From: Phycisphaerales bacterium
GTDB lineage: Bacteria > Planctomycetota > Phycisphaerae > UBA1845
Assembly (NCBI GenBank): GCA_020348265.1
Contig: CP070744.1
Coordinates: 4,993,559 to 5,057,558 of the forward strand
Direction: 5' to 3'
Length of the DNA stretch: 64,000 nt
A model generated the notes under the pieces. It saw only the letters and a program-made list of their open reading frames with translations, made no database searches and was not told the DNA's origin. Position 1 is the first letter of the stretch; each line of letters begins with the position of its first letter. This document shows positions 1-64,000 of this stretch, one piece after another. A program made the translations under genes and the position numbers.

Positions 1-276
<276 letters not shown>

Positions 277-563
277 TCGCTTGAGGAGTATACGGACGAG
301 TCCTTCAACAACAGGTAGTCGGCGGCCGGACGACATCGGGCCGGCCGACACCGTCCTCGGGTTCTCCTGAGTTCAATCGCGGGTATCCAGCGTTGGGCGG
401 CTCAGGTGAACAAGCGAAAGTGAACCCGGATTGGGTTCTCACATTCGGTCATCCCGGTCGCCTCGTTGCATGTATCCGGGAAAGTGCTACGCTTAGACGA
501 CAGTAACCCGGCTGCGGAGCCGGGCATGCTTTCATTTATCGTGGGTATTGAGACTCAGCTGCC

Positions 564-1643
564 ATGAACGGACAACGAATGCTTTGGGCGACGTGTGTCG
601 TCCTGCCTCTTTTGGTCACAGGTTGTCAGACAACTCAGTCGCGCTCTTTGCAGCCCCTGGTGCAGTTTGACACGAATCTCGGCAAGATCACTCTTGAGCT
701 GGACGGCGAGCAGGCTCCCCGCGCCGTACTGAATTTCGTCGAGTATGTCGAGGACGGGTTCTACGATGGAACGGTCTTCCATCGCGTCCTGCAGGACTCG
801 CTGGTTCAAGGCGGTGGTTATACGCCGGATCTGGAGAAGAAGACTCAGAAACTGCGAGAGGGAATCCGGCGGGACCCCGACAACGGCCTGAGAAACACGC
901 GAGGCGCCATCGCTATGGTCCACGCGCCGGGCCGGACTGTGCCCATCCAGTCAGAGTTCTTCTTGAATGTCAGCGACAATCCGAGCCTCGACCAATGGCA
1001 GGGCGACAGTCCGGGATACACGGTTTTTGGGAAGGTCGTCGAAGGCATGGAGACGGTGGATCGGATAGGCGGGACGCCTCTGGGGCCTCATACGAACTAC
1101 GCTGGTGGACAACTGCCCGTCGTGCCGGTTGATGCCGTGGTGATCAGGAGCGCCAGGATGATGACCGCGTACAATCCGCGTGATCTCCGAGCGGTGATAG
1201 ACGCGGCTGAGGCTGAAGCACAACGCTTGCTCCGAGAGGCTGAAGAAGCCAGAGAGAGGGCTTTTCGCCAGAAAATAGAAGAGGTAGAAGCAGAGTATGG
1301 GAAGCTGACGACAACCGAGTCCGGGCTTCAGTATGTGGATATGCGCGTCGGAATCGGGCCCATGCCGTTGCCTGAAGATGCGGTGAGATTTCACTACCGG
1401 GCGACGTATTCTGACGGCACGGAGATCGCCGATTCGTGGCAGAGTGAGCCAAGGTCAAACCCTGTCAGCCGAATGCTGCCAGGCGTTCGGGAGGGGGTCC
1501 TGTCGATGAAGGAGGGTGGAAAGCGTTTTATGGTTATCCCCCCGGAGCTTGGCTACGGAAGTGAAGGCGTGAAGGGCAGGATTCGAGGCGGCGCTACCCT
1601 CCTCTTTGAAATCGAGCTGCTGGCTATAGAGGAGGCTGAGTAG
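564..1643 (+). CDS. dual-domain PPIase lipoprotein: N-terminal cyclophilin-type domain fused to C-terminal FKBP-type domain
   Basis: Lipoprotein signal (LLVTGCQ). Cyclophilin motifs: FHRVLQDSLVQGGG, TVFGKVVEGMETVDRI. The C-terminus (GLQYVDMRVGIGP...RFHYRATYSDGTEIADSW...LGYGSEGVKGRIRGGATLLFEIELLAI) is a typical FKBP fold. Confidence 0.85.
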   Translation: MNGQRMLWATCVVLPLLVTGCQTTQSRSLQPLVQFDTNLGKITLELDGEQAPRAVLNFVEYVEDGFYDGTVFHRVLQDSLVQGGGYTPDLEKKTQKLREGIRRDPDNGLRNTRGAIAMVHAPGRTVPIQSEFFLNVSDNPSLDQWQGDSPGYTVFGKVVEGMETVDRIGGTPLGPHTNYAGGQLPVVPVDAVVIRSARMMTAYNPRDLRAVIDAAEAEAQRLLREAEEARERAFRQKIEEVEAEYGKLTTTESGLQYVDMRVGIGPMPLPEDAVRFHYRATYSDGTEIADSWQSEPRSNPVSRMLPGVREGVLSMKEGGKRFMVIPPELGYGSEGVKGRIRGGATLLFEIELLAIEEAE

Positions 1644-1685
1644 TCCCCGTTAGCTACTGATGTCCAGTCCATTGACCACGCTACG

Positions 1686-2150
1686 GTGGCAGCACAGTCA
1701 AGCCGCCCCGCTGAATTGCGTATGTCCACGGAATCCCCTCATCCACTGAGCGATCGAGACGAAACGCCTCCGACTATGCCCCAGGCCGGGAATCGCGTAC
1801 GCCTGGCTCGCAAGTTTACGTTCGAGGCAGGACACCGGCTTCCCCACGCTCCGCCGGATCACAAGTGCCGGGGAATTCACGGGCACAGTTTCACGGTTGA
1901 AATCGTCTGCGAAGGGGAGATCGACCCGCAGTCCGGCTGGTTGATCGATTTTGCGGACATCAAACACGCATTTGCCCCGCTCCTTGCTAGACTCGATCAC
2001 CGCATGCTCAACGATATTGAGGGCCTCGAGAATCCCACGGTTGAGAACCTCGCCCGATGGATCTGGATCCGCCTGAAACCCCAACTACACGTGCTTGCGC
2101 AGGTCAACGTGTATGAAACCCACGCAGCTCGCTGCGAGTACAGGGGGTAG
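1686..2150 (+). CDS. queD: 6-carboxy-5,6,7,8-tetrahydropterin synthase (QueD / PTPS family)
   Basis: C-x3-HGH motif (HKCRGIHGHSF) and FTFEAGHRLP; overall PTPS-like. The real start may be the internal Met near nt 1722. Confidence 0.8.
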   Translation: MAAQSSRPAELRMSTESPHPLSDRDETPPTMPQAGNRVRLARKFTFEAGHRLPHAPPDHKCRGIHGHSFTVEIVCEGEIDPQSGWLIDFADIKHAFAPLLARLDHRMLNDIEGLENPTVENLARWIWIRLKPQLHVLAQVNVYETHAARCEYRG

Positions 2151-2227
2151 GAACGGGCGGATACGCCGGTGGCATGTGTTTGCTTGGCAGCGCCGTGACG
2201 GTGATACGGATTTTCTTCCGTGCGCAG

Positions 2228-2266
2228 AAAAAGGGCCGGCAGGTCGAATGATCGTCCTGCCGGCCC
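2228..2266 (-). terminator. intrinsic terminator for the giant minus-strand gene
   Basis: Perfect 11-bp stem GGGCCGGCAGG/CCTGCCGGCCC (2233-2243 / 2256-2266) with a 12-nt loop, followed on the minus strand by TTTTT (the AAAAA at 2228-2232 on the plus strand). It sits 35 nt downstream of the stop of the 2301-8618 gene. Confidence 0.5.
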
Positions 2267-2300
2267 GCGCTATTGCGCTAGTTGTGTGCTTCCCGACGTT

Positions 2301-5300
2301 CTACGGATAGACAAACGCCGTCTCGAACACCACATAACCCACCTGCTCGGTTGTGTGGTTGCGCTCGATGTCGCCGATTTGGTCCTCATCGATCACGACA
2401 TCCAGCGTTGTTGCTGTGGTCGGGTTTGCACCGTAGGTGTAGGACCAACCACCGTTTCCGCCGTCGACACCGGCCAGAGTGGTTACCGCCATCGTCGGTA
2501 CCGAAGCAAACGCTGTGTTGAACGTGTAGGTGAACGGTGGACCGTTGGTGATGCCACGCACGGTATCCGCACCTACCAGAGCCTCGAAGGCAACTCCGCC
2601 TATCGTGCCGTGACCGGCCTCGAAGACGATGAAGCCCACCGTCTCATCGGCCCGTGTCGTGTTCGTGTCCTCGGCTACCTCCTTACCCGTCTTCAATGCG
2701 CTAGCCGACGGCGGATTGGTCCGGAAAGTGCCCTGACACCAGAAGACAGACCAGAGCGGATCGTTCTCACTCATCACCTGGCCGATCACAACAGGGTTGG
2801 TGTAGGTGTTGCCGTACGTCTGGGTCTCACCCACCCAGCTGTTGTTCTCGTCCGTGACGGTCGAGAGATAAGTCTGGGCCTCGATGTCGACACCATCGAT
2901 CGTCCAGGCGCCTTCTTCGACCACCAAACAGCTGACATCCTCGGCCGCGACTGCACCACCTGACGGATTCTGCAGGCGGATGTCAAAGCTCGTGGACGTC
3001 ACGCTGCTGATGCGAGTTACCACTGGCGTGGTGTTGTTGGCGTACTCCGCCGAGCAAACCACAACCGGATTGACGTACGTGTTGGTCAGGTTTACCGTCA
3101 CGTAGCTAGCGCCCACGCTTACCGTGCCACCTTCCATCTGGGCAACAGGTCCGGTGAGACACTCGTCGTTCACTTCATCGCAGCCCTGTCCCGGACAGGG
3201 ATCGCTGCCCGCCTGGCAGAAGCCACCGACGCAAGTCTCCGCTCCGTTGCAGAAGAGCCCGTCGTCGCACTCGGGATTCGTCTCACAGTCATAGCAGCTG
3301 TCGCCGCCCTCGTCGCAGTACTGGCCCGGACACGGATCGCTACCGCCCTGGCAGTCCAGGGTGGCGTTGCAGACCTCCGCACCATCACAGAACGCGCCGT
3401 TATCGCAGTATGCGTCATTGGGCACGTTATCGCACGAGTCGGTGCCTTCGTTGCACGAGTCATCCGTGCATCCGACGCCGTCGTTGCAGTCAACGGTTGT
3501 ACCGGCCTGGCAGCCGAGCACCTCATCGCAGGTCTCGGCGCCGTCGCAGTACGCTCCATTGTCACAGTTGGCATTATCGGGCACATTGTCGCAGGAATCC
3601 GTGCCTTCATTGCAGGAATCGTCCGTGCAGGCAACGCCGTCGCCGCAATCAACGGCGGTTCCATCGACGCAGCTGCCGCTCACGCAGTCTTCGACACCGT
3701 TGCAGTACAGCCCGTCATCACAATCAGCCGGGACGCCGCATTCCGGCCCGGCCGATGCGGTCATGGCAACGTCATCGACGCAGATGTCGCTGGTATAGCT
3801 GGTACCGGTGACACCCCGGAAGCGTATCTTGATCAGCGTGCCGTCATAGGCGCTCAGATCCACGGCGGCCTGGTACCAGGTATCGCCCTGGTTTCCGGAC
3901 AGGCTCCACACTTCCGCCCAGTCAACGCAGTCCTCGGACACCTCCACATACAGAGTGCCCATAGCTGCACCGTACATGTGGTACCAGAAGGTCATCTCCG
4001 CGGCACTGGCTCCGGTGAAGTCGAAGCACGGTCCCTCGATGATGCCGGTCACGTTGGGATAGTTCGGGCTGGACGCTTCGGTGTACACGTAGTACGTACC
4101 GCCGTGAGCCCCGGACGGCCCCGTGCTGCTTGATGAAGTCGAACCGGTGTTTCGCGTCCAGTCCATTGCATCACCGCCGACGTTGACCCAATCTCCCCAT
4201 CCGCTTTCGTATCCTTCCGAATACGGGAAGGAGGAGATTTGGGTGGCGCAATCGTTGTAGCAGACACCGCTGACGCAAGTGTCGACCGTGCAGTCGTTTC
4301 CGTCATCGCACTGCCCGTTTTCGGTGCAGGGTATACAGACATCGCTCGCCTCATCGCAGCCCTGCATCGGGCAGGGATACGTGCCCGGCTGGCAGAATCC
4401 GCCGGCGCAGGTCTCCGCTCCGTTGCAGAAGAGGCCATCGTCGCACTCAGGATCGCCGCCGCAGGTAACCGCCGGCGTGATGGTCAGCGAGAGATCGTCA
4501 ATGGTCATATCACTGGTATAGCTGCTGCCCGTTACACCCCGCCAGCGCATCTTGACCTTCTGGAGCGCATATGCCGACAGATCGACGCTGGCCTGATACC
4601 AGGAGTTACCCTGATTCCCGGATAGACTCCACACCGTATCCCAGGTGACGCAGTCCTCGGATACCTCAAGGTTGAGCGTACCCATGGCGGTTCCGTACAT
4701 GTGGTACCAGAAGGTCAGGTCCGCGTCACTAGCTCCGGTGAAGTCGAAGCACGGGCCTTCGAGGATTGCCGTTTTACTGGGATAGTTGGGGCTGGAAGCC
4801 TCCGTGTAAACGTACCAGGTCCCACCATGAGCGGCCGATGGCCCTGTGCTGCTCGATGGAGTCCCGCCACTGTCGCGGGTCCAATCCATGTCATCGCCGC
4901 CGACATTGCCCCAATCACCCCAGCCACTCTCGAATCCTTCGGTGTAGGGGAACGTTGATACTTCAGTCGAGCAATCGTTGTAGCAGACGCCGTCTATGCA
5001 GTCGTCGACCGTGCAATCACTGCTATCGTCGCAATCTGCGGGTACGGCGCACTCTGCGGCCTCGCACTGGTCTGTAGTCTCGTTGCAGTACTGCGGGGCG
5101 CAGGGATCACCGCTTGATACGCAGTCCGAAACGGGATCACAACTTTCCGTGCCGTTGCAGAACAGCCCGTCGTCCGGGCAGTTGGTGTCGTTGGCTACGT
5201 TGTCACACGAGTCCGTTCCTTCGTTGCAGGAATCGTCCGTGCACCCCACGCCGTCGCTGCAATCGATGGCCGTTCCGGACCGGCAATCGAGCGTGGCATG

Positions 5301-8300
5301 GCAAATCTCTGTACCGTCGCAGTAAAGGCCGTTGTCGCAATTGGCATCGTTGGCGATGTTGTCGCACGAGTCCGTGCCCTCGTTGCAGGAATCGTCCGTG
5401 CACCCCACGGCGTCATTACAGTCGACGGCCGAGCCGGACTGGCAATCCAACGTTGTGTGGCAGGTCTCGGCTCCATCGCAGTACAGGCCGTTATCGCAGT
5501 TGGCGTTGTTGGCGATATTGTCACACGAATCCGTGCCTTCATTGCAGGAATCGTCCGTGCAGCCAACGCCGTCATTGCAGTCTACAGCCGTGCCAGCCTG
5601 GCAGGTCCCGCCCACGCATGTCTCTGCGCCATTGCAATACACGCCGTCATCGCAATCGGGATCGCCTCCACAGTCGTAGCAGAAATCGCCGCCCTCGTCA
5701 CAAAGTTGACCCGGACATGGATCGCTGCCCGCCCGGCAATCCAGCGTGGCGTGACAGGTCTCCGTCCCATCGCAGAACAGGCCATTATCGCAGTTGCCGT
5801 CGTCGGCGATGTTGTCGCAAGAATCCGTGCCTTCGTTGCACGAGTCGTTGGTGCAACCCACGCCATCATTGCAGTCGACGGTGGTTCCGGCTTGGCAGTC
5901 GGAGGTCGCATGGCACCATTCTGCACCATCGCAATACAGACCATTGTCACAGTTGGCATCGTTAGTGAGGTTATCACACGAGTCCGTACCTTCGTTGCAG
6001 GAGTCATCCGTGCAGCCCACACCGTCATTGCAGTCAACAGCCGTGCCGGACTGGCAATCCAACGTGGCATGGCAAGTCTCCGCGCCGTCGCAGTAGAGAC
6101 CATTATCGCAGTTGGCATCGTTGGCGACGTTGTCACACGAGTCCGTGCCTTCATTGCAGGAGTCGTCCGTGCATCCCACGCCGTCGTTGCAGTTGACGCT
6201 CGTTCCCGACTGGCAATCCAACGTAGCATGGCATGTTTCCGCGCCATCGCAGTAGAGGCCGTTATCGCAGTTGGCATCGATGGCGATGTTGTCGCAGGAA
6301 TCGGTGCCCTCGTTGCAGGAGTCATCCGTGCATCCTACGGCGTCGTTGCAGTCGACAGCCGTGCCGCTTTGGCAGTCACCGTACGCATCGCAGGTTTCCA
6401 CGCCGTTGCAGTAGGCCCCATCTGAGCAGGCGGCATCGTTGGTGCACTCGCACGCGGGGCAGGGTCCGCCACAGTCGATGCGATCCTCTCCCTGGTTCTG
6501 AATCCCGTCGCTGCAAGTCGCGGTGCCAGTGTTACGGCCCCAGATCTGCACGTCATCAATATTCCAGCCGCAGAACTGCCAGGAAGTGTCAGTCGTACCC
6601 ATGGTCCATCGGAGGTAGACGGTGGGTTGATTGTCCGCAATCGCGGAGATGTCGAACTCCTGGAGGGTCCAGGCGGTGTCAGCCACCTGGGCGCTGTTCT
6701 GCCATACCGTCGTCCAAGTGCTACCGTTGTTGCTCACCCTGAAATAAGCATGGTCGTAGGTGTTGACCTCGACGCCGAGCCAGCGCTGAAAGGTCACACT
6801 CACTTCCACCAGATCGGTGCAGTCAATTGCGGTCGTGGTCAAATGTGTCTCGGGAAGGCTGTTTTCATAGTCTCCGCTGAGGTTATAGCCGTACACGTTC
6901 GTGCCGGTGTATCCACTGGTCGGATCAGGCCCGCCATACTGTCCGCCACCGCCGGTCGGCTGCCCCCATGCCCAGAGCCCCTCGACCGACCACCCCGGAT
7001 TCGTGTTCATGGTCCATTCATACTGAACCGTTGGGGCCTCGACGCATTGGTCGTTCACTTCGTCACAGGACTGCCCCGGACAAGGATCGCTGCCCGCCTG
7101 ACAGGATTGCGACACGCAAGTCTCCGCACCATTGCAGAAGAGGCCGTCGTCGCAATCGGGATCGCCGGTGCAGGGAGCGAGCAAGTTCAACGTGTTGATC
7201 ACGTCGATGCGACCATACCCGTAGGCGCGGTCGAACCCGGCCGGGCCCATGTCGATGGCCCCGTCGCGGATGATCTGGCGTACCTCAGCGGGTGTAAGCG
7301 TCGGATCCACGTCCAAGACCAAGGCGACGAGACCGGCTACGGTGGGGCAGGACATGCTTGTGCCGCTCATACCCGTGATCGAGGCACCACCAGCAGCCGT
7401 GCTCGCGGACCAGATGTTCGCACCCGGGGCGGTCACGTCGAGATAGTCACTCTCGTTGCTGAAGCAGCCGACATCGTCCGTCTGAGGGGCATAGTCGGTG
7501 CAGATTCCCCAGTTCCAGTTTGTGGTGGGGTCTTCGCAAGTCGGATAGTCGTTCTTCCAGGTCATTCCCACGGCGATGACATCGACACCGCAGGCCGGCG
7601 AACCCATAGCGTTGCTGTAGTTCTCATTGCCGGAGGCGGCCACAGCCACGACGCCGTTAGCTACGGCATTATTCGCCGCGACAGCCCAGCTGTGTGTACA
7701 CGGCCCGCTGTAGTTCCCGGTGCCAATACTCATGCTGATAACGTCAGCCTGTGCACCGGATGCCGACTGGTCTGCGCAGTAGTCAATACCCGCGATGATG
7801 TCGCTGTCATAACCGCCGCCGGCAAAGTTCAGGACCTTGCACCCGATCAGTGTCGCTTCCGGAGCCACACCCTGGAATGGCATCGATCCTGTGCCGCAGG
7901 GGTCCCAGCTTATTCCGGTTCCACCGAGGGCAATGCCGGAACAGTGTGATCCGTGGCCGTTGTCGTCTTCAGGGTTGTTGTCATCGTTATAGAAGTCGTA
8001 CCCTTTCGACGTATCGATTCGATCAGAGTACATCACGTGATCCGAGTCGATCCCGGTGTCGACGACGCAGATGCGCACGCCGGCTCCGTCCGCGGACAAG
8101 CCCGCTCCAGTTATCTGACTCTGCAGGCCGCGAATCAAGGGAATGCTGTCGTGGAGTTTGAGGACGTTGGGATGATATTCATCCTTCTCGACTTTCACTA
8201 CACCTGGCATGTTCCTCAGTGCGTCAACCTGATCTTCCGGAATATCCCGCAGGTTGAGTACGTTGGGCATGGTGTCCCCGTACTCGTAATGCACTTTTCC

Positions 8301-8618
8301 TTTGTTTAGCGCGGCGAAGCTCCGGACATCTGCACGCTCGACCGCGTTGCGCGTGAACATCGGTTCCATGTAAACCAGCACGCTGACCAAGCCCGCTTTG
8401 GCTCGCGGACCGTCCATCGACATGGCATCTGCCGATTCCACAGCGCTAGGAACCGACATATCGGGGAGCGGAGTGTCATAATATGCTTCGTCAACCTGCA
8501 GGTTTATGGTCCCGGTATCGGAGCCTCCTGCTGACCAGTCCACACCGGTACCCAAGGCCAACACGGCGACCATAGCTGGCAGCCAGGTACATCTTTTTTG
8601 TTGAAGCACCCGTCTCAT
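2301..8618 (-). CDS. giant secreted multidomain subtilisin-like serine peptidase (S8) with I9-like propeptide, three MAM-like beta-sandwich domains, nine 53-aa Cys-rich repeat modules and an unassigned C-terminal domain
   Basis: Signal peptide MRRVLQQKRCTWLPAMVAVLALG (preferred start at 8618; the track ORF extends to 8705). Catalytic triad motifs VVDTGID, GHGSHCSG, GTSMSCP. MAM-like segments (FPYTEGFESGWGDW...). Repeated DCNDGVGCTDDSCNEGTDSCDN.ANDANCDNGLYCDGAETCHATLDCQSGTAV modules. Confidence 0.85.
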   Translation of the reverse strand: MRRVLQQKRCTWLPAMVAVLALGTGVDWSAGGSDTGTINLQVDEAYYDTPLPDMSVPSAVESADAMSMDGPRAKAGLVSVLVYMEPMFTRNAVERADVRSFAALNKGKVHYEYGDTMPNVLNLRDIPEDQVDALRNMPGVVKVEKDEYHPNVLKLHDSIPLIRGLQSQITGAGLSADGAGVRICVVDTGIDSDHVMYSDRIDTSKGYDFYNDDNNPEDDNGHGSHCSGIALGGTGISWDPCGTGSMPFQGVAPEATLIGCKVLNFAGGGYDSDIIAGIDYCADQSASGAQADVISMSIGTGNYSGPCTHSWAVAANNAVANGVVAVAASGNENYSNAMGSPACGVDVIAVGMTWKNDYPTCEDPTTNWNWGICTDYAPQTDDVGCFSNESDYLDVTAPGANIWSASTAAGGASITGMSGTSMSCPTVAGLVALVLDVDPTLTPAEVRQIIRDGAIDMGPAGFDRAYGYGRIDVINTLNLLAPCTGDPDCDDGLFCNGAETCVSQSCQAGSDPCPGQSCDEVNDQCVEAPTVQYEWTMNTNPGWSVEGLWAWGQPTGGGGQYGGPDPTSGYTGTNVYGYNLSGDYENSLPETHLTTTAIDCTDLVEVSVTFQRWLGVEVNTYDHAYFRVSNNGSTWTTVWQNSAQVADTAWTLQEFDISAIADNQPTVYLRWTMGTTDTSWQFCGWNIDDVQIWGRNTGTATCSDGIQNQGEDRIDCGGPCPACECTNDAACSDGAYCNGVETCDAYGDCQSGTAVDCNDAVGCTDDSCNEGTDSCDNIAIDANCDNGLYCDGAETCHATLDCQSGTSVNCNDGVGCTDDSCNEGTDSCDNVANDANCDNGLYCDGAETCHATLDCQSGTAVDCNDGVGCTDDSCNEGTDSCDNLTNDANCDNGLYCDGAEWCHATSDCQAGTTVDCNDGVGCTNDSCNEGTDSCDNIADDGNCDNGLFCDGTETCHATLDCRAGSDPCPGQLCDEGGDFCYDCGGDPDCDDGVYCNGAETCVGGTCQAGTAVDCNDGVGCTDDSCNEGTDSCDNIANNANCDNGLYCDGAETCHTTLDCQSGSAVDCNDAVGCTDDSCNEGTDSCDNIANDANCDNGLYCDGTEICHATLDCRSGTAIDCSDGVGCTDDSCNEGTDSCDNVANDTNCPDDGLFCNGTESCDPVSDCVSSGDPCAPQYCNETTDQCEAAECAVPADCDDSSDCTVDDCIDGVCYNDCSTEVSTFPYTEGFESGWGDWGNVGGDDMDWTRDSGGTPSSSTGPSAAHGGTWYVYTEASSPNYPSKTAILEGPCFDFTGASDADLTFWYHMYGTAMGTLNLEVSEDCVTWDTVWSLSGNQGNSWYQASVDLSAYALQKVKMRWRGVTGSSYTSDMTIDDLSLTITPAVTCGGDPECDDGLFCNGAETCAGGFCQPGTYPCPMQGCDEASDVCIPCTENGQCDDGNDCTVDTCVSGVCYNDCATQISSFPYSEGYESGWGDWVNVGGDAMDWTRNTGSTSSSSTGPSGAHGGTYYVYTEASSPNYPNVTGIIEGPCFDFTGASAAEMTFWYHMYGAAMGTLYVEVSEDCVDWAEVWSLSGNQGDTWYQAAVDLSAYDGTLIKIRFRGVTGTSYTSDICVDDVAMTASAGPECGVPADCDDGLYCNGVEDCVSGSCVDGTAVDCGDGVACTDDSCNEGTDSCDNVPDNANCDNGAYCDGAETCDEVLGCQAGTTVDCNDGVGCTDDSCNEGTDSCDNVPNDAYCDNGAFCDGAEVCNATLDCQGGSDPCPGQYCDEGGDSCYDCETNPECDDGLFCNGAETCVGGFCQAGSDPCPGQGCDEVNDECLTGPVAQMEGGTVSVGASYVTVNLTNTYVNPVVVCSAEYANNTTPVVTRISSVTSTSFDIRLQNPSGGAVAAEDVSCLVVEEGAWTIDGVDIEAQTYLSTVTDENNSWVGETQTYGNTYTNPVVIGQVMSENDPLWSVFWCQGTFRTNPPSASALKTGKEVAEDTNTTRADETVGFIVFEAGHGTIGGVAFEALVGADTVRGITNGPPFTYTFNTAFASVPTMAVTTLAGVDGGNGGWSYTYGANPTTATTLDVVIDEDQIGDIERNHTTEQVGYVVFETAFVYP
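3380..3700. repeat. tandem coding repeat block 2: two further copies of the same ~159-bp Cys-rich module unit
   Basis: The same DNA motif recurs at about 3430 and 3590; the protein shows DCGDGVACTDDSCNEGTDSCDN... and DCNDGVGCTDDSCNEGTDSCDN... Confidence 0.6.
5140..6430. repeat. tandem coding repeat block 1: about seven copies of a ~159-bp unit (one copy carries a 135-bp insert) inside the giant peptidase gene
   Basis: Near-identical DNA strings recur at ~155-160 bp spacing, e.g. gtcacacga(g/a)tccgtgccttc(g/a)ttgcagga(g/a)tcgtccgtgca at about 5205, 5365, 5520, 5815, 5980, 6135 and 6290. Coordinates are approximate. Confidence 0.7.
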
Positions 8619-8883
8619 GATCTGTTCACTCCAAAAATGTAGACCTATAGCCGTGGCCGAGCCGAGCATTGGCCGATATGAAAACCTGGCCCAGCCACCC
8701 TCCATTCAACCTTGCGTTCTCGATAGAAGAAGCATGACGCACGCAGTACAGACCGCCCCCGTACTTTGGCGTTGAAACACACCAACCGCGCTTGCCGATG
8801 CACAGCCATAGCTGGTGCGCGAATGAAGTGCCGGCAACAACGCAGCCCACACAGCGCATCCCGAGGGAGCGGTATAGTCCGCT

Positions 8884-8912
8884 AATATAGCGAATTACGG
8901 CGGGAGCTACAA
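8884..8912 (-). promoter_or_regulatory. sigma70-like promoter candidate upstream of the giant peptidase gene
   Basis: On the minus strand: TTGTAG (8912-8907), a 17-bp spacer, then TATATT (8889-8884). It is an AT-rich island in GC-rich DNA, between the stop of the CoA-transferase gene and the peptidase start. Confidence 0.3.
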
Positions 8913-8960
8913 GAAGATTTACATTTCCTTGCGATCGCGGAGCAGATCTTGTTGTCTCGC

Positions 8961-10160
8961 TTACGCAATGACGCCTGCGCGTCTGAGTTCCCCAATCTCA
9001 CGCTGTGAGAACCCTGCATCTTCCAGCACACGATCGGTATCGCGCCCATAGGTCGGGGCAAAGGGAAGCGTGCGCTTGCGGGCGGTCAGGTACGCCTGCT
9101 CAACGGCTGGCGGCGGAAGACGCACAGTCTGTCCGGAGGGGGTTTCCGTTCTCAAAAGCCGTTCTTTAATCGGCGGGAATTCCACAACCTGTGGAATCGT
9201 GTGAATCGGAGCGGCAACGAGCCCTTTGCTCGAAAACAGCTCAACAAGCTCAGCGGTGCTGAATCGGTTCGTGATCGAGCCTATCTCCACGTGAATCGCT
9301 TCTCTCTCTTTACGGCGTCCCTCGTTGGTGTCGCGCGTAGGTGATACCAGCGCGCTGAACTCTTCCATTGACGTCAAGCGAGCCCATTGTCCGTCGTTGC
9401 CAATCGCAAGATAGACGTAGCCGTCCGCGGACGGATAGACGTTTACGGGGATGAACTCGCGGTGCTCGTTTCCGCTTCGCCTCACCTCTTCTTGTGTATA
9501 TCCGAGGTCGAGCAGCGGAATGGTGGTCACCAGCCAGGAGGCGGCTGCTTGGGCCATGGAAACATCGATTCGCGAGCCTTCCCCCGTTTGTGTCTTCTTC
9601 GCCAGGGCAAGACACACATTCGCATAGACTTCGTCGCCGGCCTTCAGGTCAACGAAGGGCACGCCGCAAAGCGTGGGTGGGCCCTTGGGATCGCCGGTGA
9701 CCTCCATAAAGCCCGTCATGGCCTGGATTGCGGGGTCGTAACCTGGAGCGTCGGGATAATCCGGCCCCATCGCGGACAGTCCTGCCCAGATCAACCCGGG
9801 GTTGAGTGAGCTGAGTGTTTCGTAATCGATTCCCAGCTCCTTGTAGCGTTTGGGGAGCGTGTTGCTGGCGAACACATCCACCGGCAACTCAGTGATCAGC
9901 CGCTTGAGCGTTTCCCGGCCGGCCTCGTTTTTGAGGTTCAGGCTGATGGTTTCCTTGCCCACGTTTGGCCCAACGAAGTAGGCATGCAAGTCGGGACGTT
10001 CGCCCTCTTTGCCTACATAACGGTTGGGATCGCCCGGAAGCCGATCGCCGGAGGGCGTCGCTTCGATACGAATCACTCGCCAGCCCAGTTGTACGAAACG
10101 CTGGGTTGCGTGACAAAGGGAAAGTGCCTGCTCGAGGGAAAGTACGGTTAGCTTTTCGAT
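8961..10160 (-). CDS. CoA-transferase family III (CaiB/BaiF-like); N-terminus extends beyond the track ORF (8961-10076) and probably starts at a non-canonical ATC codon
   Basis: Family III hallmarks: VIRIEATPSGDRLPGD (cf. VIKVE.P.GD..R) and the internal LNPGLIWAGLSAMGP. In-frame upstream translation IEKLTVLSLEQALSLCHATQRFVQLGWR aligns with the conserved N-terminal [27 protein letters not shown] segment. It contains no ATG/GTG/TTG before a TAA. GGAG lies 8 nt upstream of ATC (10160-10158). Confidence 0.7.
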   Translation of the reverse strand: MEKLTVLSLEQALSLCHATQRFVQLGWRVIRIEATPSGDRLPGDPNRYVGKEGERPDLHAYFVGPNVGKETISLNLKNEAGRETLKRLITELPVDVFASNTLPKRYKELGIDYETLSSLNPGLIWAGLSAMGPDYPDAPGYDPAIQAMTGFMEVTGDPKGPPTLCGVPFVDLKAGDEVYANVCLALAKKTQTGEGSRIDVSMAQAAASWLVTTIPLLDLGYTQEEVRRSGNEHREFIPVNVYPSADGYVYLAIGNDGQWARLTSMEEFSALVSPTRDTNEGRRKEREAIHVEIGSITNRFSTAELVELFSSKGLVAAPIHTIPQVVEFPPIKERLLRTETPSGQTVRLPPPAVEQAYLTARKRTLPFAPTYGRDTDRVLEDAGFSQREIGELRRAGVIA

Positions 10161-10211
10161 GACTTGGGCTCCGTTAACAGATTATCACCCGATTGCGAGG
10201 AGCAGGCGTTC

Positions 10212-12632
10212 TCATTCGGCCGGCCGGCTGGCCGCTTTCAGGTGCGCCAATACCTTCTCCGGGGTGAGAGGCAACTCTCTGATGCGTACGCCAGCGGCGT
10301 TGTACACTGCGTTGGCTACCGCTGCCGCCACGGGGATCAGGGGCGACTCGCCGACCCCCTTTGCTCCGTATGGGCCTGCGGGATCATTCGTCTCGACGAA
10401 GGAGAGCTCCATCTCGGGCACATCCCACGTGGTCATTAGCTTGTAGTCGGTGAAAGAGGGATTGAGCACTCGTCCCTCGGACACCTTGACCTCTTCGGAC
10501 AGGCAGTATCCAAGACCCTGCACAATGCCACCCTCGATCTGACCTTCGAGTCCGAGGCGGTTGATCACCCTGCCTACATCATGGGTCGCGCACACCTTGA
10601 TCACCTTGACTACACCGGTGTCGAGGTCGACCTCCACCTCGGCGACATGGGTTCCGAAAGCGTAGCAGGCGGAGATGTCGCCCATTTGGTCCTCATCGGG
10701 CGCCGTACTCGGCGGCTCGTAGAAATCCGTGGTCATGATCAGCTCGTTCTTGCTGCCGAAGTGCAGGCCACGAATGATCTTGCCTATCGATTCGAGAGCT
10801 TCGCCGGTGGCGCCATCAACTACCTTTCCCTCGGAAAGGTCAAGCTGATCAGGTTCACGTTTCAAGCGGGCCGCAGCTGCTGCGAGGAGTTTACGTCTTG
10901 CCTCGCGCGCAGCTCTTAGAACGGAGTTGCCTGCTATAAACGTAGTTCTGCTGGCATGTACACCCACGTCCCACGGGGTCAGCTCCGTGTCATTGTTAAT
11001 TACGCGGATGTTCTTCATTGGGAGGCCTAACCCCTCGGCGACAATCTGGGCGAGGACCGTCTCGGAGCCCTGGCCGATCTCGGATGACCCGGTAAGAACC
11101 GTCACCGCGCCGAAGTCGTCGAGCTTCAGAATCGTGCCGCACCCGTCAGAGCGGTATATCTTGGCTCCGCCCCCGACGTGGAAGAAGGAAGCCATGCCCA
11201 CACCTCGCACCATGCTTCGACAATGAGAACAGGCGATGCCCGCTTGTTCCTTTGTCCGCTCCCTCACGGTCGCGGCTCGGTTTGGCGTTTCGGTTTGTTG
11301 ATTTCTCGATGCTTCGGCTTCTCTACGTTTGGTCTCCCAGCCGGCGTTGGCGGCCGATGTTTCGAGGCATTCCTTAAGCCCGCAAGTGCGCAGCACCATC
11401 CCTTGCCCGGTGGTTTCACCAGGCTTTTGGGCGTTTATGAGTCGAACGTCGAGGGGATCCATTCCCAGCTCATCCGCCAATTGATCGATCTGAGACTCGA
11501 GGGCGAAGGTAGCCTGCGGATTTCCGTAGCCCCTAAACGCGCACGCGTAAATGTTGTTTGTGTAGATTATGTCCGCGTGTTGGCGGACATGAGGCACGCG
11601 ATAGAGCGAGGAGAAGCTGCGCATCATGATCCAGGGAGTGGTTGCCCCCCAGGAAGTGCGCCCACCGTTGTCCAGGGTCATGCGCACATCACGGAAGGTA
11701 AACGTGCCGTCTTTCCGGGCACCGCTTCGCATGTATATAACAGCATTCTGGCGCGTCGGTGTGGCCAGGAACTCCTCTTCGCGGGTGAAGACGAGCTTCA
11801 CGGGCCGTGACGTCTTCATGGCCAGAAATATACAAATGGGCTCAAAGGGATGGATGTCCAGTTTGCTACCGAAGCCCCCGCCGATTGGTGGTTGGATGAT
11901 CCGGATTTTCTCCGGGGCTACCCCTACGATGCGCGCCAAATCGTTCTTGTACAGAAAAGGGACCTGGGTCAGAGAGTGTAGAGTCAATCTCCCGTCGGCA
12001 TCGAAGCTGGCGATGATTCCTGATGTACCCAGGCAACAGTGGGCCTGGCGTTGGAGCGTGTAGGTATCCTCGACGATGATGTGGGAATCTCCGACTCCTG
12101 CTTCTATGTCTCCATGCGAGTAGTCGTAGCGGAAGGGCGTGTTATCCGCGATTTTTTCATGGATGATCGGAGCGCCATCGGCAACGGCCTCTTCAGGCGA
12201 TGCAACCACCGGCAGATCTTCGTAGGTCACTCGAATGCGTTTGACGGCCTCCGCCGCTATCTCGGGTGTGTCAGCCGCCACCGCCGCCACCTCGTCGCGG
12301 ATGCACGTTACCTTGTCCGCTTTGAGGGCGGTGTTGTCTTGCCCGTATCCGAAAGGTACGAGGTTGATGTCCGCAGCGGTGATTACCGCCCGGACTCCTC
12401 GCATGGCCCTGGCAGCGGACGTATCGATACTGACGATGCGGGCATGAGGTCGATCGGCAAAGAGGATCTTCCCATAGAGCATGCGCGGGAAGTTGAGATC
12501 TTCGATGTAACGGGCGAGCCCTGTGGCTTTCTCAGGGGCGTCGAGCTTGGGGATTCGCCGTCCGATGAGAGTATCTTTCTTGGTCCTTCGTTTCGGGGTT
12601 GCTACGCTCGCGGCCTCAAACATCGTCAGCAC
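10212..12632 (-). CDS. xanthine dehydrogenase/aldehyde oxidase/CO-dehydrogenase-family molybdopterin-binding large subunit (CoxL-like)
   Basis: 806 aa. N-terminal a/b-hammerhead region (RIPKLDAPEKATGLARYIEDL), the IYACAFRGYGNPQ active-site loop, and a Mo-binding large-subunit architecture. Confidence 0.9.
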   Translation of the reverse strand: MLTMFEAASVATPKRRTKKDTLIGRRIPKLDAPEKATGLARYIEDLNFPRMLYGKILFADRPHARIVSIDTSAARAMRGVRAVITAADINLVPFGYGQDNTALKADKVTCIRDEVAAVAADTPEIAAEAVKRIRVTYEDLPVVASPEEAVADGAPIIHEKIADNTPFRYDYSHGDIEAGVGDSHIIVEDTYTLQRQAHCCLGTSGIIASFDADGRLTLHSLTQVPFLYKNDLARIVGVAPEKIRIIQPPIGGGFGSKLDIHPFEPICIFLAMKTSRPVKLVFTREEEFLATPTRQNAVIYMRSGARKDGTFTFRDVRMTLDNGGRTSWGATTPWIMMRSFSSLYRVPHVRQHADIIYTNNIYACAFRGYGNPQATFALESQIDQLADELGMDPLDVRLINAQKPGETTGQGMVLRTCGLKECLETSAANAGWETKRREAEASRNQQTETPNRAATVRERTKEQAGIACSHCRSMVRGVGMASFFHVGGGAKIYRSDGCGTILKLDDFGAVTVLTGSSEIGQGSETVLAQIVAEGLGLPMKNIRVINNDTELTPWDVGVHASRTTFIAGNSVLRAAREARRKLLAAAAARLKREPDQLDLSEGKVVDGATGEALESIGKIIRGLHFGSKNELIMTTDFYEPPSTAPDEDQMGDISACYAFGTHVAEVEVDLDTGVVKVIKVCATHDVGRVINRLGLEGQIEGGIVQGLGYCLSEEVKVSEGRVLNPSFTDYKLMTTWDVPEMELSFVETNDPAGPYGAKGVGESPLIPVAAAVANAVYNAAGVRIRELPLTPEKVLAHLKAASRPAE

Positions 12633-13107
12633 CTCTTACGGCCAGCGACAGGATGGCCTCGATGATCTTCTGATAGCCCGTACAACGGCAGAGATTGCCC
12701 TCCAGGCCGCGTTTGACTTCGTCCTCCGTTGGAGCGGGGTTTGACTCCAGCAACGCATAGGCAGCCATGATCATGCCCGGCGTGCAAAAGCCGCATTGTA
12801 CCGCACCGTAATCCACGAACGCCTTCTGGATCGGGTGGAGCTGTCCGTTGCTTTCCAACCCTTCGATGGTCAGGACTTTTGATCCTTCACATTCGACAGC
12901 CAACACCAGGCATGAGTTGACCACCCTACCATCGAGCAGCACGGAACACGCCCCACATTCGCCCTCGCCACAGCCGTACTTAGTGCCGGTGAGCTCGAGC
13001 CCGTTGCGGAGGACGTCCAGCAAGGTGGCCGTCGAGGGAGCCATAATGGTGACGGACTCGCCGTTGACGACCATGCCAATCTGGATTCGATCAAGAACTT
13101 GCGGCAC
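12616..13107 (-). CDS. [2Fe-2S]-binding small subunit of the molybdenum hydroxylase (CoxS-like)
   Basis: GCGEGECGACSV..., CGFCTPGMIM and NLCRCTGYQKI cysteine motifs; 163 aa. Confidence 0.9.
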   Translation of the reverse strand: MPQVLDRIQIGMVVNGESVTIMAPSTATLLDVLRNGLELTGTKYGCGEGECGACSVLLDGRVVNSCLVLAVECEGSKVLTIEGLESNGQLHPIQKAFVDYGAVQCGFCTPGMIMAAYALLESNPAPTEDEVKRGLEGNLCRCTGYQKIIEAILSLAVRGADDV

Positions 13108-13951
13108 GCTGCAATATCCTCCTCAACATCGCCGCTACGACATCGCGGCGGTACGCTTGAGAAGCTCGCACATCCGTGATTGGCTTGATCTCCTCACGAG
13201 CGGCGTTCTCACATCTGTTGATGACTTCCGGTGAGAGCGCCATGCCAAGCAACTCTGCTTCCGCGGCTTTTCCACGCAAGGGAACAGGTGCGACGGAGCC
13301 GTATCCCACGCGAGCCCGCGAAATCACGCCGCCCCCCAACTCAACCGCCACGCCAACAGATGCGACGGCAATCTCCATCGCAGGGCGCGTGCCGAACTTG
13401 TCCCAAGCGGAGAACGCGCCTTGAGGCACCGGTTTGAAGCGCAGATGAGTCACGATTTCTCCCGGTGCGACAACCGTGGCGCCGGGGCCTTTGAAGAACT
13501 CTTCAATGGGTACGGTACGGATGGTCGCACCGCTATCAGTATGCGTGGCAACCTCCACTTCCGCGTCGAGCAGTAGGAGGGGGATCGCGCTGTCTGCCGC
13601 CGGTGAGGCGTTACACAGGTTTCCGCCAATGCTAGCCCGATTCCGAATCTGCGGGCAGGCGACGCGCCCCACAGCCTCTGCCAAGATCGGTGCGGCGGCC
13701 CGGATCAGAGGGTCCGCCTCAATCTCGCTCATCGACGTACACGCCCCGATGCGGATATCGCCATTTGCGCGCGATACGCCCTTGAGGTCTTCGATGTGCT
13801 TCAAATCAACGATGGACGCGGGTCGGTCCTGCACACCCGCCGACCAACGTGGAAGCAGGTCCGTCCCACCCGCGAGGGGCGAAACGGGCCAGGCAGATCG
13901 CCCGATCAGCGACAGTGCCTCCTCGATTGTTTTGGGGCGATGATAGATCAA
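13091..13951 (-). CDS. FAD-binding medium subunit of the molybdenum hydroxylase (CoxM-like)
   Basis: MIYHRPKTIEEALSLI N-terminus, AGGTDLLP motif, 286 aa. Gene order M-S-L with 4-nt overlaps. Confidence 0.85.
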   Translation of the reverse strand: MIYHRPKTIEEALSLIGRSAWPVSPLAGGTDLLPRWSAGVQDRPASIVDLKHIEDLKGVSRANGDIRIGACTSMSEIEADPLIRAAAPILAEAVGRVACPQIRNRASIGGNLCNASPAADSAIPLLLLDAEVEVATHTDSGATIRTVPIEEFFKGPGATVVAPGEIVTHLRFKPVPQGAFSAWDKFGTRPAMEIAVASVGVAVELGGGVISRARVGYGSVAPVPLRGKAAEAELLGMALSPEVINRCENAAREEIKPITDVRASQAYRRDVVAAMLRRILQRAASS

Positions 13952-14340
13952 CCCGGAGCCAATCTATGCGGCCCGCTTGTCGAACATCTCGACTTCAGGG
14001 CCGTTCAAACCTCATGCGACCGTACCCACGCAGCCAAGCCGACTTTAATAATGCAGACCCGAACACGCCGCAAGCTCCGCATCTCCGCAACCTGACCAGA
14101 CTCGTTCTGTGACTTCCCTTGCGAGTCAATCTGCACTTAACCTTGAGCATTCGTGGTCAAGCAGTCTGATGTTGATTGGAAGGGATGGGAGGCAGCAGCC
14201 GGATACTCCGCAGGGTGTTTCAAAGGTCGACTTGCTGACGTACGATACCGCGTGCCGTGGATCATCACGAATGCTGACCCTGAGGGGTTCTCCGGGAAGA
14301 TGATTCGGCATTTTTCGTGCTCTGTAGCTTGTTGAGGAAC

Positions 14341-14405
14341 GTAGCGCCACCCCTTGTGGGTGGCGCCGTGCGGCGGTTCTCGCCGCCCACAGGGGGTGGC
14401 GCTAC
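14341..14405. repeat. palindromic repeat element, copy A (inverted arms GTAGCGCCACCCCTTGTGGGTGGCGCC / GCCGCCCACAGGGGGTGGCGCTAC)
   Basis: Left arm 14341-14367, right arm 14382-14405, spacer ~14 nt. Each arm is itself internally palindromic. The element ends 20 nt before the iorA start codon. Confidence 0.6.
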
Positions 14406-14425
14406 ACTTGGGTCGCCGGAACGGG

Positions 14426-16351
14426 ATGCGCGAGGAGGCGACGTTCGTGAGTGCTGCCCCGACCCATGAGATCCTGCAGGACAGCCCCGGCACCCGTTTA
14501 TGTCTATTGGGAAATGTGGCGATTGCCCGCGGGGCGCTTGAGGCAGGTGTCCAGTTCTTTTCCTGCTATCCGGGTACACCTTCCTCGGAGGTCGGCGACA
14601 CGTTTGCCCGCATCGCCGAGGAAGCCGGGGTCAAGTTCGAGTACTCCGTCAACGAGAAAATAGCCGTCGAGGTGGCCTTTGCCGCTTGTCTGACCGGGGC
14701 GCGCTCCATGTGCAGCATGAAGCACCTGGGTCTGAACTACGCTAACGACCCCATCTCCACCATGCCCTATGTCGGCGTGGAAGGAGGTATGGTTATCGTG
14801 TCGGCAGGCGACCCCTCAGCCATCACCAGCCCCAACGAGCAGGATCAGCGTCACTTCTGCAAGTTTCTTTACTATCCGGTGTTTGATCCAGGCACCCCGG
14901 ACGACGCCCTGCGCACGACCCGCTATGCGTTTGCATTCTCTGAACAAACGCGTCTGCCGGTTATCATACGCCCGACTACGCGCGTTTGTCATAGCAGCGG
15001 AATGGTCACGCTGGGCAAGCTACCCGGCGGGCGCAATGAGATACACTTCGACAAGGATCCATCCCGTTACGTGCCTATCCCGATCAATGCTCGACGCATG
15101 CGCAAAGAGCTGACCGAGAGGTTTGAGCTGGCATCGACCTTGTTGCGGGAGTCTGATTTCTACCCTCGAAGAGGTGAGGGGCGCCACGGTATCATGGCCA
15201 GTGGCGTCAGTTATGCTTACGCCTCTCAGATTCTCGATGACTTGGGACTATGGGATCAGGTTACTCTTCAGCAGATTGGGGCATATCCGATTCCCGAGTC
15301 GATACTCCGTGATTTCCTAGGTGCTGTTGACTCTGTTCTTCTTGTCGAGGAGCTCACCCCATATATGGAGGATTGGGTCGCCGAGGCGGCAAGTCGTGCT
15401 GCACAGCAAGTTCCTCTGTTCGGCAAGCGCACGGGACATTTTCCCATGGAGTTCGAGTATTCCCCTGATCTGGTCGAAGATGCTGTTCGACAGTATCTGG
15501 GGATGACATCACGTTCTTCACTGTCCGTGGATGTCCCCGAGCTTCCGGAACTTCCTCCGCGCCCGCCGGTGCTCTGCCCTGGGTGTCCGCACCGTGCTGC
15601 TTACTATCTTGTAAGGAAGGTATTCGGGAAAAACACAACATACTGTAATGACATTGGCTGCTATACGCTTGGATACGGCGAACCGCTCAATGTCTGTGAC
15701 GTCCTGTTGTGTATGGGAGCTTCCATCACACAGGCATCCGGAATCGCTCGAATGACGGGAAAGCGGACGGTGGCGTGCCTGGGTGATTCGACGTTCTTCC
15801 ATAGCGGGCTGCCTGCCCTTGCCAATGCACTGCAGGCTCGCGATGACGTAACGGTTATCATATTGGATAATTTCATAACGGCAATGACAGGGTTTCAGCC
15901 GAGTCTGACGAGCAATCGAGGGGATCGTGGCTCCGCTGGGCGACACGGTCCGTCGGTGTCCGGCATATCCAAGATGCGCTTTTCCATTGAGGGCGTAGTG
16001 CGCGGCCTCGGTGTCCAGGATATCTATTCTGTAGACCCCTACGACGAAGCGGCTATGACCGAAGCGCTCAAGCAAGCCAAGAGCGCAGAAGGTGTGAACG
16101 TACTCGTTTGCCATTCACCCTGCATGGTTAATGAAAGACGATTAGGTCATCACCAAGAACGCGTGCCTCTGAGAATCAATGTGGACAAGTGCAACGGCTG
16201 CTCATTGTGCGTGCGATTGCTGGGTTGTCCCGGGATCCTGGTGAGTGGCGGTCACTATATGATAGATGACGAGCTTTGTGTTGGCTGCGGCCTTTGTGCC
16301 AATGTGTGTAAACATGATGCCGTTGAGCCGATTGCGGTTGAGAAGATTTGA
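14426..16351 (+). CDS. iorA: indolepyruvate:ferredoxin oxidoreductase alpha subunit (IorA; TPP-binding, with C-terminal 2x[4Fe-4S] domain)
   Basis: CPGCPHRAAYY, GDSTFFHSG (TPP), CNGCSLCVRLLGCPGI and CVGCGLCANVC ferredoxin motifs. The track ORF start at 14354 reads through the repeat element; the Met at 14426 is preferred. Confidence 0.9.
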   Translation: MREEATFVSAAPTHEILQDSPGTRLCLLGNVAIARGALEAGVQFFSCYPGTPSSEVGDTFARIAEEAGVKFEYSVNEKIAVEVAFAACLTGARSMCSMKHLGLNYANDPISTMPYVGVEGGMVIVSAGDPSAITSPNEQDQRHFCKFLYYPVFDPGTPDDALRTTRYAFAFSEQTRLPVIIRPTTRVCHSSGMVTLGKLPGGRNEIHFDKDPSRYVPIPINARRMRKELTERFELASTLLRESDFYPRRGEGRHGIMASGVSYAYASQILDDLGLWDQVTLQQIGAYPIPESILRDFLGAVDSVLLVEELTPYMEDWVAEAASRAAQQVPLFGKRTGHFPMEFEYSPDLVEDAVRQYLGMTSRSSLSVDVPELPELPPRPPVLCPGCPHRAAYYLVRKVFGKNTTYCNDIGCYTLGYGEPLNVCDVLLCMGASITQASGIARMTGKRTVACLGDSTFFHSGLPALANALQARDDVTVIILDNFITAMTGFQPSLTSNRGDRGSAGRHGPSVSGISKMRFSIEGVVRGLGVQDIYSVDPYDEAAMTEALKQAKSAEGVNVLVCHSPCMVNERRLGHHQERVPLRINVDKCNGCSLCVRLLGCPGILVSGGHYMIDDELCVGCGLCANVCKHDAVEPIAVEKI

Positions 16352-17020
16352 ATGAGTTCACCAAAGTGTGAGTCTGACGCGAAGGGCTGGCGCATTTTGA
16401 TTGCTGGCACCGGTGGTCAGGGAGCGTTGACGGCCGCCCGCGTGTTATGTGGCGTGTTTGTACGGCGCGGGCATGATGTGGTGAGCGGCCAGTTGCACGG
16501 TATGGCTCAGCGGGGAGGAAGTGTGCAGTCGTCCGTGTTGATCGACACCGGGATCAGCCCGGTCATTGGAGCTGGTCAAGCCGACTGCGTGTTGGGTTTT
16601 GAGCCGGTTGAGACGGCACGTGCCCTTTCGTTGATGTCGAAGAACACCACAGTATACATGAACACGTGCGCGGTAGTTCCGTTTGTCGTCGGGCAGCAGT
16701 TGGCGCTAACGAGGGCGGGGGCCGGCTATCCAGCAGTGAAGGATCTCATAGACTGCCTGAAGAAGGTCGCGCAGCGAGTATTCTCATTTGATGCAATGCA
16801 GCGTGCCTTCGACGCTGGATCGCCCAAGGCGCTCAACATGGTTATGTTGGGGTGTCTGTTGGGGTCTGAAGCGCTGCCATGTACAGCAGATGAGTTTTGG
16901 ACCACGACGCTCAAGACCATGCCGTCGAAACTTAAACAGATCAATACTGCTGCGTTCTTTGCCGGCGTTGAATGGGCAAGGGAAGTAGGAAACGCTGCGG
17001 TGGAGGCAAGCGGATCATGA
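16352..17020 (+). CDS. iorB: indolepyruvate:ferredoxin oxidoreductase beta subunit (IorB)
   Basis: ILIAGTGGQGALTAARVL N-terminus, ~220 aa, immediately downstream of iorA (stop/start abut). Confidence 0.85.
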   Translation: MSSPKCESDAKGWRILIAGTGGQGALTAARVLCGVFVRRGHDVVSGQLHGMAQRGGSVQSSVLIDTGISPVIGAGQADCVLGFEPVETARALSLMSKNTTVYMNTCAVVPFVVGQQLALTRAGAGYPAVKDLIDCLKKVAQRVFSFDAMQRAFDAGSPKALNMVMLGCLLGSEALPCTADEFWTTTLKTMPSKLKQINTAAFFAGVEWAREVGNAAVEASGS

Positions 17021-19131
17021 CGATTAGAATCGGCATCGACGTTGGCGGTACCTTCACGGACTTTCTTGTCCTTCGAGATGACAAAGATCCGCAGATCTTT
17101 AAGGTGCTTTCCACACCCGCCGATCCTTCTATCGGTCTGATCAACGGCCTTACCGAGATCGCCGCGAGCTTTGATCTTAAGCTCGGTGAGCTTGCTACTT
17201 CGATCGACACAATTGTCCACGGGACGACCGTTACGACGAATGCAGTGTTGACGCACGGCGGTGCCCGGACAGGTCTTTTGACCACGGAGGGTGTGCGTGA
17301 TGTTCTGCAGATGCGTCGGGGGATACGCGAGGAGCAATACAATAACCGCTATACAAACGTGCCTCCTCTTGTGCCGCGCTATCTGCGCCGGCCGATCAAG
17401 GGGCGATTGAACTACTGCGGTGAGACCCTGCGAGCGCTTGACGTTGAGGGTGCCCTTGAGGCAATTCGCGTGTTTAAGAGGGAAGGCATTGAGGCTGTCG
17501 CCATCTGCTTCATGAATTCCTTCGCGAATCCGCAACAGGAGAAAGAGGCGGCCGAGCTTGTCCGCACGGAGCTGCCTGGTGCGTACTTGACGGTATCCTC
17601 GGATTTCCTTCCCTCAATACGCTTCTATGATCGGGTCAGCTCAACAGTGCTTAATTCTTATGTGGGTCCCAAGCTCAGCTCTTACCTTGATCGTCTGCGG
17701 TTTCGTCTCAAGGAGATTGAATTCGGAGGGATACTGTTACTTATGCAGTCCAATGGGGGCGTGATGGCTCCTGGCGTGGCCAGGGATAGTCCAGCACGTA
17801 CGTTGCTCTCCGGCCCGGCTGCTGGACCGGGCGCCGGGCTTGGGTATGTCCGCCTGCATGGATATGAAGACTGTATAACTGTGGATATGGGCGGTACAAG
17901 CTTTGATGCGGCTCTGGTGCGCGACGGTAAACCTATCGTGGTCACCGACGGCGAGATCAACCGTTACCGAATTGCGCTCCCCATGTTGGATATTGTGACC
18001 ATTGGGGCAGGCGGGGGTAGTATAGGATGGATCGACGAAGGAGGGTTGTTGCGCCTTGGACCACAAAGCGCAGGAGCGGATCCCGGACCGGTATGTTATG
18101 GAAAGGGAGGAACGCTGCCGACGTGTACGGACGCGGATCTTATTCTGGGTTATCTTGACGCCGACTTTTTTGCGGGTGGTAAGATCAGGCTAAATAAGGA
18201 TGCTGCTGCCGGCGCAATCGAGGGACATATCGCACGACCACTGAACATGTCCGTCGAAGAGGCGGCGGCAGGTATGTATCGCGTGATCAATACGAATATG
18301 GCCCAGGGTGTTCGACAGATTACCGTCAAGCGCGGCTTCGATCCCAGGGAGTTTCCATTGGTGGCTGCGGGTGGCGCTGGACCGTTGCATTCATGTATGA
18401 TCTGCCACGAGTTGGAAATCCCCATGTTCATTGTGCCTCGGGAATCTTCTATCTTCTGTGCTGCCGGGATGTTGATGAGTGACCTTCAGCACGACTTCGT
18501 CCGCTCCTTTGTCTCTGTCTTCGAGCATATTGAGTGGGCACAGCTCAACGCGGTGATTAGCGAGATGATGCAGGAGGGCGCTGAGCTTCTCAGGCAGGAG
18601 AATATTCCCGAGGAAAGGCGACGGTTCGTACTGAACTTGGATTGTAGGTATCTGAAGCAGTACCATGAGGTTTCCTTCCCCGTGGCATTAGAGACGGTTC
18701 GTAGGGCGGATGCGACGAGCATTTCCGAGGCGTTTCACGCCGAACATTTGAAGATGTATGGCTACTCTCTGGAAGAGGAGAAGGCTCCCGTCGAACTGAT
18801 TAACGTTCGCCTGCGGGCTGTCGGGGACACAGAGAAGCCTACCTTTGCTGAGGAGGCGTGCGTTGGAGCGGATCCTGAAGATGCGTTGAAGGGCCGCCGC
18901 GCCGTCTACGTTCCGGAAGAGCGGACCTTGCAGGATGTCGCCGTGTATGACGGACACCGGACGCGCTGCGGACACAACATCCCTGGCCCCGCCATAATCG
19001 AACAGGTCAATACGACCCTGTTCATCAGTTCATCTTACGACTGTCTCTGCGACTGTTATGGCAGTTTCGTGACATATCGAAAAGGGCAGGAGGATCGTCT
19101 TCCCGTGACGTTGCAGGAGATGAAGGTATGA
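17017..19131 (+). CDS. hydantoinase/oxoprolinase family protein, A (beta) subunit-like (HyuA/AcxA/CapA-like)
   Basis: MTIRIGIDVGGTFTDF N-terminus (hydantoinase_A hallmark). ATGA start/stop overlap with iorB. Confidence 0.85.
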   Translation: MTIRIGIDVGGTFTDFLVLRDDKDPQIFKVLSTPADPSIGLINGLTEIAASFDLKLGELATSIDTIVHGTTVTTNAVLTHGGARTGLLTTEGVRDVLQMRRGIREEQYNNRYTNVPPLVPRYLRRPIKGRLNYCGETLRALDVEGALEAIRVFKREGIEAVAICFMNSFANPQQEKEAAELVRTELPGAYLTVSSDFLPSIRFYDRVSSTVLNSYVGPKLSSYLDRLRFRLKEIEFGGILLLMQSNGGVMAPGVARDSPARTLLSGPAAGPGAGLGYVRLHGYEDCITVDMGGTSFDAALVRDGKPIVVTDGEINRYRIALPMLDIVTIGAGGGSIGWIDEGGLLRLGPQSAGADPGPVCYGKGGTLPTCTDADLILGYLDADFFAGGKIRLNKDAAAGAIEGHIARPLNMSVEEAAAGMYRVINTNMAQGVRQITVKRGFDPREFPLVAAGGAGPLHSCMICHELEIPMFIVPRESSIFCAAGMLMSDLQHDFVRSFVSVFEHIEWAQLNAVISEMMQEGAELLRQENIPEERRRFVLNLDCRYLKQYHEVSFPVALETVRRADATSISEAFHAEHLKMYGYSLEEEKAPVELINVRLRAVGDTEKPTFAEEACVGADPEDALKGRRAVYVPEERTLQDVAVYDGHRTRCGHNIPGPAIIEQVNTTLFISSSYDCLCDCYGSFVTYRKGQEDRLPVTLQEMKV

Positions 19132-20864
19132 GCGAAGTTGATCCGATCTTGTTGTCCGTATATGCACGTTCCTTCAAGTCCACCACGGATGAGATGAGTA
19201 TTTCGCTTCAGAAGACCACACGCTCACCTATTCTCTGCGAGGCAAAGGATTTTGTTACCGGTATTTACGACGCAGAGGGGAATATACTCGAGCAGACGGA
19301 AAACCTTCCTATACTGTCGTTTTCTCTCGGGCCGGTATGCAAGTATATTGTCGATTACTTTGGGGATAAGATCTACCCAGGCGACGTAATCTTCCATAAC
19401 GACGTTTTCAGCATGGGCAATCAAAACAACGACGTCGCCGTGTACAAGCCGATCTTCCTCGATGACAGGGTGGTGGCATGGTCGGCCTGCAAGGGACACC
19501 AGGCGGACATCGGTGGTGCGGTTGCCGGTGGTTACAACCCCAATGCTACGGAAGTGTGGCAGGAGGCGCTGCGCATTCCACCGGTGAAAGTATGTGAGAG
19601 AGGCGAGTTGCGCAAGGATGTATGGGATCTGATCTTCGCCAATATCCGCTTCGACATTGTGCAGCACGACCTGCGGGCGCAGATGGGTTCATGTGTGGTG
19701 GGGGAAAGGTGCATCCTGCGCCTGCTCGAGAAGTATGGACTGGAGTGCTTCGAGACGCACAAGAAAGCACTCTTCGAGGCGACTCGGCGTATGATGGAGG
19801 CTGAGATCGGAACGATCCCTAACGGTGAATACCGTGGGGAGTCAACGATTTACTTTGACGGGCGCAATCAGGACAGGCATTATCAAATCCGTGTGAAGAT
19901 CACAGTTGAAGACAGGCACATTAAGTTTGACTACACGGGTACCGATGCCCAGTCGAATGCTTTCGTAAACGGCACGTATACGTCGAGCGCGTCGGCCACC
20001 ATACTGACATTCCTTCAGATGGTTAACCCTGACATCCCCCATAATCAGGGAATGGTGGAGCCGATCGAGATTATTATTCCTGAGGGGACGATTCTGAATG
20101 CGGCATTTCCGGCTGCTACAACGTATGGGAATCATCTGTGCCCACCCAATGCGGATGCGATCGCCAGGGCTCTGGCTCCTGTGGTTCCCGATCGAGTGAC
20201 GGCAGGTTGGAATCACTTGCTCTGTTCGTTGACGACCGGAGTCGATCCGCGGAAAGACGACAAGTACGTGGACATTTGCTTTATGGGACTCAAAGGCGGG
20301 TCGGGGGCCTTGAACGGCGTGGATGGGTACGATCACATCGGCATGATCGACGCATCCGGGGGTTTGCTCGATCAAGACTATGAGATGTTCGAGCAACAGA
20401 CCCCGCATGTCTTGGTGAAGCATGAGTACCTATGCGACTCAGCCGGTGCGGGACAGTGGCGTGGTGGTCTGGGCGTCGAGACGATCTTCGAAATAGGCTC
20501 AGATAATACTCAGCTTGTGATCTTCGGCGACGGCGACGTTGAACCGGCGTTTGGACTTCTCGGCGGCGGCAAGGGCAGCCTTAACTCGATTTCGGTGCGC
20601 TATCCGGATGGGAGGGAGCACACACCATTGCCTCTGGATCTGCTCACCGGCGTACCCAAAGGAACCGTTTATCATCAGGTAGCCGGCGGTGGCGGCGGGT
20701 ATGGCGATCCGCATAAGCGCCGCAAGAATGAGGTCTTTGAGGAGGTGCGCAACGAGGTAATCTCGGTGGAAGCTGCGCGGGATGTATATGGTGTAGCTGT
20801 GGATCGTCAGATACTTGAGATCGACCAGGCTGCAACGAGTTTACTTAGGAACGGAGGAGGTTAG
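19128..20864 (+). CDS. hydantoinase/oxoprolinase family protein, B (alpha) subunit-like (HyuB-like)
   Basis: 578 aa, hydantoinase_B-like. ATGA overlap with the upstream A-subunit gene. Confidence 0.85.
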   Translation: MSEVDPILLSVYARSFKSTTDEMSISLQKTTRSPILCEAKDFVTGIYDAEGNILEQTENLPILSFSLGPVCKYIVDYFGDKIYPGDVIFHNDVFSMGNQNNDVAVYKPIFLDDRVVAWSACKGHQADIGGAVAGGYNPNATEVWQEALRIPPVKVCERGELRKDVWDLIFANIRFDIVQHDLRAQMGSCVVGERCILRLLEKYGLECFETHKKALFEATRRMMEAEIGTIPNGEYRGESTIYFDGRNQDRHYQIRVKITVEDRHIKFDYTGTDAQSNAFVNGTYTSSASATILTFLQMVNPDIPHNQGMVEPIEIIIPEGTILNAAFPAATTYGNHLCPPNADAIARALAPVVPDRVTAGWNHLLCSLTTGVDPRKDDKYVDICFMGLKGGSGALNGVDGYDHIGMIDASGGLLDQDYEMFEQQTPHVLVKHEYLCDSAGAGQWRGGLGVETIFEIGSDNTQLVIFGDGDVEPAFGLLGGGKGSLNSISVRYPDGREHTPLPLDLLTGVPKGTVYHQVAGGGGGYGDPHKRRKNEVFEEVRNEVISVEAARDVYGVAVDRQILEIDQAATSLLRNGGG

Positions 20865-20912
20865 TACGTAGCCAGAGGCACTTTGGGTTGCTGTCCAGGT
20901 GAGGATAGGTAA

Positions 20913-22043
20913 ATGAACTTCGAGTTGTCCGAAGAGCAGCGAATGGTGCGGGACACTTTTGTACGAGTGTGTGACGAAAGGATCAAACCTGCTGCTGCCC
21001 AGATTGACGAGGCCCACGAGTTTCCCCGCGATTTATTTACTGAACTGGGCAAACTGGGGCTGTTCGGTTTGCGCTATCCCGAATTACTCGGTGGTTCGGA
21101 TCTCGGGTTTACCGCAAGCTGTATAGCCATAAGTGAGGTCGCACGGGGTTCGATGTCGCTCGCAGCCGCGGCGACGATGCAGTCTCTGATGGCCACGGAT
21201 TTCCTCCATCGATACGGTAATGAGGACATTCACCGACGTCTGCTGGTTCCTGCGATCCAAGGCGAGAAAATCGGAGCGATCTGTATCACCGAACCTGACG
21301 CGGGTAGTGATCTGTCGTCAATTTCCACGTCCGCAGAGATAATCGATGGAGGCTATCGCCTGAATGGACAGAAGACGTGGATTACCGGAGCTCCTGTGGC
21401 GGATTTTTTTACCGTGTTTGCCCGGACCGGCGAGCAAAGCCAGCTAACCGTATTTCTGGTTGAGCGTGACTTTCCCGGTCTCGCAATAGGCAGGGCGATT
21501 GAGAAGATTGGATGTTGGGCGTTGCCTACTTCAGAGGTATTCTTCGACAACTGCTTCGTACCCACTGATTACCGTTTGGGTGAGGAAGGCGAAGGTGAGA
21601 AGAGCCTGCGCAGGATTCTCAATGAGATCCGCACGATAACTGGAGCGCTGGCTATAGGCTGTGGTCGTGGGGCACTTGAGGAGGCCATTCAATATGCGGC
21701 GGAAAGGAAGCAGTTTGGCAAGTTGATTAACCGTTTCCAGGCTATACAACTCAAGCTGGCCGAGATGGGCACTGCTCTGGAGGCCGCCATCCACCTCGTA
21801 CATTATGCTGCTTGGTTGAACGAGAATGAGAGACCTTGTACGCGTGAAGCGGCAATGGCCAAGCTCTTTGCCACCGAATGCGCCGTGGACATCTGCGACA
21901 AGGCCACGCGCATCCTGGGGTCGTACGGCTATGCCACGGAATTCGCAGCTCAGCGACACTTTCGGGATATCCGTTTCACGCTCTATGGTGGTGGGACCAG
22001 CGAGATTCTCAAACTTCTGATCGCCAGGGATATGACTGCGTGA
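20913..22043 (+). CDS. acyl-CoA dehydrogenase family protein
   Basis: ACAD N-, middle and C-domains (GAICITEPDAGSDL, QKTWITGA). The C-terminal motif reads LYGGGTSEI instead of the canonical YEGT. Confidence 0.85.
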   Translation: MNFELSEEQRMVRDTFVRVCDERIKPAAAQIDEAHEFPRDLFTELGKLGLFGLRYPELLGGSDLGFTASCIAISEVARGSMSLAAAATMQSLMATDFLHRYGNEDIHRRLLVPAIQGEKIGAICITEPDAGSDLSSISTSAEIIDGGYRLNGQKTWITGAPVADFFTVFARTGEQSQLTVFLVERDFPGLAIGRAIEKIGCWALPTSEVFFDNCFVPTDYRLGEEGEGEKSLRRILNEIRTITGALAIGCGRGALEEAIQYAAERKQFGKLINRFQAIQLKLAEMGTALEAAIHLVHYAAWLNENERPCTREAAMAKLFATECAVDICDKATRILGSYGYATEFAAQRHFRDIRFTLYGGGTSEILKLLIARDMTA

Positions 22044-22087
22044 GCCCTTACAGTGCGTCCGGGGTGTGCAAACAAGGAGGCAAGGTG

Positions 22088-22486
22088 ATGTCGCGAGAAA
22101 AGAGGGTGCGGGTACTTGTTGCAAAACCCGGATTAGATGGGCATGACGTAGGGGCTAAGGCCGTCGCCCGCACCTTGATGGATGCCGGCTTCGAAGTTGT
22201 CTATACCGGACTGAAAAAGTCCCCCGAGGAAATAGTTCTGCGGGCACGCGAAGAGAAGGTGGATGTACTTGGCCTGTCTATACTATCCGGCTCACACATT
22301 CCCATCTGCCAACAGATAAAGAACCTGCTGGATAAACACGAGGTGCCTCCTTTGCTATGGATCGTAGGTGGCAACATTCCACTCCAGGATCACGATGAAC
22401 TCAGGCGGATTGGAGTCGATGGCGTCTTCGCAGTTGGATCGTCTCTTCAGGAAATCATCGACTTCATCAACGAGAGAATATCATGA
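22088..22486 (+). CDS. B12-binding subunit of a methylmalonyl-CoA-mutase-family acyl-CoA mutase (small subunit)
   Basis: RVLVAKPGLDGHDVGAKAVARTLMDAGFEVVYTG (the DxHxxG cobalamin-binding motif). The track ORF is over-extended upstream to 21878. Confidence 0.8.
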   Translation: MSREKRVRVLVAKPGLDGHDVGAKAVARTLMDAGFEVVYTGLKKSPEEIVLRAREEKVDVLGLSILSGSHIPICQQIKNLLDKHEVPPLLWIVGGNIPLQDHDELRRIGVDGVFAVGSSLQEIIDFINERIS

Positions 22487-24093
22487 AATGGGAAGAGAGG
22501 TCTGAAGTTAGACCCGTGTTCAACGAGTCCGGGCTTGAAATCAAGCCGGTCTATTCGCCCGAGGATGTTGAGGAATCCGGGGGATGGAATAGCATCGGCT
22601 CTCCAGGGGAATTCCCCTTCACACGCGGAATTCATAAAGAAATGTATCGGAAACGCCCCTGGACCATGCGCCAGTATGCGGGTTTCGGCAAACCGGAGGA
22701 AACTAACGAGCGTTTTCGCTATCTCATAGCCAATGGGCAGACGGGTCTGAATGTGGCTTTCGATCTACCGACCCAGAGTGGGTTGGATTCGGATGACCCT
22801 GCCGCCCAGGGTGAGGTGGGCCGAGTGGGCATGGCTGTTGATACGCTCAAGGATTTCGAGATTGCATTCGACGGCATCGATCTCGATAAGATAACCGTGT
22901 CTCTGACGATTAACGGGGCCGCGGTTACTCTGATTGCCATGTACTTCGCCATGGCCAAGAAGCGCGGGTATGACATAAGCAAGCTGCGCGGGACCGCCCA
23001 GAACGATATTCTCAAGGAATTCGTTGGCCGGGGAACATGGGTCTTCCCGGTGGAACCTTCAATCAAACTTGTCGGTGACACCATCCTCTACTGTGCGGAG
23101 AATGCTCCTCTGTACAGCCCGGTCAGCGTTTGTGGTTACCATATTCGCGAATCAGGGGCCAATCCGATCCAAGAGATGGCTTATGCATTCTGCATTGCCA
23201 AAGCATACATTGACCACGTGCTTGAAAGAGGAATGGAGATTGACGAGTTTGCCTCGCGCCTCTCATTCAACTTCGACATTCATGGGAATATATTCGAACA
23301 GGTGGCCAAGTTTCGCGCAGGCAGGCGACTGTGGGCCAAGATCCTCAAGACGGACTATGGAACGCAGAATCCCAAGTCGATGTGGTTACGAATGATTGCG
23401 GGCGGCGGCGGCGGCGGCCTGACTATCGAGCAGCCCGAGAATAACATAATCCGAACGGCTTATTATGCGCTGGTCAGTGCTTTGTCGGGCACACAGACGA
23501 TGGCGCTGTGCTGCTACGACGAAGCATACACCATTCCCTCGGAGAAGGCCGCCCGTGTAGCGCTAAGAACAATGCAGATTCTCGTCGAAGAGATGGGATT
23601 GTGTGACACCGTGGATCCCCTGGCTGGATCATACTACATCGAGACGTTGACCAACCAAATGGAGGAGAAGATCCGCGCTCTTATGAAGGAGGTTGATGCA
23701 CAAGGAGGTATCGTAAAGGCCATCGCTGAGGGACATATACAGAACACCGTCTCCAAGCAGGCATTCGAGAACCTGCGGAAACTTCAAAGCGGTGAAACGC
23801 GCAAGGTGGGTGTCAACTGCTATCGAATCGAGGAAGAGCAGCAGGCTGTCGAGTTTCATCGATTCAAGGAGGAGGATTGCGCGGAGCAGATTGCCCGATT
23901 GAATAAGGCACGATCCGAACGGGATAGCGCGAGAGTGGGCAACGCATTGGCGACCGTATTGGATGAAGCCAAAGCGGGGCGCAACGTAATGCCTGCGATT
24001 ATCAATGCAGTGGAGGCTTATGCGACGGTCGGCGAGATCACTCAGTGCCTGGTGGATGTATACGGCCGGTATGAAGAGCCGGTACGTTTCTGA
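22483..24093 (+). CDS. methylmalonyl-CoA-mutase-family catalytic (substrate-binding TIM-barrel) subunit
   Basis: FPFTRGIHKEMYRKRPWTMRQYAGFG...NERFRYLIANGQTGLNVAFDLPTQ; 536 aa. ATGA overlap with the B12-subunit gene. Confidence 0.85.
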   Translation: MKWEERSEVRPVFNESGLEIKPVYSPEDVEESGGWNSIGSPGEFPFTRGIHKEMYRKRPWTMRQYAGFGKPEETNERFRYLIANGQTGLNVAFDLPTQSGLDSDDPAAQGEVGRVGMAVDTLKDFEIAFDGIDLDKITVSLTINGAAVTLIAMYFAMAKKRGYDISKLRGTAQNDILKEFVGRGTWVFPVEPSIKLVGDTILYCAENAPLYSPVSVCGYHIRESGANPIQEMAYAFCIAKAYIDHVLERGMEIDEFASRLSFNFDIHGNIFEQVAKFRAGRRLWAKILKTDYGTQNPKSMWLRMIAGGGGGGLTIEQPENNIIRTAYYALVSALSGTQTMALCCYDEAYTIPSEKAARVALRTMQILVEEMGLCDTVDPLAGSYYIETLTNQMEEKIRALMKEVDAQGGIVKAIAEGHIQNTVSKQAFENLRKLQSGETRKVGVNCYRIEEEQQAVEFHRFKEEDCAEQIARLNKARSERDSARVGNALATVLDEAKAGRNVMPAIINAVEAYATVGEITQCLVDVYGRYEEPVRF

Positions 24094-24169
24094 TCGGCTG
24101 CCTCTCATCTGCGAAGAAGACGCCGTGCCATTTAGCAGCTTGTTGAACAAGTTGCTTGTTGTGATCCAA

Positions 24170-24237
24170 GTGTAGCGCCACCCCTTGTGGGTGGCGTCTT
24201 TCGAGGCTTCACGTCGTCCACGAGGGGCGGCGCTACA
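24170..24237. repeat. palindromic repeat element, copy B
   Basis: GTGTAGCGCCACCCCTTGTGGGTGGCG (24170-24196)...GTCCACGAGGGGCGGCGCTACA (~24216-24237). It lies between the mutase stop and the M32 peptidase start, inside the 5' leader of the latter. Confidence 0.55.
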
Positions 24238-24294
24238 TTATTCAACAGGCTGTCAGACCACGACGGCACACTCAACAAGGACAAGGATAAGGGA

Positions 24295-25791
24295 ATGACG
24301 GACGCATATACAAAGCTCATGGAGCGGGTCAAGGATATTGGTCGATTGTCGTGTGTCGAACAACTCCTGGATTGGGATCAGCAGGTCTACATGCCCTCGG
24401 GCGGTGCGAACGCACGGGCGGAGCTGTCAGCTCTGATCGCGGGGATGGCGCACGAGAAACTAGTTGCCGACGAAACCGGCACGCTGCTCGGTGATGTTCA
24501 AACCGTGGAAGGCGACTTTGTCGTAGAGACGAATATGCGCGAGACACGGCGAGCATTTGAGCGGGCGTCGAAGGTGCCGACAGAGCTGGTGAAGGAGATC
24601 GCTTACACCAGTGCGCTGACCAAAGAAGCATGGGCGAAAGCACGCGAGGAATCTGATTTCGGGAAGTTCGCCCCGCACCTCGAGAAGCTGCTCGATCTGA
24701 AGAAGCAGGTCGCAGAACACATTGGGTACGAGACGGAAGCATACGATGCACTGATGGATGAATTCGAGCCGGGGGCAGAGGCTGCAGAGATTGAGAACGT
24801 CTTCTCGAACCTGCGCAGCGCTACCGTCGCACTTCTGGAGAGGCTCGGTAGTTCAACGACCAAACCCGACCGATCCATTCTCACGCGTCACTTTCCACGG
24901 GCTCAGCAGGAGGTTCTGTCACGACGAATGAGCGAGTCGCTCGGCTTTGACTACAAGTCGGGTCGCATAGACGTTACGGTGCACCCATTCTGTACAACAA
25001 TCGGCGGCCCAAGTGATATCCGCATTACCACACGGTATATGGAAAACTTCCTCTCAGGTGCCCTTTTCGGGACGCTCCATGAGACCGGCCACGCACTGTA
25101 CGAGCAGGGTCTGCCTGCTGAACACCTCTTCACGCCGATGGGGCAATACGTTTCATTGGGGATACACGAATCGCAGTCGAGGATGTGGGAAAACCTTGTC
25201 GGTCGAAGCCGGCCGTTTTGGCAGTGTCACTGGGAACAGGTCAAAGCCATGTTTCCCGAGGCGCTGGGCGATGTGTCGCTCGACGAGTTCTACGGTGCGA
25301 TCAACGCAGTAAGGCCGTCGTTCATCCGCGTCGAGGCTGATGAGCTTACCTATAACATGCACATCATCCTCCGGTTCGAGATCGAACGTGCGCTGTTCAC
25401 GGGTGAGCTTGCCGTTGTGGATATCCCCGCAGCTTGGAACGATAAGATGCAGGAGTTGTTGGGGGTCACGCCACCCAACGATCGCGAGGGCTGCCTGCAG
25501 GATATCCACTGGTCTATGGGCATCTTCGGTTATTTCCCGACTTACGCGCTGGGCAACCTTTACGCCGCGCAGTTCTTTGCGAAGGCCAAAGAGGATATCC
25601 CTGATCTGTTCGAGAGAATCGCCGGGAATGATCACACTCCGTTGCTTGACTGGCTCCGGGCCAACATCCACCAACACGGCCGGCGCTACCGAGCGAATGA
25701 ACTAGTCGAAGTCGTCACGGGTAAACCGTTATCCATCGCGCCGTTTGTGGACTACGCCACCGAGAAGTTCTCTGCGATCTACGGCGTGTAG
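24295..25791 (+). CDS. carboxypeptidase Taq-like metallopeptidase (family M32)
   Basis: HETGHALYEQG zinc motif, ~500 aa, and overall M32-like. The track ORF start at 24187 spans the repeat; the Met at 24295 is preferred. Confidence 0.85.
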   Translation: MTDAYTKLMERVKDIGRLSCVEQLLDWDQQVYMPSGGANARAELSALIAGMAHEKLVADETGTLLGDVQTVEGDFVVETNMRETRRAFERASKVPTELVKEIAYTSALTKEAWAKAREESDFGKFAPHLEKLLDLKKQVAEHIGYETEAYDALMDEFEPGAEAAEIENVFSNLRSATVALLERLGSSTTKPDRSILTRHFPRAQQEVLSRRMSESLGFDYKSGRIDVTVHPFCTTIGGPSDIRITTRYMENFLSGALFGTLHETGHALYEQGLPAEHLFTPMGQYVSLGIHESQSRMWENLVGRSRPFWQCHWEQVKAMFPEALGDVSLDEFYGAINAVRPSFIRVEADELTYNMHIILRFEIERALFTGELAVVDIPAAWNDKMQELLGVTPPNDREGCLQDIHWSMGIFGYFPTYALGNLYAAQFFAKAKEDIPDLFERIAGNDHTPLLDWLRANIHQHGRRYRANELVEVVTGKPLSIAPFVDYATEKFSAIYGV

Positions 25792-25848
25792 CCGCTACAC
25801 GTACTGCTGCTTAGCCGCACAGGGGCAGGGAAACCGGGAGTGGTTGAT

Positions 25849-26850
25849 CTACTGTGCATCGCGTCTCCACGATTGACCGGTGAAACGACTCCAAAGAGCT
25901 GCGCAAACGCCCCCCAGCATACCCGCGCCACGCCAAAACGCGCGGAGGAAACTCATCGCAGCGAATGCCTTGTAACGGAGCTGACGCTTGCGTTTGAGCA
26001 GGCGCCAGGTCATCGGTATCTGCGCACATCCGAGCACCAAGATGCAGCCTACCGGGATCCACTGGGTTTCTTCAAAGGAGGCCAAGGCTAAAGTGGCCAG
26101 CGTGAGCAGTGCCACGGGTGGCTGAATGTGATCGGTGAACTTGCTGTACGAGTCGCCGCGGCTGTGTCCACGATGCGTGAGATGAAGCCAGACCCGCCAG
26201 TGACCCTGCTGCCGTTGCGTACGCAGATAGCTTCGCAGCGCTACAGGATGAAAGTGCTTCACTCGCGAGTTCAACTCGAAACCCAGCTCGTATCCAGCCT
26301 CGAGCACTCGCCAGGACAACTCCGCGTCCTGTCCCTTGAGGAACCGTTCGTCAAAACCGTTCAACTCCTGGAGGATCGATCGGCGATAGAGCACGTTGAA
26401 GGTTGCCAGAACGTCGACCCGGGAGGGCATGGACATGTGTCTTTCGACTATCTCCTCATGGATCAAACATGCCAGGAGGGAATCTGATGCCATGTTGCCG
26501 TAGCTGCCCCCAACGGCCCCTACCTTCCGGTCGTCAAGATGGGGCAGGAGTAGCGTTAGGGCATCCGGCTCAGCCACACAATCAGAGTCAATGAACCAGA
26601 CCAGGGGATTCCGTGCGCGCTGCCAGCCGATGTTGCGGGCGGCACCTGCCCCTTTGCCGGTGCCAACAACGTACTGCACATCGTATCTCTTGACTATTTC
26701 CGCGGTAGCATCGGTCGAACCATCATCGACGAAGATGATCTCTTTCAGCGGTGTTGCCCCCACCAGAGGCACAACTGCATCGAGGCATTCACCGATTGTG
26801 GACGCGCAGTCGCGTCCGGGTATCACAAGGCTGACAGTATCCTGGGTCAT
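25849..26850 (-). CDS. family 2 glycosyltransferase with C-terminal TM helices (polyprenyl-phosphate sugar synthase / DPM1-Ppm1-GtrB-like)
   Basis: MTQDTVSLVIPGRDC...IIFVDDGSTDAT...FIDSDC (GT2 DxD) with 2-3 C-terminal hydrophobic helices. The track ORF extends to 26973. Confidence 0.75.
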   Translation of the reverse strand: MTQDTVSLVIPGRDCASTIGECLDAVVPLVGATPLKEIIFVDDGSTDATAEIVKRYDVQYVVGTGKGAGAARNIGWQRARNPLVWFIDSDCVAEPDALTLLLPHLDDRKVGAVGGSYGNMASDSLLACLIHEEIVERHMSMPSRVDVLATFNVLYRRSILQELNGFDERFLKGQDAELSWRVLEAGYELGFELNSRVKHFHPVALRSYLRTQRQQGHWRVWLHLTHRGHSRGDSYSKFTDHIQPPVALLTLATLALASFEETQWIPVGCILVLGCAQIPMTWRLLKRKRQLRYKAFAAMSFLRAFWRGAGMLGGVCAALWSRFTGQSWRRDAQ

Positions 26851-27041
26851 TTCCGCAAAGTGTATGATGAGTCGGGCGATCTCCCAAATGCCGGGATTCG
26901 CGGACCGACAGAAGCCGGCGCGATCCGCATCAAATGCCGTCGAGTTCGTCGCCGCATACATGAAAGGGCGCACGTTTTATCAGACCCGCGGCTTCCGAAC
27001 GGTAGGATCTCCGGCGGGTGGGCTCAATGATGCTCGGTTGT

Positions 27042-29153
27042 TCAATTACTGTTGGGGGATCCTTGCCGGACCAACCGGGCCTGGACCGCCTCAAGGGCAC
27101 GTTGCGCATCTGCGCTGTCTGGTTGGAGTTGCAGAACGATCTGGAATTCCTGGGCTGCTTCCCTGAACCGGCCCAGACCTTCCAGGGCTGCACCGAGGTT
27201 GAAGTGCGCACCGACGTTCCGCGGGTCAAGCCGAAGTGCCTGTCTCAGGGCGTCGGCAGCGGCTTCGAGCCGGCCTCGCCTGAGCAGTACGCCGCCCAGG
27301 GTCGCGTGGCCCGGGGCGTAGCTGGGATGAAACCGGAGCAGGGTTCGCAGTTGGCCGGCCGCGTCATCGAAAGCACCTTGACGCGCCAGCGTGACCGCAA
27401 GGTTGTACCGGCCTTCAAGGGAAGTCCGCTCTGTCCGGAGCGCCTCGCGATAGGCTGCGACAGCCTCGCTGGTTCGGCCAACCCTGCCCAGCACATTGCC
27501 CAGGTTAACCTGTGCATTGGTGTAACCGGGATCGATTTTCACGGCAGCCTGGTACTCACGGATGGCTTCATCGAACATGCCGTTCTCGTAGAACGTGTTG
27601 CCCAGGTCGAAGCGTGCGTCCGCGAAGCCCGCGTCGATTTCGATGGCTCTTAGGAACGCCTGGATTGCCTCATCGATCCGGCCGTTCCTTTTCAGGGCTT
27701 TGGCCAGACGGTAGTGCCCGCTCGCAAAGGTCGGATCGAGCGTTACCGACCGGCGACATGATTCGATGGCTTTCGCAACTTGGCCATCATCCAACAGGGC
27801 GACGCCCAGGTTGCAGTGCCCCCGCGCGTGGTCAGGCCTCTTCGCAACGACATCACTCCACATGCTCAAACGACTGTGATAGACCTTGTTCCGTTGTGCT
27901 GTCGCATAGCCCAGCCCGGCTGTTACAACGACCATCAAGCCCGCTGCTGTCCAGTACCTAGCTCGAGGTGTCGAGCCCAAGCGGGTCAGAAGGGCTCTTA
28001 GAATGTGGTGCCCGGCGAACACCACGAGTATGACCACCGCGGCGAGGGGCAAGTACATGCGATGCTCAAAGGCTGGATCCTTGATCGGTACGATGCTGGA
28101 AGTGGGCGCCAGAATGACGAAGAACCACGCCCCCAAGAAACCCAGCCAAGGCTTTCTATGTACACACCAGAGAGTACCTGCGAACAGTGCGCCGACCGCG
28201 AGCAAGGAGGGTATGATGGCAGCAAGCTCCTTCGCTACCGGCCACCCGTAATCCAGGCAGAGTCCGCTTGGCCAGAGTGCGAGTCTCAGGTAATGGAGTA
28301 CCACGCCTGGCTGAGTGAGAGCATACTCCAAGGGCGTAATCCCCTTGAAGCCGAAACCTACGTTGTCCGCACTCGAGGTCGAGTCCAAGACTCCGTGCAG
28401 GATTCCCAAAGGTATCAGCAGAAGCCATGTGGCTGCCAGGCCGGTGTAGAGAGGCCAGCGTTCTCGCAAGGCAACACGCACCGACGGAGCGACAATAAGT
28501 ACGTCAAACAGAACCGCAAGGAACGGAGCGGTTACCATGACCTCCTTGGATCCCATACCCAAGGCGCACGAAGCGATGGCGGCTATATACCACAATGTCC
28601 GCACGTGCGAATCGGACGCGCGAATCGTGCAGTAGAGTGTCAGCAGATAGAACAGGCCCATCAGCGATTCGCCGCGCTGAATGATATACGTGACGCTCTG
28701 AGTCTGCAGAGGGTGCACGGTCCAGATCAATGCCACACACGAGGCGATCCAGGGCGCGGAATCCCTGAAACGCCTTGCATACTTGGGCACGACGAGCGCT
28801 CGCCGTACGATTCCATAGAGCGTCAAACCCGCAAGGAGATGAACGACGAGGTTGAGCAGGTGATAGCTCCAGATATCCAGACCGCTGATGGCATGGTTGA
28901 GCGCCAAGGTGAATGTCACCACCGGACGTCGCCCGGGCAGCATTCTTGACAAGGGCCACATTCCGTGGATCTGGTCGTTGTTGACTATGCGGCCTATCTC
29001 ATCGAACATGAACGTCCCGTTGAAGCTCGTCGAGTACGCGCCGATACCGACTACGACCACAACCAGCGCGAGCAAGAGCGTACGAACGCGACGGTTCGGA
29101 CCGGTGCATCTGTCTTCAACAGTTGGCGTTTTCGGCTGCTTCATCGGGAGCAT
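27042..29153 (-). CDS. TMTC/PMT-like polytopic membrane protein (DUF1736-type) with C-terminal TPR repeat array
   Basis: N-terminal ~11 TM helices with SYHLLNLVVHLLAGL and VTAPFLAVLFD motifs. The C-terminal half holds ~9 TPR units (AIESCRRSVTLDPTFASGHYRLAKAL...). Confidence 0.8.
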   Translation of the reverse strand: MLPMKQPKTPTVEDRCTGPNRRVRTLLLALVVVVVGIGAYSTSFNGTFMFDEIGRIVNNDQIHGMWPLSRMLPGRRPVVTFTLALNHAISGLDIWSYHLLNLVVHLLAGLTLYGIVRRALVVPKYARRFRDSAPWIASCVALIWTVHPLQTQSVTYIIQRGESLMGLFYLLTLYCTIRASDSHVRTLWYIAAIASCALGMGSKEVMVTAPFLAVLFDVLIVAPSVRVALRERWPLYTGLAATWLLLIPLGILHGVLDSTSSADNVGFGFKGITPLEYALTQPGVVLHYLRLALWPSGLCLDYGWPVAKELAAIIPSLLAVGALFAGTLWCVHRKPWLGFLGAWFFVILAPTSSIVPIKDPAFEHRMYLPLAAVVILVVFAGHHILRALLTRLGSTPRARYWTAAGLMVVVTAGLGYATAQRNKVYHSRLSMWSDVVAKRPDHARGHCNLGVALLDDGQVAKAIESCRRSVTLDPTFASGHYRLAKALKRNGRIDEAIQAFLRAIEIDAGFADARFDLGNTFYENGMFDEAIREYQAAVKIDPGYTNAQVNLGNVLGRVGRTSEAVAAYREALRTERTSLEGRYNLAVTLARQGAFDDAAGQLRTLLRFHPSYAPGHATLGGVLLRRGRLEAAADALRQALRLDPRNVGAHFNLGAALEGLGRFREAAQEFQIVLQLQPDSADAQRALEAVQARLVRQGSPNSN

Positions 29154-29605
29154 TTGCCTCGGCAGTGTTTGTTCGACACCACCCGGATAGTAATCTCAAC
29201 AGGCTGGCAAGTGGAGCATCCCTAATGCTCCGAGCTTGCCTCAAATCGCTCATAACATCAAGAGTTCGCCGCCACGCGGATGGCAAGACGCCTTTGCGGT
29301 CTGCTCTGACATGGCCGGCGGGTTGACTGTCCGTCGAGGACCCTGCGACAAGGCCTGTTACACACGAGGTCTTTCAGTATCTCGGTAACACAGATAAGTA
29401 CACGCATCTAGGATCCGGGCGCTTGTCCAGCGGAGGCATCGGGTAGGACAGTGACATTGCGGTACCTGGCGTGGCGTCCTTCTCCTTTGGCGCAACGCAC
29501 GGTAATGTCAGATCACTCTCCGATCACCTGCTCTCGGTCAAATGTTGTAACGGCACAAATGCACAGCCCGGCGATCCATAGCTGAAGAGTAACGTTCAGC
29601 CTAGA

Positions 29606-30355
29606 ATGACGTTCATGTGTCTGACGCTGGAAGTGGCAAACCTGGGTAAGACGTACGATGCCGGTGGCGAGCCGGTGCGGGCTTTGGCAGGAGTCTCACT
29701 TCGTATTCAGCAGGGCGAGTTCGTCGCCATAATGGGTGCCAGCGGCTCGGGCAAGAGCACTCTGCTGCATCTCGTTGCCGGACTCGATAAGCCGACGACG
29801 GGTTCAGTAGTAGTTGAGGATCAGGATATAAGCCGAATGAGCGATCGTCAGCGCACGCTGTTCAGGCGTCGTCGGCTGGGCGTGGTGTTTCAAGCCTACA
29901 ACCTGTTGCCCACCCTGACTGCATTGGAGAACGTCACGCTGCCCGCTTTGATCGATGGCACGGATGGATCCCTCGCGGACAAGAAGGGCCGCCAACTCCT
30001 TCGCCTGGTGAACCTGGAGCATCGCGCCGGCCATCGACCCGATGCCCTCTCCGGCGGTGAGCAGCAACGTGTCGCGATCGCACGGGCTCTTATGAATGAT
30101 CCCGCGGTAGTCCTTGCGGATGAGCCGACCGGCAACTTGGACACTCAACACGCCGAATCGCTCTGGGAACTACTAATCCGGCTGAGGCGCGATGAGAGCC
30201 GGACCATCATTGCCGTTACGCACGAGCCTACAGGAGCGACCTATGCCGATCGTGTAGTGATGCTCAAGGATGGGCTGATCGTCGGCGAGATTGAACCGGG
30301 CGGAGAAGGACATGCGTCGTTTGTGGCAGCTCGCTATACGGAATTGGTCGGCTAG
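29606..30355 (+). CDS. ABC transporter ATP-binding protein (LolD/MacB-ATPase-like)
   Basis: Walker [10 protein letters not shown], signature [15 protein letters not shown], Walker [13 protein letters not shown]. Confidence 0.85.
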
Positions 30356-33233
30356 TCCGGGCCGCACCAGCGCCTCGGTCATTTCGGTGGCACTCGGTGT
30401 CTTTATTGTCGTCGCCATCACCAGCTTCTACGAGACTGCCCGCCGTGCGGTAGTCGACGAAGTCGTAGATCGCTGGCTGGGGCGCGCCCACCTCAGCATC
30501 CACCCGCCTGGCGCCCATTGGGGTAGCTTGCAGGCATCGTTTGCTGACAGGGTGGCGAAGGTTGAGAACGTTCGTCATGTGACAACGCGATTGAGACGCC
30601 ACGCCCGGATCATCTGCCCCGAGCAATCCGACAATCTAACCCCCACACGCTGGCTGCCCGTTGACGCGATAGGCGTTGACCCTAAGACCCAACATTGCTT
30701 TTACTCTATCCCGAACCTTGAAGGCCGCAGCATTGAACCCGATGAGCGGGGTGTGGCCGTTATCGACAAGCAAGCCGCGCAATTCAACGACACGAAGCTG
30801 GGAAGCTCGATCGTTCTTACGTCTCACTCCGGCGGGCCGCAGGTCAAACTCGAGGTGGTAGGGATCTTCACCAACGAGTTTTCCACAGGCTTCAAACCCC
30901 CGGGAGTCTACGTAGCACTCGCGGATATGTGGGAACTGACCGACGAGCCCGGAACCGCATCCGCGATTGATATTGTCCTCCACGATCCATCCGTCGAGGC
31001 AATCGCGGCTGCTCAGAGCGCCGTCGAACAGCTCATCGCCGAGACCGACCAACCGCATCGGTATCGCGTGGAATCGTCGGCTGCTACTCAGAAATTGCTG
31101 GACGAGGCGGATCGAATCACCCGTTTTCTCCTGGTCTTGGCCGCGGTTGTGGCCCTTCTCACATCATTCTTCATCATCCTGACAACGATGAGCACCAGCC
31201 TGGTTAAGCGACATGCCCAGCTTGGGATCATGCGCTGCGTGGGTCTCACACGAACGCAGCTTGCAGTTTTGCTTTTTCTGGAATTGGCGCCGCTGGGACT
31301 GCTTGGAACCGTACTTGGACTCGTGCTCGGCGCAGCCGGTGCGTTGACAGCTCCTCAATGGGTCGGTCACTCGGGGCAAGCTTATCTGAGTTTCTGGGGC
31401 CTGGTTTTGGCGGTCGCAAGTGGGTTCATCACCACGCTGATAACAACCTCGGCCCTTGTGGTGCACGTTTGCCGCATCTCCCCTCTGGCTGCTCTGCGAA
31501 GCGATGCGACCCCTCCGCGTCGAATCTACGCGTTAATAGCGGGCGCCATAGCAGTGCCACTGCTGGTTGTACATGAGTTGATCGTTGGCGCACCGGATCA
31601 GAGTAAGTGGCTTGACTCGCTCTTTACCAGCGTTGGTGTGAGTTCTTTGTACATAGGCTACATTCTCCTCGTCCCGGCTGTTGTAGTTTTGGCTGGGCCG
31701 CCGATTGCCTGGATTGTCGCCCCACTGTTTCGCCTGCACGGGAAGCTGGCGGATGAGCAATTCGTGCGCAGCCCATGGCGCGCCACGGGCGTATGTTGGG
31801 TGCTGATGGTCGGATTGTCGCTGATCGTCTACTTCGGCATCGGCTCCGAGGCCATCTATGCCGTCTGGGACTTCCCCGGCAGACTTCCCGAGGCGTTCGT
31901 CTGGTCGCGTGATTACGTACCCGCGGACGCAATTCAGCGCGTGCGGGAGCTGCCGGGTGTAGCCGAGACAACGACGCTCGTCGATGTCGACTGCGAGATC
32001 GTCACCCCGGACGTCGAACCGCGGTCAGCCACGGATTCCATTCTCCAAAGGTTCTTCAATGCGCTGACCAGATCCGTGTTCGTCGCCGCCGATCCGCAAG
32101 AGCTGCTTTCCATGACGAAGGTTTCCTTCATCGAAGGGTCGCGGGAAGATGTGGTGAATAAACTCCAGAGCGGCGGGTATGCCCTGATTCCCGTGCAGAC
32201 TTCGCGCAACAAAGATCTGCATGTGGGCGATCGCGTAACCATCGAAGCCAACGGCCGCTCTGCAGACTTTGAGATTGCCGGAGTATTGCAGTCGCCCGCT
32301 CTCGATCTGGCGGTCACCGCGTTCCAGGCCAGCAGTTACATGCAGCTGGCTGCGGCAAGTGTCGTCGTTGGGACACACAACGATCTGCGAGACAAGTTCG
32401 ATCTTGACGTGGTTTCGTTCCTGCTCTGCAACCTGGATATACCCGACGTTACACCTCCACCCGGCTTCAATCTCGATACGCTGCCGGACGTAGCCGACGA
32501 ACGGGCGGTCGCCCGCGCCGTGTTGGATTGGCAGGAGCACCTGCCTCTTGAAAGCGGGCTGCTTGCCGATATCGGTCCGGAGTTGGAGTCGTGGCTTGCG
32601 CTCAGCGATGATGTGCCCGCCTCGCCCGAGAGTAAGGGGACACTCCGTCGCTTCGCCCGGGCGATCTGGTCCGTCACCTGGCGGCGTAACCGGCTCTCGC
32701 CTCAGCAAGGTTGGGACCTGCTCCGCGAGCGCTTGTTGCTGATGAAGATCGCCGGCACCCTCGATCGACCGGAAGCGATAACCGGCTCACTTCGGCGACT
32801 CAAGCAGATGGTCGACCGAAGCTTGCGTTCCGCGTTCGGAGTATTGACATGGCTTCCGGCGATGGCGTTTGCCGTCGCGGCGATCGGGATAGGAAACTTG
32901 ATGATGGTGAGCATACAAACGCGCGCCCGGCAGATAGCAGTGTTGCGGGCGGTCGGTGCCCTCAAATCGCAGATCGTCAGAATGGTGCTTGTCGAGTCGG
33001 TCGCACTGGGACTTCTGGGCAGCGTCATGGGTGTAGCGTTGGGAATACACGAAGCCTATTCGGATAATCGTGTCAGCGGCGCGCTTATCGGTTTCTTCCC
33101 CGAGTTCATAATCCCCATCGGGACGGTTTCATTTGGGATTGCCCTTACCGTGGCCACCTGTCTTATTGCGGGCATCCTTCCGGCTTACCGCGCCTCACGC
33201 AGTAACATCGTCGCAGCGATGCAGAGTGTCTGA
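30312..33233 (+). CDS. large FtsX-family ABC permease with two FtsX domains
   Basis: ~970 aa with two clusters of 4 TM helices separated by large periplasmic domains. It overlaps the ATPase gene end. Confidence 0.8.
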   Translation: MRRLWQLAIRNWSASPGRTSASVISVALGVFIVVAITSFYETARRAVVDEVVDRWLGRAHLSIHPPGAHWGSLQASFADRVAKVENVRHVTTRLRRHARIICPEQSDNLTPTRWLPVDAIGVDPKTQHCFYSIPNLEGRSIEPDERGVAVIDKQAAQFNDTKLGSSIVLTSHSGGPQVKLEVVGIFTNEFSTGFKPPGVYVALADMWELTDEPGTASAIDIVLHDPSVEAIAAAQSAVEQLIAETDQPHRYRVESSAATQKLLDEADRITRFLLVLAAVVALLTSFFIILTTMSTSLVKRHAQLGIMRCVGLTRTQLAVLLFLELAPLGLLGTVLGLVLGAAGALTAPQWVGHSGQAYLSFWGLVLAVASGFITTLITTSALVVHVCRISPLAALRSDATPPRRIYALIAGAIAVPLLVVHELIVGAPDQSKWLDSLFTSVGVSSLYIGYILLVPAVVVLAGPPIAWIVAPLFRLHGKLADEQFVRSPWRATGVCWVLMVGLSLIVYFGIGSEAIYAVWDFPGRLPEAFVWSRDYVPADAIQRVRELPGVAETTTLVDVDCEIVTPDVEPRSATDSILQRFFNALTRSVFVAADPQELLSMTKVSFIEGSREDVVNKLQSGGYALIPVQTSRNKDLHVGDRVTIEANGRSADFEIAGVLQSPALDLAVTAFQASSYMQLAAASVVVGTHNDLRDKFDLDVVSFLLCNLDIPDVTPPPGFNLDTLPDVADERAVARAVLDWQEHLPLESGLLADIGPELESWLALSDDVPASPESKGTLRRFARAIWSVTWRRNRLSPQQGWDLLRERLLLMKIAGTLDRPEAITGSLRRLKQMVDRSLRSAFGVLTWLPAMAFAVAAIGIGNLMMVSIQTRARQIAVLRAVGALKSQIVRMVLVESVALGLLGSVMGVALGIHEAYSDNRVSGALIGFFPEFIIPIGTVSFGIALTVATCLIAGILPAYRASRSNIVAAMQSV

Positions 33234-33537
33234 CCTGAAGTGGACACGGAGGATTCCCGGACGAGGGGCTCCGGGATGTCTCGAAACCGGCAAGCCTGGC
33301 CAATAATCCGCTTGCCGCTGTATGATCTCGGGATATTGGACTTCGCCATCGGTCTGCGGTACATGAGGTGGACTGGAGACGCCGTCACTCGAATCCCGCG
33401 GAGTATGGGACTGCGCTTCGCTTTTGTGACGGCTGAGGCCCAAGGTCCTATTCGAGAGGATAATTGCGGAGGATGTTGAGTCCTTCGGCGGACTTCTTCG
33501 ATCTGACGGGCTAGGATAAGCCGGGGAGGGGGAATCT

Positions 33538-35058
33538 ATGTTCAGATTATATGTATGTGCGATTGTCCTGTTTGGCGTTGCCACGAGCGCCGCGCAGGCA
33601 CAGACAGTATTCTATGTCGATGCCGATGCCACCAGCCCGTCGTACGACGGAGCAAGTTGGTGCACGGCTTTCAAGTACCTCCAGGATGCCCTGGCTGTGG
33701 CGACCGCCTCTGACGAGATTCGGATGGCGGACGGGGTCTACCTGGCGGATAAGTCGACGTGCGTCATAGATGACGATTGCGGCGACGCTTCGGACACCTG
33801 TGTGGCAGGACTCTGTCAGTGGCAGTCTCCGAGAGAGCAGAGTTTCGATCTCATCGACGGCGTAGCCATCCGCGGAGGGTATGCCGGATGCGGCGCGCCG
33901 GATCCCGATGAGCGCGATTTGAAACTACATGAGACAATCCTCAGCGGCGACCTTAACGGTGACGACCATTTGAGGGGTGACAACAGCGAGAATACCTATC
34001 GCATAATCAACGCCCAGGATCTTGGCGATACCACGGTTCTAGACGGGCTGACCGTCACCGGCGCAAACGCGAATGGGTTCCTGCCGGCTAACCTCGGGGG
34101 GGGAATGCTCAATGACGCCTCCAGTCCGGTCATAACCAACTGCGCGTTCATCGACAATACCGCGGTTTTTGCCGGTGGGGCGCTTTACAACAGGAAAGGA
34201 AGCAATCCTGAGATTACCGGATGCCGTTTCCTCAATAACTTGGCGCCTTTCGGCGCTGCCATACGCAACTATGCCAGCGCTCCGGTTGTGACCGACTGCA
34301 CTTTCACGGGGAATTCCGCGGAGAATCGCGGTGCGGGAGTATACAACACGGATTCCTCCGACACCCACCTGATCAACTGTTTCTTTAGCGAGAACGAGGC
34401 CTTCGATGGGGCAGCCGTATACAACGAGTTAAGCAGTTTGACGTTGAGCAACTGTACGATAACCGACAACCATGCAGCCTTTGTCGGCGGTGTGCTCAGC
34501 TACAACGCCTCCCCGACGATAGAGAACTGTATTCTCTGGGGCAATAGCGACAAGACGGGCACCGGTGAGGCGGCTCAGGTCAAAGTCGACGTCGGTACGC
34601 TTACAATCGGCCACTCTTGCGTTCAGGGGTGGACCGGAACTCTCGGCGGCGCGGGCAACCACGGAGACGATCCACTTTTCGTTCCCGGCCCGCTGGGGTG
34701 CTATTACCTGAGTCAGACAGTCGCGGGCCAGCTTGATGATAGCCCGTGCGTGGACGCCGGAAGTGACGATGCCGCAACGTTGGGGTTTGATACCGTTACA
34801 ACACGGGGCGATGAAGCCGTCGACACGGGCACCGTGGATATGGGCTATCATTACGCTGTTACCGGTGATCCGTTGAATCTCGGCGACTTCGACAGCAGCG
34901 GCACCGTCAACCTGTTCGACTTTGCCCAGCTCCAGCTATGCTTCACCGGGGAGGATGCACCCAATGATAATCCCTGTGTCCGCAAGTTCGACTTCGACTG
35001 CGATGCCGATGTCGACCTTGAGGACTACGCTGCCTTTCAAGCCTATTTCCAGGATTAG
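33538..35058 (+). CDS. secreted right-handed parallel beta-helix (PbH1) repeat protein with C-terminal dockerin-like Ca-loop module
   Basis: Signal peptide; repeated ...N.AxxGGA.YN... beta-helix rungs. C-terminus GDFDSSGTVNLFDFAQLQLCFTG...FDFDCDADVDLEDYAAFQAYF. Confidence 0.75.
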   Translation: MFRLYVCAIVLFGVATSAAQAQTVFYVDADATSPSYDGASWCTAFKYLQDALAVATASDEIRMADGVYLADKSTCVIDDDCGDASDTCVAGLCQWQSPREQSFDLIDGVAIRGGYAGCGAPDPDERDLKLHETILSGDLNGDDHLRGDNSENTYRIINAQDLGDTTVLDGLTVTGANANGFLPANLGGGMLNDASSPVITNCAFIDNTAVFAGGALYNRKGSNPEITGCRFLNNLAPFGAAIRNYASAPVVTDCTFTGNSAENRGAGVYNTDSSDTHLINCFFSENEAFDGAAVYNELSSLTLSNCTITDNHAAFVGGVLSYNASPTIENCILWGNSDKTGTGEAAQVKVDVGTLTIGHSCVQGWTGTLGGAGNHGDDPLFVPGPLGCYYLSQTVAGQLDDSPCVDAGSDDAATLGFDTVTTRGDEAVDTGTVDMGYHYAVTGDPLNLGDFDSSGTVNLFDFAQLQLCFTGEDAPNDNPCVRKFDFDCDADVDLEDYAAFQAYFQD

Positions 35059-35178
35059 AGCGTCTTCGTCTGTTGTGTAGCGGGTCAGGAGTTGGGTGCC
35101 ATACCCAAGCGAAGCGCCGGCATGCAGTAGGCCAGCTACAAAACATCCGAACCTGCCATAGGGTATTCTCGTCTGTCG

Positions 35179-35245
35179 TGTAGTGTCACTCTTTGTGGGT
35201 GACGAGGGAATCGCAAGGACGCCGCCCACAAGGGACGGCGCTACA
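35179..35245. repeat. palindromic repeat element, copy C (diverged)
   Basis: TGTAGTGTCACTCTTTGTGGGTGACG (35179-35204)...GCCGCCCACAAGGGACGGCGCTACA (35221-35245). It lies between the convergent beta-helix and flotillin genes. Confidence 0.5.
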
Positions 35246-35434
35246 ATCGCTACACGGAATCCGAGTCTGCTCCAGTACTATGTCTCGCGACTCCAGCGGC
35301 TGTCGATGAGAGATCAGCCGCAGGCCTTAACCTACGCGGATGTCCGTGTGGGCTCAAGCCTGCGGCTAACGTCGTCGTAGAACTTGTGAAACACGGTGCT
35401 CGTCACATGGTACATTCGTCCGTGATTCTTCGTA

Positions 35435-36793
35435 CTACGCTGATGACACGGCCGTGTCGGTCTGCCGAGTGCCAGGATCATGACCGTTGGCTTTTGTGAT
35501 GTTGCCCGCAATGGTTTTCGTAAGGTCGCGGAAATCGACGCCGAGGATCGTCTCCAAGGTGGCGAGCGAATCGCTGAGCGTTCGTGCCCGGCTCATGGCG
35601 GCCCCGCTGATGGCTTTTCCGTCGCCGCTGTCAATGACCGTCACTTCGCCGAGTGAGATGTTGTTGACGCTCTTGGCGACTTGTTCGACCACGCTGGGCA
35701 TAAGCTCAACGAGCATGACCTTCAGTGCGTCGGGGTGCTTCTGGATTGCCTGGCCGATGCATTCGACGGCGGCCGCACGGGCCTTGCCCTCCTCCATCAC
35801 AGAAGCGGCATCACCCTCGGCCTTGGCCCGGGCTACGTCGCGCTCGGCAAGAGCGGCCTGAACCTCCGTTGCCTGCAGGCGAGCCTCCTCGGCCTTGGCA
35901 GCAGCTTCTTGTTGTTCGGCCTCCTTGAAGGCGGCTTCGCGGGCTAACTCCGCCTTGCGGATGCGCAGGGCGTTCTCGGCTTCAGCGATGGATTTTTCCG
36001 CAACCAAGCGGGCTTCCTCCGCTTTGCGATGAGAGACGGCCTCGGCTGTCTTCGCCTCAGCGTCACGTTCTGCCTGAGCCTTCCGTGCGGAGGCAGAAGC
36101 CTCGGCCTCTTTGATGGATGCTTCCGCTGCCCGTTCCGCCTCTGATTTGCGGGCAGCCGCCAAGACCTCCGCGGTCGCTTTCCGGGCGATCGACTCCAAG
36201 TATTCCTGCTCATCGTGGACGTTCTGGATGTTGACGCTATCTATGATCAGGCCCAGCTTGCGGAAGTCGTCAGTGACCTCCTGCATGACCGTCTGAACGA
36301 ACTTGTCGCGATCTTCGACGATGTCTTCGGGGATCATCTTGCCGATGACCGCGCGCAGGCCGCCTTCGAGCGTTTCACGCGCCACCCGTTGGAGTTCCTG
36401 CGCGGGTTGGTCCAGGAAACGTTCAATCGCGTTGGCACGCTCGGTGGGGTCGGACGACACCTTCACGTTAGCCACACCGGTTACGATGACCGGCATCATC
36501 GTGCCCCCACCCGCCTGGGCCTTGACCTCCAAGGCCACCTGCATATTCCGCAGGCTAAGCCGGGATACTTTCTCAATGATGGGAATCACCAGAGTTCGCC
36601 CGCCGATCAGCGTGCGGTATCCCTGTCCGTCGCGCTGCCTCTTACCGCTGATGATCAGCATCTCGCTGGGGTTTCCCACGATCATCAGATTGGCGATGAT
36701 CACGATCAGTGCAACCACGGCAAACAGTGCGGCGATACCGATTATGATCCCGACCGAAGCCTGCGAACTTGCTGCGAGAATAGCTGTGTTCAC
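35435..36793 (-). CDS. flotillin / SPFH (band 7) domain protein
   Basis: N-terminal TM helix, an SPFH domain, and a long Ala/Glu-rich coiled coil (EAEAKTAEAVSHRKAEEARLVAEK...). Confidence 0.85.
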   Translation of the reverse strand: MNTAILAASSQASVGIIIGIAALFAVVALIVIIANLMIVGNPSEMLIISGKRQRDGQGYRTLIGGRTLVIPIIEKVSRLSLRNMQVALEVKAQAGGGTMMPVIVTGVANVKVSSDPTERANAIERFLDQPAQELQRVARETLEGGLRAVIGKMIPEDIVEDRDKFVQTVMQEVTDDFRKLGLIIDSVNIQNVHDEQEYLESIARKATAEVLAAARKSEAERAAEASIKEAEASASARKAQAERDAEAKTAEAVSHRKAEEARLVAEKSIAEAENALRIRKAELAREAAFKEAEQQEAAAKAEEARLQATEVQAALAERDVARAKAEGDAASVMEEGKARAAAVECIGQAIQKHPDALKVMLVELMPSVVEQVAKSVNNISLGEVTVIDSGDGKAISGAAMSRARTLSDSLATLETILGVDFRDLTKTIAGNITKANGHDPGTRQTDTAVSSA

Positions 36794-36805
36794 AATCTGC
36801 CTCCT

Positions 36806-37489
36806 CTAATCTTGGTTTGTGAGGAACTCGAATTCCTCGCGGGAGACTACTGTGGCGATGCCACCTGCGTAGTCCACAACAGCCACCTCATCTCCACGCC
36901 GGAACTTCGAGTCCTCGCGTTTCGAGACGGCTGGAACAAACCGTTCGGTCCGTCCGACACGAACGGCAACTTCACCCTTACCGTTGTGGGCTACGTCGAT
37001 CGTGACGCGCCCGAGCTTGTTGATGTAATCCGCCAGTTGCGGTGTGCTATTGCCCGACGAGCGACGGAGCTTACGCAAGACCTGATGGGCGCCTTGACCG
37101 GCGAAGAGTCCACCTATCGCCGCGATGCCCAGGGTCGGTGCGGGGCCTACCCCGGTCAGATGCGTGAGGGTGACACCGATGACCCCGAAAATGGCCATGA
37201 AGAAGACTACGAACTGCATGGAGAACCAGTTGGCCAGGGATGTCGCCCCGGCGTGTCCGCCGTCCACCTCCGTGGACATGTCGGTGTCCACGTCGATGTC
37301 CGTCCCAACGTCGGCATCCACGGAGATGTCCCCACCGAAGTCGGCGCCGACGTCAGCATCGGCGTCGCCTCCCCCGACACAGGAGATCAGCAGCAGGCCT
37401 CCGCCGAGGATCAAGAAGACCCAATAGGCTGTCGCCACTAGCGAGAACACGCTCGTCATATCCATGAGTGTCAGAGCCGGATCAACCAT
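36806..37489 (-). CDS. NfeD/YqiJ-like membrane protein (flotillin-associated)
   Basis: Two TM regions, an acidic Asp-rich segment, and a C-terminal OB-fold-like region (GEVAVRVGRTERFVPAVS...GDEVAVVDYAGGIATV). It sits immediately upstream of flotillin on the same strand. Confidence 0.7.
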   Translation of the reverse strand: MVDPALTLMDMTSVFSLVATAYWVFLILGGGLLLISCVGGGDADADVGADFGGDISVDADVGTDIDVDTDMSTEVDGGHAGATSLANWFSMQFVVFFMAIFGVIGVTLTHLTGVGPAPTLGIAAIGGLFAGQGAHQVLRKLRRSSGNSTPQLADYINKLGRVTIDVAHNGKGEVAVRVGRTERFVPAVSKREDSKFRRGDEVAVVDYAGGIATVVSREEFEFLTNQD

Positions 37490-37910
37490 GACTTAACCTC
37501 CGGACTGCCGCTGGGTGGTCACCGATGACCACCTCGAGGCAATCGCACCACCTTGAATATAAGACGCGGGATTACCGGCGCCTATTTGAATTCCAGGCTC
37601 TTTTCATAATCGACCAAAACCGCCCTGCAAAGAGGCAGTCGAAAAACCGGATGTAATAACCCGTCCGGTGATTATCTGAGGCCTCGGAACGGCGTTTTTA
37701 ACCGTCTGGGCGACCTGCCACCACCCCGACCGGCAGTTGGCTGGGTGGGTTCGTCTGACGATCCATTGTCAGGATGTCGGGAATGACCGTGCAACGGCTT
37801 AGGCCGCGACTCATTCCATCCAGCCGCGTTGATTCGCCAGGGGTATCCAGGTACGGTAAACGTGAGATCAAGTGCGACAGACAAGGTCCAGTAACGCAAA
37901 GGCACGCTCA

Positions 37911-40034
37911 ATGGCCAACGATCCCGCCCAGCCAACTGCAGCACGGCTTGCCGGTTCGATCTGGGCGCCGGTTTTGTTGTTGGTAGTCATAACCGCAGTG
38001 GCCTACCTGCCGGTCGTGTCCTGCGGGTTCATCTGGGATGACGATTCCTATGTCCAGGAGAACCAGACTCTGCGCTCGGTCAGCGGGTTGAGCCGGATTT
38101 GGTTTGAACTCGGCGCTACCCTTCAGTACTACCCCCTGGTCCACACGACCTATTGGCTTGAGTACAGGCTTTGGGGATTGAACCCTACCGGCTATCACGT
38201 GGTCAACATACTCTTGCACGCGCTCGGCGCTGTGCTGCTTTGGCGGGTGTCGAGATTCCTTAGTGTACCAGCCGCGTGGGTGGTAGCTGCCGTCTTTGCT
38301 TTGCATCCCGTGCACGTAGAATCGGTTGCATGGATCACCGAACGCAAGAACGTTCTGTCGGGCGTTTTCTACTTCGGTGCGGCGTTGGCCTTCCTGCGCT
38401 TCGCACTCTCGCCACAGGAGACAGCAGTGCCAAAGGGGAAGAGGCGCTGGCTCTATGTGGCGGCATTGGTGTTGTTCCTCTGCGCGCTGCTCAGCAAAAC
38501 GGTGACCTGCACGCTTCCGGCGGCGTTGCTGGTGGTTCTCTGGTGGCATCGCAAGGGCATCCGTTGGGCGGACGCGCTTCAGTTGGCGCCCTTTTTCATT
38601 CTGGGAATAGCCCTGGGTCTGTTGACCGTCTGGATGGAGAGGCACGAGGTCGGTGCCATCGGAGAAGAGTGGAGCTTATCGCCTGTCGAACGCTGCCTGA
38701 TTGCCGGACGGGCCCTGTTCTTCTACACAGGCAAGCTTGTCTGGCCACACCCGTTGATATTCGTCTATCCGCGATGGGGAATCGATGCGACAATCTGGTG
38801 GCAGCACGTCTATCCGGTCATGGCCGTCATCGTTGTGATTGTGCTCTGGCTGTGTCGACGCCGCATCGGTCGCGGTCCATTGGCGGCCGTGTTGCTTTTC
38901 GGCGGGACTCTGGTGCCAGCTCTAGGCTTCTTCGACATATATCCCATGCGCTATTCCTTCGTTGCCGATCACTTCCAGTACCTGGCAGGCGTCGGTGTCA
39001 TAGCACTAGTGGTAGTCGCCGGCTATCGCGCCCTGGATGGACTCGGGACTTGGGGAACGCGCTTAGCACCTGCGGTGGCGATTGTTGCGTTGGTGACACT
39101 CGGTGCATTGACCTGGCGTCAGGGACGCGTCTATCTGGATGCGGAAACGCTCTGGCGTGATACGCTCAGCAAGAACCCCGACGTGTGGCTTGCGCACAAC
39201 AACCTCGGCAACATACTCGAAAGACAGGGCAAGCTCGACGAGGCGATAGACCATCATCAACAGGCCCTTCAGGTCGAGCCGCGATTCGCGCTAAACGTCG
39301 CCCACTCTCATTACAACTTGGGCAACGCGTTGGCCGCACAACGCAAGTTCACCGAGGCGACAAAGCACTATCGTGAGACACTTCGGAACAAACCCGATTA
39401 TGTCGACGCCCGCGTCAATCTGGGAAACATGCTGCTAAAGCAGGGCAATCTGGATGAGGCGGTCAGGCAATATCGCCAGGCGGTTAAGGACACGCCCAAG
39501 TCATCCAATGCTCACTACAACTTGGGCACTGCCTTGTTCAGGCAAGGTAAACTGGAAGAGGCTTCGGCACATTTTCGCCAGGCGGTCGAGATCAACCCCG
39601 GCCTGGCAAGGGCGCATTACATGCTCGGATTGGCCCAGGCGGGATTGGGGCTGTTTTCCGAGGCGCTTCAGCAGTTTCGTGAGGCGGCGCGCATTAAACC
39701 TGATTGGCCGGCACCTTTGGCCAAGGCTGCGTGGATTATGGCCGTAAACCCGGACGCATCCATCCACGACGAGACGGAGGCAATCCGAATGGCCGAGCGT
39801 GCTGCCGATATGACCGGGCGTCGCAACGGCCCGATTCTTGACACTCTGGCGGCTGCCTACGCTGCAGCAGGTCGGTTCGATCAGGCCGTCGCGACAGAGC
39901 AAGCCGCAATCGACTTGGCATCTCAACGCCGCGACGACCGTCTGCTGGAGCACATGCGCCTGCGACTTGATCTCTACAAGCAGGAGAGGCCCTATCAAGA
40001 AATCGAGCCGCCCGGAAGCGGAGTGCGTCCTTAG
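37911..40034 (+). CDS. TMTC/PMT-like polytopic membrane protein (DUF1736-type) with C-terminal TPR array, second paralog
   Basis: GFIWDDDSYVQENQTLRSV, YYPLVHTTYWLEYRLWGLNPTGYHVVNILLHALGAV and LHPVHVESVAWITERKNVLSG (DUF1736 hallmarks). The C-terminal TPRs include AHNNLGNILERQGKLDEAIDHHQQALQVEP. Confidence 0.8.
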   Translation: MANDPAQPTAARLAGSIWAPVLLLVVITAVAYLPVVSCGFIWDDDSYVQENQTLRSVSGLSRIWFELGATLQYYPLVHTTYWLEYRLWGLNPTGYHVVNILLHALGAVLLWRVSRFLSVPAAWVVAAVFALHPVHVESVAWITERKNVLSGVFYFGAALAFLRFALSPQETAVPKGKRRWLYVAALVLFLCALLSKTVTCTLPAALLVVLWWHRKGIRWADALQLAPFFILGIALGLLTVWMERHEVGAIGEEWSLSPVERCLIAGRALFFYTGKLVWPHPLIFVYPRWGIDATIWWQHVYPVMAVIVVIVLWLCRRRIGRGPLAAVLLFGGTLVPALGFFDIYPMRYSFVADHFQYLAGVGVIALVVVAGYRALDGLGTWGTRLAPAVAIVALVTLGALTWRQGRVYLDAETLWRDTLSKNPDVWLAHNNLGNILERQGKLDEAIDHHQQALQVEPRFALNVAHSHYNLGNALAAQRKFTEATKHYRETLRNKPDYVDARVNLGNMLLKQGNLDEAVRQYRQAVKDTPKSSNAHYNLGTALFRQGKLEEASAHFRQAVEINPGLARAHYMLGLAQAGLGLFSEALQQFREAARIKPDWPAPLAKAAWIMAVNPDASIHDETEAIRMAERAADMTGRRNGPILDTLAAAYAAAGRFDQAVATEQAAIDLASQRRDDRLLEHMRLRLDLYKQERPYQEIEPPGSGVRP

Positions 40035-40208
40035 CTATTGTCCGCTGCGGTACGATGGCTGTATACTCTGCCCATCGGCGTCGGTTTCGCAACCCCGGCC
40101 GCCAGGGAGATTGGTTCAAGGAGCCTTCCCGCGAGTGTTCTGCGAGAGTGCACGACGGTAGTGTCACTGGTCAGTCACGGACGGATTGGACTCGAGAGCA
40201 GATTAGTG

Positions 40209-42215
40209 ATGACCAGCTTCACCCCAGGTGCATTCAATCCTTCAGACTACATCAGCTCGATCCAAAGACCACACGGGCCCGCTGGACCGCTGCCCATGAC
40301 CCTCGACGAGGCACAAAAGCGAGGATGGGATGAGCTTGACGTGGTCTTCGTCACGGGTGACGCCTATGTCGACCATCCCAGCTTCGCAACCGCCATTTTG
40401 GCCCGCGTGCTGGAAGCCGCCGGCTTCCGCGTTGGGATCATCGCTCAGCCTAACTGGCACAGCTGCGATTCGTTCAAGGCCTTCTCTCGACCGAGACTCT
40501 GCTTCGCCATCAGCGCCGGCAACATGGACGCGATGCTCAACCACTACACCGCCAGCCGCAAGGTGCGCAACGACGATGCCTACTCACCCGGCGGACGGAT
40601 CGGGCTTCGTCCGGATCGGGCCACCATCGTCTATTGCCAACGTGCCCGCGAAGCATACAGCGGTGTGCCGATCATCGCCGGTGGCGTCGAAGCGAGCCTG
40701 CGCCGCTTGGCCCACTATGACTATTGGAGCGATACGGTCAGACGATCCATCCTGTTCGATTCGAAGGCGGACCTGGTCGTCTTCGGCATGGGCGAGTCTG
40801 CAATCGTGGAGATAGCTCGCCGCCTTGATCGTGGCGAGACGGTCCGCGACCTGCGAGATATGCGCGGTGTTGCCTTCGCAATGGGGACGAAGGAGACACC
40901 TCCCAAGGGTGATCGTGTCGCCGTGCTGCCTTCATACGAGCAGATAAGAGCAGACAGGTTCGCATTTGCTGAAGCGACGCGTCTGACCCACATGGAAACA
41001 AACCCATACAACGCCCGGACGTTAGTACAATGGCACGATCGACAGGTCGTGGTGTGCAACCCTCCAAGGTTACCTGAGTCTCAGGATGCAATGGACTTCT
41101 TCTATAGTCTTCCCTTCACGCGCAAACCCCACCCCAGTTACACGGAATGCATTCCCGCCCACGAAGTCATCAAGGATTCCATCACCATTATGCGGGGTTG
41201 CTTGGGTGGTTGCGTGTATTGCTCGATCACCACACACCAGGGACGAATAGTCCAATCGCGCAGTAGAGGGTCCGTCGTTCGCGAGGTGGCGGGCTTGACG
41301 CGAGAAGAAGAATTCAAAGGGATTGTGTCTGACCTGGGTGGTCCCACAGCAAACATGTACGAAATGCGCTGCCTCAAACCCGAAATAGAGGCAGTGTGCA
41401 GGAGACTTTCATGCATACACCCTAAGGTGTGTTCGTTGCTCGGCACGGATCATGGCCCGCTCGTCGAACTTATGAAGGAAGCTCGCGCGCAAGATGGGAT
41501 CCGCAAGGTGCTCATCGCCAGCGGTGTGAGGATGGATCTGGCCGGACTCTCGCCCGAGTACATTGAGGAGCTAGTTGCCCACCATGTCGGCGGCCATCTG
41601 AAAGTCGCCCCCGAGCACGCTGACAACAAGACGCTGTCTTTGATGAAACGTCCCCCGCTGGAGAGCTTCGAGGCATTCGCCGGAGAGTTTGACAAAAGGT
41701 CAAACGAAGCTGGCAAGGAGCAGTACCTTGTTCCCTACTTCATCGCTTCGCATCCTGGTTGCGATCTGAGCGCGGCAATCGAACTGGCGATCTTCCTGAG
41801 ACAGCGGGGATACAGGCCCGAGCAGGTACAGGATTTCATCCCCACTCCGATGGACATTGCCGCGTGTATGTACCACACCGGTCTGGATCCGATGACAAAG
41901 AAGCCGGTCTACGTGGCGAAGTTCTTGCGCGATCGCAGGCTACAGCGCGCACTCCTGCAGTTCTTCAAACCCGAGAACTACTTTCTCGTTCGAAAAGCGC
42001 TTGTGCAGGCGGGCAGAGAGGATCTGATAGGTAGTGGCGGCAACTGTCTGATACCTGCCAAACCGCCTGCAGCGGCGCTTAAGCTGCATCGCGAGCCATC
42101 GAAACGCAGGACCATCAGGGTTAAACGACGTGAACCACGCCGGAAACCTGCAGGAAAAGGCTACCGCCCGGGTCGGGCGACCGCGCCCCGCAGATCACGC
42201 AAGAGAAGCTCGTGA
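40209..42215 (+). CDS. ygiQ: YgiQ-family radical SAM protein (UPF0313)
   Basis: N-terminal [47 protein letters not shown], radical-SAM Cys cluster [10 protein letters not shown], and a basic C-terminal tail. The track ORF start at 40038 is over-extended. Confidence 0.85.
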
Positions 42216-42305
42216 TGCGCGGACGGGGTTATTTCCGAAGGAGCCGGATATCCGTGCACAAGAGCGTACACTTCAAAACATATACGAATACTGTGTGAAG
42301 TCGTT

Positions 42306-42722
42306 CTACGTCGCGAGCGCTTCGCAACGTTGCGAGCCTCGCAGTGCAGCCACTGCCCGCTCGATGTCATCGACGCTGAGTACCAACATGGAGGGCGAAC
42401 CTGGAACCCCCGCTCCGTAGACGAAGTTGATATTGACATTGGCCTCGGCGAGTTTCGAGGCGACGCACTCCAGGTCCCCAGGCTCATTCCCAATCCGCAC
42501 CTTCAACACTTGCTCTGAAAGGAAGCGGTAGCCGGCCTCACCCAGGGCGTGTTCGGCAGCTTGACCATCGGAGGTTACGAGGTTCACCCAGCAGCACTCG
42601 TCGTCGTCGGAGACGCACAGAGCCTCGATGTTGATCTTAGCCTTGGTGAGAGTCCCGCAGAGCTTGGCGAGCATTCCCGGCCTGTTGTCCAGGCCAACGC
42701 AGAACTGGGTCGTCTCGATCAT
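42306..42722 (-). CDS. tandem ACT-domain protein
   Basis: Two ACT-like beta-alpha-beta-beta-alpha-beta units (VGLDNRPGMLAKLCGTLTKAKINIEAL...; RIGNEPGDLECVASKLAEANVNINFV). Start taken at MIETTQF. Confidence 0.65.
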   Translation of the reverse strand: MIETTQFCVGLDNRPGMLAKLCGTLTKAKINIEALCVSDDDECCWVNLVTSDGQAAEHALGEAGYRFLSEQVLKVRIGNEPGDLECVASKLAEANVNINFVYGAGVPGSPSMLVLSVDDIERAVAALRGSQRCEALAT

Positions 42723-42918
42723 AGTACGCCTCCCGCCCTGACAGCAACGCGAACGCAGTAGCCGGGCAACATCGTGACGCGTCAAGCCCGGACGCCACCG
42801 AACCTGACTGCCGGAAATTATACACCGTTTTCAGCTACGCGTGAAGCCTGTGGCGCAGGGAGCGGCTCTTTCGATGGCAACACCGCACCACGCGGAATGC
42901 CACGTAGTGCAACTGTGT

Positions 42919-42931
42919 GGGGGGGGGGGGG
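42919..42931. repeat. homopolymeric G13 tract in the divergent intergenic region
   Basis: tgtGGGGGGGGGGGGGaatcc, read directly. Confidence 0.9.
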
Positions 42932-43090
42932 AATCCTGCCCGCCTCAGTGCATTTATTCCATTTCTGCTGCCGCTGGCAGGTGGTGCGCACCCGGAACGA
43001 ACGTCATGTCACGAATCTACGCCTGTTGCTCAGTCCGAACGCCTGATGGGCAAGCTTGCGGTACACACAACAGGAGTTCATCATCGAAAC

Positions 43091-43684
43091 ATGCTTCTGA
43101 CGAAACGCGAGTTGCCGATCCTCGTTTTTAATCTGATCTACGTCGGCATCTTCACCGCGGTGGCGCTCGGCGGGAGCAATCACGAGTTCGTCCTTTACGC
43201 CGGAGTGATCGTGTTACTCGTGGCGCTGGTTGTCATCAAACAGCAGACGTTGAAGTTCGATCCGACGATTCTGTGGGGACTGAGCCTCTGGGGTCTGCTG
43301 CACATGGCCGGGGGGAATCTGCACGTCCGCGGCACCGTGCTTTACTCGCTGCAGTTGATTCCAATCATCCCCAGTTACGAGATCCTCCGCTACGACCATG
43401 CCGTGCACATGTTCGGGTTTGGAGTCGCAACACTGATCTGTCACCATCTTCTCCGCCCGTACGTGAAGACCGATGTTGAGCGCTGGCGCACGCTGGCGCT
43501 ACTGATCGTGCTGATGGGATCAGGCGTCGGAGCGCTCAACGAGATTATCGAGTTTGTGGCCGTTGTTACCGTGCCCGAGACGGGTGTGGGGGGATACGAG
43601 AACACGATGCTCGACTTGGTCTTCAACCTCCTCGGCGGGCTTATGGCAGTAGCGTGGTTGACGTGGCACCGAAGGCCGGCATGA
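43091..43684 (+). CDS. DUF2238-like integral membrane protein
   Basis: Six or so TM helices (ILVFNLIYVGIFTAVALGG, YAGVIVLLVALVV, LALLIVLMGSGVGALNEIIEFVAV). Confidence 0.55.
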   Translation: MLLTKRELPILVFNLIYVGIFTAVALGGSNHEFVLYAGVIVLLVALVVIKQQTLKFDPTILWGLSLWGLLHMAGGNLHVRGTVLYSLQLIPIIPSYEILRYDHAVHMFGFGVATLICHHLLRPYVKTDVERWRTLALLIVLMGSGVGALNEIIEFVAVVTVPETGVGGYENTMLDLVFNLLGGLMAVAWLTWHRRPA

Positions 43685-43909
43685 AGTCGGCCGGAGCAGC
43701 TTTGCCCGACGGCGGAGCAGTCCATAAGATCCTCCAGGGCGTGTGAAGGGTCCGGGAGACGGCACGTACCCGAGACAGGCGCCCCTTAGTCAGGCGCGAT
43801 AGCAGCACAGTCGCTTCCGTATTGAGGCTACCTTAGTCTTGCGGGTGTGGGCGACTCGATTAACATGCCGCGCCGGGTCAACGTCAAACCAACGTAAGCG
43901 CATTAGGAG

Positions 43910-44491
43910 ATGAGGCAAATGATTAAGCGAAGCTCTCTGCGAACAATCGGTCTAACGTGTAGCTGCTTGTTGCTAACAGGGTGCATGCCCAAGTTCACCA
44001 TCGAAGATATCAAGAACATGACCCCCGAGCGACCTGTCGAGATCGACAAGCTTGAGATGTTCGTAGGCACGTGGGAGACTGAGGCGGAAATGAACATGTC
44101 GGGTCTAGACGAGGTTCTTACGGGTACCGGCGTCGGCACGATGAGTTGGAAAGCTGATAAGCGATACCTCGTGGAAGAGTCCGAGTTTGATATGGGGGAA
44201 CTGGGAAAGATGTCCGGCATGGGCATGTGGACCTACGATCCCAAGAGCAGGAAGTACCGCAACTACTGGTTCGACAGCCACGGCAGCGTTGGCCGGGGAA
44301 CCTCCAAGTACTGTGAGGAATCGCGCACCTGGTATACGAAGGCAACGAGCCGAGGCCCCTGGGGAAAAACCAAGGGCAAGGGGACCACAAAGTTCGTGGA
44401 CGACAACACCATTGAATGGTCCTGGACGGAGTGGGACGGGAGCGGCCTGTTCAAGGTCATGGACGTGAGCGGTACCAGCAGACGTAAGTAG
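43910..44491 (+). CDS. small lipoprotein of unknown function (DUF1579-like, possibly lipocalin-like)
   Basis: Lipobox LLTGC; FVGTWETEAEM and WSWTEWDGSGLFKV motifs. Confidence 0.6.
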   Translation: MRQMIKRSSLRTIGLTCSCLLLTGCMPKFTIEDIKNMTPERPVEIDKLEMFVGTWETEAEMNMSGLDEVLTGTGVGTMSWKADKRYLVEESEFDMGELGKMSGMGMWTYDPKSRKYRNYWFDSHGSVGRGTSKYCEESRTWYTKATSRGPWGKTKGKGTTKFVDDNTIEWSWTEWDGSGLFKVMDVSGTSRRK

Positions 44492-44615
44492 AATCCCTTC
44501 CGGGAGCATTCGCACAGAAACGAGGGGGCTCAGGCAGTCTGCCGCCTCCACGTTTGATGCCGATTCCAGTGGAGAGCTGTCAACAGGGGTACGTTGCGAA
44601 ATGTGGGACGCCCCA

Positions 44616-45986
44616 CTATCCCTTCGCATGCCATTCGGGGAGCGCTGAAGGGCCCGTGGGCCGCCGTCCGTAGAAGAGATCATCCGCCAGCAGCGCGAGG
44701 CGCCGCGCAATCGCGCTACGCGGCAGTGTCCGGCGTACCATGTTATGAAGAGAAGTGGTGGGGTGCGCATACGGGCACACTCGCATACAGAGGGCACAGT
44801 CCGTGCCCTGCACGCGCCAGAATCGGTAGCAGCGTTCCTGATGCGTCTGCCACTTCTCGACACCGTTGTGAACCGCTTTGTCACCTGAATCCACCGCCCC
44901 TGACGGACAACAAGTAGCGCATTTCTTGCAGAACTCGCAGAAGTGCTGCACGCCGATCGCGACGGGTTCGTCCTGGACGAGAGGCAGGTTCGTGGTGACA
45001 ACGGAGAGGCGCACCCGAGGGCCGAACCGTGGGGTCATCAGCACGCCGAGTCGGCCCAGTTCGCCTAGACCCGCGTCAACCGCAACGGGAACACAGAGCA
45101 CCCGGTAATTCCCGTCGACATGTGCCCGAGCTTCGTAGCCCAGAAGGTTGATATACCGGGCTATGATCATTGCGATCTTGGCTGCTTCAAAGTACTTGAA
45201 TGCCGTCTCCGTGATCGTCGTGCTGTCCGGAGCGTGGCGCACCATGTCAAAGCTCATCTCAACACCGATCGCGACCGCGTGAGTATGGTCCAGCTCAATC
45301 GGCTCTCCCCATTCCCCCGGCGAGCGCCCAATGTGACTGTATACGTGGGCCGGGTTCAGCTTCGTGGTGCCCACCATCTTTGCCCCGAGGTAGTGGGCAA
45401 AACCCTTGATTCGACGCGTGGACTCCGCAGCTGTGAGTTCCACCGGAGCGCCCTCGACCGGCTCAGGAGTCCAATCGACCTCACGCGTGATTCGGTCCAA
45501 CACATCCGACGCGGCACTCTGGAAGGGAGAGGTAGTACTGTGATATGTTCGCGAGCCGGGATACCCCAGGGGCGCCTGCGAACGGACCTTTTCATCGAAA
45601 GCCGTCTTGTCCGGATGTTCCCGATAGTACTCGTCGAACTCGGGCGAGCCGGGCTTGAGGCGGTAAAAGCGGTGGAAGATGGCGTCCCGCTCGTCAATTC
45701 GTTGCGGATCACCGGGAATCTGTAGTCGAGGAATCGGACCGGTTGGCACAAGAACCACCACGACGCCGATAAACACCGCCAGGACGACAGCAAGAATGAT
45801 CCAAGGCTTGGCTGGAAAGTCCACCAAAAGGGCGGCAGCGGATAGCGCAAGCGCAGGGCAAAACAGAGTGAAAGCCACGCCCGCGGGTCGCCATCTCCTT
45901 TCCCGCAGAGAGGTGATCACGAATGCCACCGCCGTCAGGGAGACAACGGCAAAACAAACCCATCCTGCGATCGGAATCCAATCCAT
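44616..45986 (-). CDS. membrane-anchored reductive-dehalogenase-like (RdhA/QueG-superfamily) iron-sulfur protein
   Basis: Two N-terminal TM helices. C-terminal CEFCKKCATCCP (Cx2Cx2Cx3CP) and CALCMRVCP (Cx2Cx3CP) cluster motifs. Start taken at MDWIPIAGW; the track ORF extends to 46091. Confidence 0.65.
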   Translation of the reverse strand: MDWIPIAGWVCFAVVSLTAVAFVITSLRERRWRPAGVAFTLFCPALALSAAALLVDFPAKPWIILAVVLAVFIGVVVVLVPTGPIPRLQIPGDPQRIDERDAIFHRFYRLKPGSPEFDEYYREHPDKTAFDEKVRSQAPLGYPGSRTYHSTTSPFQSAASDVLDRITREVDWTPEPVEGAPVELTAAESTRRIKGFAHYLGAKMVGTTKLNPAHVYSHIGRSPGEWGEPIELDHTHAVAIGVEMSFDMVRHAPDSTTITETAFKYFEAAKIAMIIARYINLLGYEARAHVDGNYRVLCVPVAVDAGLGELGRLGVLMTPRFGPRVRLSVVTTNLPLVQDEPVAIGVQHFCEFCKKCATCCPSGAVDSGDKAVHNGVEKWQTHQERCYRFWRVQGTDCALCMRVCPYAHPTTSLHNMVRRTLPRSAIARRLALLADDLFYGRRPTGPSALPEWHAKG

Positions 45987-46142
45987 CTGTTCACCTTTGT
46001 GCAAGCAGCTTCTACGTTCCTCCGCACGTGCGTATAAATCATACTGGATGGAGAGTGCTGGGACAGCCGACCCAGGATTGACCAGCGGCAACGGCCAACC
46101 GAGAATCCAACAGGCAAGCGGAGCTGTTGCCTGCGGAAGATA

Positions 46143-46994
46143 TTGGAATTCGGAAGGAAACTCCCCGTGCCACCGGAACGCCGTCTCAAGCGAAGCCGCG
46201 AGAAAACGATCCTGCGCGTGATTATCGCCGTACTATTGCTCTGCTCGGCCGGTGCCATCGGTTTTCGCGTCTGGCAGTGGGGGGTCGTGCCGGGTGATGC
46301 GCCGATCATTGGACTGTCGCTTGACACCGCTTGGCACAGTCGGCTTGGGTTTACCAGCAAGACCTATGAAACCGCGCTTTCCCGAGTGGACGCACGAGTC
46401 CGGTCGATCCGTCCGGACATGCATTCAGCCAAAGACGTCTTGGACGACGTTCATGCGTTGATTCTATCAGGCGGCGGTGATGTCGATCCGGCGTTGTCCG
46501 GTGCGGATCCGAGCAGTTCGCGGTTCGTGGATCGTGAGCGAGATGAGCTGGAGATGGCCCTGATCCAAGGAGCCATCGAACGACGCATGCCCATCTTGGG
46601 AATCTGCCGCGGAATTCAGATACTGAATGTCGCCCACGGCGGCACGCTCCGTGGGCTGCGCAACGACCCATTCCTGCATGATATTCACGGAGTGACATGG
46701 GACAGTCTCAGCGCGCACGACGTGACCATTATGGACGACTCGCTCTTGGCGCGAATCGTGGGGGCAGGTGAGCACAGCGTAAACTCAATGCATGAGCAGG
46801 CGGTGGATCAACTCGGCGAAGGACTTCGCGCGGTTGCCCGATCCCCGGACGGAACGATCGAGGCATTGGAGCGGACGGATCGGCGATTCGTGATCGGCAT
46901 TCAATGGCACCCGGAGATCCTGTCTCTGGAGGACTCCAGTGCCCTGGCGGTGTTTCGGGCGCTTGTCCACGAGGCAAACGCCTACAGGGAATGA
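46143..46994 (+). CDS. class I glutamine amidotransferase-like / gamma-glutamyl hydrolase (peptidase C26, PuuD-like) with N-terminal TM anchor
   Basis: ILGICRGIQILNVAHGGTL (catalytic Cys), HALILSGGGDVDP, IQWHPE. Confidence 0.8.
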   Translation: MEFGRKLPVPPERRLKRSREKTILRVIIAVLLLCSAGAIGFRVWQWGVVPGDAPIIGLSLDTAWHSRLGFTSKTYETALSRVDARVRSIRPDMHSAKDVLDDVHALILSGGGDVDPALSGADPSSSRFVDRERDELEMALIQGAIERRMPILGICRGIQILNVAHGGTLRGLRNDPFLHDIHGVTWDSLSAHDVTIMDDSLLARIVGAGEHSVNSMHEQAVDQLGEGLRAVARSPDGTIEALERTDRRFVIGIQWHPEILSLEDSSALAVFRALVHEANAYRE

Positions 46995-47000
46995 AACTAG

Positions 47001-48656
47001 CTAATCCTGCCTGTCGCCGCGCCGCTGTCGCAGCGCCAGCACCGCACAGAAATACAGGAACAGGAAGTTAAGCGCGTGATAGCCTGCATGGGCAATTGCC
47101 CCGGCAATCGTGCCGAGGTCCTCGGCATCACCAAAAAGACGCGACGCCAGCCTCGAGGGCCAGGCGAGCAACCATCCAAGATTGTTGCTGGTTGGTTCCC
47201 AGTTTATCAGAAAGATCGACGTTGCGAACAGGAGTGAGGTAAGCAGAAGAACTCCCCAGGTAGGTCGGCGAAGCATGTCCCGCAAGCGCCGGCGTGGTCT
47301 TTCCGTCTCCAGATCTTCCTCGGAGGTGAGCACGCCCATCGACAGCTTGCCGTGTTTGAGGGCCAGCGCGATCGGATAAAGTACGCCCAGGGCGGGCTTG
47401 GGATCGTCAGCCTGAATAACGTCGCTGATCGTGTCCTGGTGCTTCTCGAACATACCTTTCAGGTACGCACTCAAATCCTTGGGGTCGGCGGCCTGTTTCA
47501 GAGCGTCCCAGAAGGGCCTGAGCCGTATGCTCTGCAGGTCTGATCGGCCAACAACCTTGAGTTCGCGGTACACCTTTTCGAAGCGACGCAGGCGCTCTTT
47601 GTCGTGGGCGATTTCCTGCAACGTCGCCACCAGCCCGGTGATGGGCGTCTCCGTCCGCTTGTCATAGTCCACCTCGGGTACTGCGTCGATTTGTTCTCCG
47701 CAGGCAATACGGAACAACAGATGTGGATAATCGACGTTGGCGGCAATGGCCTGGGACAACCCCCCGAAAAACCGGGGATTCAGTTCAATCAAAAACACGG
47801 GACCATCCGGGGCGCCGCGGAAATCCAGCTCAGCTATTCCGTGCCATGCGAGATGATCGAGCAGTCTTCGTGCGGCCCGTTCCGCCTCAGGAAGTTGTAC
47901 GGTCTCGCGCAAGGCTCCTGCGCCCGTATCTCTCGGAAAGGAACGCACGTTGCGATATGTCATCCCCGCAACATATCTGCCGTGGTCGTAGAGCATGGTC
48001 GTGCAGTAGTCCTCCCCCTCGACGAACTGCTGCACGATCGGGTATTCCGACGGTTCGAGGCCGAAGCCGGTGACGAAGTCCTTGAAAGATGAAGTCAGCT
48101 CTTCTGGTGAGCTTACTCTCTTGAGCCCCACACCGGCGGCACCTTCACGCACTTTGAGAAACGCTGGAAAACCCAGTTCCGGGACTGCCCGATACAGTTC
48201 GTCGGTGCTGGTGAACTGTCGCGTAGGCGGAGTCGGGATTCCCAACTCTGCAGCCAAGGACGCCAGCTTACCCTTATCATGCGTGCGGACCATGTTCTCG
48301 TGTGTGGTAAGCGCCAGTCTGACATGCGGCTCGAATCGCTGTCGATGCTGGGCGATCAGCCACGTCTCTTTGTGCACGGGGATAAGAACGTAGGGTTCGT
48401 CCGCAGTGAGCTTCAGCTCCCCGACCTTCTGCTCGAGAGCATCAAGAAAAGCCGCGGGTTGGTCGGATACCGAGGGGTATTGAAAGTCGCCCGTGCAGTA
48501 TCGCGAGAAGAAGCAAGGGGCGAAGGGAGCTTCTTCCCCGCAGTACACCTCGATTCCCCGGCGTCCGAGACTCCGTGTGATGGCCAACGCATGCCAACCG
48601 CGCGCGTATGTGACGATCGCTCGAGCCATAGCCTTCTCCGAAGCGTAGAGTCGCAC
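47001..48656 (-). CDS. ATP-grasp domain protein with C-terminal transmembrane segment
   Basis: ATP-grasp fold signatures (GFPAFLKVREGAAGVGLKRV, ELNPRFFGG) and C-terminal hydrophobic helices (WGVLLLTSLLFATSIFLINW). Confidence 0.7.
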   Translation of the reverse strand: MRLYASEKAMARAIVTYARGWHALAITRSLGRRGIEVYCGEEAPFAPCFFSRYCTGDFQYPSVSDQPAAFLDALEQKVGELKLTADEPYVLIPVHKETWLIAQHRQRFEPHVRLALTTHENMVRTHDKGKLASLAAELGIPTPPTRQFTSTDELYRAVPELGFPAFLKVREGAAGVGLKRVSSPEELTSSFKDFVTGFGLEPSEYPIVQQFVEGEDYCTTMLYDHGRYVAGMTYRNVRSFPRDTGAGALRETVQLPEAERAARRLLDHLAWHGIAELDFRGAPDGPVFLIELNPRFFGGLSQAIAANVDYPHLLFRIACGEQIDAVPEVDYDKRTETPITGLVATLQEIAHDKERLRRFEKVYRELKVVGRSDLQSIRLRPFWDALKQAADPKDLSAYLKGMFEKHQDTISDVIQADDPKPALGVLYPIALALKHGKLSMGVLTSEEDLETERPRRRLRDMLRRPTWGVLLLTSLLFATSIFLINWEPTSNNLGWLLAWPSRLASRLFGDAEDLGTIAGAIAHAGYHALNFLFLYFCAVLALRQRRGDRQD

Positions 48657-49391
48657 AGTAACGGCACAACAGAAGAGCTTTATCGGGCAGGCTTGTCAAC
48701 CTATCCGAACGGCTGCTTGTCACTCACGGGAGGCCACTTGTTGTGTGCTATACTCGTCGAAGTCACCCTCTCGGTGAGGGCCCTTCTTGCTCGGTCCGAG
48801 CTTGCAGTCCCAATCGCTGCAGATCCATGATGCGTGGCCGTGCAGGTACAGAGTGTGTGAAGTGCCACTCTTATGTCGCTATACTGACGTTCCTGAGGGA
48901 TCGGGCTTCCGGCCTACAACGACTCAAGATTGCCGAGGCCATGCGTCAATCGCATCCACAAGCAGTCTCGGATCGAAGGGCATAGCGCTTCCCCTCCGAC
49001 TGGCGTGATCGACATTCGCACGATTCAACCGCCGGACAGCCAGCCGCCCGATGTTCGGGAAGAGAGAAGAACGTCCGATAATGCAGCCGCGCCGCTGTCG
49101 GGCTGGTGGGTCTCTGTGATCCCTAAACGCTTCCGTGGCAATCGGGGCGCAGTTGGGGACCCGACGTGGCTAGGTTATTCCGTAAGAATCTGTCAGGCTC
49201 TGGGAGATAATGTTAGGTTTCGTTAGCTCGATTCGGTACAATTCTCGCATTGATGTACCGGTACGCGCGTTTTCTACGGAGAAGGCGCGCGAACGACTGA
49301 GGGGCCACTAAGGCGTCAGCGGATAAGATTAAGACCGGGTTTGCGCCACGTAGGTCTGAGTCTTGTCTATGGAGAATGGGGGTATCGAGAA

Positions 49392-52121
49392 ATGTCGTTC
49401 AACAGCTCATCCCGTTTTGCTAAGCGTGCATTCCTGGATTGTGCCACTGCGTGTGTGACAATCTTTGCGATCACTTCTGCCGCGATCGCTCATCCGCCGA
49501 CGGGCGCAGGAGGCAAGGAACAACGGCCTATGTGCGGGCACGCCCGGGCCATGCTGCAGCGATTCCGGGCGGAGCAGGCGGCCAAGGAGGCTGATACGAC
49601 TGGCGAGGTTGCGATGGCGTTGCGCGAGGCCATGAACGAGACCGACGTCCTGCACTACGACCTCGACATCGAGATCAGCGACATCGATACGGGTGCAGAG
49701 ACTTTCTCCATTGCGGGCAGCAACCGTATTACCATACGCAGTCTGGTGCCGGATCTTACGGAGTTCACGTTCAGGCTCCACGACGTGTACGCCGTTAGCG
49801 CTGCTTATGTCAACGACACGACACCCATCGTGGTTACCATCACGAGTGCGACCACACGAGTGGCGACGCTGGATCGAACCTACGGAGTCGATGAAGAATT
49901 CACCCTCACGATCGAGTACAGCGGGACATACGCGACGGATACACCCTACGGTGGGTACGTGTTCATAACCACCCAGGCGGGCATTCCGGTTATTGCCACG
50001 ATGAGCGCGGCTTACGGCGCGTTCACATGGTGGCCCTGCAAGGATGGGGACTACGAAGCGCTGGGGGACAATTCCGACAAGGCCCTGACGGAGTTTTCCA
50101 TAACTGTGGCGGACAACTTTTTTGTTCCTTCCAACGGCGTATTGCAGAGTACCGAGCCGCTGCTTGACAATCGCGTACGCTACACTTGGGCAACGATCAA
50201 CCCTATGACCACATATCATCTCTGCTTCGCGGTAAGTGAATACGAGTCGTGGCACGATACGTACGACTATTCAAGGGGATCGATGCCGGTCGATTTCTAC
50301 ATCTGGGCTGTAGACAATACGGCGGCGCATCGTGCTGTTTGGAATCTTAACCTCGACATGCTCCCCGTTTTCTCCAGTCTCTGGGGAGAATACCCTTTCG
50401 TAGACGAGAAATACGGGATCTACGAGGCGCCGTGGTATGGCGGAATGGAGCACCAGACCATGACCGGCCAGGGGGGCGCCTGGGGATGGCAGGAGTGGCT
50501 TAACGCCCATGAGCTGGCCCACAGCTGGTGGGGCAACATGATCACCTGCGAGACCTGGAGTGACACTTGGCTAAACGAAGGGTTCGCGGTTCTTGGCGAG
50601 GCACTTTGGTTTGAGTTCAAATATGGGACGCAGGACGTGGAAGCGTACATCGCCAGCATGCAGGATAATAGACCTTTCGGCGCCGGCGCCGGTAACACGG
50701 TGTACATATATCCGGAAGACTTGACTGAATGGCGTATATGGAATCACGATTACACGTATAACAAGGCCGCCTGGGTGCTGCACATGCTCCGCCACTTGGT
50801 GGGTGATGCGACTTTCTTCGACATCATCGCCAACTACCGGGCGGCGTATGAATACGATGCAGCTACTACCGAGGAGTTCATCGCTGTCGTGTCGAGTACC
50901 TACGGACAGGATCTTCACTGGTTCTTCGACCAATGGGTCTACAACGCCGGGGCTCCTACGTACAGGTATGGCTGGCAGAGCGTAGACGTGTACGGGCAGA
51001 ATTGCCTTCACTTGCAGATCGAGCAAGTCCAGAACATCGCCTATCCGGTGTTCACCATGCCCGTGGATGTCGTCGCAACGATCGACGGAAGTCCGCAGAC
51101 CCTCACGGTGTGGAACGACGCGCGCTCCCAGCGGTTTACCGTTCCCGTTAATGGCGCGGTGACTGACGTCCAGTTCGATCCAATGCCTTGGATTCTACGT
51201 AATAGCGTGCCTTACGAGCAGTTCTCGATCATGGTGGGTGATACTGATGGGAATCTCGCTATAGACATGGATGACTTTGCCGTTCTTGAAGGATGCTACA
51301 CGGGACCGGGTGTGCAGCTTGCAGCGGGTTGTGAGGCGCTGGACTTTGACGGTGATGGTGACATCGACTGCATCGATTGGCGGCAGTTTGCCGAGGCTTG
51401 GACAGGTCCCGGTGAACGGCCCACCTTCGGACCCTGCCCCTATGAAGGTCCCCTGGCAGCGCCCGCACCGCACGATACAAGGAAAAACCGCTACATCTCG
51501 TTCGACCCGAGTAACGAAGATGCCGTTGCGTTTCAGGTGGAGTTGGCCGAGGGACCCGGCGCTACCGGTGCGCTGGGTTGGGTCGGTGAGCCGATCGATC
51601 CGAGTTGCCAGAATGAAGACGGCAGCCCCAACGGGAATCCTTGCGACGGTGTAGATTTCGTCGCGAGAGTGGTGGACACACCGGCAATCCGCACGTGGAA
51701 CGAGGAGACGGTGCATCTGACCGGCTGCGAGATCGTACCGGTTGCCACCTACGAACTGCGGGCTTCACCTGACGGTGTCGTGCTGACCCTCCCGCTTGAA
51801 GTGGGGACAATCATCAAACCCACCGTCTGGTATTACGGCGATACGGTAGGCGTGGGCACCGGTGAGTTACTGCCCGCTATGGGCTATACGGCGCCAAACC
51901 AGATAGTCAATGTCAACGATGTGACAGCTTACCTCCTGACCGTGGATGGAGATACCAGTCCCAGTGTGCACCCCACCTGGGTGGATCTGCATGGGTTAAG
52001 CGCTGGCGCCGTGCCGAACTACATTCTGAATGTCTCTGACCTGCAGCGGATCCTCTTTGGCTTGGAAGGCCAGGAGTACACCGATGCATCGGATCAGTTC
52101 AATCCGGCAGACTGTCCGTAG
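49392..52121 (+). CDS. secreted M1-family (gluzincin) aminopeptidase-like protein with internal dockerin-like module and C-terminal extension
   Basis: GGMEH (GxMEN) plus HELAHSWWGN...x18...E zinc motif. Signal peptide after Met 49392. Internal DTDGNLAIDMDDFAVLEGCYTGPG...LDFDGDGDIDCIDWRQFAEAWTG. Confidence 0.8.
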   Translation: MSFNSSSRFAKRAFLDCATACVTIFAITSAAIAHPPTGAGGKEQRPMCGHARAMLQRFRAEQAAKEADTTGEVAMALREAMNETDVLHYDLDIEISDIDTGAETFSIAGSNRITIRSLVPDLTEFTFRLHDVYAVSAAYVNDTTPIVVTITSATTRVATLDRTYGVDEEFTLTIEYSGTYATDTPYGGYVFITTQAGIPVIATMSAAYGAFTWWPCKDGDYEALGDNSDKALTEFSITVADNFFVPSNGVLQSTEPLLDNRVRYTWATINPMTTYHLCFAVSEYESWHDTYDYSRGSMPVDFYIWAVDNTAAHRAVWNLNLDMLPVFSSLWGEYPFVDEKYGIYEAPWYGGMEHQTMTGQGGAWGWQEWLNAHELAHSWWGNMITCETWSDTWLNEGFAVLGEALWFEFKYGTQDVEAYIASMQDNRPFGAGAGNTVYIYPEDLTEWRIWNHDYTYNKAAWVLHMLRHLVGDATFFDIIANYRAAYEYDAATTEEFIAVVSSTYGQDLHWFFDQWVYNAGAPTYRYGWQSVDVYGQNCLHLQIEQVQNIAYPVFTMPVDVVATIDGSPQTLTVWNDARSQRFTVPVNGAVTDVQFDPMPWILRNSVPYEQFSIMVGDTDGNLAIDMDDFAVLEGCYTGPGVQLAAGCEALDFDGDGDIDCIDWRQFAEAWTGPGERPTFGPCPYEGPLAAPAPHDTRKNRYISFDPSNEDAVAFQVELAEGPGATGALGWVGEPIDPSCQNEDGSPNGNPCDGVDFVARVVDTPAIRTWNEETVHLTGCEIVPVATYELRASPDGVVLTLPLEVGTIIKPTVWYYGDTVGVGTGELLPAMGYTAPNQIVNVNDVTAYLLTVDGDTSPSVHPTWVDLHGLSAGAVPNYILNVSDLQRILFGLEGQEYTDASDQFNPADCP

Positions 52122-52278
52122 AAGGCCAGCCGTTTAGACAACCTCTTCCTGCGCTTGTCAGCGAATAGTATCTCTCGCTTGCCGGTGCATGCTTGAAGCA
52201 CCCACGCCCCCGGGGTAGGATAGCGTCTTGATGCTCTATGAATGGGAACCGTAGGCTCCAAGACAACCCGCCGGAATC

Positions 52279-53067
52279 ATGACCATAGGTCTTTCATCTT
52301 CGATCATTATGATTGCCGTAGTCCTGGCCCCGACCGTCGAGGGGCCTGACGACGCCCCTGAGGCGTACCACAGCACGGCTTACGGCTACCATCTCGAGGT
52401 ACCGCCCGGATGGGTTGAGATCCCCAAAGACGCGATGGAAATGATGTCCGCTTTTCTGCTGAACCAGGATGTTGAGCAGAAGATCATCCATGATGCAGGG
52501 TTCCAGCTTGCCTCCGCCGGGCACTGGCTTGAGTACCCATATGTTCTCGTACAACCGGTTATGTATGCCGACTATGGTCTGCACCGACAGATTAACGAGG
52601 ACGAGTTTCCCAGGCATGTGCAGTTGATGACCGGACTGGATGTCGACGAGCTTACCGAAGACGCCCTCTCCTCCCATGCACGCCAGCTTTTGGTCGACTT
52701 GGATGCCGAACGCCCGGAACTCGACGTTGTCCGTCGCCGATATCTCTGGCATCTGAACATGGATGCTAAGGGGTTTGGGCCAGTTCGTGGTCTTATTGCC
52801 GGTCACTTCGGGCGCGACTCCGTCGTTCAGGTCGCGTTCTACTCTCTTCGTTCTGATTGGGATCGCTACGCCGAGGTGCGGAGTGCGATCATCGACTCGT
52901 TCCGTTTCGATCCGGAAAAAGCGTATAGCATTGCCGTCGCACAGGCCAATCCTACCCCACCCCCCAGGTGGCACAGTGTTCTTAGAGGGGCCCTTATTGG
53001 CGCGATAGTTGGCGCCCTCTGGGGTGTGATTGGGATGATGAAGCGTAAGAGGAAAGTCCGCACCTAG
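52279..53067 (+). CDS. hypothetical secreted/membrane-anchored protein
   Basis: N-terminal hydrophobic signal, acidic body, and a C-terminal TM anchor (LRGALIGAIVGALWGVIGMM) with a basic tail. No family recognised. Confidence 0.5.
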   Translation: MTIGLSSSIIMIAVVLAPTVEGPDDAPEAYHSTAYGYHLEVPPGWVEIPKDAMEMMSAFLLNQDVEQKIIHDAGFQLASAGHWLEYPYVLVQPVMYADYGLHRQINEDEFPRHVQLMTGLDVDELTEDALSSHARQLLVDLDAERPELDVVRRRYLWHLNMDAKGFGPVRGLIAGHFGRDSVVQVAFYSLRSDWDRYAEVRSAIIDSFRFDPEKAYSIAVAQANPTPPPRWHSVLRGALIGAIVGALWGVIGMMKRKRKVRT

Positions 53068-53630
53068 GCACACAATCAAAGAACATGCAATCCGCCTCAC
53101 TTGCACGCACCGAAGCAGTTGACGCCCCATCGTGCATTCGATCGCATTGGGGTGGGTGACGCAGCCCCGCGGCACAGACCCACGTCGTCTGCAGTATCGG
53201 ATCTGTGGTGCCTGATCGCCGGAGGGGAGGGGTGTGAGGGCATCCCGCCCCCACATGGGCCGAAGCCGCCGGCAGTCACCCGGCCACGACTTGTCCGTCG
53301 AGTGTCCAAGGTTGCGGGTCAATCCGACACCACTCCAGGCCGATCGATTCGCGAGCGCGGCGGTGGTACACGGGCGTTTGCCTTTGGCGAGTGTCATACG
53401 TACATTCCTCTGCCCGACCGCGCCGGGTCTCCGACCAGCGATGGTACGCTGTTTGCAGGGCGCTCTTGAGGACGACACACGGGTTGCGGTGCGCGGCGAC
53501 AAGCGGCGGGATCGTACCGGTCGGCCAAATACAAGCGCCGGGTGGAAGGATGCTTCGAAGCAGTTATGCACAGCTACGGACTCGGACCCTGAGTCGAGGT
53601 CTGTAGCGTAAATCTCTTGGAGTTTTATCA

Positions 53631-54812
53631 GTGTCCAAACGGAAGATTGTAGCGATGCCCGGAGACGGGATCGGTAAGGTAGTCCTGCCCAGCGCTATTC
53701 GGGTGCTGGATGCCGTTGGGTTCGAGGCCGAGTATGTCCATGCAGATATCGGCTGGGAGTTCTGGATCAGGGACGGAAACGCCCTTCACCAGCGAACCAT
53801 CGACCTGCTGGCTGAGTACAAGTTGGGCTTGTTCGGAGCAATCACCTCCAAGCCGAAGGATCAGGCCGCCGCCGAGTTGTCGCCTGAGCTAAAGGACAAA
53901 GGCTACGTTTACAGTAGCCCAATCGTGGGATTGCGTCAGCACTTTGATCTGGACATCTGCATTCGACCTTGCCGGTCGTTCAAGGGTAACCCGCTGAACT
54001 TCATCCGCCGCGACGGCGATGGTTTCGCCGAGCCGCCGGTGGATGCGGTCATCTTCCGCCAGAACACCGAGGGACTCTATGCCGGGGTCGAGTGGACTGA
54101 TCCGCCACCCAACGTGCGTACGGCCCTCGAATCTCATGCCAGGATGGCGCGGTTCAAGGATACCCCGGGCAAGGACCTTGCCGTATCTACGCGCATCTTC
54201 ACCCGAAGGGCCTGCCAAAGAGTAACGCGGGAGGCTTTCGCCTACGCGAAGAAGTTCGGGTACCGCTCCGTTACGGTGTGTGAGAAGCCCAATGTGATCC
54301 GCGAGACCTCCGGAATGCTGCGGGCTGAGGCCCAGGCGGTCGCCAAGGAGTATCCAGAGATCGCCCTTTGGGAGACGAACATTGATGCCCAGATGATGTG
54401 GCTGACCAAGAACCCCGAAGACTACGGCGTGCTGGTATGCGGGAACATGTTCGGGGACATCGTCTCGGACGGGTTCGCCGGGCTGGTGGGCGGCCTCGGG
54501 TTTGCGTGCAGCGCCAACATAGGCCCGGAGGTAGCCGTCTTTGAGCCGACACACGGGTCGGCGCCGAAATACGAGACATTCGATCCGTCAATCGTCAACC
54601 CAATAGCAATGATTCTGTCGGCCTGCATGATGCTGGATCACATCGGCGAGAAGGATAAGTCTGATCGAATCCGGGCAGCCGTGGGTGCCGTCGTTGCGGA
54701 GGGAAAGACCCGCACCTACGACATGCTTCGCTTGCCCGGCCGGCAGGAAGTCCTCGAGCAGGGTGCAGCCAACACCACCCAAATGACCGACGCGATCATC
54801 GAGAGACTGTAG
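53631..54812 (+). CDS. isocitrate/isopropylmalate/homoisocitrate dehydrogenase-family beta-decarboxylating dehydrogenase (GTG start)
   Basis: KIVAMPGDGIGKVV N-terminal motif and NMFGDIVSDGFAGLVGGLG (the family's substrate/metal-binding D-x-x-D region). Confidence 0.85.
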   Translation: MSKRKIVAMPGDGIGKVVLPSAIRVLDAVGFEAEYVHADIGWEFWIRDGNALHQRTIDLLAEYKLGLFGAITSKPKDQAAAELSPELKDKGYVYSSPIVGLRQHFDLDICIRPCRSFKGNPLNFIRRDGDGFAEPPVDAVIFRQNTEGLYAGVEWTDPPPNVRTALESHARMARFKDTPGKDLAVSTRIFTRRACQRVTREAFAYAKKFGYRSVTVCEKPNVIRETSGMLRAEAQAVAKEYPEIALWETNIDAQMMWLTKNPEDYGVLVCGNMFGDIVSDGFAGLVGGLGFACSANIGPEVAVFEPTHGSAPKYETFDPSIVNPIAMILSACMMLDHIGEKDKSDRIRAAVGAVVAEGKTRTYDMLRLPGRQEVLEQGAANTTQMTDAIIERL

Positions 54813-54825
54813 CCGGAGTACGCAA

Positions 54826-56802
54826 TTGTCACAGAATCTCGTGGAGAAGATCGCTCAGCGGTACGCCGTAGGGCTTGCCGACGGGCAGACCGTGCGTGCA
54901 GGGGACTTTCTGTCCGTAAGGCCCGCACATGTCATGACGCACGATAACACCGCGGCCGTCATACCTAAGTTCGAAAGCATGGGGGCGTCGCGTGTGGCGG
55001 ATTCAAAGCAGCCCGTCTTCACCCTAGACCACGACATACAAAACGAGAGTGAAGGGAATCTGGCCAAGTACGCCAAGATCAAGACGTTTGCTAAGGAGCA
55101 GGGCGTCGCCTTTTTCCCGGCCGGGCGGGGAATCGGGCATCAGGTGATGGTCGAAGAAGGGTTCGTCCTTCCGGGCACGTTCGTGGTCGCCTCCGACTCG
55201 CATTCTAACCTGTATGGCGGGCTCGGTGCGCTGGGAACACCTGTGGTACGAACCGACGCGGCTGCAATCTGGGCGACGGGACGGACGTGGTGGCAGGTTC
55301 CCCCGGTAGTCCGCGTGCAACTCAGTGGCAAACTCGCCCCCGGCGTTACCGGCAAGGACGTTATCATCGCACTCATCGGTGTGTTCAATAAGGACGAGGT
55401 GCTCAACTGCTGCCTGGAGTTCACGGGTGCCGGCGTAGCTAGCCTGCGAATCGACGAGCGTTTGGCAATTGCCAACATGACCACGGAGTGGGGGGCGCTT
55501 GCGGGCGTGTTTCCATGCGATGAGGTAACAAAGGAATTCCTGCTTTTCCGGGCTGAGATAATGCGTAAGCGGGGCGATACTGCGCCGACACTCACTCCCG
55601 AACTCGTCGTGAGAGCGGTCGAGGATTGTCCGGTCGCCGACGCGGATGCCGTTTACGAGAAGGACCTTGAATTGGACTTATCCGCCGTTACGCCCTTTGT
55701 TGCCGGTCCCAACGAGGTAAAGACAATCACCCCCCTTCCCGAAATCGAAGAGAAGCGGGTCAAAATCCACAAGGCCTATCTGCTGAGTTGCGTCAACGGC
55801 AGGTTGGAGGATTTCGCCAGCGCCGCCGAGGTGCTCAAAGACAAGAAGGTCGCAGACGGGGTTACTCTATACGTGGCCGCTGCATCAAGCGAGGTTCAGT
55901 CCGAGGCCGCCCGCCTGGGCTATTGGGACACGCTTTTGCAGGCAGATGCCACTGCTTTGCCTCCGGGTTGCGGCCCGTGTATCGGTCTTGGAGATGGTGT
56001 GCTCAAAGAGAATGAAGTCGGCATCTCCGCGACCAATCGGAACTTCAAGGGGCGTATGGGGGCACCCAGTTCGCAGGTTTATCTGGCCAATCCGGCGGTC
56101 GTTGCTGCTTCGGCTGTTGCGGGTTACATCACCGCTCCGCCTCGCGGCGCGGATTCGCCAAATGCAGGGACGCTTCGGGAAGCTCTGCAGCGCGGCAGCT
56201 CGGTTCGTACTTCAGCACGTCCCGCGGAGGGGGCGAGGGAAGTCAAGCTGGTCGGCGGCTTCCCAGCCACCATCGAGGGCGAGCTGCTCTTTGTCCCCAA
56301 GGACAACATGAACACCGACGGAATCTACGGGAAGGAGTTCACCTATCAGGATGGGCTCGCACCGCAAGAGATGGGCAGCAAGGCCATGCTCAACTACGAT
56401 CCGCAGTTCCAGCGGTTGGCCCGGGATGGTGACATTCTGGCCGGCGGCTACAACTTCGGATCGGGCTCTTCACGAGAACAGGCTGCGACCGCCCTGAAGT
56501 TCCGCGGTCTGCAGATGGTGATCGCCGGTTCCTACTCGCAGACCTACAAGCGGAACGCGTTCAACAATGGGTACGTCGTTATCGAGTGCCCCGAGCTGAT
56601 TGAGGATCTTAAGGCCGCGCACACCGGCGCCGATGCGCTGAGCATCCGTACCGGGACACGCGTGATTGTTGACTTCACGCACGCGCGAATCACGGCCAAC
56701 GGAAAGGACTATGCTTTCGCTCCTCTGGGCGAAGTGGCCCAGGAGCTGATTACCAAGGGTGGGTTTGAGGCACTGATCCGTGAGCAGATTGCACAGTTGT
56801 AG
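54826..56802 (+). CDS. aconitase-family hydro-lyase, fused large (LeuC-like) and small (LeuD-like swivel) domains
   Basis: 658 aa. VVASDSHSNLYGGLGA (Fe-S ligand region). C-terminal GDILAGGYNFGSGSSREQAATALKFRGLQMVIAGSYSQTYKRNAFNNG is LeuD/aconitase swivel-like. Confidence 0.8.
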   Translation: MSQNLVEKIAQRYAVGLADGQTVRAGDFLSVRPAHVMTHDNTAAVIPKFESMGASRVADSKQPVFTLDHDIQNESEGNLAKYAKIKTFAKEQGVAFFPAGRGIGHQVMVEEGFVLPGTFVVASDSHSNLYGGLGALGTPVVRTDAAAIWATGRTWWQVPPVVRVQLSGKLAPGVTGKDVIIALIGVFNKDEVLNCCLEFTGAGVASLRIDERLAIANMTTEWGALAGVFPCDEVTKEFLLFRAEIMRKRGDTAPTLTPELVVRAVEDCPVADADAVYEKDLELDLSAVTPFVAGPNEVKTITPLPEIEEKRVKIHKAYLLSCVNGRLEDFASAAEVLKDKKVADGVTLYVAAASSEVQSEAARLGYWDTLLQADATALPPGCGPCIGLGDGVLKENEVGISATNRNFKGRMGAPSSQVYLANPAVVAASAVAGYITAPPRGADSPNAGTLREALQRGSSVRTSARPAEGAREVKLVGGFPATIEGELLFVPKDNMNTDGIYGKEFTYQDGLAPQEMGSKAMLNYDPQFQRLARDGDILAGGYNFGSGSSREQAATALKFRGLQMVIAGSYSQTYKRNAFNNGYVVIECPELIEDLKAAHTGADALSIRTGTRVIVDFTHARITANGKDYAFAPLGEVAQELITKGGFEALIREQIAQL

Positions 56803-56820
56803 GTAGAAGGAATATCAGGA

Positions 56821-57366
56821 ATGCGTAACGAGATTATCGAATTGTTTCCCGAACTCAAGGAACTCTCCGATGCGGCGCTCCGCGAGAAGGTCATAGACGT
56901 TTGGGAGGACTCTATCAGAACGGGCGGCTGGCAGCCCAAGGAACTACTTGAGATACCGTTTACGCTGCTTGCCGGCGAGATCGAGATGAAGTTCATCGAG
57001 CACGTTCGCTCATGCGCCCGCATGTGCCTTGTTGTTGAGAAGGTGCTGCGCGAAATCTGGGGTAATCGGATGCCCATCCATCACGACCACTTGCTCGCCG
57101 GGGCGTTGCTCGCCGATGTGGGCAAGCCCATCGAGTACGCCAAGCAAGACGGCAAGATCGTAAAGGGGCAGCGGGGTGATCACCTGCGACACCCGTTTAG
57201 TGGAGTAGGAATGTGCTGGAAGCACGGCTTACCCGATGAGGTGATGCATATCGTCGCCACCCACTCGAAGGAGGGGGACCATGTGCAGCGAACTACTGAG
57301 TCAATAATCTTCCACCACGCGGATTTCATCAACTTCGATATCGCGTGTGGACTGGGTAAGAAATAG
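56821..57366 (+). CDS. HD-domain metal-dependent phosphohydrolase
   Basis: HDHLLAGALLADVGK (HD motif); 181 aa. Confidence 0.7.
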   Translation: MRNEIIELFPELKELSDAALREKVIDVWEDSIRTGGWQPKELLEIPFTLLAGEIEMKFIEHVRSCARMCLVVEKVLREIWGNRMPIHHDHLLAGALLADVGKPIEYAKQDGKIVKGQRGDHLRHPFSGVGMCWKHGLPDEVMHIVATHSKEGDHVQRTTESIIFHHADFINFDIACGLGKK

Positions 57367-57375
57367 GGGGACGAC

Positions 57376-58749
57376 ATGGGTACCTTGACCGAACGACTTT
57401 CCCGTTGGGCGTGTGATCTGCAGTACGAAGACCTTAGCGCAGACGCCATCGATGCAGCCAAGCGCTTTCTCTTCGATTCTATCGGATGCGCTCTAGGGGG
57501 CTACCAGACTGAAGACGTGCGGACCTTTCTTGGCTACTACCGAGACCTTGGGCAGCCGGGGGATTGCACGGTCATCGGAGCCGGCGACCAAATGAATGTC
57601 GTTGCAGCTGCAATGCTCAACGCTCTTATGATCCGGGCGATGGATTATAATGACATCTATTGGAAGCAAGATCCAGCCCATCCCAGCGACTTGCTTTCCG
57701 CTCCTTTGGCGCTTGCTCAGCGTGATCACAAGAGTGGTAAAGACCTTATCCTCGCAACGGTCCTGGCCTATGAGGTCGCCATGCGACTTTGCCACATAGC
57801 TGAGCCGGGGATCCGCGAGCGCGGTTGGCATCACGCAACGCTTATGGGTTATGCCTCGCCCATCGTTGCCAGCCGCATCCTGGGGCTTGATTGGCAGCAG
57901 ATGCAGCATGCCATCGGGATCGCCAGCTGTCATTGCTTCACGCTTGGTTGCGCGGTTGCGGGCAAGCTCACCATGATGAAGAACACGGTGAGTCCTATGG
58001 CTACGCGGGACGGTGTCGAAGCTGCCCTGCTCGCTCAGAAGGGTTACACGGGGCCAGAAGGAGTAATCGACGGCAAGGAAGGCATGGAGCACTGCTTGGG
58101 GGATTCCTGGGACTACTCCTGGATCACCGACACGCTGGGCAAGCGCTTCATGATTACGGACTGCGGAATGAAGTCCTTCCCCGTGGAGGCGTTGATGCAT
58201 TCGCCACTCTCCGCCACTCTGCATCTGCTCCACGAGCACAGCCTCAAAGCAGAGGACATCAAGGAGGTTTTGGTCGAGAGCATTGCTCGGGCGGCGGACA
58301 TTCTCAGCGATCCTGCCAAGTATGACCCGCAGAGTAAGGAGTCTGCAGACCACAGCCTGCCCTACAGTATCGCTGCAGCAGTGGCTGAAGGTCGTGTCAC
58401 CCCCCGCGAATTCACCGAGAAGAAACTTTGGGATGAGCGTCTACGTGCACAGATGGCCAAAGTCAAGGTCGTGGCCAATGAGGAGTTTGAGCGAGCTTTT
58501 CCGGTCAAGCAGTGCACACGCGTGACCATCACCACGGTGGATGGACAGAAGTTCTCCCACGCGGTCGACGTGCCCAAGGGCGATCCGCGCGACCCCATGA
58601 CCGAGGTGGAGCTTACTGTCAAGTTCGACTCCCTGGCTGAACCGGTGATGAGTGAATCACGTCGAAAGGACCTCAAAGACACGATTCTCTCCCTGGAGCA
58701 GCTGGACGATGTGGGGAAGTTGATGGCGCATACCATTGCGGACAAGTAA
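57376..58749 (+). CDS. MmgE/PrpD-family protein (2-methylcitrate dehydratase-like)
   Basis: 457 aa, MmgE/PrpD fold signatures (FLFDSIGCALGG, GWHHATLMGYASPIVAS). Confidence 0.85.
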   Translation: MGTLTERLSRWACDLQYEDLSADAIDAAKRFLFDSIGCALGGYQTEDVRTFLGYYRDLGQPGDCTVIGAGDQMNVVAAAMLNALMIRAMDYNDIYWKQDPAHPSDLLSAPLALAQRDHKSGKDLILATVLAYEVAMRLCHIAEPGIRERGWHHATLMGYASPIVASRILGLDWQQMQHAIGIASCHCFTLGCAVAGKLTMMKNTVSPMATRDGVEAALLAQKGYTGPEGVIDGKEGMEHCLGDSWDYSWITDTLGKRFMITDCGMKSFPVEALMHSPLSATLHLLHEHSLKAEDIKEVLVESIARAADILSDPAKYDPQSKESADHSLPYSIAAAVAEGRVTPREFTEKKLWDERLRAQMAKVKVVANEEFERAFPVKQCTRVTITTVDGQKFSHAVDVPKGDPRDPMTEVELTVKFDSLAEPVMSESRRKDLKDTILSLEQLDDVGKLMAHTIADK

Positions 58750-58812
58750 GGCTATCACCCGTAGGGAGAGGTTCTGAGGAGTAAGAACCACAAACCAAGG
58801 TATCCGAAGAAT

Positions 58813-60024
58813 ATGACGACTACAACAACCAGCCAAATCGCCGAAGCAAGTCGGCGCGGTGAGGACGTCCGCTCCGACTGCTGGGTCGAGATTACTCTTG
58901 CCGACTCCGGGGGGATCGACCTTGCGCTTACAACAAAGGTCGAGTCTATGTACGGGGAATCGACCAGGCAGCTCGTCCGCGACGAGCTGGCCGCGCTGGG
59001 TGTAACCCACGCCAGGGTGGAGATCGAGGACGCCGGCGCTTTGCCGTTTGTCATTACCGCCCGGGTCGAGGCAGCTGTACGCCGGCTCGGATTCGACGTT
59101 GGTGATGGATACCTGGTGGAGTGTGGTCCGGGTACGGATTACGCAACGCAGCGGGATCGCTTCCGTCGGTCTCGTTTATACTTGCCGGGCAACGAACCCA
59201 AGTTTGCGATCAACGCGGGAGTTCATCAGCCGGATGGAATCATCCTGGATCTGGAGGATAGCGTAGCTCCGCCCCAGAAGGACGAGGCCAGGCTGATCGT
59301 GCGTAATGCTCTTCGCACCATTGACTTCAAAGGTGCGGAGCGCATGGTGCGGATCAACCAGGGTGATCGAGGCTTGGAGGACTTGGACTTCATCGTGCCA
59401 CACAACGTGCACCTGCTGTTGATCCCCAAAGTGGAAAGCGCGGAGCAGGTCAGGGTGGTCGATGCACGCACGCGGGAGATTCTCCACGAACGCCGGATAA
59501 ACACTCGCGTATACTTAATGCCGATTGTGGAGAGCGCCCTCGGAGCCCTTCGTGCGTTTGAAATTGCATCAGCCACCGACAGAGTAGTAGCGCTTACCAT
59601 CGGTCTGGAAGACTACACAGCCGATATCGGAACGGCACGTACGAAGGAAGCGTGGGAGAGTTTCTGGGCTCGGTCGCAAGTGGTTAACGCCGCCCGCGCC
59701 GCCGGGGTGCAACCGATCGACAGCGTTTTCTCCGACGTTGCAGACACCGAAGGCCTGCGCCGAAATGTCCTGGAATCGAAAAGCCTCGGATTCGACGGCA
59801 TGGGCTGCATCCACCCCAGACAGATCGCCGTCATCCACGAAGCCTTTGCTCCTGCGGATGAGGAACTAGCCAAGGCGAGGCGAATCGTGGAAGCCTTTGA
59901 AGAAGCGCAGCGAAGGGGCTTGGGCGTTGTATCGCTCGGTAGCAAGATGATCGACCCTCCGGTGGTCAAGCGTGCCCAGCGAGTCGTGCGGCTGGCTGAG
60001 GCGATGGGGATGCCGCGGAGCTAG
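58813..60024 (+). CDS. fused citrate-lyase acyl-carrier (CitD-like, N-terminal ~95 aa) and citrate-lyase beta / citryl-CoA-lyase (CitE, HpcH/HpaI aldolase fold)
   Basis: N-terminus ITLADSGGIDLALTTKVESMYGE...ARVEIEDAGALPFVITARVEAAVRR (CitD pattern). Remainder SRLYLPGNEPKFAINAGVHQPDGIILDLEDSVAP (CitE). Confidence 0.8.
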   Translation: MTTTTTSQIAEASRRGEDVRSDCWVEITLADSGGIDLALTTKVESMYGESTRQLVRDELAALGVTHARVEIEDAGALPFVITARVEAAVRRLGFDVGDGYLVECGPGTDYATQRDRFRRSRLYLPGNEPKFAINAGVHQPDGIILDLEDSVAPPQKDEARLIVRNALRTIDFKGAERMVRINQGDRGLEDLDFIVPHNVHLLLIPKVESAEQVRVVDARTREILHERRINTRVYLMPIVESALGALRAFEIASATDRVVALTIGLEDYTADIGTARTKEAWESFWARSQVVNAARAAGVQPIDSVFSDVADTEGLRRNVLESKSLGFDGMGCIHPRQIAVIHEAFAPADEELAKARRIVEAFEEAQRRGLGVVSLGSKMIDPPVVKRAQRVVRLAEAMGMPRS

Positions 60025-60047
60025 AGTTTTTCCAGGATTATCCAGAG

Positions 60048-61628
60048 ATGTCGACGAAAGTACTCGATATGGGAATCGAACTGTTGGAGAACGCGGCCGG
60101 GCGACTCGTACCGGCCGAGGTCAACGGTAAACCCGCAACGCCTTTCCAAGGCGTCAGGAAGTACAAGCCTACCGGCAACAAGACCGCACCGCCGGTGCGC
60201 TCCTGCGCAGACTATCCAGCCGATGGCAATAAGGTCGTTACCGGTTTGAAGACAGCACTTGTTAACGCCGGCCTGCGCGACGGCATGACCATCTCGACGC
60301 ACCACCACTTCCGCAATGGGGACATGGTTGGCAACGCGATCTTCGATGCCGCTGCGGCGATGGGAGTGAAGGACTTGATGTGGTTTCCAAGCGCATCGTT
60401 TCCTTGTAATGCCCCGATTGTGGACCATCTTGACAACGGCGTGGTGCACCACATTGAGGGAAGCATGAATGGGTCGCTGGGCGACTATTGCTCGCGCGGC
60501 AAGATGCGAGGGATGGGCGTGTTGCGTTCGCACGGCGGCCGATGGCAGGCGGTGCAGGACGGAGAAGTGCACATCGACGTCGCAGTGATCGCGGCACCAA
60601 CGGCTGATCCATTTGGGAACGCGAACGGTGTAACCGGTCCGAGCGCCTGCGGGCTGCTGGGCTTCGCCCTGGTAGATTCGATCTATGCCGATCACGTGAT
60701 AGTGGTTACGGACAACCTGGTCGATTTCCCCTGCCTGCCCTGGCAGATTCAGGGCAACAACGTGGATCAGGTTGTGGCGATGGATTCCATCGGTGATCCG
60801 TCGAAGATCGTCTCGGGTACCACGCAGTTGACCAAGAGTCCGGATCGTCTGCTCATTGCGGAGATGGCAGCGAAGTTCGTCCGTGACGCGGGGATCATGC
60901 GTGACGGCTTCTCTTTTCAGGCAGGCGCGGGTGGTACCGCTCTGGGATTTGCCATCTTTCTGCGGGAGATGATGAAGAAAGCCGGGGTCAAGGCCCGGTT
61001 CATTCGCGGGGGCAGCACCAAGTATCTGGTGGAGATGTTGGAGGAAGGCTTGACCGACTACATTCTCGACGGGCAGACATTCGATTTGGACGGCGTCCGC
61101 TCGATGCGCGACAACCCCGGCCATCAGGACACCAGCCCGTTCACCAGCTACAACTTCCACGGCAAAGGGTGTTTTGCATCGATGCTCGACGCTACAGTCC
61201 TGGGCGCAACAGAGGTAGATGTAGATTTCAATGCCAACGTAGTGACACATTCGGACGGGAGACTCCTGCACGGCATCGGCGGGTGGCAGAACTGCCTCGC
61301 GGGCAAGTGCGTCATTCTCCCGATTCCGTCGGTCCGCGACCGCATCCCTGTTATCGTGGATCGCGTGACCACCCTCTGCGGACCGGGTGAACTCGTCGAT
61401 GTAGTCGTGACCGAACGTGGAATCGCCATAAACCCGTGGCGGACGGATCTCCTGGAGGCGGCAAAGGGTTCGGATCTTCCCATCCGTCCTATCCAGGACA
61501 TCAAGGCCGAGGTGGAAGCCCTCTGCGGCGGACCACCCGCGGCGCCGAAGCTGGGTGAGAAGATCGTCGCAGCCGTCAAATGGGTCGACGGCACGGTAAT
61601 CGACTGCGTGCGCCAAACTGGAGGATGA
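60048..61628 (+). CDS. citF: citrate lyase alpha subunit (citrate CoA-transferase, CitF)
   Basis: 526 aa CitF-like (TISTHHHFRNGDMV, GGWQNCLAG). Confidence 0.85.
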   Translation: MSTKVLDMGIELLENAAGRLVPAEVNGKPATPFQGVRKYKPTGNKTAPPVRSCADYPADGNKVVTGLKTALVNAGLRDGMTISTHHHFRNGDMVGNAIFDAAAAMGVKDLMWFPSASFPCNAPIVDHLDNGVVHHIEGSMNGSLGDYCSRGKMRGMGVLRSHGGRWQAVQDGEVHIDVAVIAAPTADPFGNANGVTGPSACGLLGFALVDSIYADHVIVVTDNLVDFPCLPWQIQGNNVDQVVAMDSIGDPSKIVSGTTQLTKSPDRLLIAEMAAKFVRDAGIMRDGFSFQAGAGGTALGFAIFLREMMKKAGVKARFIRGGSTKYLVEMLEEGLTDYILDGQTFDLDGVRSMRDNPGHQDTSPFTSYNFHGKGCFASMLDATVLGATEVDVDFNANVVTHSDGRLLHGIGGWQNCLAGKCVILPIPSVRDRIPVIVDRVTTLCGPGELVDVVVTERGIAINPWRTDLLEAAKGSDLPIRPIQDIKAEVEALCGGPPAAPKLGEKIVAAVKWVDGTVIDCVRQTGG

Positions 61629-61782
61629 CGCCACGGTATTGACAAACAGAGCCTTTGGCACGAGAACTGCTCCCGTTAATGTGCCGTCGGCGATACATCC
61701 GGCGCGAACTGAAGCGGATCCGCCTGCGGGTATTCGAGCCTTTCGGTTGAGAGTACTTGCAGGGCGCAGAGGGAGTGATCGA

Positions 61783-62394
61783 ATGCAAGGGTACCCAAAG
61801 GTTGTGAAACTAAAGGACGGCCGGAACGTCACACTGCGCCTGCTTGCCAACGGAGATTTTGAGAAGCTCTACGCGTTCTTCCAGGATCTAGAGGAGGCGG
61901 ACAGGCTTTTCCTAAGAGACAACGTTGCTGATCCCGCTTTGATTCGAAAGTGGACCGAAAACATCGATTGCGAGCGCGTCGTTCCCATCGTGGCAGAGGA
62001 CGGCGAGACAATCGTGGCAGACGCCACACTGCATAACAGGCCCCATGGCTGGGCGCAGCACGTTGGGCTGATTCGCCTGGTGGTCGCCGGATCGCACCGC
62101 GATGTCGGCCTTGGCACGCTGTTGGCTAGGGAGCTCGTAGGGCTGGCGGAGGAACGTGGACTCGAGAAGCTGCAGGCCAACGTCATCGAAGATGATCAGG
62201 CCATGCTGAAGACGTTCGAAGCCATGGGCTTTGGAAAGGAGGCGGTTGTGCGCGAGGCGGTCAAGGACCAGCACGGCAACAAGCACAACCTTGCCATTTT
62301 GATTAACGACGTCGCCGATCTGGGTCGATCACTGGAGGACTGGATCTCCGATACGATGATTCCGTCCTTTCGAGTTCCCGGAGCAGGGGCATAG
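61783..62394 (+). CDS. GNAT-family N-acetyltransferase
   Basis: LVVAGSHRDVGLGTLLARELVGLAEERGLEKLQANV (acetyl-CoA-binding motif A-like). The track ORF start at 61639 is over-extended. Confidence 0.6.
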   Translation: MQGYPKVVKLKDGRNVTLRLLANGDFEKLYAFFQDLEEADRLFLRDNVADPALIRKWTENIDCERVVPIVAEDGETIVADATLHNRPHGWAQHVGLIRLVVAGSHRDVGLGTLLARELVGLAEERGLEKLQANVIEDDQAMLKTFEAMGFGKEAVVREAVKDQHGNKHNLAILINDVADLGRSLEDWISDTMIPSFRVPGAGA

Positions 62395-62596
62395 TGTAAC
62401 CGATTGGGAGGATTCAGCGACCCTGTGCTGCTAATCCGAGATGTGCTCATTCGCGTGCTGTTAGGATCGAAGGACCTGTGGAGTTACGCCCCGCCATCTG
62501 TAGATACGAAAGGCTCCGCCAAAGACGCAAGTGACAGATAGTGCCGTCAACCGGTTACAGATTCGGATAAGTTTGCCAGAATTGAGAGTTCCAGCC

Positions 62597-62893
62597 ATGA
62601 ACGAAGGCTCCGAAGAGTCCACCGACCCTGGTGAACAGGCGGCCAAACCTCGAAAGAGAACCCAAGGCGTTGTGTCCATTGACACGGAGCGCTGTAAGGG
62701 CTGCTGCTACTGTGTCGAGTTCTGCCCGATGCACGTGTTGATCATGTCCTCCAAGTTCAACGCCAAGGGCCACCATTACCCTGAAGTCGATCCGGACGGG
62801 AAGTGCACGGCTTGTGACCTCTGTGGAATGTTCTGCCCGGATTTTGCGATTCACGCACAGCGCGTTTCCAAGCCGGATTCGACGAAGGAGTGA
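62597..62893 (+). CDS. 2x[4Fe-4S] ferredoxin, delta subunit of a 2-oxoacid:ferredoxin oxidoreductase (KorD/PorD-like)
   Basis: CKGCCYCVEFCP and CTACDLCGMFCP; ~98 aa, directly upstream of korA. Confidence 0.75.
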   Translation: MNEGSEESTDPGEQAAKPRKRTQGVVSIDTERCKGCCYCVEFCPMHVLIMSSKFNAKGHHYPEVDPDGKCTACDLCGMFCPDFAIHAQRVSKPDSTKE

Positions 62894-62899
62894 AGTCGA

Positions 62900-64000
62900 G
62901 TGTCTATTACTAACGGCAGACCTCTCACCGGCGCCTTCTACTTGGATGGCGACCAAGCTGTAGCCGAAGGAGCAATCGCCGCGGGCTGCAACTTCGTGGC
63001 CGGTTATCCGATTACACCGTCGACGGAGATCGTCGAGCGGCTGGCGGCCAGGTTCCCGAGCACCGGTGGGACTTTTATCCAGATGGAGGATGAGATTGCT
63101 TCATCCATTGCCATTCAAGGCGCCGTCTGGGGCGGGGCGAAAGCCATGACGGTGAGTTCGGGTCCGGGCATCTCCTTGATGATGGAGCACATCGGATTTG
63201 CAGCTATGACCGAGGTGCCTTGTGTGTTCGTCAATGTCCAGCGGGGCGGACCGTCGACCGGACTCCCAACCTTGCCCGCTCAGGCTGATATGATGCAGGC
63301 CCGCTGGGGATCGCATGGCGACTACGAGATCATCGCCCTTTCACCCACCAGTCCGCAGGATTGCTTTGACCTGATCATCCACGCCTTCAATCTCTCCGAG
63401 AAGTACCGCGTGCCTGTGATGTTCATGATGGACGAGAGTGTGGGGCATCTTACCGAAAAGGTAGTGATCCCACCCCGCGACCAGATCGAAGTGACTCCCC
63501 GCCGGTACACCAAGTTGCCCCCGGGGGAGTACGAACCCTATAGAACGGGCGAAGATCTAGTTCCAGAGTTCGCCAGGGCTGGGCGAGGGTATCGTTTCCA
63601 CATCACCGGCCTGACTCACAATGAAAAGGGCTATCCGGTCATGGATGCCGGTTGCCAGGAGGCGTTGGTCAATCGCCTCGTAGACAAGATCAGGAATAAC
63701 GTCGACGAGATCTCCCTGTACAGCGAGGACGGCGTTGAGGATGCCGACATCGTGGTTATCACCTACGGTATAAGCTCCCGCGTGAGCAGGCCGGCAATTC
63801 GCCAGGCCCGTGCAAAGGGAGTAAAGGTGGGACACTTGCGCTTGACGGTGGTGTGGCCTTTCCCCGAGCAACACATCCGTGAACTCGCCGGCAGAGTAAA
63901 AGCCCTCGTCGTTCCCGAGCTAAACCTCGGGCAGATAGTCCTCGAGGTCGAGCGCTGTTCCGCCGGCAAGTGTAACGTGCGCTCCGTTCCTCACGCTGGG
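62900..64000 (+). CDS. 2-oxoacid (2-oxoglutarate/pyruvate):ferredoxin oxidoreductase alpha subunit, 5' part (runs off the window end; absent from the supplied ORF track)
   Basis: GTG start at 62900. Manual translation: VSITNGRPLTGAFYLDGDQAVAEGAIAAGCNFVAGYPITPSTEI...GPGISLMMEHIGFAAMTEVPCVFVNVQRGGPSTGLPT. Open to nt 64000 with no stop. Confidence 0.8.
   Translation, partial: MSITNGRPLTGAFYLDGDQAVAEGAIAAGCNFVAGYPITPSTEIVERLAARFPSTGGTFIQMEDEIASSIAIQGAVWGGAKAMTVSSGPGISLMMEHIGFAAMTEVPCVFVNVQRGGPSTGLPTLPAQADMMQARWGSHGDYEIIALSPTSPQDCFDLIIHAFNLSEKYRVPVMFMMDESVGHLTEKVVIPPRDQIEVTPRRYTKLPPGEYEPYRTGEDLVPEFARAGRGYRFHITGLTHNEKGYPVMDAGCQEALVNRLVDKIRNNVDEISLYSEDGVEDADIVVITYGISSRVSRPAIRQARAKGVKVGHLRLTVVWPFPEQHIRELAGRVKALVVPELNLGQIVLEVERCSAGKCNVRSVPHAG

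Follow-up and report, generated by a model that had tools for sequence, protein, structure and literature searches.

A widespread bacterial operon of citrate-lyase-like, homoaconitase-type and dehydrogenase genes in a Phycisphaerales genome, with a putative role in homocitrate chemistry

Gene content of the locus

We examined a 64,000-nt stretch of DNA (the window) from a Phycisphaerales MAG, which carries a gene cluster toward its 3′ end (Table 1). The gene list of the initial annotation, with every gene on the plus strand, was recovered in full. The first seven genes (53631-62394) are separated by 9-63 nt; a wider gap, of at least 136 nt, then separates the GNAT gene from the ferredoxin gene, and the dehydrogenase gene is preceded by a non-coding stretch of about 560 nt (53068-53630). 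Profile searches of the cluster region (Pfam and NCBIfam) turned up neither PrpB nor a synthase for citrate, methylcitrate or homocitrate, as the initial annotation had also noted.

Table 1. Genes of the cluster and its downstream neighbours, in window coordinates.
Feature	Position	Strand	Basis
Iso_dh family dehydrogenase, 393 aa	53631-54812	+	Pfam Iso_dh
Fused Aconitase + Aconitase_C hydro-lyase, 658 aa	54826-56802	+	Pfam
HD protein, 181 aa	56821-57366	+	Pfam HD
MmgE/PrpD-family protein, 457 aa	57376-58749	+	Pfam MmgE_PrpD_N and _C
Citrate-lyase ACP (PF06857)-HpcH/CitE fusion, 403 aa	58813-60024	+	Pfam
CitF, 526 aa	60048-61628	+	Pfam CitF
GNAT, 251 aa as longest ORF; start uncertain	61639-62394	+	Pfam Acetyltransf_1
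KorD-like 2x[4Fe-4S] ferredoxin	62531-62893	+	Fer4 families
POR_N/PFOR_II alpha subunit, runs off window	62900-64000	+	Pfam

Conservation of the cluster across bacterial lineages

The operon in the window is one copy of a widespread, uncharacterised bacterial operon. Its six core genes (IDH-family dehydrogenase, HD protein, fused homoaconitase-type hydratase, PrpD-like protein, CitD-CitE fusion and CitF) are found together on the same strand in at least 10 phylum-level lineages: Planctomycetota, Ignavibacteriota (including a Melioribacter roseus MAG), Bacteroidota, Acidobacteriota, Gemmatimonadota, WOR-3, Eisenbacteria, Chloroflexota, Armatimonadota, and Cloacimonadota. At least 588 species genomes encode a homologue of the CitD-CitE fusion. 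We surveyed 84 non-redundant loci around such homologues by tblastn: 52 contained at least one further core gene, and 205 of the 212 core-gene matches were co-oriented with CitDE; many loci have CitDE-CitF without the other core genes. In the 41 loci whose flanks were long enough, CitF was present in 35, an isomerase in 25, two dehydratases in 19, and the dehydrogenase together with the HD gene in 17. The gene adjacency is non-random. A chance juxtaposition of unrelated genes in this one genome, for which only the mixed family names speak, is already refuted by the same-strand recurrence, and we give it practically no credence; the initial annotation had named normally dispersed genes as an outcome that would speak against its view of a real, non-textbook operon; the genes are not dispersed in this way, and that view is borne out. 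In three Ignavibacteria loci, a gene of the CstA (pyruvate/peptide transporter) family also lies within the operon.

The HD protein is a conserved member of the cluster, with a metal-dependent (phospho)hydrolase fold. It is a divergent HD-superfamily member (Pfam HD, 24 bits; with a match to the HDIG model TIGR00277), and its gene is found in 28 related loci, beside dehydrogenase or isomerase genes. Residues H61, D89, D99, K102, E105, R123-H124-P125, H148, E151, H165, and D168 are invariant, and the His of the HD dyad is not kept among the cluster proteins. The structural neighbours of its AlphaFold model (pLDDT 86.5) are generic HD-fold proteins: YhaM (TM 0.66), followed by PF0395, PgpH, and YfbR.

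The initial annotation had also counted the GNAT and Kor genes as part of the island, and here the census disagrees. The GNAT domain occupies residues 64-211 of the 251-aa ORF; no homologue was found in any related locus, and a different GNAT family (154-169 aa) is encoded upstream of CitDE in four of them (L001, L005, L008, and L023), so the window GNAT is a lineage-specific accessory gene. The ferredoxin scores 63.5 bits against OGOR_delta (cut-off 125), and the alpha subunit, of which the N-terminal 367 aa lie within the window, matches POR_N (236 bits) and PFOR_II (72 bits). Since no Kor homologue stands beside the cluster in any of the 41 related loci with enough flank, Kor lies outside the conserved unit; such a neighbour could consume or supply 2-oxoglutarate.

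In one lineage group only (Cloacimonadota-type), the module is tied to saccharopine genes, which are absent from the window. In these loci (L037, L041, and L087-L090), module orthologues and two saccharopine-pathway genes form one tight, same-strand operon, and the dehydrogenase orthologues are 69-72% identical to the window enzyme and share its substrate loop. The first of the two genes gives a full-length match to the lysine-ketoglutarate-reductase (LKR) domain of human AASS (277 bits, vs 68 for yeast Lys1), and the second matches yeast Lys9/saccharopine reductase (317 bits); we regard them as a genuine lysine-ketoglutarate reductase and a genuine saccharopine dehydrogenase. In a reciprocal look-up, the module was present in all four of the places examined. 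No aminoadipate semialdehyde dehydrogenase/reductase or aminoadipate aminotransferase was found near any cluster, nor any aminoadipate reductase (a large NRPS-like protein) in the saccharopine-linked operons.

Enzyme families and predicted substrates

The dehydrogenase matches Pfam Iso_dh with 250 bits and reaches no NCBIfam equivalog cut-off; its top matches are the homoisocitrate dehydrogenases AksF2/AksF, and the best IDH equivalog score is 229 against a cut-off of 510. Its substrate loop, YSSPIVGLRQ, follows the invariant pattern Y-x-SPIV-G-LRQ, with SPIV unchanged in 28 orthologues; the orthologues are 66-82% identical across phyla. This loop agrees with that of the homoisocitrate dehydrogenase (HICDH) of S. 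pombe (3TY3; GYSSPIVALRK), and is unlike both the Thermus HICDH loop (GAIRYLR) and the S-x-N-V loop of IDH, in which the equivalent of Ile in the window enzyme is Asn115; Ile and Val make the pocket hydrophobic, as in IPMDH. The enzyme is thus a candidate homoisocitrate dehydrogenase (homoisocitrate ↔ 2-oxoadipate + CO2), an assignment that rests on one loop, since whole-protein similarity slightly favours NAD-IDH (6LKY, 186 bits) and Thermus HICDH (180 bits) over S. pombe HICDH (152 bits).

With 741 bits against a cut-off of 530, the fused hydratase passes the “homoaconitase” equivalog model TIGR00139, and its closest solved relative is the homoaconitase large subunit of M. jannaschii. Its small-domain loop, TDGIYGKEFTYQD, is of the GK(Y/F)TY(Q/T) type, which also occurs in the split or 592-aa enzymes that other lineages have in its place. 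These features suggest a homoaconitase-type enzyme, converting cis-homoaconitate ↔ homoisocitrate.

PrpD orthology of the MmgE/PrpD-family protein was considered and rejected: it scores 94, 83, and 73 bits against the PrpD equivalogs, far under their cut-offs of 575, 950, and 458. Among solved structures, IDS epimerase and cis-aconitate decarboxylase come closest to it. A 600-634-aa fused aconitase-family protein takes its place in related loci, and only one locus has both; each complete cluster combines an enzyme bearing the GK(Y/F)TY(Q/T) loop with either of these two. The pattern fits the earlier proposal that the PrpD and LeuCD-like enzymes divide dehydration and hydration between them, and the PrpD-like protein may be a homocitrate dehydratase (homocitrate ↔ cis-homoaconitate). 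The homoaconitases of fungi and Thermus act only between homoaconitate and homoisocitrate; homocitrate is handled by a second enzyme of the aconitase family (PMC3556520). The pairing of a homoaconitase-type enzyme with a second dehydratase in the cluster parallels this two-enzyme isomerisation in fungi.

Some other hydroxy acid could be the substrate, such as 2-methylcitrate, citramalate/3-methylmalate or a longer alkylmalate (for example, in a citramalate-lyase-based route from pyruvate + acetate to 2-oxobutyrate, or the reverse). The PrpD-family protein, the IPMDH-like hydrophobic pocket and the CstA genes would suit this, as would the CitDEF-like architecture, which is that of clostridial citramalate lyase. 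We consider it improbable, given the low PrpD equivalog scores, the lack of PrpB and PrpC, the homoaconitase equivalog passed by the hydratase, the presence of the Ile-Val loop in a solved homoisocitrate dehydrogenase as well, and the tie to saccharopine enzymes.

The CitD-CitE fusion consists of a CitD part (residues ~10-95; ACP PF06857, 67 bits) and a CitE-type acyl-ACP lyase part (residues ~116-403; HpcH_HpaI, 185 bits), and falls under the citrate-lyase equivalogs (citE 281 bits vs 443; citD 57.9 vs 63.5). Ser21, in the motif RSDCWV where the citD profile alignment begins, is invariant. CitF follows CitDE in 67 of the 84 loci, with 61-86% identity; it scores 454 bits against Pfam CitF and 497.6 bits against the citrate-lyase alpha equivalog TIGR01584 (cut-off 501.45), only 4 bits short, so true citrate specificity is possible. 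No citC, citG or citX (prosthetic-group synthesis and acetylation of citrate lyase) was found near any cluster, and the 121 ORFs examined around 36 module loci included no HMGL-type synthase. Since the cluster has no homocitrate synthase, we read the CitDEF-like complex as a putative homocitrate lyase, an activity of which the literature searched holds no report: the fusion would be the homocitryl-ACP lyase, and the CitF-type alpha subunit the ACP-transferase that moves the ACP thioester between acetate and homocitrate.

Alternatively, a true ATP-independent citrate lyase could work with a two-part aconitase and IDH (citrate ↔ 2-oxoglutarate) as a branched or reductive TCA segment. The CitF score and the downstream Kor-type enzyme accord with this, so highly conserved a dehydrogenase would be at home in a central pathway, and a malic enzyme gene immediately upstream of CitDE in two loci (L034 and L061) would suit oxaloacetate/malate chemistry and counts against homocitrate. 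It also agrees with the 2012 genome paper on Ignavibacterium album, in which IALB_1146 and IALB_1147 were annotated as citrate lyase and a role in the reverse TCA cycle was raised (PMC3362086). It is nevertheless unlikely: the dehydrogenase carries Ile where IDH has Asn115 and reaches no IDH equivalog, the hydratase passes the homoaconitase and not the aconitase model, two dehydratases are conserved though citrate needs one aconitase, Kor is adjacent in none of the 41 related loci, and the saccharopine link has no TCA role. The initial annotation's reading of citrate lyase linked to Kor in a reductive TCA variant is accordingly not favoured, on the grounds of the Kor census and the missing Asn115 equivalent.

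Proposed pathway and direction of flux

We favour homocitrate over citrate or methylcitrate on the basis of the homoaconitase equivalog, the loop of the fungal HICDH type, and the saccharopine-linked operons. From these sequence relationships we infer the substrates of all the enzymes, above all homocitrate for the lyase, as well as the role of the PrpD-like protein and the direction of flux; our leading reading, held with somewhat more confidence than doubt, is that the operon turns 2-oxoadipate from lysine breakdown into 2-oxoglutarate and acetate via homocitrate. The dehydrogenase would catalyse 2-oxoadipate + CO2 + NAD(P)H ↔ homoisocitrate; the fused hydratase, homoisocitrate ↔ cis-homoaconitate; the PrpD-like protein (or the second fused aconitase-family protein in other lineages), cis-homoaconitate ↔ homocitrate; CitF, homocitrate + acetyl-S-ACP ↔ homocitryl-S-ACP + acetate; and the CitE domain, acting on its fused ACP, homocitryl-S-ACP ↔ acetyl-S-ACP + 2-oxoglutarate. 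The net reaction, 2-oxoadipate + CO2 + NAD(P)H ↔ 2-oxoglutarate + acetate, would be ATP-independent and near equilibrium. Counting against this reading are the confinement of the saccharopine link to one group of lineages, the many loci that have only CitDE-CitF, and the failure to find citC, citG, citX or enzymes for the two connecting steps (aminoadipate semialdehyde dehydrogenase/reductase and aminoadipate aminotransferase) near any cluster. The catabolic direction is modestly favoured, in which the operon would form the lower half of an anaerobic, redox-neutral degradation of lysine/2-aminoadipate; in the window genome, the 2-oxoglutarate formed could feed the adjacent ferredoxin oxidoreductase. 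The initial annotation had suggested cleavage of a substituted citrate: its homocitrate-like form is what we retain, and its methylcitrate form is not supported by the PrpD scores or the absence of PrpB and PrpC. Its decarboxylating role for the dehydrogenase is inconsistent with cleavage, which requires reductive carboxylation; we know of no precedent for physiological reductive carboxylation of 2-oxoadipate.

The same evidence for homocitrate chemistry (equivalog, loop, and saccharopine operons) applies if the flux is biosynthetic, with the CitDEF-like complex serving as a homocitrate synthase that depends on acetate and needs neither ATP nor CoA. The 2-oxoadipate made by the operon would then go into lysine, through an alpha-aminoadipate pathway of the fungal (saccharopine) type, or into another product. 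The dehydrogenase family usually runs as an oxidative decarboxylation, and we estimate from textbook equilibrium constants that the lyase equilibrium would allow homocitrate to reach micromolar levels when 2-oxoglutarate is millimolar and acetate is in the tens of millimolar. I. album, which has a CitE-CitD fusion and CitF, was reported without lysC, asd, and dapABD (PMC3362086). We see biosynthetic flux as a minority possibility, since the lysine-side enzyme is far nearer to the catabolic animal LKR than to the biosynthetic yeast Lys1, and the operons have no aminoadipate reductase. It also needs a citrate-lyase-type enzyme acting as a physiological synthase, of which we know of no case, and Planctomycetes, which make meso-diaminopimelate, would not need a biosynthetic route to 2-oxoadipate.

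On the preferred reading, the operon would represent the chemistry of the alpha-aminoadipate pathway with a lyase where a synthase is expected. The initial annotation had asked whether the proteins fall into canonical Leu/Lys clades: two of them do resemble the homoaconitase and homoisocitrate dehydrogenase of the Lys pathway, but a lyase replaces the synthase and the saccharopine enzymes are of the catabolic type, so the arrangement is non-canonical.

A conserved six-gene cluster

All of the genes named for this region in the initial annotation are present, each on the plus strand (see the table below). The first seven are spaced by 9-63 nt, and at least 136 nt lie ahead of the ferredoxin gene. 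The operon is preceded by ~560 nt of non-coding DNA and, further upstream, by a plus-strand ORF of 262 aa with hydrophobic N- and C-termini, membrane-anchored and without any Pfam match; the ORF and the non-coding stretch together make up positions 52279-53630. A minus-strand ORF of 425 aa (52294-53571) was rejected as a gene, since it looks like a shadow of this 262-aa ORF. Scans of positions 52000-64000 returned 0 promoter-like sites, and terminator-like matches at or below shuffle expectation. Rfam searches of the 560-nt leader and six related loci found no riboswitch, the lysine riboswitch included.

Genes of the operon and its downstream neighbors in the window, from the ORF list and family scans
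Feature	Position	Strand
Iso_dh-family dehydrogenase	53631-54812	+
Fused Aconitase + Aconitase_C protein, 658 aa	54826-56802	+
Small HD protein	56821-57366	+
MmgE/PrpD-family protein	57376-58749	+
Citrate-lyase ACP fused to CitE-type lyase (CitDE)	58813-60024	+
CitF	60048-61628	+
GNAT	61639-62394	+
KorD-like ferredoxin	62531-62893	+
POR_N/PFOR_II alpha subunit, N-terminal 367 residues	62900-64000	+

Homologs of the CitD-CitE fusion are found in at least 588 genomes from many phyla, at 56-76% identity (in a scan of one genome per species). We carried out a synteny census by anchoring the window proteins with tblastn on 84 non-redundant loci. It showed a recurring set made up of the dehydrogenase, the HD protein, an aconitase-family hydratase, either a PrpD-like protein or another fused protein of the aconitase family, CitDE, and CitF, with 205 of the 212 core-gene matches encoded on the strand of CitDE. 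The carriers belong to Planctomycetota, Ignavibacteriota, Bacteroidota, Acidobacteriota, Gemmatimonadota, WOR-3, Eisenbacteria, Chloroflexota, Armatimonadota, and Cloacimonadota, and the dehydrogenases share 66-82% identity across these phyla. The carriers include cultured organisms: Ignavibacterium album, and Melioribacter roseus, of which one assembly (locus L077 of the census) has the full cluster. Among 41 well-flanked loci (at least 7 kb upstream and at least 3 kb downstream), CitF was found in 35, an isomerase in 25, two dehydratases in 19, and the dehydrogenase and the HD gene in 17 each.

Given this recurrence and co-orientation, the first six genes of the table are a conserved unit, and the Kor and GNAT genes are local additions; neighborhood conservation, which the initial annotation had proposed as a check, thus holds for these six genes, as a same-strand unit across phyla. 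No KorA or KorD homolog occurs at any of the 41 well-flanked related loci, so we rejected Kor as a part of the operon (the KorD-like protein scores 63.5 against a cut-off of 125 with the delta-subunit model). None of the related loci has a homolog of the window's GNAT; upstream of CitDE in a few Phycisphaerae lies a small GNAT of another family. Clustering of flank ORFs and a Pfam census (121 ORFs from 36 module loci) revealed only one further recurrent family, Aconitase_C, which in split hydratases is the small subunit. The HD protein is as conserved as the enzymes of the cluster, with the histidine of the HD dyad not conserved; its confident model (pLDDT 86.5) matches only generic HD phosphohydrolases by structure, and a sequence search of solved structures gave no match.

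The operon is repeatedly broken by small selfish-looking ORFs at Ignavibacteria/Bacteroidota loci (L040, L044, L053, L054, L063, and L064) and in Phycisphaerae. Those in Ignavibacteria encode 23S-rRNA-intervening-sequence proteins, a YoeB toxin, and PD-(D/E)XK nucleases; in Phycisphaerae, L006 and L007 have IS200/Y1-transposase-like ORFs between CitDE and CitF (with another upstream of the hydratase in L007), and L001 has a nucleotidyltransferase pair in the operon. Three Ignavibacteria loci contain a gene for CstA, a carbon-starvation protein of a pyruvate/peptide transporter family, between the dehydrogenase and HD genes (L040, 3893-5545; L044, 2677-4329; L064, 2810-4441). In the Phycisphaerae locus L005, a D-isomer-specific 2-hydroxyacid dehydrogenase gene (8283-9212) lies between the hydratase genes and GNAT-CitDE, and the Iso_dh gene is absent nearby. 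A Cloacimonadota-type operon, L090, has two tandem CitF paralogs of 520 and 508 aa after CitDE (12709-15837). In one Phycisphaerae genome, CitDE and the HD gene are both solitary and ~100 kb apart on the same 1.19-Mb contig (L004 and L086), with the other cluster genes absent from their vicinity; co-occurrence therefore outlasts the loss of clustering.

Two dehydratases and a probable homoisocitrate dehydrogenase

Fungal and Thermus homoaconitases carry out only the interconversion of homoaconitate and homoisocitrate, and the conversion of homocitrate to homoaconitate falls to a second enzyme of the aconitase family (Fazius et al., PMC3556520). The 658-aa fused hydratase of the window passes the homoaconitase equivalog TIGR00139 (741 bits against a cut-off of 530), and its best solved relative is the large subunit of an archaeal homoaconitase. 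Every complete cluster encodes two kinds of enzyme. The first has a GK(Y/F)TY(Q/T) small-domain loop and takes the form of the 658-aa protein in the window, a 592-aa fusion at Cloacimonadota-type loci, or, in Gemmatimonadota among others, a LeuC/LeuD-like pair of separate proteins. The second is either PrpD-like or a fused aconitase-family protein of 600-634 aa with a differing loop, NR(Y/H)L(T/A)(I/V)TD; these two types are mutually exclusive in all loci but one. Two conserved dehydratases are what one would expect for homocitrate, since homoaconitase covers one half-reaction, and citrate isomerization needs one aconitase only.

The PrpD-like protein of the window scores 94, 83, and 73 bits with PrpD equivalogs whose cut-offs are 575, 950, and 458, so it is not a PrpD ortholog, and family scans found neither PrpB nor PrpC in the window cluster; we therefore set aside the methylcitrate cycle (PrpC, PrpD, AcnB, PrpB). 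The module resembles that cycle in dividing the work between a PrpD-family dehydratase, which acts on the tertiary alcohol, and an aconitase-family hydratase, which takes over the second half-reaction; in the module, however, isomerization is followed by a dehydrogenase instead of a lyase. We likewise set aside a role of the PrpD-like protein in itaconate formation, as a cis-aconitate decarboxylase: in other lineages an aconitase-family hydro-lyase, rather than a different decarboxylase, replaces it in the cluster. Biosynthesis of leucine or isoleucine was set aside too, as I. album lacks those pathways yet has the cluster.

The dehydrogenase of the window reaches no equivalog cut-off: its best NCBIfam matches are the homoisocitrate dehydrogenases AksF2 and AksF (262 and 257 bits, against 540 and 500), and the best isocitrate dehydrogenase (IDH) equivalog gives 229 bits against 510. 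We compared the stretch before the conserved LRx motif with that of relatives (see the table below).

Substrate loops of the dehydrogenase and its relatives, from residue-level alignment
Enzyme	Loop
E. coli IDH	R-S113-L-N115-V-A-L-R
NAD-IDH	S-x-N-V
Thermus homoisocitrate dehydrogenase (HICDH)	G-A-I-R85-Y-L-R
Window dehydrogenase	Y-S-S-P-I-V-G-L-R
S. pombe HICDH (3TY3)	G-Y-S-S-P-I-V-A-L-R

The loop of the window enzyme matches that of the fungal HICDH, although overall similarity is highest elsewhere (NAD-IDH 186 and Thermus HICDH 180 bits, against 152 bits for S. pombe HICDH). The alignment with 3TY3 was obtained with a yeast Lys12 fragment as the query, and the 3TY3 residues themselves are search output. 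SPIV is invariant in 28 orthologs of the window dehydrogenase; in terms of the IDH motif Ser113-x-Asn115, the serine is kept and the isocitrate-binding asparagine is replaced by an invariant isoleucine. This replacement, together with the missing Kor adjacency at related loci, speaks against a Kor-linked branch of the TCA cycle, one of two readings offered by the initial annotation.

Similar enzymes act in the 2-oxoacid elongation of methanogens (AksA, AksD/E = HacAB, AksF). Besides the AksF matches, the split or fused HacAB-like enzymes of some module lineages belong to the same subfamily. However, in methanogens a single HacAB does both half-reactions and the synthase AksA starts the sequence, whereas the module has two dehydratases and a lyase.

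The citrate-lyase-like complex and a probable link to lysine

No HMGL-type synthase is encoded in the window cluster or among the 121 flank ORFs of the 36 module loci, which leaves the CitDEF-like complex as sole candidate for making or breaking the carbon-carbon bond. CitF of the window scores 454 bits with the Pfam CitF model (cut-off 27) and 497.6 with the equivalog TIGR01584 (cut-off 501.45); the ACP part passes PF06857 (67 bits against 25) and falls below TIGR01608 (57.9 against 63.5); and the CitE part falls below TIGR01588 (281 bits against 443), passing only the superfamily model HpcH_HpaI. In citrate lyase, a serine of the gamma ACP carries 2'-(5''-phosphoribosyl)-3'-dephospho-CoA. 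Ser21 (in RSDCWV), where the alignment to the citD profile begins, is invariant in 12 CitD-CitE fusions and is the putative bearer of this prosthetic group. We found none of citC, citG, and citX in the window cluster, recurrently near the 84 loci, or among the 121 flank ORFs; the HD and GNAT proteins may stand in for them, or these genes may be elsewhere in the genome. That the HD protein matures the ACP prosthetic group is pure speculation.

The ACP (gamma), CitE (beta), and CitF (alpha) families are those of citrate lyase (CitDEF, EC 4.1.3.6; Klebsiella, Leuconostoc, E. coli) and of clostridial citramalate lyase, and the conserved serine is at the expected position. The catalytic cycle is therefore very probably that of citrate lyase, with acyl exchange on an acetyl-thioester carrier and then an aldol-type cleavage. 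In contrast to citrate lyase, gamma and beta form one fused polypeptide whose CitE and CitD parts stay under their equivalog cut-offs, genes for a citrate carrier and oxaloacetate decarboxylase are, like citC, citG, and citX, absent from the vicinity, and the constant partners are homoaconitase- and HICDH-type enzymes. These partners argue for homocitrate (giving 2-oxoglutarate) over citrate (giving oxaloacetate) as the substrate of the lyase.

One alternative is a genuine citrate lyase or TCA segment, as the I. album genes have been read: excerpts of the 2012 genome paper note a CitE-CitD fusion and CitF as an ATP-independent citrate lyase that possibly closes the reverse TCA cycle, and leave the surrounding genes undiscussed (PMC3362086). 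A fusion of MaeB-type malic enzyme and phosphotransacetylase is encoded directly upstream of CitDE at two loci (L034, 7632-9884; L061, 7620-9869), which fits oxaloacetate/malate chemistry better than homocitrate; neither this gene nor CstA inside the Ignavibacteria operons is derivable from the model that we propose. Considering the two dehydratases and the dehydrogenase loop, we regard the citrate reading as improbable. Supplementary material to the genome papers on Melioribacter and Ignavibacterium lists no locus tags for aconitase or IDH. In the open-access literature we found no description of this operon, of a homocitrate lyase (nor any paper using that term), of a reversed aminoadipate pathway, or of a link between PrpD and homocitrate.

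Genes of the saccharopine pathway point to homocitrate as well. Two Cloacimonadota loci encode a Sacchrp_dh_NADP/Sacchrp_dh_C protein and an AlaDh_PNT-type protein directly upstream of CitDE; homologs of the latter are labeled by their sources as lysine-ketoglutarate reductase (LKR)/saccharopine dehydrogenase or aminoadipic semialdehyde synthase. As a reciprocal test, we inspected four diverged AlaDh_PNT-type homologs on long contigs, and all four lie in a tight same-strand operon with the order (saccharopine dehydrogenase)-LKR-CitDE-CitF-dehydrogenase-HD-aconitase-family-aconitase-family; the saccharopine dehydrogenase gene is directly upstream in three of them, the exception being L088. The dehydrogenases of the LKR-bearing operons show 69-72% identity to that of the window and share its loop. 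The LKR-like protein is a full-length match to the LKR domain of human AASS (277 bits, against 68 for yeast Lys1 and 27 for alanine dehydrogenase), and the saccharopine-dehydrogenase-like protein matches yeast Lys9 (317 bits), the Magnaporthe saccharopine reductase (307 bits), and the SDH domain of AASS (278 bits). Lysine-side genes adjoin the module in L037, L041, and L087-L090, and are absent from the window and from the Phycisphaerae loci. Judging by these matches and gene order, orthologs of the module are predicted to be co-transcribed with genuine saccharopine-pathway enzymes, which join the module only through 2-aminoadipate and 2-oxoadipate. Of the pathway for a substituted citrate that the initial annotation had suggested as its other reading, the homocitrate form is thus supported (by the TIGR00139 match, the HICDH-type loop, and the saccharopine-gene operons), and the methylcitrate form is not (PrpD scores, no PrpB or PrpC).

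Another of the closest known systems is the fungal alpha-aminoadipate pathway (Lys20/21, Aco2 + Lys4, Lys12, Lys9, Lys1): the homoaconitase-type hydratase passes the same equivalog, the substrate loop of the dehydrogenase is as in S. pombe HICDH, a second dehydratase is needed, and in some module lineages a Lys9-type saccharopine dehydrogenase is in the same operon. The module differs in that a lyase complex takes the place of homocitrate synthase, a PrpD-like protein or a LeuCD/HacAB-like fusion, instead of a mitochondrial-type aconitase, would serve as the second dehydratase, the lysine-side enzyme is animal-LKR-like and not Lys1-like, and aminoadipate reductase is absent; its hosts are bacteria, many from anoxic habitats, and its direction is probably reversed. 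With the saccharopine catabolism of animals, plants, and bacteria (AASS LKR/SDH, ALDH7A1, AADAT, 2-oxoadipate dehydrogenase), it shares the LKR-/SDH-type genes of the Cloacimonadota-type operons and 2-oxoadipate as a common intermediate. There 2-oxoadipate is oxidatively decarboxylated to glutaryl-CoA, whereas the module would carboxylate it reductively and then split the product into 2-oxoglutarate and acetate.

Proposed pathway, direction, and significance

In the proposed pathway, 2-oxoadipate, CO2, and NAD(P)H would be interconverted with homoisocitrate, homoisocitrate with cis-homoaconitate, and cis-homoaconitate with homocitrate; CitF would then replace the thioester-bound acetyl group of the fused ACP by homocitryl, and the CitE domain would cleave homocitryl-ACP into acetyl-ACP and 2-oxoglutarate. 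In the window, the adjacent Kor-type enzyme could carry 2-oxoglutarate onward, a circumstantial link. By analogy with citrate lyase and IDH, and going by textbook equilibrium constants, the overall reaction should be near equilibrium, and thermodynamics therefore gives no direction. We lean modestly toward catabolism, because lyases of the citrate-lyase family are, to our knowledge, known only to cleave, the enzyme on the lysine side belongs to the catabolic LKR type, none of the operons contains aminoadipate reductase, and the conversion of lysine to two glutamate and acetate would be redox-neutral, with the carboxylation of 2-oxoadipate using up the NAD(P)H from the lysine side. The main rival is the same homocitrate chemistry with biosynthetic flux, for which it speaks that I. 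album, which has the lyase genes, is reported to lack lysC, asd, and dapABD (PMC3362086); given the arguments for cleavage we consider it unlikely, if somewhat less so than the citrate reading.

On balance, then, we consider it slightly more likely than not that homocitrate, homoisocitrate, and 2-oxoadipate are the compounds on which the module acts, through a lyase of the CitDEF type and with catabolism as the favored direction. A bolder version, which we offer tentatively and would not be surprised to see fail, is a widespread and undescribed anaerobic reversal of the alpha-aminoadipate route, from lysine through saccharopine, 2-aminoadipate, 2-oxoadipate, homoisocitrate, and homocitrate (by a two-enzyme isomerization with a PrpD-family or LeuCD-type homocitrate dehydratase) to 2-oxoglutarate and acetate via a new ACP-dependent homocitrate lyase, redox-neutral and ATP-independent. 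All proteins of the module are from known families; what would be new is the putative lyase substrate, the PrpD-/LeuCD-like homocitrate dehydratase, and the logic of the pathway.

If the proposal is true, a gene set annotated as citrate lyase, aconitase, and isocitrate dehydrogenase in hundreds of genomes, and often taken as evidence for TCA or reverse-TCA capacity, would be a homocitrate/2-oxoadipate module tied to lysine metabolism, and metabolic reconstructions of Phycisphaerae, Ignavibacteria, Cloacimonadota, Acidobacteriota, and others would change. Homocitrate lyase would be a new enzyme activity, and the pathway would offer 2-oxoadipate an ATP-independent way around glutaryl-CoA. Candidates would also be named for the homocitrate dehydratase step, which in fungi and Thermus is covered by the housekeeping aconitase and for which we know of no dedicated bacterial enzyme. 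The cultured carriers, I. album and M. roseus, make the idea directly testable.

The window contains a second metabolic gene group (8961-24093), which looks like an organic-acid or amino-acid fermentation cluster. It encodes a family III CoA-transferase, a xanthine-dehydrogenase-type molybdoenzyme and its FAD subunit (minus strand), an indolepyruvate/2-oxoacid:ferredoxin-oxidoreductase-like pair, hydantoinase/oxoprolinase A and B, an acyl-CoA dehydrogenase, and a methylmalonyl-CoA-mutase-type protein; the gene for the last is 30 kb upstream of the operon, and its link to the module is circumstantial. An ORF of 2134 aa (2301-8705, minus strand) encodes an S8 subtilase with MAM domains, and there are peptidases of families M1 (49341-52121) and M32 (24187-25791); these proteins are consistent with a proteolytic lifestyle. 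Other genes of the window encode a cyclophilin-FKBP fusion protein (564-1643) and an N-terminally extended radical SAM protein of the YgiQ type (40038-42215).
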